Shown here: one piece after another, positions 1 through 24,000 of the stretch
Layout: each line of letters begins with the position of its first letter
How positions within the stretch are numbered: position 1 is the first letter of the stretch
Source of the DNA: Actinomycetes bacterium KLBMP 9797
GTDB taxonomy: Bacteria > Actinomycetota > Actinomycetes > Mycobacteriales > Micromonosporaceae
Direction of reading: 5' to 3'
Assembly: GCA_037414955.1 (NCBI GenBank)
Contig: JBBEWH010000028.1
Span: 26,429-50,428, forward strand
DNA: 24,000 bases
Position numbers and translations under genes: made by a program
Notes under the pieces: generated by a model
The model's database searches: none
The model's input: only the letters and a program-made list of their open reading frames with translations
Told to the model about the DNA's origin: nothing

Positions 1-1928
1 CCGCGTCGCGTGAGATCGACATCGGCGAGGTCCGCGCCGGTGCGGGGCGCCTCGACGACCGGGGGCTGCGGCGGTTCCTCGACGGGCTACCCACCGTGCC
101 CGGCCTGGACGGCCAGCCGACCGTTCAGGACCTCACATCGGCCCTCGGCAGTCCCGGCGCGGCGCAGCGGGCCGCGTTGCTCGCGTACGCCGTGGAGGTG
201 CTCGGGCTGTCCCCGGACGGCGTGACCATCGACCGGATCGGCGGGCCCGGCGGTGCCAAGGGCGCGTCCGGCGCGCCGGTGTTCTGGGTGCGCGATGCCG
301 CCGGCGCCCGGGTCGGCGTCATCAAGGTGTTCCCGAACGTCGACGAGTTCGCCCGCGAGCTGTCCGCCGTCATGAGACTGCACGCCGAGGAGTTCAGCCG
401 GCTCGACGTACCCCAGGTCCAAGGCGTCGGCGTCGCCCGCGCCGACGACGCGACGGCCGGCGTCGTGATCAGCTCGGTGGCCGCGGGCCGCCCCCTCGAC
501 GACCTCATGGCCGCGGTCCGGGACGCCGCGCCCGCGCAGCGGGCCGCCGCCGTCGCGGATCTCACCCAGGCCCTCCACGACACCGGCGCGGCGCTCGCCG
601 AGATGCACAACCGCCCCGCGAGCGCGGGCGGTCCGGTCGCCGACTGGTTCGCCGACCAGCACGGCACCGCGCGCACCGTCGCCTCGCTCCGGGAATGGGC
701 CGGCCACGAGGGCTTCCAGCGGCAGTACGGCTTCGACGGCGCCGCGCTCATCCGGCGCTTCGACGAGTTGGGCGCGGCGACGCGCGCGCTGCCGGGCTTC
801 GGTGCGCTCGTGCACGGCGACCCACACCCCGGAAACTTCACCCACGACCAGCACACCGGCCGGGTGACCGTCATCGACCTCGAAAGCATGCACGACTCGA
901 TGGATGCCGACGGGCGGCCCGTGGGCGCGGCCGCTCTCGACGTCGGCGTGTTCGAACGCGTCATGTCGGCGTTCGCGCACAACTTCGACGTGGCGCCGCT
1001 GCTGCCTTCCCTGCGGCGCGCCTTCCTGGACGGGTACGCCTCGTTCGGCGGTCGGGCGCTGCCGGAGGCGGCGCTCCGGTACTACCGGGCGGCTGGGCTG
1101 GCGCTGGCGCTGCACGGCACCCGGCGGATGCTGTACGGCGAAGCGCCGCGCGACCCGTCCATCACGGCCGAGAGCCTGGCGCGGCGCGCGGACGAACAAC
1201 TCGCCGAGATCCAGGACCTCCTCCGCGACCCGCCGCCAACGCCTGCGGGTCCCGTTTCCCCGGCAGGGCCGGTCGCACCCGGCTCGGGCCCGACCACTGC
1301 CGCCTCTGATTCGGCCGCTCCCGTTTCGTGGGGCGCCGACGACCGGATGGACTTCGACCCGAACGACCTCGATCCCAACCCGCGTCCCGGCGAGACGGCC
1401 GATCAGGCGGACGAGCGGGTGGAGCTCGCCCGGATCGCGAAGATCTACAACGACCTCGGGCCAGAGCCGCCACGCGTCAACCTCGCCGCCAACGACGCCG
1501 CACACGCGGGCGATGGTGCGCACACTGTCGAACGGCATGGCCCCACCGTGCCGCTGCACCGTGGCGCCCCGAACGTCCGCACCGTCGAGGGCCGCATATA
1601 CGGCGACAGCCCGTGGCAACACCCCGAGAATTACTCCTACCGGTGGTCAGACGTCTCGACGATGAACCGCGTCGTCAACGAGTACCTCCAGGAAAACTGG
1701 TCCGCCATCCGCGATGATCTTGCGTTGAAGCGCATGCACAAGCGGGTGGTTAGGCTCGACAACGCCGTCGGCGAGGGCTTCTACAACCGTGGCATGTACG
1801 GTGCTGGCCCGACAGTCGCGCAGTACCACGTCACGAGCGTCATGGAGATTAAGCTGAACCTGGTGCCTGGTAGCGATCCCGCGCGGCCGTTCGTCGTTAC
1901 CGCGTTCCCCACCGGGAGAGGATTCTAG
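1..1928 (+). CDS. Multidomain polymorphic-toxin-like protein, probably 5'-truncated by the window edge: APH/protein-kinase-fold phosphotransferase domain, Pro-rich linker, C-terminal RNase-A-like (bacterial CdiA-CT RNase A type) toxin tip
   Basis: The ORF track gives 96..1928 (GTG). The same frame is open and strongly G/C at codon position 3 back to nt 3, so the gene most likely starts upstream of the window. Kinase-fold motifs: VIKVF (beta3 Lys), VHGDPHPGNF (catalytic loop, HGDxHxxN), VIDLES (metal-binding Asp). The last ~140 aa (nt ~1500-1925) read GAHTVERHG ... WSDVSTMNRVVNEYLQENW ... VTSVMEIKLNLVPG..FVVTAFP. This matches the pattern I recall for bacterial RNase-A-like toxin tips (HTxxRH(V)G ... 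V.VVL....(I/V)(L/V)TA(Y/F)P). Confidence 0.75.
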   Translation, partial: ASREIDIGEVRAGAGRLDDRGLRRFLDGLPTVPGLDGQPTVQDLTSALGSPGAAQRAALLAYAVEVLGLSPDGVTIDRIGGPGGAKGASGAPVFWVRDAAGARVGVIKVFPNVDEFARELSAVMRLHAEEFSRLDVPQVQGVGVARADDATAGVVISSVAAGRPLDDLMAAVRDAAPAQRAAAVADLTQALHDTGAALAEMHNRPASAGGPVADWFADQHGTARTVASLREWAGHEGFQRQYGFDGAALIRRFDELGAATRALPGFGALVHGDPHPGNFTHDQHTGRVTVIDLESMHDSMDADGRPVGAAALDVGVFERVMSAFAHNFDVAPLLPSLRRAFLDGYASFGGRALPEAALRYYRAAGLALALHGTRRMLYGEAPRDPSITAESLARRADEQLAEIQDLLRDPPPTPAGPVSPAGPVAPGSGPTTAASDSAAPVSWGADDRMDFDPNDLDPNPRPGETADQADERVELARIAKIYNDLGPEPPRVNLAANDAAHAGDGAHTVERHGPTVPLHRGAPNVRTVEGRIYGDSPWQHPENYSYRWSDVSTMNRVVNEYLQENWSAIRDDLALKRMHKRVVRLDNAVGEGFYNRGMYGAGPTVAQYHVTSVMEIKLNLVPGSDPARPFVVTAFPTGRGF

Positions 1929-1930
1929 GC

Positions 1931-2293
1931 ATGGACAGTTCGAAGCTTCCTGAGCGGTTGCGTCGGCGGGCCGAGGAAATTGAAAAGCAACCGTCGCTCG
2001 ATAAGGTGCGGGAGTTTCTCGGCGCCTACCTGTTCGACGCCGTGAGTCTCGAAGAGGCACGCGAGGATCTTCAGCGAACGGCGGCCTGGGGTACGTGGAA
2101 CCTGAAGCTTGAGTTGCGCGCCTTTGACGCGGTCCTGGACGAGCCGCAGGCGCCGGGCGTGTTGATGCGGATGGTCGCGTCGGATGCCAACTGGGTTCTT
2201 GACGACCTGTCAGATGGGGCGGCGGCGGCGTTCCTGCGGCAGGTTGCGAACATATTGCGTGAGGTGATCGCGGAGGCGGACCGATCTCGTTGA
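1931..2293 (+). CDS. Putative cognate immunity protein for the upstream RNase-like tip
   Basis: 120-aa ORF whose ATG (1931) lies 2 nt after the toxin stop (TAG 1926-1928). It is acidic, with no signal peptide or TM segment. The segment FLGAYLFD resembles the conserved aromatic/acidic segment I associate with CDI-type immunity families. It shares the reduced G+C of the toxin tip. Confidence 0.6.
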   Translation: MDSSKLPERLRRRAEEIEKQPSLDKVREFLGAYLFDAVSLEEAREDLQRTAAWGTWNLKLELRAFDAVLDEPQAPGVLMRMVASDANWVLDDLSDGAAAAFLRQVANILREVIAEADRSR

Positions 2294-2303
2294 GTGATCG
2301 TGC

Positions 2304-2340
2304 GAAGATCCAGACAACAGTCCGAGAGTTGCCATGTTCC
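2304..2340 (+). repeat. Post-stop intergenic motif, copy 1
   Basis: GAAGATCCAGACAACAGTCCGAGAGTTGCCATGTTCC begins 11 nt after stop 2291-2293. About 27 of 34 aligned positions are identical to the copy at 2936-2971. Confidence 0.7.
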
Positions 2341-2409
2341 CGGCAGTCGGACAGGGCAACTGTCGCACAGTTGCGCGGATCCGCTTCAAGTGCTGAGGAG
2401 ATCCGGGTG

Positions 2410-2937
2410 ATGACGCAGCGCGACCAAGCGCTGGCGATGGCCGCGCGGCTGATGGCCATCGACTGGCGGGGAAGCGACGAGCGCACCCGCTCTCGCGTTG
2501 TCTTGATGCGAGAGTATCTTCGGCGAGCGGCATGGTGGGCACAGCGGGTCGGTCATCCAGAGCTGTGGCCCTTCTTCGACATCGCCACATATGTCGATGC
2601 CGGCGTACGGGCTGACCCAGCGCTTGTCAAGAAGGTCGAAGACGCGCTGAACGAAGTAGGCTCGTGGTCGGACGTGAGGCTGACCTGTCTGTGGGCGCTG
2701 CACTGGGCGGCTTTGCGAGATGCGTCGGGTGTCGTCCTACCCGAGCTCGATGATCCGTTTGAGCCGCTGATTCGCATGTATGAGCGCGGTGGCGGCTTCT
2801 GTGAAGAGCACGTATTCATAGATGTCGATCGAGCTGGCATTCCGCGCAGGACGTTGCTCGACCATCGCTCCGCCAAGCCGGTGGCGCAGCTTGACGACGC
2901 GTGGCTGGATGGGCTCGACAGTGGAATGTCGTCGTGA
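2410..2937 (+). CDS. Hypothetical protein in the low-G+C cassette (possible orphan immunity/accessory gene)
   Basis: ORF track 2290..2937 (TTG). I prefer ATG 2410 (or GTG 2407), preceded by GGAG at 2397-2400, because the upstream 40 codons run through an intergenic repeat motif. I recognise no family motif. Confidence 0.5.
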   Translation: MTQRDQALAMAARLMAIDWRGSDERTRSRVVLMREYLRRAAWWAQRVGHPELWPFFDIATYVDAGVRADPALVKKVEDALNEVGSWSDVRLTCLWALHWAALRDASGVVLPELDDPFEPLIRMYERGGGFCEEHVFIDVDRAGIPRRTLLDHRSAKPVAQLDDAWLDGLDSGMSS

Positions 2938-3003
2938 AGACCCAGGCAACTGCGCGAGAATTGCCATATCCGGTGGGGCTGGCGCGCGGAAGATCCACAC
3001 AAC
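2936..3003 (+). repeat. Post-stop intergenic motif, copy 2, plus a third partial copy
   Basis: GAAGACCCAGGCAACTGCGCGAGAATTGCCATATCC (2936-2971) overlaps stop 2935-2937. GAAGATCCACACAAC (2989-2003 region, exactly 2989-3003) matches the first 15 nt of copy 1 with one mismatch. Confidence 0.7.
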
Positions 3004-3108
3004 TTGTTAAAAGTTGGGGTGTCCCTGGGCTGTGTACACCCCAAGTTCCTAAAAGTTGTACTGATCTTGGTGGACCTGGTCAGCAGGACGGCGTGGATCC
3101 GGGAGGAG

Positions 3109-3168
3109 CCCATGATCAGGGCGTCCCTCAAGTTGTTCTAACGACTTGAGGGACGCCCTGATCATGGG
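3109..3168. repeat. Palindromic element A1: perfect 25-bp inverted repeat with a 10-nt loop
   Basis: CCCATGATCAGGGCGTCCCTCAAGT (3109-3133) / TGTTCTAACG / ACTTGAGGGACGCCCTGATCATGGG (3144-3168). The 3' arm contains GAGGGA, then 10 nt, then ATG 3164. Confidence 0.95.
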
Positions 3169-4288
3169 GTGGTTACTGGAGGGGGTGAGTGGGGGCGTGG
3201 GGGAGCGGGTGGCTTGGGCCGTTGATCTGCCGGAGGCGGATGACGGGGAGTTGGTCGCCACCGCGGACGGTGGTGTGGTGGTGTCCACGCGGCGGTTTCT
3301 CGCCGCGGTGACCCCGGCTGGACAAGTCGCCTGGCTGGTTGACGCTGGTGTGGGGCTGTTGGGCTCGCCGGTGTTGCTGCCCAGCGGTCGGGTGGTGCGC
3401 GCCGAAGACGGGCTTCTCGTGACCCGGGACCTGGCGACCGGTGCCTCGGTGGGCAGCGTGACGGCGACCGGGCTGTCGGCGGTGGCGGCGACGCCCGACG
3501 GTGACCTGCTGATCGTGGCGCGGACGCCCGAGCGCGAGCCGGTGCTGCGCCGGCTGTCGCCGGGTGGCGCGGTGCAGTGGACGCGGCGGTTGGACGATGC
3601 TTTCGCGTCGTTGGTGGTCGCGGGGGACGCGGTGGTGGTCGCGGATCGCGGGGCGCTGCGCGGGTACGACCTGTCGGGCGCGCCGCGGTGGTTTGCGGGC
3701 GGGCACGGGTTCGGGTTGCCGCCCGCGCCGAGGCGGAGCGCCGCGCCGGTGGCGCGCGGTCCGCTGGTCGCGCTGCCGGGCGGGCGGGTGCTGGCTGAGC
3801 TGGCGGAGCCCGACGGGTACGGCTGGCACGTGTTCGATCCGGGCGCCGACACGGTGACGCGGGTGGACTCGCCGGTCGGCATGCACCATCCGGTAACCGC
3901 CGTGCCAGGGGGCGCCGAGGACGGCGGGGTGCTGTTGGCCGCTGTGGGGCCGGCCGAGGAGGTCGAGGAGGGGCGGCAGCGGTCGAGCGTGGTGTTGGCC
4001 GAGTTGTCCGGCGCCGTGCGGTGGTCGCATCCCGTGTCCGCGGAGCCGCGGGCGTTGCTCCCGGGCGGCGCCGGCACGGTGGTCGTGGTGTGCAGTCCGG
4101 GGCTCGACCGGTGGCAGAAGTACCACCACTGGTACGACCTTTCGGGCGAGTGCTTCGTCCGGTGCGTCGGCGCGGCTGGCGAGCAGCGGTGGACCTGGCC
4201 GGCGCCGGTGCCGCTCACGTATCGGGCGGCGGCGAGCGGGGATACGACGTATGTGGCGGCGCCCGGCCGGCTGTGGGCCCTGCGGTGA
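3164..4288 (+). CDS. Hypothetical protein with PQQ/BamB-like beta-propeller-type repeats (tentative)
   Basis: ORF track 3146..4288 (TTG). In-frame ATG 3164 sits inside the 3' arm of palindromic element A1, with GAGGGA 10 nt upstream. A G-x-x-x-W blade-like motif recurs every ~60-70 aa: AGQVAWLVDAG, GGAVQWTRRLDD, SGAPRWFAGG, SGAVRWSHPV, GEQRWTWPAP. The start is uncertain because GTG alternatives exist downstream. Codon 4 is a rare TTA (3173-3175). Confidence 0.55.
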   Translation: MGWLLEGVSGGVGERVAWAVDLPEADDGELVATADGGVVVSTRRFLAAVTPAGQVAWLVDAGVGLLGSPVLLPSGRVVRAEDGLLVTRDLATGASVGSVTATGLSAVAATPDGDLLIVARTPEREPVLRRLSPGGAVQWTRRLDDAFASLVVAGDAVVVADRGALRGYDLSGAPRWFAGGHGFGLPPAPRRSAAPVARGPLVALPGGRVLAELAEPDGYGWHVFDPGADTVTRVDSPVGMHHPVTAVPGGAEDGGVLLAAVGPAEEVEEGRQRSSVVLAELSGAVRWSHPVSAEPRALLPGGAGTVVVVCSPGLDRWQKYHHWYDLSGECFVRCVGAAGEQRWTWPAPVPLTYRAAASGDTTYVAAPGRLWALR

Positions 4289-4291
4289 CGG

Positions 4292-4353
4292 CCCATGATC
4301 GAGGCGTCCCTCAAGTAGCTATAACGACTACAAGGACGCCTTGATCATGAGGG
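4292..4353. repeat. Palindromic element A2 (imperfect copy)
   Basis: CATGATCGAGGCGTCC (4294-4309) pairs with GGACGCCTTGATCATG (4334-4349), with one G-T (G-U) position. The inner CTCAAGTAG..CTACAAG part pairs only partially. It starts 4 nt after the stop at 4286-4288. Confidence 0.9.
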
Positions 4354-4364
4354 GAGGTGGATTG

Positions 4365-5510
4365 ATGGCTGAGGCTCGCACGGTCGCTGAGGCGTACGCG
4401 TACCTGGAGTTGACCTTGCCACCCGGGGAGTCCTGGGTGGACTACGAGAAGTACACCACCCTGGACGCGGGACCGGACGGCGGCTATGTGCTGCGGTTCG
4501 ACGGGTGGTACGAGGGCGAGCGGCACCGGCTCGACGTGCCGGTCGTGGCGCGGGAGGGCCGGTCGACGCTGATCGACGCGGGGCAGTGGCACCTGCTGGA
4601 GGACGCGTACGCCGGGATGGCCGCCACCGGCGAGGAGCAGCTGGCGGGTGCCGCGCCGGACGACGAGACGTACCGGGCGATCGTGGGCGCGTGGGACGGC
4701 GCCGCGACGGCGGCGGCGGAGATCGAGTTGTTCCTGCCCGAGGGGGCGGACGAGCCCGCCGGCGAGGCGTTCTGGACCGCCGCGGGTCGCGGGGTGCGGG
4801 AGCACCGGCCGGAGGCGTTCGGGCGGGCGCGGCTCGCGGCGGCCCGCGCCGAGTACACGCGCCGCCGGGACGAGTTCGTCGCCCGGTACGGGATGGCCGC
4901 CGAGGAGACGGCGGGGGAGACCACCGCGGCTGAGCCGGTGCGGGCGGCGCGCACCTACGGCGAGGCGCACACCTTCATGGATCTACACCCGTGCGAGTGC
5001 GGTTCGGCCGCGTTCCCGCGCGGGCAGCTGGCGGTGCTCGGCAGCGACGACCACGGGGTCACGGTGCGGTTCGCCGGCCGGTGCGACGACTGCGACCGGT
5101 CGCGCGCGTTCGTGTTCCGGCTGCCGCCGCGTCCGGGTGTGCCGGCGGAGTCGCCGTATCTGTTCGGGTATCCGGAGGACGGGCCGTCGGAGCTGCTCGA
5201 CGCCGGCGAGTGGTTCGGTGTCGCCGAAGGCTACGCGGCGGTCGCCGACCTGGCCGTGGCGGAGGTGGACAGCGGCGACCAGGAGGACGTGGTCAAGCTG
5301 CTCACCTGCGCCGCGAGCGCCGTCGACGAGGTGCTGCGGTTCCTTCCGGCGGGCGCGGACGTGCTGCCGGCGGGCGCGCTGTGGACCGCGGCGAGTCGCG
5401 AGGGGTACGCGCGCGACCCGGCGCGGTTCCGGCGGGCGTCGCTGGAGCAGTGGCGGGCCGAGCGGTGGCGCCGGCTCGCCGAGTACGCGGGGCGTGGGGA
5501 ATCACCGTGA
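4365..5510 (+). CDS. Two-domain protein: a Cys-less degenerate copy followed by an intact copy of an uncharacterised CxxC...CxxC domain
   Basis: ORF track 4341..5510. ATG 4365 follows GGAGG (4353-4357) at good spacing. The C-terminal half reads RTYGEAHTFMDLHPCECG...GRCDDCDRSRAFVFRLP...PSELLDAGEW...VLRFLPAGAD..P..ALWTAASR. The N-terminal half aligns to it (RTVAEAYAYLELTLPPGES...GWYEGERHRLDVPVV...STLIDAGQW...IELFLPEGAD..AGEAFWTAAGR), but all four Cys are replaced. Confidence 0.7.
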   Translation: MAEARTVAEAYAYLELTLPPGESWVDYEKYTTLDAGPDGGYVLRFDGWYEGERHRLDVPVVAREGRSTLIDAGQWHLLEDAYAGMAATGEEQLAGAAPDDETYRAIVGAWDGAATAAAEIELFLPEGADEPAGEAFWTAAGRGVREHRPEAFGRARLAAARAEYTRRRDEFVARYGMAAEETAGETTAAEPVRAARTYGEAHTFMDLHPCECGSAAFPRGQLAVLGSDDHGVTVRFAGRCDDCDRSRAFVFRLPPRPGVPAESPYLFGYPEDGPSELLDAGEWFGVAEGYAAVADLAVAEVDSGDQEDVVKLLTCAASAVDEVLRFLPAGADVLPAGALWTAASREGYARDPARFRRASLEQWRAERWRRLAEYAGRGESP

Positions 5511-5511
5511 C

Positions 5512-5530
5512 GGACGCCTTGATCATGGGG
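5512..5530. repeat. Solo 3' arm of the palindromic element (A3)
   Basis: GGACGCCTTGATCATGGGG begins 2 nt after stop 5508-5510. I see no matching 5' arm upstream. Confidence 0.8.
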
Positions 5531-6133
5531 AGGGGCGCGGTGGAAGGTGAGCTGGACGCTATGGTCGGTGGCATGGCGGCGCCGCTGGCACGTACCCATG
5601 AAGAGGCTCACCTCTACATGGAGCTGCATCCGTGTCCGGCGTGCGGCGAGCCGGAGTTCGACGCGGCGAGCGCGGTCCGCGAGACGGACGCCGGGTGGCT
5701 GGTCCGGTACGCGGGCGTGTGTGTCCAGTGTGGACGCGCGCGGGCCTTCGAGTTCCGCCAGCCCGACGAGATGCGGCCGCCGGCCGAGGGTGCGTGGGCG
5801 TCCGGTGCCGAGCCGTCCGAGTTGCTCGACGCGGGGGAGTGGCTGTTCGTGGCCGACACCTATGCCAGCGCGCCGGCCGGGGCCGATTCGGGAGCGTCCA
5901 TAGTAGACCTGCGATCGGCGGCGGCCGCGCTGGACGAGGTGCTCAAGTTCCTGCCGGACGGGGCCGCCGCGCTTCCCGACGAGGCGTTCTGGTCCGCGCG
6001 CGGCCGGGCGGTGCGCGCCGCCGAGCCGGGGCGCTTCAGTCGCGTCCGGCTGCTGGCCGCCCGCGCGACCTACGCCCGACTGCTCGCGAGCGCCCATGAT
6101 CAAGGCGTCCCGGTAGTCGCTAGAACGACATGA
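5525..6133 (+). CDS. Single-domain member of the CxxC...CxxC family
   Basis: In-frame part of ORF 4991..6133. Motifs: RTHEEAHLYMELHPCPACG...GVCVQCGRARAFEFRQP...PSELLDAGEW...VLKFLPDGAAALPDEAFWSARGR. ATG 5525 lies in a solo 3' arm of the palindromic element. ATG 5561 or 5573 are alternative starts, and 5573 best matches the N-terminus of the paralogue at 7560. The last 13 codons (SAHDQGVPVVARTT) are read from element A4. Confidence 0.65.
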   Translation: MGRGAVEGELDAMVGGMAAPLARTHEEAHLYMELHPCPACGEPEFDAASAVRETDAGWLVRYAGVCVQCGRARAFEFRQPDEMRPPAEGAWASGAEPSELLDAGEWLFVADTYASAPAGADSGASIVDLRSAAAALDEVLKFLPDGAAALPDEAFWSARGRAVRAAEPGRFSRVRLLAARATYARLLASAHDQGVPVVARTT

Positions 6134-6152
6134 AGGACGCCTTGATCATGGA
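6093..6152. repeat. Palindromic element A4 (outer arms perfect over 17 bp, core degenerate)
   Basis: CCATGATCAAGGCGTCC (6094-6110) pairs with GGACGCCTTGATCATGG (6135-6151). The core is CGGTAGTCGCTAGAACGACATGAA. Confidence 0.9.
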
Positions 6153-6636
6153 GAGACTGACAGCGGACGAGATCACCGAGGTTGCCGGCGCGCTCGCCGG
6201 GCTGTCCTGGTCGTGGACGGTCGACGACCTGGACCGGCTGGTCGACGGGTTCGGCTGGCCGATCGCGGCCGGTCCGAGCGTGGGCGGCGCCGTCCTGCAG
6301 ACCGGTCTGGCGCCGCACCACGGCTTCGCCGACGTGCGGTTCGACGGCGGGGCGGTGGGCGCCATCGTGGTACGGGTCACCGACGGCTCGCCCGAGGCGA
6401 CCGACCCGCGGCGGGACGCGTTCGCCGCGGCGGTGACGGCGGTGACCGGGGTGGCCGGCCCGCCGACCGAGCGCCGGCCCGGGCCGGCGCCCGAGGTGCG
6501 CTGGCGGGTGCCGTCCGGCGTGCTGCGGGTCACGGACGACGGCGTGTTCGTCGAGCTCGCGCTGCTCTCCGAGGCGCACGCGGCGCTGATCGACGAGGCC
6601 GACAGCGACCAGGATGATGGCGAGGACGACTGGTGA
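6148..6636 (+). CDS. Hypothetical protein with an acidic C-terminal tail
   Basis: ORF track 6130..6636. ATG 6130 overlaps the previous stop (ATGA). ATG 6148 lies inside the 3' arm of element A4, with GAAGGA 10 nt upstream, and gives MERLTADEITEV... High GC3. The tail is DEADSDQDDGEDDW. No family recognised with confidence. Confidence 0.6.
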   Translation: MERLTADEITEVAGALAGLSWSWTVDDLDRLVDGFGWPIAAGPSVGGAVLQTGLAPHHGFADVRFDGGAVGAIVVRVTDGSPEATDPRRDAFAAAVTAVTGVAGPPTERRPGPAPEVRWRVPSGVLRVTDDGVFVELALLSEAHAALIDEADSDQDDGEDDW

Positions 6637-7556
6637 CGGCTACGACCTGGGATGACTTCGCGGCGGGGCTCGGTGACATCCTGGGCCGGCTGCCCGACGA
6701 CGCCGTGGTGCAGTTCTACGCCGCCGACCGGCCGGACGAGCAGTGTGCGCAGTTCTGGCAGGACCCCGACGCGCTGCACGCCGAGATCGGCAGCGAGCGG
6801 GTCGACCTCGACTGGCCGGCGCCCGCGTCCGCCTACCGGGAGTTGGCTGGCCGGGTCGCCGAGGTGCTGCGGGAGCTGGGGTTCGCGGCGCCCGGGGACG
6901 TGACCTACCACGCCTGGCGGTCGGCCGACAGCAGCGAGCTGCCCCTGCCGGAACTGGGCATCGCCCCGGTGGAGGTGAGCTACTTCGCCCGGCTGCGGGA
7001 CGGCGACGCGCCAACCCACCCCACCGGCCTGTTACGGCGTACCCGAATAGGAAGCCGGACCACCGACGAAGCGCTCGGTCGCGACGGGCGCTGGCAGCCC
7101 ACGGACACCTTGGTCCTCGCCGAGCTGGGCGACGTGGCCGACGAGGTCCGGCCGATCACGGCCGCGGCGGCGGCCGGGGTGGTCGCCCAGTGGGATGAGG
7201 AGCCCGACGTGCGGTTCGCGGGTCCGCCGAGGGCGGACGCCCGCCCGCTCGCCGACGACGAGCGGGCACGGGTGGTCGCCTACCTGCGGGAGGCGCCGAT
7301 CGTGGTGGCCGGGTTCGGCTTCGACCCGGACCCGTACGACCCGGAGGGCGCGGAGGTCGTGCCGCTGCACCTGCACACGGACGGCGCGTGGGTGTGGTCG
7401 GCGTCGCTGGGCTACTTCGCCGAGCGGTACGGGATGCCGCCGGAGCCGGATCTGCTGGCGCACATCGTGCAGCGCGGATACCGGTGGCCGGAGCTTGATC
7501 GCGCCGCCCTGGAGCGGGTGAGTAGATTGATCACGAAGCGAGCGGGTGGAGGATAG
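6633..7556 (+). CDS. Hypothetical 307-aa protein
   Basis: GTG 6633 overlaps the upstream stop (GTGA, 6633-6636), which suggests translational coupling. High GC3. The N-terminal ~90 aa (WDDFAAGLGDILGRLPDDAVVQFYA...CAQFWQ...LHAEIGS) loosely resemble YbjN/secretion-chaperone-like sensor domains; this is tentative. The C-terminal part carries HLHTDGAWVWSASLGYFAERYGMPPEPDLLAHI. Confidence 0.6.
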   Translation: MTATTWDDFAAGLGDILGRLPDDAVVQFYAADRPDEQCAQFWQDPDALHAEIGSERVDLDWPAPASAYRELAGRVAEVLRELGFAAPGDVTYHAWRSADSSELPLPELGIAPVEVSYFARLRDGDAPTHPTGLLRRTRIGSRTTDEALGRDGRWQPTDTLVLAELGDVADEVRPITAAAAAGVVAQWDEEPDVRFAGPPRADARPLADDERARVVAYLREAPIVVAGFGFDPDPYDPEGAEVVPLHLHTDGAWVWSASLGYFAERYGMPPEPDLLAHIVQRGYRWPELDRAALERVSRLITKRAGGG

Positions 7557-7559
7557 CGC

Positions 7560-8111
7560 ATGGTGTTGCCGGTCGTCCGGACCCGGGACGAGGCTCATCT
7601 GTACATGGATTTGCGCCCGTGCGAGCGGTGCGGCAGCGCGGAGATCACCTGGCAGAGCCAGCTCACCCACGACGGCGGCGTGCCGGCGCGGCGCTACCAC
7701 GGCACGTGCGCGGGGTGCGGCGCGGCGCGCGAGTTCGTGTTCCGGCTGCCGGAGCGGCCGGCGGTGCCCGGCGACGACGGGGTGTTCTTCGGCGGCCCGG
7801 AGCCGTCGCAGCTGCTCGACGCGGGCGAGTGGCGGCTGATCGCCGACCTGGGCGTGCGGGAGGGTTCGGCGCCGCGCACCGGCGATCCGGCCGACGACGC
7901 CGAGCGCCAGCGGGCGTTCGCGCTCGCGCTGGCGGCGATGGATGAGATCATCAAGTTCATCCCGGACGGCGCGGACGGGGTGCCGGAGTCGGCGTTCTGG
8001 ACCGCGCGTGGGCGCGCCGAGTACGACCGGAACCCGGCCTCGTTCACCCGGGCGCGTCTCGAGATCTGGCGCGACACGTTCCGGGACGAGATGGAGATGC
8101 GGTTCGGATGA
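7560..8111 (+). CDS. Single-domain member of the CxxC...CxxC family
   Basis: ATG 7560 lies 3 nt after the upstream TAG and is preceded by GGTGGAGGA. Motifs: RTRDEAHLYMDLRPCERCG...GTCAGCGAAREFVFRLP...PSQLLDAGEW...IIKFIPDGADGVPESAFWTARGR. Confidence 0.75.
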   Translation: MVLPVVRTRDEAHLYMDLRPCERCGSAEITWQSQLTHDGGVPARRYHGTCAGCGAAREFVFRLPERPAVPGDDGVFFGGPEPSQLLDAGEWRLIADLGVREGSAPRTGDPADDAERQRAFALALAAMDEIIKFIPDGADGVPESAFWTARGRAEYDRNPASFTRARLEIWRDTFRDEMEMRFG

Positions 8112-8410
8112 CTCAGCCGTCGGAAATCACCGAGGAGCAGGCGCGGGAGCTGATCGCCCGCCTGCTGGGTGCGGAGGCGGAGGTCGCGCTGCACCCCTTC
8201 GACGTCGGATGGCTGGCTCAGGAGATCCTGCCGGAGCAGGACCGCGCGCGCGGCATGCACATCGGCCAGGGCAGCTACATCGTCGACCGGACCGGTGTGG
8301 TGACCGTCCACGCGAGCCTGCCGGTGCCCGTCGTGATCGAGGAGTACCGCGTGGCCCGCCGCCAGGGGCGGACGACGGGCCGGCAGGTGTGGCCGTCGGT
8401 GGAGGGTTAA
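8108..8410 (+). CDS. Small YrhB/Imm35-like putative immunity protein
   Basis: ATG 8108 overlaps the upstream stop (ATGA). The 100-aa protein reads EEQARELIARLLG...FDVGWLAQE...GQGSYIVDRTGVVTVHASLPVPVVIEEY. This fits the pattern I recall for YrhB-type immunity proteins: GW..., then G..yiVDk.tGev, then p...y. Confidence 0.6.
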   Translation: MTQPSEITEEQARELIARLLGAEAEVALHPFDVGWLAQEILPEQDRARGMHIGQGSYIVDRTGVVTVHASLPVPVVIEEYRVARRQGRTTGRQVWPSVEG

Positions 8411-8916
8411 GCGACGGCGCCGGACCGGTGCTTCGCCCCCGCGTAACCGGCGATGATCGCGGCCAGCTCCTCGCGGGTCTCCTGGATGTCGCTGAGCTCG
8501 ACCACCGCGTAGCCCTTGCGGGTGCCACCGAACGGGAACGTGGGCTGGTCCTTCATGGGCACGCTCGGGTCCAGCCACACCACGAACATGTATCGCTCCT
8601 CGTCGGTCGGCATCCGCTCGATGTTGATGGCCTCGACCTGCTCCCAGGAGACCTGGAAGCGGGTGCCCTGACAATTCACGGTGAGGCCGGTCGGGGTGAA
8701 CGAGATATGGAACGGTCGGAAGCTCAGCGCGAAGAGAATCGCGGCGACCACGCAGAGGAACACGCCGACCAGGCCGAGGAAGACGACCATGTACCCGCCG
8801 AGCGGCCCGCCGATGACGAGGCCCAGTGCGGCGAGCACGAGCGCGCCCAGGCCGACGCCGCCACCTTTCATGGCGAGTGAACGGTTGGTGCCTTCGTTGC
8901 GGTGCAACTCCGTCAT
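8407..8916 (-). CDS. Two-TM membrane protein with a C-terminal soluble (possibly PH-like) domain
   Basis: ORF track 8407..9066. I prefer ATG 8916, preceded by GAAGGAGG. Two adjacent hydrophobic helices are present (GVGLGALVLAALGLVIGGPLGG / MVVFLGLVGVFLCVVAAILFAL), followed by a ~100-aa soluble domain. Confidence 0.65.
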   Translation of the reverse strand: MTELHRNEGTNRSLAMKGGGVGLGALVLAALGLVIGGPLGGYMVVFLGLVGVFLCVVAAILFALSFRPFHISFTPTGLTVNCQGTRFQVSWEQVEAINIERMPTDEERYMFVVWLDPSVPMKDQPTFPFGGTRKGYAVVELSDIQETREELAAIIAGYAGAKHRSGAVA

Positions 8917-9007
8917 GAATGCCTCCTTCTCGTCGGGTTCCCGCGGCACCCTAGCAGCCGAAATACGCGCTCCGCGCCCCCGAAATGTGGGCGTCCCCAA
9001 CCATCGA

Positions 9008-9070
9008 CAGCAATGTCGGGGACATTGCTGCCTCCTGGGTCCGGGATGCAGCAATGTCCCCGACATTGCG
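9008..9070. repeat. Inverted pair of a self-complementary motif, GCAATGTC(GGG/CCC)GACATTGC
   Basis: CAGCAATGTCGGGGACATTGCTGC (9008-9031) and GCAGCAATGTCCCCGACATTGCG (9048-9070) are reverse complements of each other. Each is also an 8-bp stem with a 3-nt loop. The pair lies ~90-150 nt upstream of the start of the membrane-protein gene at 8916. Confidence 0.85.
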
Positions 9071-9076
9071 CTTTCT

Positions 9077-9099
9077 GCGCGCCCGCGGCGCGGGCGCGC
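9077..9099. repeat. Pure G/C palindrome (11+1+11)
   Basis: GCGCGCCCGCG G CGCGGGCGCGC, embedded in a ~90-nt CG-repeat-rich tract (9070-9160). Confidence 0.8.
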
Positions 9100-9206
9100 G
9101 CGGCCGCGCGCCTGCGGCGTGGGCCTGCGCGTGCCCGCGGCGCGCGCCTGCGCGGCCTCGTTCGCCGATCAAGGGCTGGGGCACGTGGTTCGATCTTGCG
9201 CGAACC

Positions 9207-9265
9207 CTCAGCGGTACCACACGCACGTTATGGGTGCCGGATGACGTGCGTGTGGTACCGCTGAG
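9207..9265. repeat. Perfect 22-bp inverted repeat with a 15-nt loop
   Basis: CTCAGCGGTACCACACGCACGT (9207-9228) / TATGGGTGCCGGATG / ACGTGCGTGTGGTACCGCTGAG (9244-9265). It is flanked by GATCAAGGG (9167-9175) and CTCTTGATCAAG (9274-9285). It lies ~190 nt downstream of the stop at 9457, so it may be a terminator or part of a small mobile element. Confidence 0.85.
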
Positions 9266-9456
9266 CACGATGCCTCTTGATCAAGCCAACCCGTGGCGGG
9301 TCACGGGCCGCGGTCGAGCTGCGCCGACCTCCGGACGGCGCGAAGCGGCCAGGGCTTCTCGATCGACGGGAGAGAGCCGTGCTCTTGGCCGGAGCGTGCA
9401 CGGGCCCATCGGTTCACCTGCGAGTGCGGGGAGGCGATAGTGGCGTTGCCGGCTGG

Positions 9457-11160
9457 TCAGATCTGGGAGAGGGCGGCTAGTTCGGCGCGGCGGGCCGCCG
9501 GGACGACGCCGAAGAGTTCGCCCTCCACCGTGGCCCGGGCATGGGCGTTGGCGACCACGAGCGCCCAGACCGGCGCCGTCACGTCCGCGAGCCGGCTGAC
9601 CCGGCGGGCCGCACCCGGCCCGTCGGTCTCGTCCGGTGCGGGGCGCGCCAACCGGGCCCAGGCGCCGGCCGGCGTGGCCCACAGCGGGGACGCGTCGTCG
9701 ACGAGCGTGTCGGCCGGCCCGGCGCCCTGGGCGGCGAGCAGCGCCGCGCACACCGACTGCGGGTCGTCGATCCCGAGCGCTCGCACGGTCTCGATGCCCA
9801 CCCGCCAGGCGACCAGGAAGTCGGGCCAGGTCTCCGTGGACAGTCGCGCCGCGTACCGCTCGGTCGCCGCCCGCAGGATCGGCCCGGCCATCGCGCGCAC
9901 CGTGGGCGGGGCGGTGAGGGCCAGCCCGTCGGGTACCGGTGGCCGGCCCTCGGGGCACCAGCCGGGCGGCAACGGGTACGCCCGGCGGTGCGCGATGTGC
10001 GCGCTGAGCGGGAGGCCGGCGAGATCCGTGGGGTAGACGTCGCGGGTGACCCGGTCGACGATCCAGCCCGGCTCGCGGGGCGGTGGACCGGCCATCCCGC
10101 CCGGCTCCGGCACCGGCGGGCCCATCGGCGTGATCGCCTCCGGCGGCGCGTCCCAGCGGACCTGGTAGACCAGCTCGGTGCCGGTGACGACGTAGCCGGT
10201 CTCCGGGCGGCCGGCCACCCACATGGTGTAGGCCCCGAACCGCGCCGGCCGGGCCCGCACCAGCGCGATCGCCTCCGCCGGGCTACCGACCGGCGCGACC
10301 GCGGCGTCCCACGACGGCGCGGCGTCCCACGACGGCGCGGCGCCCCGCGACGGCGCGGCGCCCTGCGACGGCGCGGCGTCCCACGACGGGGCGGCGCCCC
10401 ATGACGGCGCGGCGCCCGCGTCCCACGACCGGGCGCCCTCCGACGACGGGGCGGCCGCGTCCCACGACGGGGCGGGTTGCGACGACGGCGCGGCCTCCCG
10501 CGACGGCGCGGGCGCTGGCTCCGGTCGTGGTGGGGGCAGCAGACCATCGGGTACGCCGGGCGCCAGCAGGGCGATCTCGGCGCCGTCCAGGGGGCGGGGG
10601 AGCAGCAGTGGCAGCGGCGGCGGGAACCTCTGCCGCTCGGCGTGGATGTCGGCGCCGGCGGCCCGCGCGTGCAGCACGGCACCGCGCAGCAACGGCGGGA
10701 GCGCGGCGAGCTGCCGCAGATGAGGCGGCATCGCCGAGGCCGGCGGCGGGTCGGCGAGCGGCGCCGGCGGCGGGTCGCCGGCGCGGCGGTGGGTGCGCGC
10801 CTCGACCGGGATCATCGCGAGCAGCATCGCCGTCGCCCAGTCCAGCGGCCGCCGTTCGGCGAGGAGCGCCGTGCGCGCGCTGGTGCCGTCGTACCAGGGC
10901 AGCGCCACCGCGGCGGCGAGCAGCTCCGGGTCGGCGCACTCCTTCGCCAGCGCGGTCGCGGTGGTCACGCCGATCCGGAGGCGGGCCCGCATCAGCTCGC
11001 CCTCCCAGGCCGGGTCGGGCGGCGGCACCGGCGGCAGCGGTGGGCGCGGCTGCGCCGGCCGGAGCAGGTCCAGCACGAGCGCGTCGAAGTCGTCCCGCGC
11101 GGCGCGGGGGAACACCTTGCGCAGCTGGCGACCGGCGTCCGCCCACGCCCTCAGGACCAC
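9457..11160 (-). CDS. Pro/Ala-rich multidomain hypothetical protein with an internal hexapeptide tandem repeat
   Basis: In-frame part of ORF 9457..11595. GTG 11160 overlaps the stop of the upstream gene (GTGGTCCTGA). Upstream of that point the long ORF overlaps the real SUKH-3 gene in another frame and is Arg-rich. High GC3. It contains (AAPSWD)-type repeats and a YrhB-like stretch (PGWIVDRVTRDVYPTD). The start is uncertain; ATG MRARLRIGV is an alternative. Confidence 0.55.
   Translation of the reverse strand: MVLRAWADAGRQLRKVFPRAARDDFDALVLDLLRPAQPRPPLPPVPPPDPAWEGELMRARLRIGVTTATALAKECADPELLAAAVALPWYDGTSARTALLAERRPLDWATAMLLAMIPVEARTHRRAGDPPPAPLADPPPASAMPPHLRQLAALPPLLRGAVLHARAAGADIHAERQRFPPPLPLLLPRPLDGAEIALLAPGVPDGLLPPPRPEPAPAPSREAAPSSQPAPSWDAAAPSSEGARSWDAGAAPSWGAAPSWDAAPSQGAAPSRGAAPSWDAAPSWDAAVAPVGSPAEAIALVRARPARFGAYTMWVAGRPETGYVVTGTELVYQVRWDAPPEAITPMGPPVPEPGGMAGPPPREPGWIVDRVTRDVYPTDLAGLPLSAHIAHRRAYPLPPGWCPEGRPPVPDGLALTAPPTVRAMAGPILRAATERYAARLSTETWPDFLVAWRVGIETVRALGIDDPQSVCAALLAAQGAGPADTLVDDASPLWATPAGAWARLARPAPDETDGPGAARRVSRLADVTAPVWALVVANAHARATVEGELFGVVPAARRAELAALSQI
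10303..10513. repeat. 18-bp tandem repeat (six in-phase units, then degenerate units) inside the CDS at 9457..11160
   Basis: Units of GGCG(T/C)CCC(A/G)(C/T)GACGG(C/G)GC lie at 10303, 10321, 10339, 10357, 10375 and 10393, then continue with 3-6-nt indels to ~10513. On the minus strand they encode AAPSWD/GAAPSR-type hexapeptides. Confidence 0.9.
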
Positions 11161-12254
11161 CGCTGCTCTCCGGTGCCGCCGAGGAGGATCCGGCCGCCGG
11201 CGATCGGCATTTCCGCACGGGGCTCGGCGGCCAGCGCCGGGTCGACGCCGTAGTCGGTTTGATCGTTGAGGTAGAGCGCGGCGAAGCCCTGGTCGAGCAG
11301 CGGCTCGCCGTCGATGGTCACGACGTGGTACTCCTGCTCGACCGCCGCCCGCACCAGGTCCGGAGCCCGGCTGATGTGCAGGAACGCGACCTCCAGATCG
11401 GGGGTGAGGCCGGTGCAGGCGGCGCGGAACGCCTGCGCCACCGGCGGGTCGCTGTCGTCGGCGCTTGCCAGCTGGTCGAGGGCGTCCGGCTGCTCGAACG
11501 CGACCAGCACGACGGTGAGGAACTCCAGGTCGAACACCTGGATTTCGCACCGCACATCGCCCCACCCGGCCTCGAAGTGACCCGGGACGCTCCACATCTC
11601 AGTGGGCACGATCCCCATCCGGGTCAGCGTGTCGGGCAGCCAGACGTCGTACAGGTTGGCGGGTGAGCGCGGCAGGTAGAACGCCGCGCCGACCGGGCGT
11701 TTCAGCGACCACCGCGGGACCAGGCCGGCCTCCGCCAGCTCCGCTGTGGACGGCGCCAGCCAGGCCGGTCGGCGGTCGCCGGCGGGCGTGGCGGGGCGCG
11801 GATGCCGGCCGGTGACGAGCGTGTCCAGCGCTTCCTCGATGGTGGCGCCGAGCGACCATTCCCCGATGGGGTCGATGGCGAGCACCTCGCCCTGGTCGGT
11901 CAGCGCGAGCACCGCCTCGTCCAGACCCTCCACACCCAGCGGGATCAGCGGCGTGCCCAGCGCGCGGCCGGCGTCGATGAGCGTGTCGACGCTGTGCGCG
12001 GCCATCGTCGGGTCGAGCGCGAACGGCCGCGGATTGAGGTCTACGCCGGCGCCGCCCTCGAGCACCAGGCCGCCGAACTCCTCGAGCACCCGATCCGGCA
12101 GGCCGATGGCGGTCCACAAGCGACCGCCCAGCAGGCCCGGCCGGGCGACCGCCCGGCGGTACTCCGCCAGACGGTCGGGGGAGAGCCGGCGGCCGGGGTG
12201 CCAGCCGGCGGCGCGCAGGGCCGCCTCGACCGCCGGGGTGAAGCGCTCACTCAT
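11151..12254 (-). CDS. SUKH-3 family immunity protein fused to an unknown C-terminal domain
   Basis: ATG 12254 overlaps the deaminase stop by 8 nt (ATGAGTGA). The N-terminal ~165 aa read FTPAVEAALRAAGWHPGRR...VLEEFGGLVL...RPFALDP...LIPLGVEGLDEAVLALTDQGEVLAID...TIEEALDTLVTG. This is the SUKH-3 pattern as I recall it. Residues ~170-367 are unassigned. Confidence 0.7.
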   Translation of the reverse strand: MSERFTPAVEAALRAAGWHPGRRLSPDRLAEYRRAVARPGLLGGRLWTAIGLPDRVLEEFGGLVLEGGAGVDLNPRPFALDPTMAAHSVDTLIDAGRALGTPLIPLGVEGLDEAVLALTDQGEVLAIDPIGEWSLGATIEEALDTLVTGRHPRPATPAGDRRPAWLAPSTAELAEAGLVPRWSLKRPVGAAFYLPRSPANLYDVWLPDTLTRMGIVPTEMWSVPGHFEAGWGDVRCEIQVFDLEFLTVVLVAFEQPDALDQLASADDSDPPVAQAFRAACTGLTPDLEVAFLHISRAPDLVRAAVEQEYHVVTIDGEPLLDQGFAALYLNDQTDYGVDPALAAEPRAEMPIAGGRILLGGTGEQRWS

Positions 12255-13011
12255 CGCCGGCCCCGGGCGGCAACAGGGCGGACTCATCGCCGGCTCCGGG
12301 CGGCAACAGGGCGAACCCGAGGTGGCGCAGGAGGGCCAGGCAGGACACGCACGGCGGCGTGGTCTCGCCGCTGGTCGGGTCGCCGGGCTCGCGGACCCGG
12401 TAGGTCACCACCTCGGCGCCGCGCAGCAGGCCGGTGCGCGCCTCGTCGAGGGAGATCGGCGGCGCGCCGGCCGCTGCCCGGCGGGCGTCTTCGGCGTGCA
12501 GGGTGTCGGAGAGCGCGGCCACCTCGGAGCAGCGGTCGTTGCCGCGCTCCCGGTAGGCGACCGGCAGCTCCGCCAGAAACGTGCCGACCAGCGGATGCAG
12601 GTGTGGCGTGCCCCGGCCCTTCATCGACCGGGCCCGGCGCAGGCGCCCATCGGCCAGCTGGAGATGGGTGACGTTCTCCGGAAACGCGGCGCGGAGCCGG
12701 TCGCGCTCGGCCTGGACCACCGGGTCCCAGGTGAGCGGCGCCACCGGCGTCTCCGCGCGGAACTGCCGGTATCGCTCGGCGACGGTCGCCGGCGGCACGG
12801 ACGGCCAGTACGTCAGCTCGCCGCTCGCCTTGTCGACCACGATCTGCCCGGCGCCGAGCGCGGCGGGGTCACCCGCGGGCAGCTCGCGCCAGAACACGAA
12901 CCCCAGGTCGAACTCGTGCATGCCGAAGGCGCGCGTGACGCCTACCGGCTTGTCCTGGTAGACCCACGGTGCCGCGATCAGCTTGGCCTCCCACTCGCCG
13001 AGCACGCCCAC
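12247..13011 (-). CDS. YwqJ-like nucleic-acid deaminase toxin domain fused to an N-terminal YrhB-like domain
   Basis: GTG 13011 (or GTG 13005) follows GGGGAG. The C-terminal half carries the deaminase-superfamily zinc/catalytic signature: RCSEVAALSD (C161-S-E163) and/or LHAE (H172-A-E174), then ...AEVVTYRVREPG....PPCVSCLALLRHLGF (PCxxC, C221/C224). The N-terminal ~85 aa read FDLGFVFW...GAGQIVVDKASGELTYWPSVPPATVAERY, which is YrhB-like. No signal peptide, LXG or WXG-type N-terminus is evident. Confidence 0.65.
   Translation of the reverse strand: MGVLGEWEAKLIAAPWVYQDKPVGVTRAFGMHEFDLGFVFWRELPAGDPAALGAGQIVVDKASGELTYWPSVPPATVAERYRQFRAETPVAPLTWDPVVQAERDRLRAAFPENVTHLQLADGRLRRARSMKGRGTPHLHPLVGTFLAELPVAYRERGNDRCSEVAALSDTLHAEDARRAAAGAPPISLDEARTGLLRGAEVVTYRVREPGDPTSGETTPPCVSCLALLRHLGFALLPPGAGDESALLPPGAGDE
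12249..12314. repeat. 2 x 33-bp tandem duplication spanning the deaminase stop / SUKH-3 start junction
   Basis: 12249-12281 and 12282-12314 differ at 2 of 33 positions. They encode (S)ALLPPGAGDE twice at the deaminase C-terminus and duplicate the immunity-gene ATG (12254 and 12287). Confidence 0.9.
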
Positions 13012-13136
13012 CTCCCCGTAGCTAGCGCCACCCTAACGTGCCGCGTCACCGGCGCGTACGCCCGCCGTATCCTGTCCGACGTGGGCCAGACCGCGTCTTG
13101 CTCATGAGACGGGGTGTGATGGGGAGGGGACGAGAG

Positions 13137-14384
13137 ATGCGGGTACGGGCGGCGGCCGCCGGCCTGGCAGCGGTCTGCGCCGCCGCGGCCGCGTGGCACG
13201 GACCGGCGCCGGCGGTGGCGGCGCCGCGGTGTGCCGATCCCGGCCAGGAGATCGCGGAGGTCCCCTGGCACCAGCGGATGTTGGCGCCGGAGCGGATCTG
13301 GCCGTTCGCCCGGGGCAACCAGCTCGTCGTCGCGGTGCTCGACACCGGGGTCGACGCCCGCCACCCCCAGCTGGGTGACCGGGTGCTCGCCGGGTTCGAC
13401 GCGGTTCGCAACAGCGGGACCGGCAACACCGACTGTCTCGGCACCGGCACCCAGGTGGCGGGCGTGATCGCCGCCCAGCAGACCAGGGGGATCGGGTTCG
13501 TCGGGATGGCGCCGAACGCCCGGATCCTGCCCGTCAAGGTGCTCCCCGACGAGGGGGCCACCGACCGCATCGCCCAGCCCCAGATCCTGGCCCGCGGCAT
13601 CACGGCGGCGGTGGACCGGGGGGCCCGGGTGATCGTGTGCTCGGTCGTCACGTACACCGACAGCCCCGCGCTCGAGGCCGCGGTCGCCGGCGCCGTCCAG
13701 AAAGGCGCGGTGATCGTCGCGGCCGTGGGTGACGAGGGCAACCGCGACGACGGCGGCCCGACGCCGTACCCGGCGGCCTACGACGGCGTGGTCGGCGTCG
13801 GCGCGATCGGGCAGCAGGGCGTCCGCTGGCCGAACTCGCAAATCGGTGGGTACGTCGATGTGGTGGCCCCCGGTGCTGACGTGGTCACGCTCCAGCGCGC
13901 CAGCGGCATGACGACCGTGCGGGGCGGCACCGGCGTGGCCGCCGGTTTCGTCGGGGCCGCCGCGGCGCTGACTCGCGTACGCCGGCCCAACCTCGACCCG
14001 GCCGCGGTCCGCTACGTGCTGCAGGCCACCGCGATCGGCGGGACCAACCCGAACGAGTACGGGCAGGGCGTCATCAACCCGTACGCGGCGGTGACCGACC
14101 AGATCACGGCGGTGAGCCCGGCGCCGTTGCCGGCCGCGGAGCGCCCGTCCATCGAGGAGTCGCCCACCTGGCTGCGCAGCCGTAACCTGGCGCTGATCGG
14201 CGCCGGCGCGGCGGTGCTGGTGGTGCTGATCGTGCTGGCCGTGGCGGTCGCGCTGCCCCGGGGGCGGCGCCGCTTCTGGCGACCGGCGGTGGCGGCGAGC
14301 CCCGTGGACCGCCCCGAGGACGACGAGCCCGCTCCGCCAGCGCTCCTCTTCGACCAGCGGACGCAAGGAAGGGCCCCTTACTAA
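13137..14384 (+). CDS. mycP: Mycosin (MycP)-like subtilase homologue lacking the catalytic His and Ser (predicted pseudo-protease)
   Basis: ORF track 13038..14384. ATG 13137 follows GGGGAGGGGA and gives a signal-peptide-like N-terminus (MRVRAAAAGLAAVCAAAAAW). Subtilase Asp box VAVLDTGVD is present (GAC 13341-13343). The His box reads DCLGTGTQVAGVIAA where mycosins have DCxGHGTxVAG (Thr codon 13443-13445). The Ser box reads GGTGVAAGFVGAAAAL where GTSxAAPxVSG is expected (Gly codon 13932-13934). A C-terminal TM anchor (LALIGAGAAVLVVLIVLAVAVAL) is followed by RGRRR, as is typical of mycosins. Confidence 0.8.
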   Translation: MRVRAAAAGLAAVCAAAAAWHGPAPAVAAPRCADPGQEIAEVPWHQRMLAPERIWPFARGNQLVVAVLDTGVDARHPQLGDRVLAGFDAVRNSGTGNTDCLGTGTQVAGVIAAQQTRGIGFVGMAPNARILPVKVLPDEGATDRIAQPQILARGITAAVDRGARVIVCSVVTYTDSPALEAAVAGAVQKGAVIVAAVGDEGNRDDGGPTPYPAAYDGVVGVGAIGQQGVRWPNSQIGGYVDVVAPGADVVTLQRASGMTTVRGGTGVAAGFVGAAAALTRVRRPNLDPAAVRYVLQATAIGGTNPNEYGQGVINPYAAVTDQITAVSPAPLPAAERPSIEESPTWLRSRNLALIGAGAAVLVVLIVLAVAVALPRGRRRFWRPAVAASPVDRPEDDEPAPPALLFDQRTQGRAPY

Positions 14385-14481
14385 CACCCCTGATAGTGAG
14401 GAAGGGTCCCTTGCAATCGCCTCGCGCAAGGAAGGGCCCCTTGTTAACACCGCGCGGTGTTAACAAGGGGCCCTTCCTTGC
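14363..14481. repeat. Second repeat family (B): three direct copies and one inverted copy of GCAAGGAAGGGCCCCTT between convergent mycP and eccB
   Basis: Copies lie at 14363-14379 (inside the last codons of mycP), 14398-14414 (variant GAGGAAGGGTCCCTTGC), and 14426-14451. The inverted partner at 14456-14481 forms a perfect 26-bp stem (GCAAGGAAGGGCCCCTTGTTAACACC / GCGC / GGTGTTAACAAGGGGCCCTTCCTTGC). Confidence 0.9.
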
Positions 14482-14487
14482 AGCAAG

Positions 14488-15882
14488 TCAGTTGGGCGCC
14501 GCCGCCGCCGCGGGGCGGGTCGCTGCCGCCGGGTCCAGCGCCGGGCCGCTGGGCAACTGGGCGACCAGCGTCGCCGGCACGTTGACCGCCTCGCCCGGCG
14601 GGTAGCCCAACGCCGCGAGGACCTCGGCGCTCGGCACGGCGAACTTGACGCCGATGTCGGTGACCACATAGAAGACGCCGGTCTCCGCGTCCGGCCCGCT
14701 CACCGCTCGCACGATAGCGACCTTCCCCGGCGGTACCAGGATCCGGTCGGCGAGCGGCAGCCGGTCCTCCGAGGCGCCAGTGGTGGGCGTCGCGGTGTCC
14801 AGCCCGGCCACGCTGGCACCCACCGAGATGGTGGGCGTCGCCACGGCGTCGGGCGTGACGGCGCACACCTGGTCGTCGTCGCCGGTGGAGAGCAGCGTCG
14901 GGGTTCTCTCCGGCGGGTACGGGTCGCCGGTGGCCTGCCGGCCGGTGGTCAGCGGGTTGGCCTCGGCGATCGAGATGGTCTCCGGCTCGTCGGGCCACTC
15001 GGCCGCCAGGATCGCCTGCTGGAGCGGCGTGATGCCGAGCAGGCCGTTGGCCTGGACCAGGAAGTACTGCGGACCCGATCCGGTCTGGGCGACGAGGACG
15101 TCGCCGTTCTTGCGGCCCGGCACGGCGCCCGACGCCTGGCCCCGGCCGGTGACCGCGATCCGGGAGATCGCGCCGCCGGCGGGCAGCGCGTTCAACCACG
15201 CGGTGCCGACCCGCATCGCCGACACGGAGCCGAACAGCGCCGGTACGAGGTTTCCCGGGTCCTGGATGGCGTGGCGCCGGCCGTGCCAGATCAGGTGCAC
15301 GGTGCCTTCCGACGCGTCCCGGACCAGCAGACCCTGATCACCGAGCGTGCGGCCACCGCTGGGGCTGGTGGCCACGGCCAGCGTGACCCGGCTGACGCGC
15401 TGGCCGGAGGTGGTGGTCTCGGGGGTGGCGCACACCGTCCACGGCATGCCGACCCGGTTCTTGATGTCGGGCAGCGAGGTCGGCGCGTTCGGGATGCCGA
15501 CCGGCACGCCGCGCGGCGCGTCGGAGAGCGACTTGGTGGACTCCCGGAACTGGCCGCCGGTGCCCCCGGCGATCAGCCGCGCCGACGCGTAGTTGAGCGT
15601 CGGGACCAGGACACCGTCGAGGTAGACGTAGGTGGCGCCGGTCTCCTTCTCGATGACCACGGAGCCTTGGGTCTTCCACCGGTCCGTGCCGACCTTGGTG
15701 ATGATGCCGTAGATGCCGAAGCCGGCGGCCACCAGGACGGCGATCATCAGACCGCCGAAGATCGCGCCGATGCCCCGGCGCAGCGGGGACTGCTGCGGGT
15801 CGGTCTCCCGCATGACGAACGCGGAGATGACCCGCTGGGTCAGGAACTGGTACGAGTGGAGCTGATCACGCCGGGTCGCCAC
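14488..15882 (-). CDS. eccB: Type VII secretion system protein EccB
   Basis: The N-terminus reads ATRRDQLHSYQFLTQRVISAFVMRE, followed by a single TM (IGAIFGGLMIAVLVAAGFGIYGII) and a large extracytoplasmic domain. GTG 15882 lies 7 nt after the eccD stop. Confidence 0.85.
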   Translation of the reverse strand: MATRRDQLHSYQFLTQRVISAFVMRETDPQQSPLRRGIGAIFGGLMIAVLVAAGFGIYGIITKVGTDRWKTQGSVVIEKETGATYVYLDGVLVPTLNYASARLIAGGTGGQFRESTKSLSDAPRGVPVGIPNAPTSLPDIKNRVGMPWTVCATPETTTSGQRVSRVTLAVATSPSGGRTLGDQGLLVRDASEGTVHLIWHGRRHAIQDPGNLVPALFGSVSAMRVGTAWLNALPAGGAISRIAVTGRGQASGAVPGRKNGDVLVAQTGSGPQYFLVQANGLLGITPLQQAILAAEWPDEPETISIAEANPLTTGRQATGDPYPPERTPTLLSTGDDDQVCAVTPDAVATPTISVGASVAGLDTATPTTGASEDRLPLADRILVPPGKVAIVRAVSGPDAETGVFYVVTDIGVKFAVPSAEVLAALGYPPGEAVNVPATLVAQLPSGPALDPAAATRPAAAAAPN

Positions 15883-15889
15883 GTCGCCG

Positions 15890-17299
15890 TCACCCGCCGA
15901 GCCTTGCGAACATTCCCTGGATCGCGCCGAACAGGCCGGTGACCGCGCAGGCCAGCGGGATGAGCGCCATGATGGCGAGCACGTCGAGGATGTCGGCGGC
16001 GCGGCCCAGGTACGGCGAGGGGGTGCGCCGGCTGTAGATGACTCCCGCGCCGAGCACCGCGGCGGCCACGACGACGAACACGATCAGCATCAGCAGCCGC
16101 CCGCCGCTCCCCTCGATGTCCAGCGCGTAGCCCAGCATCAGCACGGCGAGGCCGGCGATGCCGCTGACCAGCAACGGCACCCGCTGCTGGGGCAGGGCGA
16201 AGAGCCGGGCCCGCAGCAGCAGCGCACCGGCGGCGGCGAACGAGAGCAGGTCGGCGGAGAACGAGTTGTCGACGGTCACCAGGAAGACGATCGCCACGGC
16301 CGCCACCAGCCCGGCGGCGAGCAGCATGCCGGAGAGCAGCTCGGTGGCGCGGGCGACGGCGGCGAAGACGTCGGACCGCTTGGGCACCGGCCGGTCCTCG
16401 AGGATGTCTTCCGGCCGGTCCGGCAGCTCGGGCACCGGCAGGCGCCCCATCCAGCTCGCGATCAGCGGATAGCCGGGCAGCAGCCCGATCACCGTGGTCA
16501 GGGTCACGGCCGCGGCGCCCGCCGGTCCCATGCCGGCCATGCAGAGCAGCGCGGCGAGCAGCCCGCTGAGGCTGATGACGAGGCCGGCCATGAAGAAGCG
16601 CTGGATCGCCGCGACGCCGGTGTATCCGATGATGCTGAACACCAGCAGGGCGGCCGAGCCGAGCAGCAGGCTGGAGGCGCCGAGGCGGAACAGCCCGGTG
16701 TCGCCGGGCGCCGCGAGGAGCGCGCCACCGGCGAACGCGTACGGCAGACCGGCCGCCGCCACGACGGCGCCCGCGGCGGCGTCCGAGAACGCGCGGGACA
16801 GCACGATCCCGAGTACCGCCAGCGCGGCGGCCAGGGCGAGCCCGACTCCCGCGGGCAGTGGCCAGGGTGGACCGGAGAGCACGAGCACGACCAGGCCGAG
16901 GAGGAGCACGACGCTGGCGACCGCCAGGCCGCCCCGCCGGGTGGCCGCCGCGCCCCAGGACCGCCCGGCGCGCCGGGCGCCGCTGGCGATGACCTCCACC
17001 ACGTCGTCGTAGGCCAGCTCCGGCCAGTCGTCGCGGCGGGGCGCCAGGTGCAGCAGCTCGCCGTCGCGCACCCCTTGTACCGAAAGGTTGCGGGTGGGTT
17101 CCAGGATGGCGCCGGTCGCGCGGCGCAGCACCCAGCCGCCCTGCCGGTCACCGGTTTCACCGAGATCGTCGCCGGCGTGCCGCAGCAGGTGCGGCAGCAG
17201 CTCGGCCACGACGAGATTGTCGGGTAACGCCACATCCATGCGGCGCTTGGGCGCCGCCACCGTCACCCTGGCCAGACTGAGACCGCCCGGGGCAGTCAT
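15890..17299 (-). CDS. eccD: Type VII secretion integral membrane protein EccD
   Basis: ORF track 15890..17323. ATG 17299 follows GGGGAGGG. The N-terminal ubiquitin-like domain (LARVTVAAPKRRMDVALPDNLVVAELLPHLLRHAG) is followed by about 11 hydrophobic helices. Confidence 0.85.
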   Translation of the reverse strand: MTAPGGLSLARVTVAAPKRRMDVALPDNLVVAELLPHLLRHAGDDLGETGDRQGGWVLRRATGAILEPTRNLSVQGVRDGELLHLAPRRDDWPELAYDDVVEVIASGARRAGRSWGAAATRRGGLAVASVVLLLGLVVLVLSGPPWPLPAGVGLALAAALAVLGIVLSRAFSDAAAGAVVAAAGLPYAFAGGALLAAPGDTGLFRLGASSLLLGSAALLVFSIIGYTGVAAIQRFFMAGLVISLSGLLAALLCMAGMGPAGAAAVTLTTVIGLLPGYPLIASWMGRLPVPELPDRPEDILEDRPVPKRSDVFAAVARATELLSGMLLAAGLVAAVAIVFLVTVDNSFSADLLSFAAAGALLLRARLFALPQQRVPLLVSGIAGLAVLMLGYALDIEGSGGRLLMLIVFVVVAAAVLGAGVIYSRRTPSPYLGRAADILDVLAIMALIPLACAVTGLFGAIQGMFARLGG

Positions 17300-17439
17300 G
17301 TTGGTCACCCTCCCCGACACCATGCGATTCGCGGGCTCAACCTAGCATGCCCCTCAGCGCTCACCCGGAGCCATCGGTACTGGTGGGCGGTCTCTGTGGT
17401 GTCTATAGGATGAGGACCAACCTAGGGGAGGGTCGAGCG

Positions 17440-20400
17440 GTGACATCGGTGATCGTGAAGCGTCCACCGCGTCGCATCGCGCCGCCGCTGCCGAGCGGCG
17501 AGGTCGTGCTCGACCCGCCACCGGAGACCCCGCCACCCGCCGGCAAGGCGTGGGGCCGGATGCTCATGATGCTGCCGATGGCCGCCGGTGGCGCCGCCAT
17601 GGGTCTCATGATGGCCGGCCAGCGTGGCGGCGGTGGCCCCCTGACGTATGTGGCCGGTGGCATGTTCGGCATCTCCATCCTCGGGATGATGGGGATGATG
17701 TTCATGAACCAGAGCGGGCCCGGCAAGAAGGAGATGATCGAAGCCCGCCGGCAGTACATGCGCCGCCTGACCCAGCTCCGGGCCCAGCTGCGGGCCACCA
17801 TCCGCCAGCAGCGCGAGGCCATCTACTACCGGCATCCGGACCCAGGCGCCCTCTGGTCCACGGTGAGCGGGGGCCGGCTCTGGGAGCGCCGCCGCAACGA
17901 CGCCGACTTCTCGGTCGTCCGGGTCGGCCTGGGCGCGCAGGAGGTGGCCACCCCGCTGGTACCGCCGCAGACCCGCCCGGTCGACGAGCTGGAGCCGTTG
18001 TGCGCCATGGCGCTGCGCAAGTTCGTGGCGACGTACTCGGTGGTGCCGGACCTGCCGGTGGCGATCGCGCTGCGTGACTTCTCGCACGTCTACCTGCGCG
18101 GCCCGGAAGGGCCGGTGCGCGACATGGTCCGTGCCCTGCTCGCCCAGGTGGCGACGTTCCACGCGCCCGACGACCTGCTGGTCGGCCTGTGCCTGCCGGA
18201 CACCCAGCGGGCGCACTGGGAGTGGGCCAAGTGGCTGCCGCACGCGCAGCACCCGGCGAAGGTCGACGCGGTCGGCCCGATCCGGCTCTTCGCGCCGTCG
18301 GTGACCGCGCTGGAGGCGATGCTCGACGACGTGCTGGCCAACCGGCCACGATTCGACCCGTCCGCCGCCCACACGACCCCCGGGCCGCACGTCGTCGTGG
18401 TGATCGACGGCGGCTCCACGGCCGGTTCCGACCACCTGATGACCGAGGGCGGCGTGGCCGGGGTGACCATCCTCGACCTGTCCAACCAGCCGCCGCGGCT
18501 GCTCGACGACACGTCGGTGGTGCTCGACATCGCCGACGACGGCACCATCTCCGGCACCACGATGGACGGTTCGACGCAGGTCGGCACCGCCGACGCGCTG
18601 ACCCCGCCGGAGGCCGAGGTGCTGGCGCGCGAGCTGTCGCCGCTGCGGCTGTCGGCCGCGTCGTACGCGGACCAGTCGTCCACAGTGACCGTCGACACCG
18701 GCCTGGCCGATCTGCTGCAGCTCGGCTCGCCGCACGACTTCGACCTGGCCGGCATGTGGGCGAGCCGGCCCAACCGCGACCGGCTGCGGGTGCCGATCGG
18801 GGTAGGCCCCGACGGCCGCCCGATCGAGCTCGACCTGAAGGAGTCCGCGCAGGACGGCATGGGCCCGCACGGCCTGCTGGTCGGCGCGACCGGTTCCGGT
18901 AAGAGCGAGCTGCTGCGCACGCTGGTGCTGGCGCTCGCGGTCACGCACGACTCGGAGATCCTCAACTTCGTGCTGGTCGACTTCAAGGGTGGCGCGACGT
19001 TCACCGCCCTCGACCGGCTGCCGCACACCAGCGCCGTCATCACGAACCTGTCCGAAGAGCTGTCGCTGGTCGACCGCATGCTGGGCGCGATCCAGGGCGA
19101 GCTGGTCCGCCGGCAGGAGCTGCTGCGCCGGGCCGGCAACTACGCCTCGCAGCGCGACTACGAGCGGGCGCGCGCCTCCGGTGTGCCGCTGGCGCCGCTG
19201 CCGAGCCTGCTGGTGATCGTCGACGAGTTCAGCGAGCTGCTCGCCGCGCGGCCCGACTTCATCGACATGTTCGTCCAGATCGGACGGTTGGGCCGGTCGC
19301 TGGGCATCCACCTGCTGCTCGCCTCGCAGCGCCTGGAGGAGGGCCGGCTGCGCGGCCTGGAGACCCACCTGTCGTACCGGGTGGGTCTGCGGACGTTCTC
19401 CTCGATGGACAGCCGGGCGGTGCTGGGCGTGCCCGACGCGTACGAGCTGCCCCGCGCGCCCGGCCATGGTTACCTGCGCACCGGCACCGAGGGACTGATC
19501 CGCTTCCGCGCGGCGTACGTGTCCGGCGTGGTCCGGCAGGACGGCTTCCAGCCGACCGTGGGCGGCCGCCCGGTCGACCCGGTGCGCGACTTCACGACGT
19601 ACTACGTGGCCCCGCCGCGCGACGACCGGCCGGCCGAGCAGCAGGAGGCCGAGCCCGAGGAGACGGCGGTCGGCGACACCCTGCTCGACGTGCTGGTGCA
19701 GCGGATGGAGGGGCAGGGGCCGCCGGCGCACCAGGTGTGGCTGCCGCCGCTCGCCGAGCCGCCGACGCTGGGCCAGATGCTGGCGCCGATCGTGCAGTCG
19801 ACCGAGCGCGGCCTGACCACCCAGGGCATCAAGCGCGAGCGGGCCCTGCACGGGCTGGTCGGCGTCATCGACAAGCCGTTCGAGCAGCTGCGCGAGCCGA
19901 TGTGGCTGGACCTGTCCGGCGCCGCCGGCAACCTGGTCGTGGTCGGTGGGCCGCAGAGCGGCAAGACCAACTTCCTGCGCACCCTCATCGGCAGCCTGGC
20001 GCTGCGGCACACGCCGCGCGAGGTGCAGTTCTACTGCCTCGACTTCGGCGGCGGCGGCCTGGTCGCGATGGGCGGCCTGCCGCACATCGGCGGCGTGGCG
20101 ACCCGGCGCGAGGTCGACAAGGTCCGCCGCACGATCGCCGAGATGTACGGGTTGATGCAGGCCCGGGAGGCCACGTTCGCCAACCACGGCGTCGAGGGGG
20201 TCGCCGCGTACCGGCGGGCCAAGGCGCAGGGCCGGTTCGCCGACGACCCGTGGGGCGACGTCTTCCTCGTGGTGGACGGCTGGTCCACGCTGCGCGCCGA
20301 GTTCGAAGACCTCGAGCCGTTGATCAACGAGCTGGCCAGCCGCGGTCTCGGCTACGGCATCCACGTCCTGGCCGGCACCAACCGGTGGATGGACGTCCGC

Positions 20401-21405
20401 GCGGCGGTCCGCGACATGTTCGGCACCAAGATCGAACTGCGGCTGGGTGAGCCGAGCGACTCGGTCATCAACCGGCGGGCCGCGGTCAACGTGCCCGAGC
20501 AGACGCCCGGCCGCGGCCTCACGCCGGACGGGTTCCACTTCCTCGCCGGCCTGCCCCGCATCGACGGTGAGCAGCGGGTCGACGACCTGTCCGACGCGGT
20601 GGCCGAGTTCGTCAAGCTCGCCCAGACGTACTGGACGCAGCAGCCGGCCCCGGCCGTGCGGCTGCTGCCCGCCGAGCTGCCGTTCGAGGCGCTGCCCGCG
20701 CCGCGCCGGGGCCGGCTGCCGATCGGCATCGCCGAGACCGACCTCCAGCCGGTCCACCTGGACTTCGACGCCGAGCCGCACGCGCTGCTGTTCGGCGACA
20801 TCGAGAGCGGCAAGAGTTCGTTCCTGCGCAGCCTCGCGAAGATGATCGTGCACAGCTACGACCCGAGCCAGGCCCGGATCATCACCGTCGACTTCCGGCG
20901 CAGCCTGCTCGGCAGCGTCGAGTCGTCGCACCTCATCGGCATGGGCACCGCCCAGCAGTCCACCGCCGACCTCATCAAGCAGGTCACCACGGTGATGAAG
21001 GAGCGGCTGCCCGGGCCGAACGTGACGCCTGAGCAGCTGCGCAACCGGAGCTGGTGGAAGGGCCCCGACCTGTACCTGCTGATCGACGACTACGACCTCG
21101 TCGCCGGCTCGATGAGCAACCCGCTCACGCCGCTCCTGGAATACCTGCCGCAGGCCCGCGACATCGGCCTGCACCTGGTGCTCACCCGCCGGATCGGCGG
21201 CGCCGGCCGGGCGATGTTCGACCCGGTGATCGGGCGGATCCGCGAGCTGGCCTCGCCGGGCCTGATGATGTCCGGACCGCGGGAGGAGGGCGCGCTGTTC
21301 GGCAACATGCGGCCGCAGATCCTGCCGCCCGGCCGGGCCTGGCTGTTCACCCGCCGCGAGGGCGCCCGCCTCGTCCAACTCGCCTGGACACCCCCCGCTC
21401 ACTAA
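17440..21405 (+). CDS. eccC: Type VII secretion FtsK/SpoIIIE-family ATPase EccC
   Basis: ORF track 17347..21405. GTG 17440 follows GGGGAGGG (17425-17432). There are two N-terminal TM helices and three P-loop domains: GATGSGKSE with VIVDEFSEL; GGPQSGKTN with LVVDGWSTL; GDIESGKSS with LLIDDYDLV. Confidence 0.9.
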   Translation: MTSVIVKRPPRRIAPPLPSGEVVLDPPPETPPPAGKAWGRMLMMLPMAAGGAAMGLMMAGQRGGGGPLTYVAGGMFGISILGMMGMMFMNQSGPGKKEMIEARRQYMRRLTQLRAQLRATIRQQREAIYYRHPDPGALWSTVSGGRLWERRRNDADFSVVRVGLGAQEVATPLVPPQTRPVDELEPLCAMALRKFVATYSVVPDLPVAIALRDFSHVYLRGPEGPVRDMVRALLAQVATFHAPDDLLVGLCLPDTQRAHWEWAKWLPHAQHPAKVDAVGPIRLFAPSVTALEAMLDDVLANRPRFDPSAAHTTPGPHVVVVIDGGSTAGSDHLMTEGGVAGVTILDLSNQPPRLLDDTSVVLDIADDGTISGTTMDGSTQVGTADALTPPEAEVLARELSPLRLSAASYADQSSTVTVDTGLADLLQLGSPHDFDLAGMWASRPNRDRLRVPIGVGPDGRPIELDLKESAQDGMGPHGLLVGATGSGKSELLRTLVLALAVTHDSEILNFVLVDFKGGATFTALDRLPHTSAVITNLSEELSLVDRMLGAIQGELVRRQELLRRAGNYASQRDYERARASGVPLAPLPSLLVIVDEFSELLAARPDFIDMFVQIGRLGRSLGIHLLLASQRLEEGRLRGLETHLSYRVGLRTFSSMDSRAVLGVPDAYELPRAPGHGYLRTGTEGLIRFRAAYVSGVVRQDGFQPTVGGRPVDPVRDFTTYYVAPPRDDRPAEQQEAEPEETAVGDTLLDVLVQRMEGQGPPAHQVWLPPLAEPPTLGQMLAPIVQSTERGLTTQGIKRERALHGLVGVIDKPFEQLREPMWLDLSGAAGNLVVVGGPQSGKTNFLRTLIGSLALRHTPREVQFYCLDFGGGGLVAMGGLPHIGGVATRREVDKVRRTIAEMYGLMQAREATFANHGVEGVAAYRRAKAQGRFADDPWGDVFLVVDGWSTLRAEFEDLEPLINELASRGLGYGIHVLAGTNRWMDVRAAVRDMFGTKIELRLGEPSDSVINRRAAVNVPEQTPGRGLTPDGFHFLAGLPRIDGEQRVDDLSDAVAEFVKLAQTYWTQQPAPAVRLLPAELPFEALPAPRRGRLPIGIAETDLQPVHLDFDAEPHALLFGDIESGKSSFLRSLAKMIVHSYDPSQARIITVDFRRSLLGSVESSHLIGMGTAQQSTADLIKQVTTVMKERLPGPNVTPEQLRNRSWWKGPDLYLLIDDYDLVAGSMSNPLTPLLEYLPQARDIGLHLVLTRRIGGAGRAMFDPVIGRIRELASPGLMMSGPREEGALFGNMRPQILPPGRAWLFTRREGARLVQLAWTPPAH

Positions 21406-21407
21406 CC

Positions 21408-21468
21408 CCCGTGATCAGGGCGTCCTTCAAGTAGTTCTCAACTACTTGAAGGACGCCCTGATCACGGG
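21408..21468. repeat. Palindromic element A5: perfect 29-bp inverted repeat with a 3-nt loop, immediately after eccC
   Basis: CCCGTGATCAGGGCGTCCTTCAAGTAGTT (21408-21436) / CTC / AACTACTTGAAGGACGCCCTGATCACGGG (21440-21468). It starts 3 nt after the eccC TAA (21403-21405) and probably also acts as a terminator. Confidence 0.95.
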
Positions 21469-21581
21469 CTTCACCACGGCGTGACGCCGGGATGACCGCG
21501 GTCGGGAACATCTACTCCGTGACGCACAGATCTCCATTTCTGACTCGTGTTGCGACCGGCCCCGAAGGCGGGAGGACCTCC

Positions 21582-22334
21582 ATGCCGGTGATCCGGATGT
21601 TGGGACCGCTGGAGATCGGTGAGGACCCGGGATGGTATACCGTGCCGACCCGCCGCAAGCAGCGCGAACTGCTCGCGCTGTTGCTGGCGCGGGTCGGCGC
21701 GGTGGTGAGCTCCGACCAGATCATGGACAGCCTTTGGGGTGCCCGGCCGCCGGCCTCGGCGCGGGCCAACCTACACACCTACGTGTCGGGGCTGCGGCAG
21801 ATCATGGCGAGAGCGGCACCGTCGTCCACCGCGCGGCCGGAGTTCGTGCGGTACGGCTACCGGCTGCGCCTGTTGCCCGACGAGTGTGACGCGACGGTGT
21901 TCGAGCGCTTGGCCGGCGAAGGGCGGGCGGCGCTGGCCCAGCGCCGGCCGGCGGTCGCGGTCGAGCAGCTCACCCAAGCGCTGGCGCTGTGGCGTGGGCC
22001 GGTACTGGAAGGGGTCGAGCGGCACGACTGGCTCACGCCGACGGTCGCCCGCTTGGAAGAGGGCCGGCTGTCGGCGCTGGAGGACCTTGTCCAGGGCCGC
22101 ATCGTCCTGGGGCAGTACGCCGGGCTGGCGGTCGAACTGGTGGCCGCGACCGCCCGGCACCCGCTGCGGGAACGGCTCTGGGAGCAGCTGATGGTGACGC
22201 TGCACCGCACCGGGCGGCGGACGGAGGCGCTGTCCGCGTACGACCGGCTGCACGAGCTGCTGCACCGCGAGCTCGGCGCCGCCCCGAGCGCAACCGTCCG
22301 CCAGCTGCGTAGCCGCATCCTCGCGGACACCTGA
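21582..22334 (+). CDS. SARP (AfsR/DnrI/RedD) family transcriptional regulator: OmpR-type winged helix plus BTAD
   Basis: ORF track 21492..22334. ATG 21582 follows GGGAGG. Motifs: MLGPLEI..., RRKQRELLALLLARVGAVVSSDQIMDSLWG, ARANLHTYVSGLRQ, then the BTAD region (ALALWRGPVLEGV... HPLRERLWEQLMVTLHRTGRRTEALSAYDRLHELLHRELGAAPSATVRQL). Confidence 0.85.
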   Translation: MPVIRMLGPLEIGEDPGWYTVPTRRKQRELLALLLARVGAVVSSDQIMDSLWGARPPASARANLHTYVSGLRQIMARAAPSSTARPEFVRYGYRLRLLPDECDATVFERLAGEGRAALAQRRPAVAVEQLTQALALWRGPVLEGVERHDWLTPTVARLEEGRLSALEDLVQGRIVLGQYAGLAVELVAATARHPLRERLWEQLMVTLHRTGRRTEALSAYDRLHELLHRELGAAPSATVRQLRSRILADT

Positions 22335-22400
22335 CCCACCCGACCACTCCGCCACGACATGACCTGGCCCGGCACCAACGGTCCGCCGACTGCGGTAAGG

Positions 22401-22439
22401 CCCTTCGGGCGTGCTCCGTTTCGGAACACGCCCGAAGGG
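22401..22439. terminator. Bidirectional intrinsic-terminator-like hairpin between the convergent SARP and RHS genes
   Basis: CCCTTCGGGCGTG (22401-22413) pairs with CACGCCCGAAGGG (22427-22439). The inner TCCG-TTT-CGGA extends the stem to ~17 bp with one mismatch. Confidence 0.7.
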
Positions 22440-22445
22440 TGCGCA

Positions 22446-24000
22446 CTATCCCAGAATGCTGCTGATCGCCCCTCCCGCAGTCGTTACGAGGCCGAGCCCC
22501 GCTCCGTAGAGGCAGCCTTGGCCGAGCGAACCGCCATCGACGTGGGCCCAAAGGCCGCTGCTCACACAGCCACCTGCGGCTGTTGCCCCGATGGCGGCGC
22601 CGATGGGGCCGCCAAGACCGAAACCGATGACAGCGCCGATCGCGGCGGCGGCTAACGTGATTACCCCGATTCCCGCGATCTCCACCCAGGTCGCCAGACC
22701 TGTGGGGTCGACGAAGGTGATCGGGTTGGCCAGGGCGTAGGTGTACGGGTTGGGCTCCTGCTGGGACGGGTCGGGCTGGGTGAAGCGGGCCAGCAGCGGA
22801 TCGTGCTGCCGGTGCCCGACCGCGTACGTGCCGTGGGCGTCCTTGAGCTGGAACGCGCCGATCCAGCGGAACGGGTTGCCATCTGCGGCCCGCCCGGTGG
22901 CGGTCGTCGTGCCGTACGGCGTGTACGTGTAGCGGGCCGCTTCCTGGTGATTCGTGTCAACCAGCATCAGCGTCGAGCCCTGGTAGTCGGTGACCGCGTA
23001 CAGGATCTCGCCAGCGCCGGTGACCTGGCCGACCAGGGTGCCCGCGCTGTCGCGCGCGAACATCGACCGTTGCCCGTTCGTGGTCACCCCGGTGACACCG
23101 ATCGCGGTGTTGTTCAGCAGCTGTTCGGTCGTGCCAGTGCGGATCACGGCCCGCTGCGACTGGTCCACCGTGTCGTACGTGAAGCCGATCGTCGGCGCGT
23201 TCCGGCTGGCCAGCGACGTGAGCTGGTTGGTGCTGCTGTAGCCGCCGGTCAGCTCACCGCCGGAGCCGTGGGTCAGGTTGCCGGCGCCGTCATGGGTGTA
23301 GGTGACGCCCTGCGAAACGTCGACCTGTCCGGCCGCGTTGATGGTGAAGTGGCGGCCCTCGGCCGAGGTGAGATTCGACGCGCTGTCCAATGTGTAGCTC
23401 AGCGGCCCCTGGGTCAGCAGCTGGTTCTGGTCGTCGTACCGGTAGCTGATCGTCTGCCCCTCGCGGGTCTCCGACTGTAGGAGCATGGTGTCGCCGGCCG
23501 CGCCGTCCCACCGGTACCCGCGATCCAGCAGCCTGGTGCCGTCGGGCCGCTCGGCGATCAACGCGGTCGGCCGGCCGGCGGCGTCGTACGTGGTACGGAC
23601 GCGGAACTCACCGGGGAAGCGGGTGCGGATGCGGCGGTCGTCGTTGTCGTACTCGAAGATGGCCCACAACCCCTCGCGCGGCCCGGACTGGAACGTCAAC
23701 CGGTTGGCCTTGTCGTAGGTGTACTTGATCCGGCCGCCGGGGTCCTCGATGTCGGTCAGGTTGAGGTTGGCGTCGTAGGTGTAGTGGGTGTCGTACCGGA
23801 CCGCGCCCCGGATGTTGCGCGCCTCCACGACCTGGTTGCGCGGGTTGTACCGCAGCTGCACGCCGGAGTCGCCGAAGTACCGCCCGACCAGGTTTCCGCT
23901 GGCGTCGAAGTTGTTGTACTGCAGGGGTGTGTAGACGCCGGCCACGGTCTGGCCGATCTCCACCAGGCGGTCCATCACGTCGTACCGGTAGCTGACTTTG
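22446..24000 (-). CDS. RHS/YD-repeat protein (5' end beyond the window) with an 82-aa Gly/Ala-rich hydrophobic C-terminal tip
   Basis: The frame stays open to nt 24000 (..KVSYRYDVMDRL..). YD repeats are present (YTYDANLNLTDIED, YTYDKANRLT, YRYDDQNQLL, YTHDGAGNLT). The RHS core ends at PYTYALANPITFVDPTGL (DPTGL = 22695-22709). The tip is ATWVEIAGIGVITLAAAAIGAVIGFGLGGPIGAAIGATAAGG...GAGLGLVTTAGGAISSILG. Confidence 0.85.
   Translation of the reverse strand, partial: KVSYRYDVMDRLVEIGQTVAGVYTPLQYNNFDASGNLVGRYFGDSGVQLRYNPRNQVVEARNIRGAVRYDTHYTYDANLNLTDIEDPGGRIKYTYDKANRLTFQSGPREGLWAIFEYDNDDRRIRTRFPGEFRVRTTYDAAGRPTALIAERPDGTRLLDRGYRWDGAAGDTMLLQSETREGQTISYRYDDQNQLLTQGPLSYTLDSASNLTSAEGRHFTINAAGQVDVSQGVTYTHDGAGNLTHGSGGELTGGYSSTNQLTSLASRNAPTIGFTYDTVDQSQRAVIRTGTTEQLLNNTAIGVTGVTTNGQRSMFARDSAGTLVGQVTGAGEILYAVTDYQGSTLMLVDTNHQEAARYTYTPYGTTTATGRAADGNPFRWIGAFQLKDAHGTYAVGHRQHDPLLARFTQPDPSQQEPNPYTYALANPITFVDPTGLATWVEIAGIGVITLAAAAIGAVIGFGLGGPIGAAIGATAAGGCVSSGLWAHVDGGSLGQGCLYGAGLGLVTTAGGAISSILG

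Follow-up and report, generated by a model that had tools for sequence, protein, structure and literature searches.

Palindromes of about 60 nt recur at the junctions of a same-strand gene array in the window, i.e. the whole 24,000-nt stretch of DNA analysed, raising the question of whether they are expression signals of the genes that they precede. The initial annotation had proposed that each element supplies the Shine-Dalgarno (SD) sequence and the start codon of the downstream gene, and that a hairpin in the transcript would hide both.

Copies of the palindrome in the window

The four copies that led to this proposal had been placed correctly, as motif, repeat-finder and profile matches agree on them (Table 1); the repeat finder puts A2 and A4 at 4291-4352 and 6092-6153, and the solo arm A3 is matched at 5501-5527 by an nhmmer profile built for the family (E = 0.002). 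A5 had been overlooked, and the window total is four full copies (A1, A2, A4 and A5) and one solo 3' arm (A3), the arm motif GGACGCCYTGATCAYG occurring nine times against 0.06 expected. According to the repeat finder, the arms of A1 (3109-3137 and 3140-3168, 29 nt each) are 97% complementary. Five positions of A2 are unpaired (G-T, C-A, C-C, A-A and A-G), not one as first reported, and they include a 'wrong-sense' C-A. A very stable hairpin is predicted for each full copy if transcribed, as had been claimed (-37 to -62 kcal/mol, z = -3.4 to -13.9), but not for the solo arm, which gave no significant RNA structure on folding (z = -0.6); the energies of the copies are about -32 to -60 kcal/mol whichever strand is folded.

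Copies had also been described as starting 2 to 4 nt after the upstream stop or overlapping it. This is the case for A2, which begins 3 nt past the gene 1 stop (TGA 4286-4288), and for A4, which holds the gene 3 stop, but not for A1, which opens the array and is 171 nt away from the end of the preceding ORF at 2937. The additional copy A5 begins 2 nt past the eccC stop (TAA 21403-21405), reads GATCACG and has no ATG, and the annotated SARP start (21582) is 114 nt further downstream. In array orientation the element presents stops in all three reading frames. The GGACGCCTTGATCATG (TT) variant is common to A2, A3 and A4, and the array junctions 6633/6636 and 7556/7560 contain no element. The array consists of type VII secretion accessory genes.

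Table 1. Palindrome copies and array genes in the window (coordinates are window positions)
Feature	Coordinates	Strand	Description
Copy A1	3109..3168	.	full palindrome; family core 3111-3166; 69 bits; -62 kcal/mol
Gene 1	3209..4288	+	PQQ/BamB-like beta-propeller; MEJ3743601.1, 359 aa
Copy A2	4292..4353	.	full, imperfect palindrome; core 4294-4349; 55 bits; -37 kcal/mol
Gene 2	4365..5510	+	two copies of CxxC...ELLDAGEW...FLP domain; MEJ3743602.1, 381 aa
Copy A3	5512..5530	+	solo 3' arm; motif match and profile match, E = 0.002
Gene 3	5540..6133	+	paralogue of gene 2; MEJ3743603.1, 197 aa
Copy A4	6093..6152	.	full palindrome; core 6095-6150; -39 kcal/mol
DUF6301 gene	6148..6636	+	162 aa; NCBI protein 100% identical
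Copy A5	21408..21468	.	perfect palindrome, 29-nt arms; -58 kcal/mol

Start codons of the array genes

The element ATGs at 3164, 4347, 5525 and 6148 are indeed in frame with the ORFs downstream. However, the annotated starts of genes 1 to 3 fall 15-45 nt 3' of these ATGs and have better SDs: gene 1 starts at GTG 3209, 45 nt downstream of ATG 3164, gene 2 at ATG 4365 with its own SD GGAGG rather than at ATG 4347, and gene 3 at GTG 5540. From the deposited annotation and the sequence, all three genes possess a GGAGG-type SD of their own, downstream of the element. An orthologous array on two contigs (L037/L038) is about 90% identical and differs in gene content from that of the window; its homology sets in precisely at ATG 4365, the element is missing from the sequence before it, and the 43-nt segment holding A3 is absent. 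Two of the three junctions covered, upstream of gene 2 and between genes 2 and 3, are clearly without an element, and the remodelled sequence at the gene 3/DUF6301 junction is possibly a decayed copy. On the deposited annotation and the element-free orthologous array, three of the four gene starts (GTG 3209, ATG 4365 and GTG 5540) fall downstream of the element ATGs.

The claim that every downstream gene receives its SD and start from an element is thus not supported; one gene in four, the DUF6301 gene, is the sole array gene with a start codon inside an element. Its NCBI-annotated start is ATG 6148, in the A4 3' arm; the only usable start codons are ATG 6130 and ATG 6148, both inside A4, and no further in-frame start is found between 6148 and the domain. 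The same copy encodes the final 13 codons of gene 3 with the stop TGA 6131-6133, i.e. the C-terminus AHDQGVPVVARTT, and contains the ATGA overlap of the two genes at 6130-6133.

All four array copies carry what is a minority ATG variant in the family, in frame and with no intervening stops, a mildly unexpected arrangement, with a chance of about 1 in 27 if the copies were independent. It could stem from local selection, or from alternative starts upstream, and not from common descent.

Sequence, distribution and decay of the family

The family element is 56 nt long, with the consensus CGTGATCAGGGCGTCCCTCAAGTCG-TTAGAG-CGACTTGAGGGACGCCCTGATCACG, and its copies are near-identical (55-72 bits against one nhmmer profile). 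Its boundary is sharp at C-R-TGATCA...TGATCA-Y-G, the flanks being unrelated and conservation ceasing beyond -3; the half-site blocks TGATCA and GGCGTCC are invariant and the dyad symmetry is perfect. The flanks are C-rich on the 5' side and G-rich on the 3' side in both orientations. Differences between arms are compensated, as had been noted in the window: across 51 copies, 12 of 25 pairs show a double-sided change and 94.8% of cells are paired, a level reached by none of 500 shuffles. This covariation indicates that pairing is maintained, and could also be compatible with selection for function. Most copies end in GATCAC, the ATG variant (GATCATG) making up 8-12 of 42 arm ends. The G opposite T in A2 had been read as a G-U wobble and hence as an argument for the RNA sense; in the transcript sense, G-U and A-C mismatches number 5 and 8, and overall 16 and 13. 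The two types are about equally frequent, a strand-neutral pattern. Rfam returned no match at gathering thresholds, the sub-threshold matches being to generic miRNA-precursor hairpin models only. An intrinsic (Rho-independent) terminator was also considered and rejected: the hairpin is present but no U tract follows it, the 3' flank being G-rich with T in at most 10 of 43 at any position, and the terminator scan flagged none of the elements.

The full-element pattern was found at 36 loci or more, of which at least 29 lie on about 24 or more contigs of Phytohabitans aurantiacus; the remaining pattern matches listed belong to Micromonospora spp. and Catenuloplanes, and six additional copies lie on soil metagenome contigs. 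Pfam matches of the 80 flanking proteins span 118 families, among them mraY/ftsW, ABC and MFS transporters and dehydrogenases, and one copy lies between mraY and ftsW, within a core operon. Among 35 intergenic copies, 20 are in convergent, 14 in same-strand and 1 in divergent settings, compared with 32, 114 and 32 element-free sites in the same loci (convergent excess, Fisher p = 5e-6; divergent depletion, p = 0.02). Distances from a copy to its nearest stop mostly fall between -5 and +23 nt, and in 13 of the 14 same-strand settings the stop is nearer than the next start (p = 0.002). Many convergent gene pairs would be spaced by just 0-40 nt if the element were subtracted. Both loop orientations are seen in same-strand settings outside the window (12 vs 4), the window copies being of the other type. 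Repeated stem-loop families are known for such a bias toward 3' ends and convergent pairs (PMC1590033). No RAYT (Y1 HUH transposase) gene is among the top 25 Pfam families listed for the flanking proteins, and no parent insertion sequence with the ends of the family was seen in the retrieved loci.

The initial annotation had named three findings that would speak against it: genome-wide copies with no bias toward gene starts, mapped N-termini downstream of the element ATGs, and equal frequencies of G-T and A-C mismatches. Two of the three were obtained. The bias toward gene starts is absent, 57% of the copies lying in convergent gaps, which contain no gene start, and the copies found elsewhere adjoin stop codons and unrelated housekeeping genes.

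Presence of the element varies among relatives. A5 is missing after eccC in three of them (L039-L041; EccC 85-88% identical), one of which, L039, shares CACTAACCCCC with the window and then diverges. In P. aurantiacus, a histidine-kinase gene carries a 66-nt insertion with a family copy, in frame, in a linker (L034 1738-1793); the gene is annotated as intact with 22 extra residues (P0127), keeps the same frame on either side of the copy (GC3 0.86-0.96), and has orthologues 93-94% identical without the insertion (L048/L049). Comparison of filled and empty forms at this one site revealed no flanking direct repeats, hence no target-site duplication. No motif is shared by the flanks of the copies, and a search for element-encoded peptides gave no family of proteins carrying one. 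Decay is represented by a centrally deleted copy in L048 and by the solo arm A3. At the mycosin/eccB gap, L039 has a family copy, the window a palindrome of a different type and L041 no more than 12 nt; other long-palindrome families thus occupy equivalent sites, and the same genomes contain at least two sister families. The palindromes of family 2 have GATCAAGGGCG-like ends, as in this family, which hints at a common recognition sequence.

Origin and consequences of the elements

Taken together, these results make it likely that the elements form a dispersed, non-coding family of 56-nt near-perfect palindromes of Micromonosporaceae, of the REP/REPIN or MITE type. Such a repeat would have spread, or been spread, through the chromosome, its copies persisting where a very stable hairpin is tolerated, i.e. 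just past stops, especially convergent ones, and rarely in an in-frame protein linker. No target-site duplication accompanies the one clean insertion, so that active transposition is inferred rather than demonstrated. When transcribed, the 25-29-bp duplex could act as a barrier to 3' exonucleases, a substrate for double-strand RNases and a block to read-through translation, effects that would be generic by-products of structure and not those of a dedicated translation-initiation device. The array copies probably lie at junctions for two reasons, namely that these are short and weakly constrained, and that gene-plus-arm units were duplicated locally, as suggested by the GGACGCCTTGATCATG variant shared by A2, the solo arm and A4 and by the paralogy of genes 2 and 3. 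A4 would have been co-opted incidentally: it took the place of the gene 3 3' end and of the DUF6301 5' end, and translation of DUF6301 would as a result probably rely on ribosomes that complete gene 3 and unfold the hairpin.

Other readings account for part of these data. The portable cassette boundary of the initial annotation, in which the gene that follows takes its SD and start from the 3' arm and has its translation gated by the hairpin, draws on the four in-frame ATGs, the three-frame stops, the confinement of the DUF6301 start to A4 (ATG 6130 or 6148) and an ATGA overlap suited to termination-reinitiation coupling. It is nevertheless very improbable, given that genes 1-3 start 15-45 nt downstream with better SDs, that the orthologous array, though lacking elements, has its starts in the same places, that an ATG is missing from A5 and from most of the family, that no gene start follows most copies and that no G-U excess exists. 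A hairpin selected by the host at 3' ends, re-used as a bidirectional terminator or mRNA stabiliser and not selfish DNA, would explain the convergent bias, the position within the first ~20 nt past stops and the double changes that keep pairing, and is rather unlikely: the stem is followed by a G-rich flank and no T/U tract, one copy interrupts an apparently intact histidine-kinase gene and another the mraY-ftsW interval of a core operon, and orthologous sites in close relatives are without copies. The short spacing (0-40 nt) that many convergent pairs would have if the element were removed also counts in its favour.

The perfect dyad with its invariant TGATCA and GGCGTCC blocks and the strand-neutral mismatches would suit a DNA site for a dimeric protein, either an operator or a nucleoid-organising site. 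We regard this as extremely improbable for an element of 56 bp, far longer than an operator and with paired changes along the whole arm, which almost avoids divergent, promoter-bearing regions (1 of 35), adjoins functionally unrelated genes and in one case is an in-frame coding insertion. Next to no likelihood is given to integron attC-like recombination sites assembling immunity-gene cassettes, despite the attC-like length of these imperfect palindromes, their position between same-strand, promoterless-looking genes, the solo arm and the differing gene content of the orthologue: the ends are CRTGATCA/TGATCAYG and not RYYYAAC/GTTRRRY, the scan of window proteins detected no integrase domain among those covered, copies elsewhere are mostly single, between housekeeping genes and often convergent, and the array itself has element-free junctions at 6633/6636 and 7556/7560. 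It is also quite unlikely that the family is a still-active mobile palindrome, targeted to or retained at post-stop positions, and domesticated as a junction module in polymorphic-toxin/immunity islands of the type VII secretion locus. Such a module would combine a three-frame read-through stop with hairpin-dependent coupling as at gene 3/DUF6301, and recombination between copies would duplicate, lose and shuffle cassettes. Consistent with this picture would be the solo arm, the TT variant common to A2, A3 and A4, and the fact that gene content differs in the orthologous array.

The elements had been taken as belonging to no described class; their anatomy and distribution are those of REP/MITE-like stem-loop repeats (PMC1590033). 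Like the REP/REPIN sequences of E. coli, Pseudomonas and Stenotrophomonas, they are short, high-copy extragenic palindromes in either orientation, near stops or convergent, forming stable 3' UTR hairpins, with lineage-specific subfamilies; many near-identical copies are dispersed in one genome (P. aurantiacus, at least 29 loci), enriched at 3' ends and convergent pairs and depleted from divergent ones, and the whole 56-nt palindrome has the size of a REPIN doublet. They differ in sequence, in their much longer and more perfect arms (25-29 bp), in conserved C-R-TGATCA ends instead of a GTAG-type 5' tetranucleotide, and in their high-GC actinomycete host. REP hairpins shield upstream mRNA from 3' exonucleases and, within about 15 nt of a stop, can lower translation of the upstream gene. 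The Correia/NEMIS elements of Neisseria and the ERIC/IRU elements of enterobacteria are also non-autonomous inverted repeats co-transcribed at gene junctions; RNase III or RNase E cleaves their long hairpins, and neighbouring genes can acquire expression signals from them, as the DUF6301 gene does from A4. They measure 100-150 bp and have distinct regions inside, and Correia elements duplicate a TA target, whereas the family element is an inverted repeat throughout, with no duplication seen. As for MITEs, terminal inverted repeats are trivially present, 25 paired positions spanning the whole element, and presence/absence polymorphism is observed (A5, two array junctions and the histidine-kinase copy), without target-site duplication at the histidine-kinase insertion. 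That insertion (L034 1738-1793), in frame and adding 22 residues, resembles Rickettsia palindromic elements, repeats able to enter coding genes in frame and be translated as a short additional peptide; a single coding case was found for the present family, whose element is shorter, shows no sequence relationship and lies mainly between genes. A4 recalls MIRU, an actinobacterial intergenic repeat between operon genes that holds the upstream stop and the downstream start. MIRU are, however, tandem direct repeats, not palindromes, and overlap a stop and a start as a family, whereas A4 is the one such case here.

No such repeat family was described for high-GC actinomycetes in the literature searched. 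The palindrome family is thus previously undescribed, while the kind of element is ordinary (REP/MITE/RPE-like), and current understanding is not overturned. In these genomes, a conserved-looking ATG with a purine block directly upstream of a gene may belong to a repeat and not be a start, as in three of four cases here. The effects of the family are concrete: A4 rewrote the C-terminus of one gene and the N-terminus of its neighbour, and another copy lengthened a histidine-kinase linker by 22 residues. The copies could be used as markers for strain typing, and could provide natural, very stable hairpins for work on how mRNA 3' ends are processed in actinomycetes. A long-palindrome family, together with at least two sister families, joins the catalogue of REP/MITE-like elements, with high-GC actinomycetes as hosts.

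Palindromes of the window and their host locus

The window comes from a Micromonosporaceae-like actinomycete and contains a type VII (ESX-type) secretion locus. Besides EccB, EccD, EccC and a mycosin, it encodes an RHS protein, a SARP regulator and a YwqJ-type deaminase toxin, the last accompanied by a SUKH-3 immunity gene. An array at 3.2–8.1 kb encodes a PQQ/BamB-like propeller, three paralogues, a DUF6301 protein and a TY-Chap3 chaperone-like protein. The domain of the paralogues has two CxxC pairs followed by ELLDAGEW...FLP(D/E)GA...FW, occurs twice in gene 2 and matches no Pfam or NCBIfam family except for a weak zinc-finger match. We infer that the array genes have accessory, immunity or chaperone roles, the three CxxC paralogues being presumably immunity or accessory proteins of a type VII secretion toxin system. 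Long overlapping ORFs adjoining the SUKH-3 gene contain an 18-nt tandem repeat (about 11 copies, consensus CGCGGCGTCCCACGACGG, 73% matches), which would encode a repetitive low-complexity protein segment.

The palindromic elements punctuating this array are real, as the repeat finder, the arm motif count and the family profile agree: in a window of 72.6% G+C, the arm motif GGACGCCYTGATCAYG occurs nine times against 0.06 expected from shuffles, and the profile also recovered a solo arm. The initial annotation overlooked a fifth copy, A5 (CGTGATCA...TGATCACG), placed A1 2–4 nt past the stop of the previous ORF, the actual gap being 171 nt, and saw a single G-T mismatch in A2, in which five positions are in fact unpaired, one of them C-A. 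The very stable hairpin that it predicted was borne out for the full copies, whose + strand RNA folds at -37 to -62 kcal/mol; the - strand is equally stable, and the solo arm gave no significant RNA fold. The 171-nt gap upstream of A1 also contains an AT-richer imperfect inverted repeat (CAACTTGTTAAAAGTTG / CAAGTTCCTAAAAGTTG), which could be a promoter/operator region of the array or a decayed palindromic element.

Palindromes, repeats and gene starts in the window
Feature	Coordinates	Description	Annotated start	Product	Element ATG
A1	3109-3168	repeat finder: 29-nt arms, 97% complementary
A2	4291-4352	repeat finder: near-perfect palindrome
Solo arm	5501-5527	family profile
A4	6092-6153	repeat finder: near-perfect palindrome
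A5	21408-21468	repeat finder: 29-nt arms, 100% complementary
Gene 1	3209-4288		GTG 3209	359 aa, MEJ3743601.1	3164
Gene 2	4365-5510	paralogue, repeat families D2/D3	ATG 4365	381 aa, MEJ3743602.1	4347
Gene 3	5540-6133	paralogue, repeat families D2/D3	GTG 5540	197 aa, MEJ3743603.1	5525
DUF6301 gene	6148-6636		ATG 6148	162 aa	6148
Third paralogue	7560-8111	paralogue, repeat families D2/D3
SARP gene after A5			ATG 21582	MEJ3743616.1	none
Inverted repeat	2990-3068	33 nt, 76% complementary, 13-nt spacer
Tandem repeat	10300-10511	18-nt unit

The family consensus is CGTGATCAGGGCGTCCCTCAAGTCG-TTAGAG-CGACTTGAGGGACGCCCTGATCACG, with a sharp onset of conservation at C-R-TGATCA and an end at TGATCA-Y-G. The flanks of the copies are mutually unrelated apart from their composition. 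In both loop orientations (window and the outside loci L001-L047), the adjoining 10–30 nt are rich in C 5' of the element and rich in G 3' of it (about 50–55%), a bias that could reflect target preference, loose stem extension or post-stop composition. A longer stem was rejected on flank complementarity (3.40 matches observed vs 3.40 in the control, i.e. composition only), an asymmetric extension on the same C-rich/G-rich bias retained by loop-oriented copies on both flanks, and inclusion of the stop codon in the element on the variable distance to the stop and the variable sequence in between.

The full-element pattern was found at no fewer than 36 loci in reference genomes, including at least 29 in Phytohabitans aurantiacus, spread over about 24 contigs; among the matches listed, the other loci came from two Micromonospora strains and Catenuloplanes japonicus. 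Soil metagenome contigs supplied six additional copies. Neither the viral contigs searched with the element pattern nor the PLSDB plasmids searched with the consensus gave a match, so that nothing points to a phage or a plasmid as carrier. The 80 proteins flanking the copies hit 118 Pfam families and the neighbours are unrelated housekeeping genes (one copy lies between mraY and ftsW), with no RAYT transposase among the top 25 flanking-protein families listed. The element matched no Rfam family at gathering thresholds, e-value mode returning only generic miRNA-hairpin noise, and the literature search (element sequence; Micromonosporaceae; actinobacterial REP, RAYT and MITE) found no description of it. 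By the evidence of Rfam and of the literature open to search, the family is new to description within a well-known kind of element.

Start codons and the gene 3/DUF6301 junction

Each element had been proposed to supply the Shine-Dalgarno sequence and start codon of the gene downstream. The starts used in the deposited annotation, read from exact-sequence look-ups, agree with this for the DUF6301 gene only. Genes 1, 2 and 3 each have their own GGAGG-type Shine-Dalgarno sequence for an annotated start just downstream of the element. Two metagenome contigs (L037 and L038) carrying an orthologous array at about 90% nucleotide identity also speak against the proposal for these genes: homology with gene 2 sets in precisely at the counterpart of ATG 4365, the sequence ahead of the gene 2 orthologue contains nothing element-like, the 43-nt segment with the solo arm is absent, and the gene 3/DUF6301 junction differs from that of the window. 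Across the family, the ATG-bearing end GATCATG is in the minority (8–12 of 42 arm ends), and a start codon is no fixed feature of the element, because A5 lacks one. The mechanism is thus valid at one junction only and fails as a family property.

At that junction, the DUF6301 gene, whose protein is 100% identical to one deposited at NCBI for Actinomycetes bacterium KLBMP 9797, has no alternative in-frame start ahead of its domain, and its N-terminus (MERLTADEIT...) diverges from that of the orthologue up to LTxDEIT. Gene 3 ends in ...LLASAHDQGVPVVARTT, 13 residues and the stop being encoded by A4, where the orthologue ends in ...LLGGVRG. A4 thus rewrote the ends of both genes. Translational coupling of the two genes is a reasonable inference here, since ribosomes on gene 3 traverse the 5' arm before reaching its stop (6131-6133), which overlaps ATG 6130 as ATGA. 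Ribosomes terminating there would open the hairpin and might reinitiate at ATG 6130 or ATG 6148.

Gene context, insertion and decay

By GC3-based gene calls, with intergenic regions that lack an element in these same loci as internal control, copies were found in 20 convergent intergenic regions (32 without a copy), 14 same-strand regions (114 without) and a single divergent one (32 without), a convergent excess (Fisher p = 5e-6) and a divergent deficit (p = 0.02). The nearest stop codon typically lies -5 to +23 nt from the element, and in about one quarter of cases the terminal TGATCA itself provides the TGA at which the gene stops. Where the flanking genes share a strand, the upstream stop lies nearer than the downstream start at 13 of 14 sites, the distance to downstream starts ranging from 2 to 665 nt. 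With 20 of 35 copies in convergent regions, this placement is the opposite of the gene-start bias implied by the initial annotation; a stop-adjacent, convergent bias is a known signature of the repeated stem-loop families REP, Bor, Ype and Efa (PMC1590033).

Three relatives with an 85–88% identical EccC lack A5 behind eccC, the closest sharing CACTAACCCCC up to the insertion point. In P. aurantiacus (NZ_BSDI01000076.1; L034:1738-1793), a HisKA_3 histidine-kinase gene contains an in-frame copy in the stretch for the linker that joins the dimerisation and ATPase domains. Read in its single stop-free frame (...VIRASLKSLQRLEGRPDH...), this 66-nt insertion adds 22 residues (...NDLPPNVIRASLKSLQRLEGRPDHEE...) missing from orthologues that are 93–94% identical; GC3 is high in the same frame on either side, and NCBI annotates the gene as intact. 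The copy thus behaves like a Rickettsia palindromic element (RPE). A search for proteins with the element-encoded peptide gave one unrelated repetitive protein only, and neither a target-site duplication nor a TGATCA target was seen at the empty sites compared (A5 and histidine kinase). Between the permease and histidine-kinase genes of a relative (L048:2813-3001), in the syntenic counterpart of this locus, a centrally deleted copy (CCGTGATCAGGGCGTC joined to TTGAGGGACGCCCTGATCACG) adjoins a palindrome of a second family, so that the site illustrates both decay through loss of the centre and the stacking of palindromes from different families. This deletion and the solo arm of the window are the decay products to be expected from long palindromes.

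Equivalent places are also taken by other families of long palindromes. Between mycosin and eccB, one relative (L039) has a copy of the studied family, the window has a different pair of palindromes, and another relative (L041) has only 12 nt. The window palindromes at 14363-14414 and 14426-14481 belong to a different family (GCAAGGAAGGGCCCCTTGTTAACACCGCGCGGTGTTAACAAGGGGCCCTTCCTTGC), one copy being perfect over 56 nt and one degenerate, and together they occupy the space that separates the stops of the convergent genes for mycosin and EccB. The second palindrome family (CGATCAAGGGCGAATGCACG...) has ends similar to those of the studied family. Two more long palindromes, with 29- and 26-nt arms, lie at about 9172-9290 (with 9207-9265) and 9010-9069. 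That at 9207-9265 is apparently nested in a degenerate member of a third family (CGATCAAGGGC...CTCTTGATCAAG), which also occurs at L010, L019, L027, L034, L039 and L048 and whose ends again resemble those of the studied family.

RNA-level and DNA-level readings

Differences between the arms are indeed compensated: 12 of 25 pairs have changed on both sides and 94.8% of cells are paired, none of the shuffles or slid registers came near this value, and one diverged copy (L023 7835) has four double changes. Maintained pairing does not tell a hairpin in RNA from one in DNA, but the mismatch test proposed in the initial annotation can. The G-U wobble taken as evidence for the RNA sense found no counterpart in a G-U excess: G-T to A-C mismatches number 16:13 when read on the top strand, and 5:8 when same-strand copies are read in transcript sense, both small numbers. 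No U tract follows the stem. Relative to transcription, the asymmetric loop (TTAGAG or CTCTAA) is found either way round: the ratio is 12:4 for copies outside the window, and all window copies are of the other type. A recurrent G-G/C-C mismatch at pair 19 is linked to loop orientation, which fits the copying of whole elements from variant masters. The attC and operator readings were rejected on the end motifs and the distribution. The crowding of copies in the array (4.5 within 3 kb) is probably due to local duplication in which a gene and an arm were copied as one unit, because genes 2 and 3 are paralogous and the GGACGCCTTGATCATG variant is common to A2, the solo arm and A4.

The evidence best supports a family of REP/REPIN- or MITE-like dispersed palindromes. 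Most simply, the spread of copies followed by purifying selection would shape their distribution: a hairpin of about -40 to -60 kcal/mol would be tolerated just past stop codons and on rare occasions within a protein linker, but not in promoters or 5' leaders. Effects at the RNA level are likely but generic: the hairpin would impede 3' exonucleases, might be cut by RNase III and would block read-through.

Follow-up and report, generated by a model that had tools for sequence, protein, structure and literature searches.

A domain family with cysteine-bearing and cysteine-less paralogues encoded beside giant toxin genes of actinobacteria: a candidate cytoplasmic accessory

To our knowledge, what is understood of antibacterial toxins of type VII secretion systems (T7SS) and of their helpers comes almost wholly from Bacillota (T7SSb), and the giant multi-domain substrates of soil actinomycete ESX systems, together with the factors that keep them harmless or exportable, are essentially uncharted. 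The textbook position of an immunity gene is immediately after the stop codon of its toxin, and fusion to pentapeptide repeats, SUKH-1 or LRR is a typical trait of such proteins. In T7SSb loci, the genes for the known chaperones and targeting factors (Lap, DUF4176/Ltc, EsaE) precede those of their toxins. Also described are the TY-chaperone/SseB systems of the Aravind group, whose central component is an ADP-ribosylglycohydrolase accompanied by Nudix or WYL regulators (PMC9503650).

We analysed a 24,000-nt stretch of DNA from Actinomycetes bacterium KLBMP 9797, referred to as the window, with positions counted from its first letter. The window contains four homologous domains of ~175 aa each (D1 to D4) in the following setting:

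3-1928, + strand: giant toxin, C-terminal 641 aa, gene continuing beyond the window; APH-like kinase domain (Pfam APH, 8.6e-09) and a terminal domain without assignment
3146-4288, + strand: PQQ_2-type beta-propeller protein (Pfam PF13360, 8.8e-07), first in the conserved block
4365-4928, + strand: copy 1 (D1), type B, Cys-less; N-terminal half of a 381-aa two-domain protein
4929-5510, + strand: copy 2 (D2), type A2, CxC...CxxC; C-terminal half of the same 381-aa protein
5525-6133, + strand: copy 3 (D3), type A3, 4 Cys; single-domain protein of 202 aa
6130-6636, + strand: DUF6301 protein (Pfam PF19818, 2.7e-25), co-operonic with the family genes
6633-7556, + strand: TY-Chap3 protein (Pfam PF22552, 4.6e-10), predicted T3SS-chaperone/YbjN-like fold, co-operonic with the family genes
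7560-8111, + strand: copy 4 (D4), type A1, 4 Cys; single-domain protein of 183 aa
11154-12254, - strand: SUKH-3 immunity protein (Pfam, 1.7e-26)
12250-13011, - strand: YwqJ-like deaminase (Pfam, 2.7e-24), forming a toxin/immunity cassette with SUKH-3
13038-14384, + strand: mycosin, MycP (Pfam Peptidase_S8, 3.5e-35), ESX/T7SSa core
14488-15882, - strand: EccB (Pfam EccB, 6.5e-85), ESX/T7SSa core
15890-17323, - strand: EccD (Pfam EccD, 4e-89; YukD, 8.5e-24), ESX/T7SSa core
17347-21405, + strand: EccC (Pfam FtsK_SpoIIIE, 4.7e-87), ESX/T7SSa core

The counterpart of the giant toxin in M. zhanjiangensis has 6,554 aa. The PQQ_2 protein occupies an equivalent position in loci L002, L003, L017 and L092, and the gene order around DUF6301 is kept in L011, L014, L016, L020 and L092. 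The chaperone role of TY-Chap3 is a prediction taken from PMC9503650. An RHS protein is also encoded in the window. Together with the giant toxin C-terminus, the YwqJ-deaminase/SUKH-3 cassette and the MycP-EccB-EccD-EccC set, it confirms the toxin/immunity neighbourhood recognized by a first-pass annotation of the window.

That annotation had also placed four copies of one domain at 4365-8111, and pairwise BLASTP, alignment and a family HMM agreed. D2 matched D4 with 46% identity (E=1e-40), D1 matched D3 with 34% identity over 177 aa, which is the full domain length (E=6e-16), and the match of D1 to D4 (E=3e-14) was confined to the C-terminal half. The alignment of the four copies had 33 invariant columns, including those in S..L.DAG.W, E...F.P.GA and W.A..R, and an HMM derived from 116 homologues scored D1 at 52 bits (C-terminal half), D2 at 140, D3 at 186 and D4 at 275. 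The start codon at 4365 is backed by the N-termini of orthologues and by a 381-aa NCBI protein. In the alignment, the first knuckle reads HPCE-CG in D2, HPCPACG in D3 and RPCERCG in D4, and the second GRCDDCD, GVCVQCG and GTCAGCG, respectively; the corresponding segments of D1 are LTLPPGES and GWYEGERH. Indeed, D1 is alignable end to end and lacks all four cysteines, with HPCECG replaced by LTLPPGES and GRCDDCDR by GWYEGERH, as had been described. The copies occupy three genes, but these are not all neighbours as had been stated: DUF6301 and TY-Chap3 separate the second from the third.

The family is actinobacterial and comprises 1,090 clusters at 50% identity. Among 119 members, C21, C24, C50 and C53 were each conserved at 90% or more. 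The AF2 model of copy 4 (pLDDT 94.6) begins with a helix, continues with a Cys4 ribbon of three strands (32-38, 41-50 and 56-62; pLDDT ~95) and ends in a helical bundle that forms the C-terminal half. This bundle lies outside the ribbon, as does the conserved signature PSxLLDAGEW, KF(I/L)PxGA and FW(T/S)xxGR. Given its three-stranded sheet bearing two CxxC-type knuckles and its conserved cysteines, the modelled domain qualifies as a Cys4 zinc ribbon in the sense of a structural motif.

Comparison of the domain with databases using profile HMMs and AlphaFold/Foldseek matched no known family. In Pfam and NCBIfam, sub-threshold zinc-ribbon matches alone were obtained; PADLOC contained no relative of the domain, the PDB sequence search yielded nothing at E<0.02, and Foldseek against the PDB yielded nothing at E<0.001 (top TM ~0.2). 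Beyond generic zinc-ribbon similarity, then, the family was rightly called uncharacterised and unnamed. The sub-threshold matches included Lar (PF14354; 14.1 bits versus a cut-off of 28.6, E=0.057), HVO_0649 (NF041911; 16.8 bits versus 70) and TIGR03655 (15.1 bits versus 39.6). Membership of Lar or HVO_0649 was rejected based on scores of 13-17 bits against cut-offs of 28.6-70. The top fold matches, all insignificant, were NrdR, TFIIS-type and MqsA ribbons. The best of these, NrdR, had E=0.0096, TM 0.21-0.25 and an rmsd of 17 Å; as this match is insignificant and Pfam revealed no ATP-cone, an NrdR-like regulator was rejected. Local Foldseek matches to BFVD ribbons had rmsd values of 2-4 Å. Two further assignments were discarded: a WXG100/Esx-type substrate, based on the lack of a WXG100 Pfam match, the predicted ribbon-plus-bundle fold and the unconserved tail; and membership of EspG, Lap/DUF3130/DUF3958, DUF4176/Ltc or EsaE, none of which was matched in Pfam, NCBIfam, PDB-sequence or Foldseek searches.

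The usual arrangement of the family is a coupled gene pair, A with four cysteines and B with none, the two genes overlapping by 8 nt (e.g., 10001-10525 and 10518-11063 in L004). In 41 giant-A-B triplets, A had 4 Cys and scored 250-290 bits, and B had 0-1 Cys and scored 50-80 bits; the second gene of the pair had 0-1 Cys in every Streptosporangiaceae-type locus examined. The tree contains a B clade that unites the Streptosporangiaceae-type B copies with the N-terminal halves of the Micromonosporaceae fusions, and D1 groups with all Cys-less copies of other genera. D1 shares DAGQW and an extended helix insert, both specific to B, with the other B copies, the motif LELTLPPGExW is conserved in 17 orthologous two-domain fusions, and the AF2 model of D1 retains the three-strand sheet and helices. 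The Cys-less form is thus ancient and conserved, a putative partner subunit, and not a copy in decay whose zinc ribbon has gone. B retains all other family motifs despite the loss of cysteines; the ribbon is therefore not the conserved functional core. For the naturally fused B-A2 protein, AF2 gave a pTM of only 0.59, so no defined B/A interface is predicted.

The remaining copies also have orthologues elsewhere: D2 (A2) in L002, L011, L014, L016 and L020 according to the tree, D3 (A3) in four Micromonosporaceae loci at 58-64% identity, and D4 (A1) both beside mycP in related genomes and right after the giant toxin gene in Streptosporangiaceae-type loci. Tandem or fused architectures reach 4 copies. 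Because the four copies of the window fall into four separate orthologous clades common to Micromonospora, Plantactinospora and other genera, they do not represent the local expansion and divergence that had been proposed.

Genomic context was surveyed in the 80 loci that matched copy 4 best, a set in which A1 orthologues are over-represented; genes were called using an ad hoc codon model. In 53 of the 80 loci, a giant ORF was immediately followed by a family gene of the same orientation, as expected of an immunity gene; in 7 more the family gene lay within a few genes of the giant, in 4 it was divergent from the giant's operon and in 1 it was upstream. ESX core genes occurred within 10 kb in 28 of the 80, and the family gene abutted mycP in 13. 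All giants with Pfam records (three related loci) were WXG100_2-type T7SS substrates, of 3,634-3,638 aa and 2,932 aa. Homologues elsewhere thus adjoin giant ORFs and ESX genes, showing the conserved linkage to a substrate and/or secretion locus that characterizes T7SS chaperone and targeting families, and the presence of the family reliably marks giant toxin genes in genomes. The family block is kept behind giants that differ in their C-terminal tip. Many Nonomuraea-type giants carry two HExxH metallopeptidase-like modules and are accompanied by two family genes, and such loci offer no conserved immunity candidate beside the giant other than A and B. In Actinoallomurus-type loci, one module occurs with two family genes, in L033 two modules occur with one gene, and no module was visible in Micromonosporaceae loci with 4-5 family domains. 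Several loci contain separate small genes (96-143 aa) for possible Esx-like partners.

In the same 33 genomes, mean column identity was 0.74 for A, 0.52 for B and 0.39 for the giant, whose body reached at most 0.54 per 60 columns except for 0.69 at the N-terminal visible edge. All 8 Micromonosporaceae loci in the comparison contained A1, with identities of 51-72% (59-72% in 7 Micromonosporaceae loci, 51% in Cryptosporangium); the values for MycP and EccB in the same comparison were 37-58% and 50-61%. Judged by these identities, A1 matches MycP and EccB in conservation and behaves like a core gene of the locus. The flanking cassettes (PQQ, YwqJ/SUKH-3 and a 120-aa gene) are variably present, and SUKH-3 of the window is 58% identical to that of L002. 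Immunity genes are expected to be swapped with the toxin tip and to diverge at least as much as the toxin, and the family departs from this expectation. Specifically, type A exceeds the accompanying toxin in conservation, which is the opposite of what is expected of diversifying immunity genes. The earlier view of the locus as a signature of immunity or decoy diversification therefore holds for the toxin/T7SS setting, the linkage elsewhere and the unnamed family, but not for local expansion, decay or diversification.

Fusions were surveyed in 98 long family members. Partners were DUF6301 (3), TY-Chap3 (2), SseB (1), pentapeptide repeats (4), SUKH-1 (1, alongside part of a WHH nuclease) and LRR (1); the last three are immunity-type domains and agree with the earlier reading of the locus. 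TY-Chap3 and SseB are also neighbours of family genes and, with DUF6301, are counted here as predicted peptide-binding chaperone domains (cf. PMC9503650).

Drawing on what is established above about homology, predicted fold, linkage in genomes, the age of the A/B split and relative conservation, we tentatively favour, at a probability of roughly 0.4, a role for the family as a cytoplasmic A/B accessory of giant ESX toxins, either chaperone- or adaptor-like or a pre-export neutraliser. The module of ~175 aa comprises the N-terminal helix, a Cys4 ribbon that presumably binds zinc, and the helical bundle; its clients would be giant toxins of 3,600-6,500 aa, WXG100-type where checked, exported by ESX/type VII secretion. 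The basic unit is a paralogue pair of a highly conserved, putatively zinc-binding type A and a faster-evolving, Cys-less type B of the same predicted fold, represented in the window by the B-A2 fusion (4365-5510), A3 (5525-6133) and A1 (7560-8111) in a same-strand gene run shared with the DUF6301 protein and the chaperone-like TY-Chap3 protein. A and B may assemble into a hetero-oligomer and, in the cytoplasm of the producer, bind the giant substrate, keeping it stable, inactive and perhaps competent for export. The partner of conserved A would itself be conserved, namely the ESX machinery or the conserved N-terminal secretion region of the substrate, and fast-evolving B would supply substrate specificity.

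In favour of this accessory role, we count the linkage to giants and ESX, the A/B pairing, the single B clade, the conservation of A, the core-like A1, the tip-independent retention, the predicted chaperone domains as fusion partners and neighbours, and the divergent (4) or upstream (1) placements, which are unusual for immunity genes. Against it, we count the position after the toxin stop codon, the immunity-type fusions, the Nonomuraea-type loci with A and B as sole immunity candidates, the absence of sequence or fold similarity to known chaperones, the B-A2 pTM of 0.59, the A1 bias of the 80 loci and the ad hoc gene calls. A more specific and somewhat doubtful version holds that the pair represents a previously unrecognised class of substrate-specific ESX (T7SSa) chaperones or targeting adaptors for giant WXG100-type toxins of non-mycobacterial actinomycetes, by analogy a functional counterpart of EspG or Lap/Ltc that would combine a zinc-ribbon subunit with a pseudo-subunit devoid of zinc. 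Here, A would dock on conserved machinery or on the secretion domain, recognition of the cargo would fall to B, and DUF6301 and TY-Chap3 would be further members of one cytosolic export platform.

The close rival is classical polymorphic-toxin immunity, which we consider possible: the family proteins would block toxic domains of the giant, such as the repeated HExxH module, and the extra copies of the window would be a retained poly-immunity island for a multi-domain toxin. The toxin gene immediately upstream in 53 of the 80 loci, the presence of YwqJ/SUKH-3 and RHS, which make the window a true toxin/immunity locus, the pentapeptide-repeat, SUKH-1/WHH and LRR fusions and the paired modules and genes of many Nonomuraea-type giants all point this way, and the tandem non-identical paralogues resemble the strings of firmicute esaG/tsaI immunity genes described in PMC9484751. 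An orthologous immunity gene, SUKH-3, is also similarly conserved. However, type A is far more conserved than the body of the giant (0.74 against at most 0.54), the family is kept regardless of tip, module number is out of step with copy number outside Nonomuraea, A1 is core-like, five loci have divergent or upstream placement, and an obligate Cys4/Cys-less pair is unusual among immunity proteins.

It is improbable that the ribbon and helical domain bind nucleic acid, a sigma factor or another regulator to control expression of the giant toxin or ESX. Zinc ribbons are common in regulators, as the NrdR, TFIIS-type and MqsA matches recall, the family is highly conserved and four loci have the gene transcribed away from the giant's operon, but no DNA-binding domain was detected in Pfam or NCBIfam and the NrdR match is weak (TM 0.21, E=0.01). 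Translational coupling behind an ~11-kb gene, up to 4 tandem or fused copies and fusions to pentapeptide repeats, DUF6301 and TY-Chap3 are likewise atypical for transcription factors, and the retention of all other motifs in Cys-less B also speaks against a regulator built around the ribbon. We rate slightly lower still the idea that the family protein is a co-secreted helical partner, forming with WXG100_2 of the giant a composite T7SS export signal (cf. EsxB/EsxA, or Lap1/Lap2 with LXG toxins). The linkage to WXG100_2 giants and ESX genes and the helical bundle of the C-terminal half fit this idea, and T7SS substrates typically leave as pairs, which is general knowledge and is reflected in PMC10801868 and PMC9600955. 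Nevertheless, no WXG100 or T7SS-substrate family was matched in Pfam or NCBIfam, a folded zinc ribbon would be odd for a helical-hairpin substrate, and the separate 96-143-aa genes offer Esx-like candidates. Moreover, the C-terminal tail is variable: the last near-invariant column is L167 of 183, and therefore no conserved export motif is evident.

What is new is a large family (>1,000 clusters at 50% identity) without a model in Pfam, NCBIfam or the PDB, whose basic unit, a conserved pair of a predicted zinc-binding and a zinc-less paralogue, offers a testable handle. It raises the questions of whether A/B binds the giant substrate and whether it neutralises it, stabilises it or delivers it to EccC; any answer would bring a new component into the inventory of type VII secretion and interbacterial antagonism in actinobacteria.

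Among known systems, small zinc-ribbon proteins (Lar, HVO_0649, TFIIS-type, the NrdR N-terminus) share the CxxC...CxxC pattern on a three-stranded ribbon of ~45-60 residues, but the family has its signature and helical bundle outside the ribbon, and type B dispenses with the cysteines. Polymorphic-toxin immunity proteins (SUKH/SMI1-KNR4; the EsaG/DUF600 and TsaI strings of T7SSb) are similarly small, cytoplasmic, encoded directly after the toxin and present as tandem non-identical paralogues, and some family members are fused to SUKH-1, pentapeptide repeats or LRR. In contrast to them, the family is unrelated in sequence and fold, has an ancient Cys4/Cys-less pair, and includes a tip-independent type A more conserved than the toxin, with A1 level with ESX core genes. 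T7SS chaperones and targeting factors (EspG for PE/PPE; Lap1/Lap2, EsaE and DUF4176/Ltc for LXG toxins, PMC12478183) are likewise cytosolic and genetically tied to substrates and secretion locus, are often paired, and should be better conserved than the variable parts of the toxin. Unlike the T7SSb factors, the family genes follow the substrate gene; the family also has a zinc ribbon, and shows no homology or fold match to any of these factors. The likeness would be one of role only, an analogy. Finally, the ADP-ribosylglycohydrolase, Nudix and WYL components of the TY-chaperone/SseB conflict systems are absent here and the family is not described in PMC9503650, but it shares with those neighbourhoods TY-Chap3 and SseB as neighbours and fusion partners.

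The window DNA has a G+C content of ~73%. Its features are listed below, with domain-match E-values in brackets; "family" denotes the unnamed ~175-aa actinobacterial domain, and "giant" a very large putative T7SS toxin ORF near the family genes.

Features of the window
Off the left end, + strand: last 641 codons of the giant gene, with an APH-like kinase domain (8.6e-09) and an unassigned terminal domain
1931-2293, + strand: small ORF, 120 aa, in a lower-GC stretch
2290-2937, + strand: small ORF, 215 aa, in a lower-GC stretch
3146-4288, + strand: PQQ_2 beta-propeller
4365-5510, + strand: two-domain family protein, 381 aa (copies 1 and 2)
5525-6133, + strand: family protein, 202 aa (copy 3)
6130-6636, + strand: DUF6301 (2.7e-25)
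6633-7556, + strand: TY-Chap3 (4.6e-10)
7560-8111, + strand: family protein, 183 aa (copy 4)
8108-8410, + strand: ORF, 100 aa, with a 4-nt overlap with the copy 4 stop codon
8407-9066, - strand: small membrane protein with two TM helices predicted close to its N-terminus
9457-11595, - strand: Pro/Ala-rich large ORF, 567-712 aa by choice of start, carrying short repeats of AAPSW(D/G) type
Right of the family genes, - strand: YwqJ-like deaminase (2.7e-24)
Beside the deaminase, - strand: SUKH-3 immunity protein (1.7e-26)
Right of YwqJ/SUKH-3: ESX/T7SSa core (mycosin, EccB, EccD, EccC)
21492-22334, + strand: SARP-type regulator, BTAD (1.1e-42) with Trans_reg_C, directly after eccC
22446-23999, - strand, off the right end: RHS-repeat protein (3.4e-17)

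Since YwqJ/SUKH-3, ESX/T7SSa core and RHS genes were all found, the toxin/immunity neighbourhood described in the first-pass annotation stands, with a secretion system adjoining it. At ~1400-3000, where the giant's tip domain and both small ORFs lie, the G+C content is 0.63-0.69 versus ~0.74 around; the stretch has the appearance of a tip-plus-immunity cassette gained recently. Neither the tip nor ORFs 1931-2293 and 2290-2937 had a Pfam, NCBIfam or PDB relative. Among the related loci compared, L001/L010, L013, L015, L022 and L023, from Phytohabitans and Cryptosporangium, held homologues of the 100-aa ORF. Because the homologous stretch in Phytohabitans kaempferiae (L001/L010) sits within the annotated 5,488-aa giant gene, this ORF may be a detached domain of giant-type proteins. 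In six related loci (L001, L009, L010, L013, L015, L018), a homologue of the 8407-9066 membrane protein was the next gene upstream of the mycP-adjacent family gene and was encoded on the other strand. The Pro/Ala-rich ORF, downstream of the YwqJ-deaminase/SUKH-3 pair, had no Pfam match; half of its length matched a partial homologue in M. zhanjiangensis at 52% identity.

A near-perfect palindrome of ~62 nt, with arms CCCATGATCAGGGCGTCC...GGACGCCCTGATCATGGG, recurred at gene junctions (3108-3169, 4291-4352, 6092-6153 and 21410-21466, the last between eccC and the SARP-type regulator), and its right arm stood alone at 5508-5533. The palindrome's 16-mer occurred nine times versus 0.05 expected, and the RNA hairpins were predicted at -61, -35 and -39 kcal/mol (z = -10.4, -4.0 and -6.5). 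As the right arm holds AAGGA/AGGGA followed, after 9 nt, by ATG (3164, 4347, 5525, 6148), the hairpin would mask the ribosome-binding site and a candidate start codon for the gene that follows. The element was absent from all 91 related loci searched, had no Rfam match, and had no analogous junction hairpin in four syntenic loci.

The four family domains aligned over their full length with 33 invariant columns. By BLASTP, copy 2 matched copy 4 at E=1e-40 (46% identity), copy 1 matched copy 3 at E=6e-16 (34% over 177 aa), and copy 1 matched copy 4 at E=3e-14, confined to the C-terminal half. In copy 1, the two cysteine-knuckle positions read LTLPPGES and GWYEGERH. These data confirm the earlier reading of four copies of one domain, of which copy 1 has lost all four cysteines. 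Scans of family proteins against Pfam, NCBIfam and PADLOC returned nothing above threshold and, below it, zinc-ribbon matches only. Similarly, a PDB sequence-profile search yielded nothing credible (best E=0.02, unrelated helices), Foldseek of a single-domain model against the PDB no relative (best E=0.01, TM 0.2), a structure search of the PDB with a two-domain model nothing, and BFVD only ~50-residue ribbon matches. The family resists placement in any named family tested; the first-pass annotation had found no place for it among named immunity families. The copy 4 protein matches, at 100% identity, a "hypothetical protein" of KLBMP 9797; looked up as an exact sequence, the window's protein had no record.

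A word-indexed search identified 209 relatives. Among the best 120 of these, all named entries were "hypothetical" and all named organisms were actinomycetes, from Micromonosporaceae, Streptosporangiaceae, Cryptosporangium, Actinocatenispora and Pseudonocardiales/Mycobacteriales MAGs. Searched with a profile, 1.84 billion cluster representatives gave 1,090 proteins at E<=1e-3, of which 741 reached E<=1e-10; many carry the domain two, three or four times in tandem. Across 119 aligned members, each of the four cysteines was at least 90% conserved and S83, L85, D87, G89, W91, E129 and F133 were invariant. The AF2 model based on this alignment (pLDDT 94.6, pTM 0.89) comprised a helix (9-17), a three-stranded ribbon bearing the cysteines (32-38, 41-50, 56-62), an ordered linker, and C-terminal helices 88-102, 110-132 and 149-182. 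The conserved cysteines and this model point to a zinc site.

In a neighbour-joining tree of 155 domains, no two of the window's four copies shared a clade, and all four clades held orthologues from other genera. Copy 1 (type B) clustered with all Cys-less copies, namely the N-halves of Micromonosporaceae fusions and the second genes of pairs elsewhere; copy 2 with the fusion C-halves (A2); and copy 4 (A1) with mycP-adjacent genes and A genes directly behind the giant. Copy 3 represents the A3 clade. The block PQQ - (small gene) - B-A2 - A3 - DUF6301 - TY-Chap3 recurred as a whole behind giants in other Micromonosporaceae, and for this reason the local expansion proposed in the first-pass annotation was rejected. 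Streptosporangiaceae-type loci almost always had, behind the giant, a gene with four cysteines that scored 250-290 bits (A) and then a second gene with 0-1 cysteine (B), which scored 50-80 bits, mostly via its C-terminal half; A and B overlap by 8 nt (10001-10525 and 10518-11063 in L004, for example). Type B has DAGQW where A has DAGEW, and a longer second helix with D..xY..V..W. In 17 orthologous two-domain proteins the N-half was always Cys-less and LELTLPPGExW was a conserved motif; cysteines remain in both halves of two distant two-domain proteins. In the AF2 model of the window fusion (pLDDT 86), the Cys-less half retained the three-strand sheet and helices; at pTM 0.59, the relative placement of the halves was not predicted. 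Judged from sequence, the window paralogues are old and retained, and the Cys-less copy is an ancient partner. The original view of copy 1 was correct as to the missing cysteines and was not supported where the lost ribbon is read as decay: the Cys-less clade is conserved, its predicted sheet is kept, and it is no relic.

Genomic context was surveyed, as the first-pass annotation had suggested, in 80 loci, with each species represented by a single genome (of 321 candidate stretches, 298 were confirmed), and homologues indeed lay next to giant ORFs and ESX genes in other genomes. Gene calls used a codon log-odds model trained on the 80 loci themselves, and giants were ORFs of at least 1,500 aa. 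In this sample, which consists of the best matches to copy 4 and so over-represents its orthologues, the family gene was immediately downstream of the giant on the same strand in 53 loci, downstream within a few genes in 7, divergent from the giant's operon in 4 and upstream in 1; the other 15, among them short contigs and loci with fragmented calls, had no giant ORF within 10 kb. In 28 of the 80, ESX core genes lay within 10 kb, and the family gene abutted mycP in 13. The pattern had first been seen on annotated contigs. Cassettes followed a protein of 5,488 or 6,554 aa in Phytohabitans and Micromonospora zhanjiangensis, where a family gene stood directly upstream of mycP-eccB-eccD-eccC. The Actinocatenispora giant, 5,501 aa long and bearing ADP-ribosyltransferase and PI3/4-kinase-like domains, preceded four family genes plus one for an SseB-like protein. 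The Cryptosporangium giant was a 2,932-aa WXG100_2/YwqJ/Gln-amidase toxin. In Nonomuraea fastidiosa, a 3,634-3,638-aa WXG100_2 protein was followed directly by 174-aa and 183-aa family genes, and in Sphaerisporangium the trio of giant and two family genes adjoined eccC/eccD.

The C-termini of the giants varied, and the family followed every type seen: an HExxH module with a TGWxPPEExCxCPxxxPCxCGRR tail, a LysM-like tail, an early Gly-rich end and, in the window, a kinase-like domain plus tip. The HExxH module spans ~230 aa (e.g. LVHEISHIAQE; L047:7800-8550 and L047:1430-2170, with similar modules in L027, L032 and others, all in giant genes upstream of the family pair), with two copies in Nonomuraea-type giants and one to three in others; the Cys-rich tail ends many giants. 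Pfam recognized neither this module nor the Cys-rich, LysM-like and Gly-rich tails, and in the C-terminal 1,500 aa of six giants gave PI3/PI4-kinase-like and ADP-ribosyltransferase matches in one only. A correspondence between family copy number and HExxH-module count fits many Nonomuraea-type loci (two and two) and fails elsewhere, so it is not general.

In 41 giant-A-B triplets, median pairwise identity was 70.6% for A, 46.6% for B and 30.7% (best HSP) for the giant. In the same 33 genomes, mean column identity was 0.74 for A and 0.52 for B versus 0.39 for the giant. Across the ~3,200 residues visible, no 60-column stretch of the giant exceeded 0.54, save the N-terminal edge of the covered part; as this edge reaches 0.69, there are hints that the secretion-domain end beyond it is the giant's conserved part. 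Between the window and eight Micromonosporaceae/Cryptosporangium loci, A1 was found in all eight at 51-72% identity, and the core proteins showed 37-58% (MycP), 50-61% (EccB), 72-78% (EccD) and 81-87% (EccC); the presence of PQQ, the 120-aa gene, YwqJ/SUKH-3 and others varied by locus. The immunity-diversification signature read from the window at first was not recovered, and the conservation pattern, as far as these alignments reach, argues against classical diversifying immunity.

The 98 longer family members included fusions to pentapeptide repeats (4), DUF6301 (3), TY-Chap3 (2), SseB (1), SUKH-1 with a WHH fragment (1) and LRR (1), those to DUF6301 and TY-Chap3 mirroring the window's gene order. 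Immunity proteins typically carry domains such as pentapeptide repeats, SUKH and LRR. For TY-Chap3 and SseB, a role as peptide-binding chaperones, of T3SS-chaperone/YbjN and Tic22-like type, has been predicted (PMC9503650). The fusions thus cut both ways, supporting immunity and chaperone-type readings alike. One pentapeptide-repeat fusion, P0175 (571 aa), lay between two giant genes on a 33.7-kb contig of JGI metagenome 3300047160; the upstream one encodes 3,878 aa and the downstream one a TPR-rich protein of 3,785 aa.

We tentatively favour, at a probability of roughly 40%, a conserved accessory role in which A and B would bind and handle the giant substrate in the producing cell, as chaperone/adaptor or pre-export neutraliser. 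This fits better because the A/B pairing is ancient and looks obligate, A is more conserved than any visible toxin part, the family is independent of the toxin tip and tied to chaperone-like domains, A1 is core-like beside mycP, and the family gene is occasionally divergent or upstream. That the family consists of classical immunity proteins is only somewhat less probable: its genes are positioned behind the toxin and some are fused to immunity-type domains, but A and B are more conserved than the giant and are kept behind giants with differing C-termini. A regulator or a co-secreted signal partner is a minor possibility.

A literature search found no description of the family, and none of the immunity families listed in the accessible part of a 2012 polymorphic-toxin survey is a zinc-ribbon one. 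Membership of Lar, HVO_0649 ribbons, WXG100, NrdR-like regulators and known T7SS chaperones failed for all. As an accessory, the family would be analogous in role to EspG and to the Lap/DUF4176 proteins of T7SSb (PMC12478183), but it is homologous to neither. On sequence comparison, it is a new family in a putative role and a system of known kind, and its pairing of zinc and zinc-less domains is unusual.

Follow-up and report, generated by a model that had tools for sequence, protein, structure and literature searches.

A YwqJ-type deaminase with an Imm35/YrhB-like head domain and a SUKH-3 partner beside T7SS genes: a possible intracellular module

Genes and features of the locus

The window (the whole stretch of 24,000 nucleotides that was analysed) contains on its minus strand an open reading frame at 12247..13011 that encodes 254 residues from a GTG at 13011, as the first-pass annotation had stated. 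Codon-position GC (GC3 of 0.93) marked it as the coding frame; two plus-strand ORFs that overlap the locus (11746-13107 and 11802-12671) both failed the GC3 coding-frame filter and were rejected as non-coding. The GTG at 13005 is a more likely start than that at 13011, because it follows a GGGGAGG ribosome-binding site located 5 nt upstream and because the resulting 252-residue product (12247..13005) is identical to NCBI MEJ3743611.1, annotated as a "YwqJ-related putative deaminase" of Actinomycetes bacterium KLBMP 9797. The gene is thus real and was already annotated at NCBI, and the open reading frame exists as described, but its likelier product has 252 residues. Residue numbers throughout are those of the 254-residue form starting at GTG 13011.

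Directly downstream lies a SUKH-3 immunity-type gene (11151..12254, minus strand; NCBI MEJ3743610.1) encoding 367 residues from an ATG at 12254. It matched Pfam PF14433 with an E-value of 1.9e-26 (domain at 11808-12242), and with the start at 12254, which is also the NCBI start, it overlaps the deaminase gene by 8 nt (ATGAGTGA), in agreement with the earlier description. The stop/start junction carries a 33-bp tandem duplication (12249..12313; TRF period 33, 2.0 copies, 96% match, score 123), which doubles the sequence ALLPPGAGDE in the tail of the deaminase as well as the ATG of the SUKH-3 gene (12287 and 12254, in frame). This duplication was absent from the first-pass annotation, and none of the homologues in alignment A1 carries one. 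The next gene in the same direction (9457..11160, minus strand) encodes about 567 residues, with a Pro/Ala-rich middle and hexapeptide repeats.

On its other side, the deaminase gene adjoins the core of a T7SS, as had been noticed before. Pfam identified a mycosin (13038-14384, plus strand; Peptidase_S8), EccB (14488-15882, minus strand; T7SS_ESX1_EccB), EccD (15890-17323, minus strand; EccD and YukD) and EccC (17347-21405, plus strand; three FtsK_SpoIIIE domains). This core is 27-33 bp away from the deaminase gene, depending on the start codon chosen. An RHS-repeat gene is found further on, at 22446-23978.

Deaminase domain, head domain and linker

Residues 109-231 (12319..12687, minus strand) matched the Pfam YwqJ-deaminase family (PF14431) with an E-value of 2.7e-24 and a score of 86.4 bits, well above the curated cut-off of 25.9 bits, which bears out the assignment to the YwqJ family. 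The best matches in a Foldseek search against the PDB were blasticidin-S and cytidine deaminases (probability about 0.9, E-values of 0.05-0.5), and a sequence search of the PDB with the family profile gave no match. The motifs listed in the first-pass annotation, RCSE (C161/E163), LHAE (172-174), VVTYRVREPG and PPCVSC (220-225), are all present in the translation.

To judge from conservation among 73 relatives, the catalytic set is predicted to consist of C161/E163, C221/C224 and the invariant H139. The [C/H]xE motif of helix 2, C161-S-E163 (12523..12531, minus strand), would provide a zinc ligand and the catalytic glutamate; position 161 is Cys in 52 and His in 19 of these relatives, and E163 is present in 71. 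The other zinc ligands would come from the PCxxC motif, P220-C221-V-S-C224 (12340..12354, minus strand; confirmed by translation), whose two cysteines are kept in 65 of the 68 ungapped sequences. In the structural model, both motifs are found at helix starts (helices 162-180 and 222-230). [quoted passage not shown] The same table gives an insert between strand 3 and the CxxC as a further feature of the clade, and a conserved 14-residue loop (REPGDPxxG) is indeed found between strand 200-206 and C221. A minor deviation is the replacement of the YwqJ-family glycine at position -2 of 'Gx[CH]xE' by Asp (G157-N-D-R-C161), which did not affect the HMM score; a Streptomyces relative (locus L075) reads G-R-C-A-E at this site. 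The near-invariance of the catalytic residues in the 73 relatives indicates that the enzyme has been kept active. The second motif that had been put forward as a catalytic candidate, H172-A-E174 (12490..12498, minus strand; in the middle of helix 162-180), was ruled out by its weak conservation, H172 being replaced by Tyr in 14 and E174 being present in just 51 of the 73 relatives. Homology to Bacillus subtilis YwqJ, which is an ssDNA cytidine deaminase (PMC13648612), makes the conversion of cytidine to uridine in ssDNA the likely activity.

The N-terminal 92 residues (12736..13011, minus strand) form a head domain with an alpha-beta4-alpha arrangement, for which a relationship with YrhB and with a free-standing protein of the same stretch had been proposed. 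That protein, an Imm35-like product of 100 residues (8108..8410, plus strand; NCBI MEJ3743607.1, hypothetical protein), is homologous to the head (BLASTP E-value of 4e-7, 32% identity over 68 columns). Six-frame translations of the window yielded just these two copies, and a head-like segment that we had thought to recognise by eye in the 567-residue protein found no support in this search. The six-frame translations contained no XOO_2897 or SUKH-4 domain, and the YwqJ and SUKH-3 genes are single. The resemblance to YrhB held in a weaker form. The head matched Escherichia coli YrhB (Pfam Imm35) with a BLASTP E-value of 4e-4 (8e-4 in a further test), and, in the stronger comparison of families, hhalign aligned a profile of 180 head domains with one of 52 YrhB homologues with a probability of 95.6% and an E-value of 1.1e-8 over 80 columns. 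The alignment runs from end to end, and the length (about 90 residues) and the order of helices and strands are shared. However, the Imm35 model (PF15567), which E. coli YrhB itself matches with an E-value of 4e-23, matched neither the head, nor the free-standing protein, nor any of 14 + 111 relatives. Pfam and NCBIfam searches with the head and the free-standing protein returned no Imm35 and no other credible match, even at E<=10; the sole weak one (wHTH-HSP90_Na-assoc, E-value of 0.093) was set aside as chance. A Foldseek search of the PDB with a model of the head alone gave nothing meaningful (best E-value of 0.35). By profile comparison, the head is a distant relative of YrhB/Imm35, below detection by Pfam.

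In AlphaFold2 models, the head alone had a pLDDT of 86.8 and the whole protein formed a single compact body (pLDDT 90.3, pTM 0.86). Head and deaminase are joined by a conserved, structured linker, LTWDPVVQAERDRLRA (12688..12735, minus strand), in which T94, W95 and P97 are nearly invariant; it comprises a helix (97-106) and is well ordered (pLDDT 83-95).

These data bear on the view that the protein is a chimera of convenience, i.e., that the head is an Imm35-type immunity domain directed against a Tox-PL1 toxin and fused to an unrelated pair, with no role in deamination. The homology between the head and YrhB/Imm35 profiles fits this view, as does the fact that two free-standing head relatives (P0153 and P0155) adjoin giant Gln_amidase/Tox-PL1 (PF15644) proteins (E-values of 1e-26 and 3e-28 in loci L086 and L087), Tox-PL1, a papain-fold toxin, being the partner given for Imm35 in the available text of PMC3482391. 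Furthermore, fusions between immunity domains are frequent, head–SUKH-3 proteins occur without a deaminase in their vicinity, and the free-standing copy is the last of several small genes (6130-8410) whose arrangement is reminiscent of a poly-immunity array. The fused head, which unlike Imm35/YrhB is attached to the N-terminus of a deaminase, nevertheless belongs to a subfamily with invariants of its own (W16, E33-F34-D35 and W69-P70), of which W16, E33 and W69 are missing from the free-standing subfamily. Its partners are almost exclusively members of two deaminase clades with their SUKH proteins rather than random genes. The conserved linker and the single compact body argue in the same direction, and Pfam detected no Tox-PL1 gene within the window. 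A head without any role in deamination therefore seems improbable to us.

Relatives and their architectures

The head–deaminase architecture was found in 465 genome hits, with its catalytic residues conserved. One search alone gave 49 complete proteins, from many genera, with 36-87% identity. The two domains and their SUKH-3 partner are conserved in the Micromonosporaceae and beyond, the SUKH-3 gene being directly downstream in 74 and upstream in 2 of 80 related loci. Deaminase and SUKH-3 diverge together (e.g., 76/70, 66/62, 55/42 and 41/38% identity), and the family diverges in step with EccC (66/81, 63/72 and 46/56%). We found no match to the family in phage collections and one weak Streptomyces match in plasmid collections; the family is chromosomal.

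The first-pass annotation had also considered an orphan toxin tip retained with its immunity gene. Such a tip would be a displaced C-terminal end serving as a reservoir for recombination with a larger toxin. The small size of the protein, the lack of a trafficking domain and the RHS-repeat gene in the window would suit such a cassette, and the available text of PMC3113570 describes stand-alone cassettes of this kind that carry a short extension at the N-terminus. This idea fails, because the architecture is shared by the 465 genome hits, its catalytic residues are constrained, and its SUKH-3 partner is conserved across the Micromonosporaceae and beyond. Moreover, the gene has its own start codon and ribosome-binding site, and no larger protein sharing the head/deaminase junction was found among the relatives. 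We consider an orphan tip to be very improbable.

An exhaustive HMMER search with the head-domain profile retrieved 278 cluster representatives. Among these were 55 clusters of head–YwqJ proteins, 19 of head–SUKH-3, 15 in which head, YwqJ and SUKH-3 form a single chain, 9 of head–XOO_2897–SUKH-4 and 1 of SUKH-3–head–YwqJ. The single-chain head–YwqJ–SUKH-3 versions are real: the genome of a Micromonospora isolate (sp. NPDC049679, locus L029) contains two continuous triple-fusion ORFs in tandem, with intact DRHAE and CESC motifs. A related Streptomyces cluster comprises YwqJ with SUKH-3, XOO_2897–SUKH-4 and WHH–SUKH-1, and the Streptomyces YwqJ deaminase has no head.

In the available portions of the papers by Zhang, Iyer and Aravind (2011-2012), actinobacterial YwqJ–SUKH-3 and XOO_2897–SUKH-4 associations are described, and the YwqJ–SUKH-3 pairing predicted there is the one found here. 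These portions contain no mention of an Imm35-like head that is regularly present as the third module, of a recurrent single-chain head–YwqJ–SUKH-3 form, or of family-wide vertical conservation. Our search of the literature on YrhB, Imm35, SUKH-3/-4 and XOO_2897 found no paper describing the present architecture. The approximately 280 clusters of head domains, which bear no family name at present, can now be linked to Imm35.

Export or action inside the producing cell

B. subtilis YwqJ, the prototype of PF14431, is an LXG protein that is exported by the T7SSb according to the literature. It shares with the present protein the deaminase family, the [C/H]xE and CxxC zinc site, the His of the insert, a downstream immunity gene and nearby T7SS genes. 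It differs in its size (about 600 residues vs 252), in its immunity partner (YwqK vs SUKH-3) and in its secretion system, which is of the T7SSb and not of the actinobacterial ESX type (EccB/C/D, MycP). We detected here no LXG trafficking domain, PT-TG module or small helical partner genes, the place of the N-terminal part being taken by the alpha+beta, Imm35-like head.

The deaminase could nevertheless be an antibacterial effector of the ESX-type T7SS, in which the head would be a targeting domain of an unconventional kind or an adaptor, possibly one that interacts with the neighbouring S8 mycosin, and SUKH-3 would protect the producer. This is suggested by the T7SS core lying 27-33 bp away and by the recurrence of T7SS or mycP linkage, in differing arrangements, in 12 of the 80 loci (genes within 10 kb). 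The mycosin gene is the nearest upstream neighbour detected, with no other query hit in between, both in divergent (L009, L010) and in co-directional (L016, L018, L027) orientation. The available text of PMC3239186 lists the YwqJ clade with T7SS delivery, and that of PMC3482391 reports fusions of Imm35 to Peptidase S8 in some proteins and gives toxin followed by immunity gene as the order in polymorphic toxin systems. The RHS-repeat gene at 22446-23978 may be added to these points. Yet none of the 68 other loci has a T7SS gene within 10 kb, including those of the Actinoplanes group and of Streptomyces. The protein lacks any recognisable export domain, as previously proposed: Pfam gave PF14431 alone, with no LXG, WXG or RHS domain, and we found no signal peptide or transmembrane segment (maximum 19-residue hydropathy of 1.36). 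The alpha-beta4-alpha head is no WXG100-like (or LXG-like) helical hairpin, and the sole YxxxE (Y204-E208) belongs to a beta-strand within the catalytic core. Difficult to reconcile with a targeting role of the head are also the 19 clusters in which it is fused to SUKH-3 alone, the 15 in which toxin and immunity domains share one chain, and the headless YwqJ deaminase of Streptomyces. Compared with the criteria of Zhang et al. (2012) for polymorphic toxins, the locus has an immunity gene immediately 3' and no trafficking domain; toxin tips that vary between strains on a constant N-terminal scaffold are not seen, since the head accompanies just two deaminase clades and head, deaminase and SUKH-3 diverge together. 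Taken as a whole, a T7SS effector appears the less likely reading, but a serious rival.

We lean, with less than even confidence, to an intracellular, self-inhibited deaminase module rather than a classical exported polymorphic toxin; an intracellular toxin-antitoxin-like pair was among the original proposals, and the recurrent single chains and head–SUKH-3 fusions favour it. The protein would be a cytoplasmic two-domain enzyme, in which the Imm35/YrhB-like head is joined by the structured linker to a zinc-dependent YwqJ-type deaminase with C161, C221 and C224 as zinc ligands, E163 as catalytic residue and H139 in a substrate-side insert. SUKH-3, whose translation would be coupled to that of the deaminase, would bind and neutralise the latter, and the head would bind other proteins, for docking or for regulation. 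All three would make up a single functional unit that is retained in the producing cell and from which the toxin may be released by some trigger, e.g., infection, stress or proteolysis. The recurrence of this trio in filamentous actinomycetes, often as one protein, points to a probable intracellular site of action, and fusions of immunity to toxin, or of head to immunity alone, agree with a complex whose parts remain associated and not with an export tag. The SUKH-3 gene located directly downstream in 74 of 80 loci and co-diverging with the deaminase, the compact body with its ordered linker, the missing export features, the patchy T7SS linkage, and the chromosomal inheritance in step with EccC all agree with an intracellular module.

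Against it stand the exported prototype YwqJ, the T7SS genes adjoining the pair here and in 11 other loci, and the mycosin found as nearest upstream neighbour in two different orientations. Fusion alone is no proof of an intracellular role, because exported toxins with fused immunity domains have been published (OTT_1508–SUFU; PMC3239186, Table 1). The locus also differs from type II toxin-antitoxin systems: the neutralising gene is downstream rather than upstream, and the SUKH-3 protein had no match to a DNA-binding family in Pfam, as in polymorphic toxin systems. The PADLOC defence models did not match any of six proteins of the locus. CapRel-type proteins are an example of a fused toxin-antitoxin module. 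The triple-fusion relatives likewise hold a toxin and a neutralising domain in one polypeptide, which suggests regulated release; there is no sequence relationship with CapRel, and in the window toxin and neutraliser are separate genes.

A more specific version of the intracellular module is a three-part switch, vertically inherited in filamentous actinomycetes, in which the head would act as a sensor or docking domain and a cue (phage, peptidase or developmental signal) would lift the block by SUKH-3 and so free the ssDNA cytidine deaminase. We regard this as possible though doubtful. If true, the DNA of the cell or of an invader would be attacked, leading to suicide or hypermutation and not to inter-bacterial killing, and the Streptomyces head–XOO_2897–SUKH-4 proteins would act likewise. 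Toxin deaminases are familiar as tips of large, exported proteins, and one that is compact and chromosomally stable, with an immunity-type head and an often-fused inhibitor, may represent a third use, intracellular and regulated. Comparison of the separate-gene form of the window with its natural single-chain relatives offers a handle on the mechanism by which SUKH domains turn an enzyme off and on. Finally, the YwqJ core of about 130 residues, together with its natural protein inhibitor, is a candidate base-editing scaffold, ssDNA deamination by this clade having been shown just recently (PMC13648612).

The C-terminal extension of the SUKH-3 protein (about 207 residues, 11151-11807) was assigned to no family; it is kept in the closest relatives only and is encoded as a separate gene in loci L014 and L028. 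For the next gene, a GC3 frame plot placed the start near the GTG at 11160; a 712-residue reading of ORF 9457-11595 was rejected, its first 145 codons or so lying in the territory of the SUKH-3 frame with a GC3 of 0.45. The 567-residue product had no match in Pfam, and tblastn synteny showed the gene to be conserved 3' of SUKH-3 in the closest relatives (L001-L005 and L008-L011).

The deaminase gene and its predicted active site

The minus-strand open reading frame at 12247-13011 proved to be a real gene, its GC3 of 0.93 marking the coding frame in a window of 74% G+C. The GTG at 13011, previously taken as the start, overlaps a GGGGAGG ribosome-binding site, and the GTG at 13005, two codons further in, is by sequence the likelier start codon. 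Since the 252-aa product from this codon is identical to NCBI MEJ3743611.1 ("YwqJ-related putative deaminase", Actinomycetes bacterium KLBMP 9797), the gene had already been annotated and named by NCBI. The next gene (11151-12254, minus strand) encodes a SUKH-3 domain (Pfam, E=1.9e-26) and, with the NCBI start at 12254, overlaps the deaminase gene by 8 nt as proposed, the common sequence being ATGAGTGA. The junction between deaminase stop and SUKH-3 start falls within a tandem duplication of 33 bp at 12249-12313 (96% match), missed in the first-pass annotation. The duplication repeats ALLPPGAGDE in the deaminase tail (+11 residues) and provides a second in-frame SUKH-3 ATG at 12287, with its own GGAG. 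None of the aligned homologues of the deaminase contained this duplication.

The YwqJ-like deaminase domain was recognized by Pfam at residues 109-231 (254-aa numbering; E=2.7e-24; score 86 bits, cut-off 25.9). Residue conservation was scored on an alignment of 73 deaminase relatives. H139 was kept in all 73, position 161 was Cys in 52 and His in 19, and E163 was found in 71, while R156, G157, R160, S168 and D169 were essentially invariant; C221 and C224 were kept in 65 of the 68 ungapped sequences. Two candidate (C/H)xE motifs had been put forward, of which C161-x-E163 is conserved but LHAE is not, H172 being Tyr in 14/73 and E174 present in 51/73. This conservation places the predicted active site at C161-x-E163 and P-C221-x-x-C224. 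Three of the four YwqJ-clade signatures listed by Iyer et al. 2011 (PMC3239186, Table 1) were present, i.e. the variable C/H before the glutamate, the conserved histidine within the strand-2/helix-2 insert, and the insert separating strand 3 from CxxC; the fourth, a glycine at -2, is Asp in this protein. The deaminase is thus conserved, of the YwqJ type and, judged by these residues, catalytically intact.

In two closely related loci (L016, protein P0036, and L018), both zinc cysteines are replaced by Ser (PPSLSS) and H-A-E is kept. These belong, together with L027, to one subgroup from uncultured Actinomycetota MAGs; in all three loci, an S8 peptidase gene on the same strand immediately precedes the deaminase. 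Judging from the substitutions, the Ser-for-Cys subgroup may be catalytically dead.

The N-terminal head domain and its fusions

The head (residues 1-92) is an alpha-beta4-alpha unit in the AF2 model. Its homology with the free-standing 100-aa protein encoded at 8108-8410 (plus strand) was confirmed by BLASTP (E=4e-7); Pfam and NCBIfam recognized no family for either. E. coli YrhB, a bona fide Imm35 protein (PF15567, E=4e-23), aligned with the whole deaminase protein (E=4e-4) and with a small profile of the head (E=8e-4), and a local hhalign comparison of 180 head domains with 52 YrhB homologues gave a probability of 95.6% (E=1.1e-8) over 80 columns, end to end. Furthermore, two free-standing relatives of the 100-aa protein adjoin giant proteins with PF15644 (Gln_amidase, i.e. 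Tox-PL1), which Zhang et al. 2012 (PMC3482391) report as the toxin that pairs specifically with Imm35; this neighborhood gives independent contextual support. Because of the profile homology and this neighborhood, the designation "YrhB-type" is right as distant homology, although the Pfam test for Imm35 membership failed.

The head profile, searched exhaustively with HMMER, yielded 278 cluster representatives, the head being almost always at the extreme N-terminus. The architectures comprised head–YwqJ (55), head–SUKH-3 (19), head–YwqJ–SUKH-3 (15), head–XOO_2897–SUKH-4 (9), SUKH-3–head–YwqJ (1), tandem heads (2), and the head alone or as a fragment (83). Pfam results on 111 representatives concurred (SUKH-3 38, YwqJ 22, SUKH-4 9, XOO_2897 9). 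Gene-calling artefacts were ruled out as the source of the triple fusions by two tandem continuous triple-fusion ORFs in Micromonospora sp. NPDC049679, with DRHAE and CESC motifs intact. In Streptomyces sp. NBC_01190, neither SUKH-3 nor the 186-aa YwqJ deaminase has a head; a head instead begins a nearby 1030-aa protein, where a proline-rich linker leads on to XOO_2897 deaminase and SUKH-4 domains. This protein adjoins a WHH-nuclease–SUKH-1 fusion (352 aa), and these two single-chain toxin-immunity proteins (3605-7763 of that locus, minus strand) lie 2-3 kb from the YwqJ and SUKH-3 pair. Of 14 Streptomyces-group loci, 13 had an upstream head-domain match on the opposite strand; the one head–SUKH-3 locus inspected had no deaminase neighbor. 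These architectures mark the head as a third partner specific to deaminase/SUKH pairs, found joined to the toxin, to the immunity domain, or within a single chain to both.

The YwqJ–SUKH-3 pairing was already known from comparative genomics of 2011-2012 (PMC3239186, PMC3113570, PMC3482391). In the parts of the literature covered by our search, we found no description of the Imm35-like head as a constant module, of its near-exclusive association with two deaminase clades and SUKH partners, or of the recurrent single-chain forms.

Gene linkage, export and the proposed mechanism

The deaminase has 49 relatives of 226-264 aa (42-87% identity) in Phytohabitans, Micromonospora, Plantactinospora and Rugosimonospora, and 465 matches in one-genome-per-species contigs reach Actinoplanes, Jatrophihabitantaceae, Mycobacteriales MAGs and Streptomyces. 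The 252-aa two-domain architecture thus defines a family. SUKH-3 directly follows the deaminase in 74 of the 80 fetched loci and precedes it in 2; the two co-diverge, roughly in step with EccC where this is present. The deaminase family had no match in a phage collection and one weak match in a plasmid collection. The suggestion of an orphan toxin tip, left as a recombination cassette, was therefore rejected in view of the family-wide conservation, the linkage to SUKH-3, the joint divergence and the lack of phage matches.

The deaminase gene and a mycosin gene (13038-14384, plus strand) point away from each other, with eccB, eccD and eccC alongside. T7SS genes lie within 10 kb in 12/80 loci, all from closer relatives, and mycosin is the nearest detected upstream-side neighbor, with no intervening query match, in two different orientations; the other 68 loci, among them that of Phytohabitans maris, the closest cultured relative, show no T7SS gene within 10 kb. 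No signal peptide was found, the modeled head lacks the helical hairpin of WXG/LXG proteins, and its fusion pattern suits a protein-binding module of a lasting complex rather than an export tag. Immunity domains are, however, fused within some exported toxins, as noted in PMC3239186, and export through this T7SS, though unlikely in our opinion, stays under consideration because B. subtilis YwqJ, an ssDNA cytidine deaminase, is itself exported by T7SSb (PMC13648612).

The likeliest mechanism, which we propose tentatively, is intracellular. The head–deaminase link is conserved and structured, with an Imm35-like head, and the linkage of deaminase to SUKH-3 is all but obligate and often covalent. 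The head–deaminase–SUKH-3 unit would be a toxin that keeps itself inhibited inside the cell that makes it: the enzyme would deaminate cytidines of ssDNA, SUKH-3, supplied through translational coupling, would bind and block the enzyme until some trigger freed it, and the head would serve as a docking or regulatory module. Against this proposal, PADLOC gave no match for six proteins of the locus.

Other genes of the window

Across the T7SS cluster from the deaminase gene, just after a BTAD/SARP-type regulator (21492-22334), a minus-strand gene at 22446-23978 encodes a protein with RHS repeats (PF05593, E=5e-15) and continues past the window end. This protein may be a conventional polymorphic toxin of the locus, its toxin tip falling outside the window.

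The SUKH-3 protein has a C-terminal extension of about 207 aa (11151-11807, minus strand), conserved only in the closest relatives and matching no Pfam or NCBIfam family; in two loci (L014, L028) its counterpart is a separate coding region upstream of the deaminase. The following gene (9457-11160, minus strand, 10-nt overlap) encodes a protein of about 567 aa without family match, whose Pro/Ala-rich center contains about 11 copies of an 18-bp repeat (hexapeptide, APSWDA-like; 10300-10511). It is syntenic in nine related loci (L001-L005 and L008-L011). A mechanically listed 712-aa ORF is an over-extension of this gene into the SUKH-3 gene. Between the 567-aa protein's gene and a 219-aa membrane-protein gene, an extremely GC-rich cluster of short tandem/inverted repeats (9077-9154, periods 13-29) could be a terminator or other structured element.

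Two small genes (6130-7556, plus strand) encode a DUF6301 protein (E=2.7e-25) and a 307-aa protein with an N-terminus similar to TY-Chap3 (E=4.6e-10), a T3SS/YbjN-type peptide-binding chaperone; relatives of the latter recur in L001, L005, L006, L016, L018 and L031. They precede the gene for a 183-aa protein (7560-8111, plus strand) with an N-terminal CxxC...CxxC zinc-ribbon-like segment, not assigned to a family. Up to five tandem divergent paralogues of this protein adjoin the deaminase locus in L005, L006 and L011, resembling poly-immunity arrays.

Follow-up and report, generated by a model that had tools for sequence, protein, structure and literature searches.

A mycosin with a degenerate active site, probably a structural subunit, encoded in a probably ESX-4-like type VII secretion cluster of Micromonosporaceae

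Why a type VII secretion system (T7SS) gene cluster should carry a subtilase that has lost most of its catalytic residues is the question raised by the gene at positions 13137–14384 (forward strand) of the window, i.e. the whole 24-kb stretch of DNA that was analysed. The ORF is intact and encodes a protein of 415 aa, with a GC3 of 0.92, which is identical to a protein recorded at NCBI for 'Actinomycetes bacterium KLBMP 9797'. A start at the ATG at 13137 is supported by a GGAGG ribosome-binding site (13123–13127, forward) 9 nt upstream, and it agrees with the length of the NCBI protein. A scan for promoters and terminators around the gene found none, which is rather uninformative in an actinomycete of 75% GC, and Rfam and tRNA scans of the 24-kb window gave no matches.

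The product, referred to here as the pseudo-mycosin, begins with an Ala-rich, signal-peptide-like N terminus (13137–13226, forward; predicted helix at residues 2–20), which would be cleaved after MRVRAAAAGLAAVCAAAAAWHGPAPAVAA, immediately before a Pro. A C-terminal transmembrane anchor was located at residues 351–373 (14187–14255, forward), with a Kyte–Doolittle maximum of 3.0 over 19 residues and a predicted helix at residues 343–380 in the AlphaFold model, followed by the sequence RGRRRFW. The predicted cytoplasmic tail contains a conserved motif, E..EPxPPxxLFD (14316–14354, forward), whose residues E394, E397 and L404 are 82–96% conserved across the clade of dead mycosins described below. 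This tail motif (PPxxLFD) was considered as a novelty of the dead clade and rejected, because related tails were found in some intact cluster-embedded mycosins and also in the intact forms at the clade's base. Neither C32 nor C100 varies among the dead-clade proteins, nor do the equivalent C26 and C95 among intact relatives, and a disulfide probably joins the Cys of the N-terminal extension to that of the DC box.

The protein was assigned by profile, sequence and structure searches. Pfam PF00082 (Peptidase_S8) matched with 2.9e-35 over profile positions 1–288 of 288, and the top NCBIfam family was TIGR03921 (T7SS_mycosin), at 261.8 bits about 200 bits over the next family and under the curated equivalog cut-off of 278.75 bits. 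Five other members of the dead clade scored 208–268 bits, and intact relatives passed the cut-off with 301–329 bits. A weak match to the NCBIfam family CspC_non_triad (E=0.0019) was also obtained. The AlphaFold model (pLDDT 82 overall, above 90 in the core) was matched by Foldseek to subtilisins with a TM score of 0.92 and an rmsd of 2.1 Å, and MycP1 (4kb5) was aligned over 344 columns. Subtilisins outranked MycP in both the sequence and the fold searches, owing to the shorter loops of the pseudo-mycosin, and the alignment to MycP1, MycP3 and MycP5 starts inside the N-terminal extension. By BLASTP, an intact Micromonospora mycosin was 45% identical over 366 residues, with the N-terminal extension, the DC..GT box, the anchor and the RGRRRxWRP stretch in common.

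The mycobacterial mycosins MycP1, MycP3 and MycP5 (PDB 4kb5, 4j94, 4hvl, 4kg7 and 7np7/7npr) show the same S8 fold, N-terminal extension and conserved Cys pair, and the same C-terminal anchor with an Arg-rich stop-transfer sequence behind it, and their genes lie in ecc clusters next to eccB, eccD and eccC. However, they retain Asp-His-Ser and the oxyanion Asn, whereas the pseudo-mycosin retains Asp alone and has shorter loops. Intact mycosins of Micromonosporaceae (e.g. L011, L022 and L031), which NCBI labels 'type VII secretion-associated serine protease mycosin', are 41–48% identical to the pseudo-mycosin and share its architecture, but they keep the D-H-N-S residues and are devoid of the C-terminal tail motif.

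For assignment of the catalytic columns, the protein was compared by phmmer with AK.1 protease, intracellular subtilisin and subtilisin Carlsberg, and by BLASTP with the intact Micromonospora mycosin; a PDB search gave no direct MycP alignment for these columns, so the assignment rests on the subtilisins and the Micromonospora protein. Both sets of alignments agreed on the columns of Asp69, Thr103, Gly266 and Gly270. Asp69 (13341–13343, forward; VAVLDTGVD) aligns to the Asp column and is the sole remaining residue of the triad. The catalytic His column is occupied by Thr103 (13443–13445, forward; DCLGTGTQVAG vs. DCAGHGTGVAS) and the catalytic Ser column by Gly266 (13932–13934, forward; GGTGVAAGFV vs. 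EGTSYATPFV), with Gly270 instead of the usual Pro; Asp199 (13731–13733, forward; AAVGDEG vs. AAAGNL) is found in the column of the oxyanion-hole Asn. No other His or Ser falls in the catalytic columns, and as the whole protein has His only at positions 21, 45 and 76, a register shift cannot rebuild the triad. The initial annotation, which had described an intact ORF with signal peptide, Asp box and membrane anchor in which His, Ser and the following Pro were replaced and canonical hydrolysis was lost, agrees with these results in every point. As judged from the alignments, the pseudo-mycosin is incapable of Ser-His-Asp proteolysis, His, Ser and the oxyanion Asn all being replaced, and it probably has no residual enzymatic activity of any kind. 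Val167 occupies the column of a second Asn that is invariant among intact mycosins; this and the loss of the oxyanion Asn are two losses beyond those described initially.

As regards the relatives, a single-protein scan of genome contigs found no loci, and its alignment-based repeat yielded 80. None of the 120 best database homologues had an intact triad, and these 120 belong to Micromonosporaceae wherever the source names the organism. In a neighbour-joining (NJ) tree, both His and Ser were absent in 146 of the 160 members of one clade, which spans at least seven named genera and has intact Micromonosporaceae mycosins as its nearest sister group. In 34 of 40 bootstraps, the dead sequences grouped apart from every canonical reference mycosin. 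As an exactly monophyletic group, the NJ clade of 164 members was not stable to bootstrapping (1%), and the placement within it of fully intact (DHNS) forms was not robust. The tree and the homologues place the pseudo-mycosin in a dead-mycosin clade that is old and widespread in Micromonosporaceae; it is no isolated natural mutant.

Within this dead clade (146 members) the His column contains T, L, S, Q, I, V, A or R, and the Ser column G (86) or A (50), compared to His and Ser in 134 of 134 intact mycosins; the oxyanion Asn column contains Asp in 87% of the clade vs. Asn in 100% of the intact mycosins. Asp69 is retained in 80 of the 146 members and lost in the other 45%. Only four positions invariant in intact mycosins are lost in the clade (H103, N167, N199 and S266), and the neighbouring D99, C100, G102, G104, T105 and T265 remain invariant. 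Residues fixed across the clade in or near the site are D199 (87%), G270 (90%) and W231 (83%), and nowhere in the dead-clade alignment was a Ser, Cys, Lys or His found whose conservation is specific to the clade.

The dead mycosin is kept under purifying selection at a rate matching that of eccB: in two locus pairs its dN/dS was 0.41 and 0.32, and eccB gave 0.37 and 0.31 in these pairs. The values for intact mycosins in close pairs were lower (0.19–0.23), which indicates some relaxation. Homologues at 45–67% identity stay full length, and more than 140 full-length ones share the dead state. With its fold kept, its catalytic columns lost and its sequence under purifying selection, the protein would be classed as a pseudoenzyme (pseudoprotease).

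The pseudo-mycosin gene adjoins eccB (14488–15882, reverse; Pfam T7SS_ESX1_EccB 6.5e-85, near full length), eccD (15890–17323, reverse), with a YukD ubiquitin-like domain and the EccD membrane domain (Pfam 8.5e-24 and 4e-89, respectively), and eccC (17347–21405, forward), with three FtsK/SpoIIIE ATPase domains (Pfam FtsK_SpoIIIE 4.7e-87, in three stretches) and an intact Walker A motif at each of residues 513, 867 and 1150. No EccE or WXG100 genes were found within the 24-kb window. The initial annotation had placed the gene in an otherwise intact ecc cluster, and within the window this is shown for eccB, eccD and eccC. In relatives with the dead-mycosin cluster EccE is encoded downstream of eccC, and in one locus (L015) two ORFs with weak, tblastn-only similarity to WXG100 lie just upstream of the dead mycosin. 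The order mycP-like (forward), eccB (reverse), eccD (reverse) and eccC (forward) was found in 10 related loci (L001–L004, L008, L015, L039, L042, L081 and L084), and in L083 it holds as far as the contig extends. The mycosins of these loci are all dead or half-dead. One dead member (L005) was found without any ecc gene within 10 kb. ESX-4-like clusters have been described in Micromonosporales (PMC4791881). Of the genes looked for in such a cluster (eccB, eccC, eccD, mycP and a WXG100 pair, with EccE optional), the window has eccB, eccC, eccD and the mycP-like gene. The cluster type with the pseudo-mycosin is most likely an ESX-4-like T7SS that is widespread in Micromonosporaceae.

Two further elements of the window were compared with the related loci. 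A Cys-rich (CxxC...CxxC) protein of 183 aa (7560–8111, forward), without a match to any Pfam or NCBIfam family, gave tblastn matches in L001–L004, L008, L023, L081, L083 and L084, and in relatives its homologue is encoded directly upstream of the dead mycosin. A toxin/immunity-like pair (11151–13011, reverse), divergent from the mycosin gene and formed by a YwqJ-like deaminase (12247–13011; Pfam 2.7e-24) and a SUKH-3 immunity protein (11151–12287; Pfam 1.9e-26), was not conserved in related loci. The idea that catalysis was lost to spare giant secreted toxins on their way past the cap found no specific support, as ORFs of 1,800–3,200 aa flank intact cluster-embedded mycosins too.

At least five related organisms encode both dead and intact mycosins, namely M. 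sonneratiae, M. mangrovi, M. sp. NPDC092111, M. wenchangensis and M. sp. NPDC051925, and M. sonneratiae has a third copy, with DHTS residues (L012). The intact Micromonospora mycosin gene has a pair of WXG100 genes as neighbours, together with one EccE-like and one holin-like gene, and no eccB, eccC or eccD was found within 10 kb of it. Because of this co-occurrence in relatives, proteolysis may be supplied in trans by an intact mycosin encoded elsewhere, and the system may be served by another mycosin besides the dead copy. Evolution has most likely separated the structural job of a mycosin from its protease job within the pseudo-mycosin; the natural separation of functions proposed in the initial annotation applies to the protein, but not necessarily to the cell.

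Regarding its role, we consider it probable (roughly 70%), by analogy with the mycobacterial systems, that the pseudo-mycosin is a non-catalytic structural mycosin subunit of the ESX-4-like cluster and keeps the EccB/C/D complex stable. Secretion persists when the active site of MycP1 or MycP5 is mutated by engineering, whereas deletion of the mycosin destabilises the membrane complex (PMC5082899), and MycP5, as a trimer, forms a cap that stabilises the EccB5 dome, with its membrane helix touching EccD5 (PMC8131196). Following this model, the signal peptide would export the pseudo-mycosin and the C-terminal membrane helix would tether its mycosin-fold domain; the extracytoplasmic domain would dock on the periplasmic domains of EccB and the membrane helix on EccD, as in MycP1 and MycP5, and both contacts together would stabilise the assembled secretion complex. 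This docking and stabilising mechanism is suggested by the gene order and by the co-evolutionary rate. The closest functional parallels are the MycP1 S354A (M. marinum) and MycP5 S461A mutants, in which a dead mycosin still supports secretion (van Winden et al. 2016, PMC5082899), although these are single-residue, laboratory-made changes in diderm mycobacteria, whereas the loss in the pseudo-mycosin is natural, multi-residue and clade-wide in monoderm Micromonosporaceae. In the EssB/YukC pseudokinase of the firmicute T7SSb (PMC9600267 and PMC11217815), a dead-enzyme fold likewise serves as a structural part of the membrane machinery of type VII secretion, but in this case the fold is that of a kinase, the T7SS is of a different type and the location is cytoplasmic.

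Other roles have to be weighed against this structural one. The dead mycosin could cooperate with, or regulate, an active paralogue, either in mixed caps or by competing for the docking site and thereby tuning substrate processing, and the sharing of organisms by dead and intact mycosins, with a third copy in M. sonneratiae, would fit such an arrangement. The absence of eccB, eccC and eccD around the intact Micromonospora gene, which has WXG100 and EccE-like neighbours, the trimeric state of MycP5 and the increase in ESX-1 secretion upon inactivation of MycP1 (PMC5082899) point in the same direction. However, each locus type has its own EccE-like gene, and L015 its own WXG100-like pair, so two separate systems fit better, and no sign of physical or regulatory coupling was found; we regard the paralogue explanation as unlikely. 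Less likely still is a pseudoprotease that binds ligands or peptides, whose old cleft would hold or sense substrates uncut as in CspC and CspA of Clostridioides difficile, despite the invariance of the flanking residues, the new fixation of D199, G270 and W231 and the weak CspC_non_triad match. These Csp proteins are a documented S8 precedent for degenerate sites retained for a non-catalytic role (bioRxiv 10.1101/855569), but they are soluble, act in spore germination signalling and belong to another S8 subfamily, the likeness being one of principle only. Moreover, the free variation of the His and Ser columns and the frequent loss of Asp69 argue against a precisely kept pocket, and MycP1 and MycP5 mutants with the groove blocked by bulky residues still secrete (PMC5082899).

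Cleavage of peptide bonds by a non-canonical mechanism with other residues, for which Thr265 together with Asp69 or Asp199 would be close to the former active site, has its precedent in some apparent pseudoenzymes that reviews describe as having migrated catalytic residues (PMC10211241), but it is very improbable here: the only His of the mature domain is the non-catalytic H76, the oxyanion Asn is lost too, no candidate Ser, Cys, Lys or His is conserved specifically in the clade and Thr265 is just as invariant in intact subtilases. Finally, a recent inactivation en route to a pseudogene, or a sequencing artefact, is hardly credible. The dN/dS of the dead mycosin is somewhat above that of the intact ones, but it stays well under 1 and is the same as for eccB; in addition, the ORF is intact with a normal GC3, the many full-length homologues are equally dead and independent genomes and metagenomes show the same pattern of substitutions.

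The structural role leads to a broader proposal, which we put forward tentatively and at somewhat less than even odds: that these clusters represent a distinct, unrecognised actinobacterial T7SS subtype in Micromonosporaceae, often flanked by polymorphic toxins, in which the sole in-system mycosin is purely structural. In this proposal catalysis would no longer have been needed from the base of the lineage onwards and would then have been lost repeatedly and independently, with Ser and the oxyanion Asn going before His, and His before Asp. If true, evolution would have proved that what mycosins essentially and ancestrally do in T7SS is architectural and not proteolytic; the reason for their essentiality has so far been argued mainly from engineered point mutants and one mycobacterial cryo-EM structure. 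A natural dead lineage that stays full length, in the cluster and constrained like EccB points to the scaffold role as the selected one. Such a lineage could also be useful for structures of the EccB–mycosin interface without proteolysis, as a comparative data set for docking-relevant residues, and for a natural 'resurrection' experiment in which the triad is put back to see what breaks. A literature search, with most subscription journals outside its coverage, turned up no publication that describes an inactive or pseudo mycosin. The NCBI label of the dead-clade proteins is only 'S8 family serine peptidase', and T7SS surveys using that label would either miss the mycosin or count a non-protease as a protease.

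The pseudo-mycosin gene (13137-14384, plus strand) is an intact ORF of 415 aa with a GGAGG 9 nt 5′ of its ATG and a GC3 of 0.92, typical for real genes of the 73% GC window, and its product is identical to an NCBI protein entry. This product matched the whole Peptidase_S8 profile of Pfam (2.9e-35), and its top NCBIfam model was TIGR03921 (T7SS mycosin equivalog) with 261.8 bits, under the curated cut-off of 278.75 bits, the next family lying about 200 bits below. A clear hydrophobic anchor was detected at residues 351-373, followed by RGRRRFW. The AlphaFold model, obtained from a 30-sequence alignment (pLDDT 82, core >90), superposes on subtilisins with a TM of 0.92 and an rmsd of about 2.1 Å; among the structure matches listed, the longest was with M. 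smegmatis MycP1 (4kb5, 344 aligned columns). In a fragment search, matches to MycP1, MycP3 and MycP5 started in the N-terminal extension.

The catalytic columns were assigned from phmmer alignments to AK.1 protease, an intracellular subtilisin and subtilisin Carlsberg, all three concordant, and BLASTP against an intact Micromonospora mycosin (45% identity, 366 residues) gave the same columns. The Asp column keeps Asp69 (VAVLDTGVD), as in the intact mycosin, whereas the His column is occupied by Thr103 (DCLGTGTQVAG vs. DCAGHGTGVAS in the intact protein), the oxyanion Asn column by Asp199 (AAVGDEG vs. AAAGNL) and the Ser column by Gly266 (GGTGVAAGFV vs. EGTSYATPFV), with Gly270 in this same box replacing the Pro that follows Ser. 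The residue numbers and motifs of the initial annotation, which read Thr for His and Gly for Ser, were correct according to both the subtilisin and the intact mycosin alignments; losses absent from it were the oxyanion Asn and a second Asn (position 167), invariant in intact mycosins. As the only His of the protein are 21, 45 and 76, and H76 is the non-catalytic His of an HPxL motif, no register shift restores the triad and no other His falls in the catalytic column. Judged from its sequence, the pseudo-mycosin appears to have lost everything needed for proteolysis.

The loss is not confined to this protein. Among the 120 best database homologues (45-67% identical) no intact triad was found, His being kept in one and a Ser in three; those whose source names the organism belong to Micromonospora, Phytohabitans, Pilimelia, Plantactinospora, Rugosimonospora, Dactylosporangium and Actinoplanes. 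In an NJ tree built with the catalytic columns masked, 146 of the 160 sequences of one group were without both His and Ser, its sister group being intact Micromonosporaceae mycosins, and 34 of 40 bootstrap replicates separated the dead sequences from all canonical reference loci. The only positions conserved in at least 80% of intact mycosins that this clade has lost are H103, N167, N199 and S266, while the flanking D99, C100, G102, G104, T105 and T265 are invariant. The His column holds T/L/S/Q/I/V/A/R, the Ser column G/A, and Asp69 is retained in only 80 of the 146 dead members. Over 100 NJ bootstraps, parsimony required a minimum of six changes for the His column, four for the Ser column and 10 for that of Asp, and 32 of 40 replicates placed two homologues with Asp and His and without Ser (P0088 and P0126) inside the clade. 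These counts and nested forms suggest an early stage at which catalysis could be dispensed with, and then repeated, stepwise losses, in trees that are simple NJ reconstructions where the near-base placement of fully intact members is not robust. Two cluster-embedded mycosins keep Asp, His and Ser with the oxyanion Asn replaced by Thr (locus L012, 9950-11233) or Asp (locus L023, 9935-11227; 276.8 bits against TIGR03921, just below the cut-off), and may be an early stage of this loss.

The pseudo-mycosin descends from mycosins and would work like one, but two formal marks of the family are missing, as it has no complete catalytic triad and stays under the cut-off of TIGR03921. The low score is systematic, dead members scoring 208-268 bits vs. 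301-329 for intact ones, and consequently they are publicly annotated as generic S8 peptidases.

Downstream of the pseudo-mycosin gene lie eccB (14488-15882, minus strand), eccD with a YukD domain (15890-17323, minus) and eccC (17347-21405, plus), the latter encoding three FtsK domains with three intact Walker A motifs; the 24-kb window contained neither WXG100 nor EccE genes. A profile scan with one genome per species yielded 80 loci, eight of which (L001-L004, L008, L015, L039 and L042) had the exact window gene order, and in all eight both His and Ser were gone. In M. mangrovi (L081) and Phytohabitans suffuscus (L084) the genes have this order as well, with EccE next in line; L001, L003, L008 and L015 likewise have an EccE-like gene after eccC, and two WXG100-like ORFs are located just upstream of the dead mycosin in L015. 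On the basis of these genes and the window order, relatives appear to have a complete ESX-4-like cluster with the dead mycosin as the only in-cluster mycosin. A metagenome contig (L083) keeps the window order up to its end, with a mycosin that has Asp and His and is without Ser.

When dN/dS was calculated by Nei-Gojobori for two close locus pairs, the dead mycosin gave 0.41 in L003/L004 (eccB 0.37, eccD 0.27, eccC 0.12) and 0.32 in L002/L008 (eccB 0.31, eccD 0.16, eccC 0.12), compared to 0.19-0.23 for intact mycosins of similar divergence. Therefore, the dead mycosin is somewhat relaxed relative to intact ones. Its constraint is nevertheless as strong as that of a genuine core component, with values far from the neutral expectation, so that ongoing pseudogenisation of the gene, raised in the initial annotation as a recent pseudogene with relaxed dN/dS, can practically be set aside.

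In the ESX-5 structure, a MycP5 trimer caps and stabilises the EccB5 dome and the MycP5 membrane helix is bound to EccD5 (PMC8131196). By analogy, the pseudo-mycosin would dock on the secretion complex and probably act as a non-catalytic scaffold of the T7SS complex (probability about 0.7); all features that this role requires are present, from the export signal, the fold and the anchor to the linkage with eccB and eccD. Joint action with an active paralogue is a less likely alternative, favoured by the coexistence of intact and dead mycosins in five related organisms. A role in binding peptides without cutting them, like that of the Csp pseudoproteases, is more doubtful still, and residual non-canonical hydrolysis is very improbable in a protein with the His complement described.

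The coexisting copies were retrieved with a profile of intact Micromonosporaceae mycosins, which recovered proteins named "type VII secretion-associated serine protease mycosin" by NCBI. Both forms occur in M. sonneratiae, M. mangrovi, M. sp. NPDC092111 and M. wenchangensis, and M. sp. NPDC051925 also has an intact mycosin, its dead copy (locus L005) being G-Q-D-A in the Asp-His-oxyanion Asn-Ser columns with no ecc gene within 10 kb. A third M. sonneratiae copy, D-H-T-S, belongs to another ecc cluster (L012). Next to the intact Micromonospora mycosin lie genes for two WXG100 proteins, an EccE-like and a holin-like protein, with no eccB, eccC or eccD within 10 kb. In the compact loci of this type (L011, 9884-14294; L082, 6912-14379) the EccE-like protein has 600 aa and the holin-like protein four helices, L082 adding a 978-aa SseB-domain protein.

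No report of an inactive, pseudo- or non-catalytic mycosin was found in full-text searches covering few subscription journals, nor is a dead mycosin noted in ESX-evolution and T7SS-diversity papers mentioning mycosins or Micromonosporales. The clade agrees with the current mycosin model and does not overturn it, providing independent evolutionary evidence and experimental material.

Regarding accessory genes, a cytoplasmic CxxC...CxxC protein of about 180 aa (7560-8111, plus), also present as the two halves of 4341-5510 (plus), matched no Pfam or NCBIfam family. Its homologues lie directly upstream of the dead mycosin in L001-L004, L008, L081, L083 and L084, with another in L023 and none in the Actinoplanes loci; in the window about 5 kb separate it from the mycosin gene, filled by genes that related loci do not have. 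It may serve this T7SS subtype as an accessory component. In L003 and L008, a protein with an N-terminal WQPA(N/T)(D/E)TE motif directly precedes the dead mycosin, and in L005 this motif opens a long ORF (9662-11221) containing the mycosin, explained either by fusion of the upstream gene or by a start set too far 5′. At 17323-17347, only 23 bp separate the annotated start codons of eccD and eccC, compared to about 145 bp in L001, so one of them is probably placed too far upstream.

Upstream of the pseudo-mycosin gene and divergent from it, 11151-13011 (minus) encodes a SUKH-3 immunity protein and, overlapping it by 41 bp, a YwqJ-like deaminase of 254 aa whose domain covers residues 109-231 and whose N terminus shows no recognisable WXG or LXG secretion domain; this pair was found in no related locus. 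Downstream of the SUKH-3 gene, the third-codon-position GC of 9457-~11150 (0.94-0.99; 75-80% GC overall) indicates a real minus-strand gene, which has no Pfam or NCBIfam match. At 96-2937, a gene for a 610-aa protein, in which a long C-terminal extension adjoins an APH-like kinase domain, precedes a stretch of low GC (63%) whose small ORFs (1931-2293 and 2290-2937) have atypical codon usage; this may be another foreign toxin/immunity-type cassette. On the other side, a SARP/BTAD regulator (21492-22334) separates eccC from an RHS/YD-repeat gene (22446-23978, minus) that runs past the right window edge; after its RHS-associated core domain (residues 352-428), a C-terminal tip of about 80 aa is probably a toxin. 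At this position relatives have variable genes, then EccE. Very large proteins (>2,600 to >5,300 aa), one with a WXG100_2 domain, flank dead-mycosin clusters (L081, 1-8527; L084, 1-8232; L003, 13-8433), as do toxin/immunity domains (WHH with SMI1_KNR4; ADP-ribosyl exotoxin), consistent with a T7SS exporting interbacterial toxins; giant ORFs of this kind also occur beside intact mycosins that are embedded in clusters.
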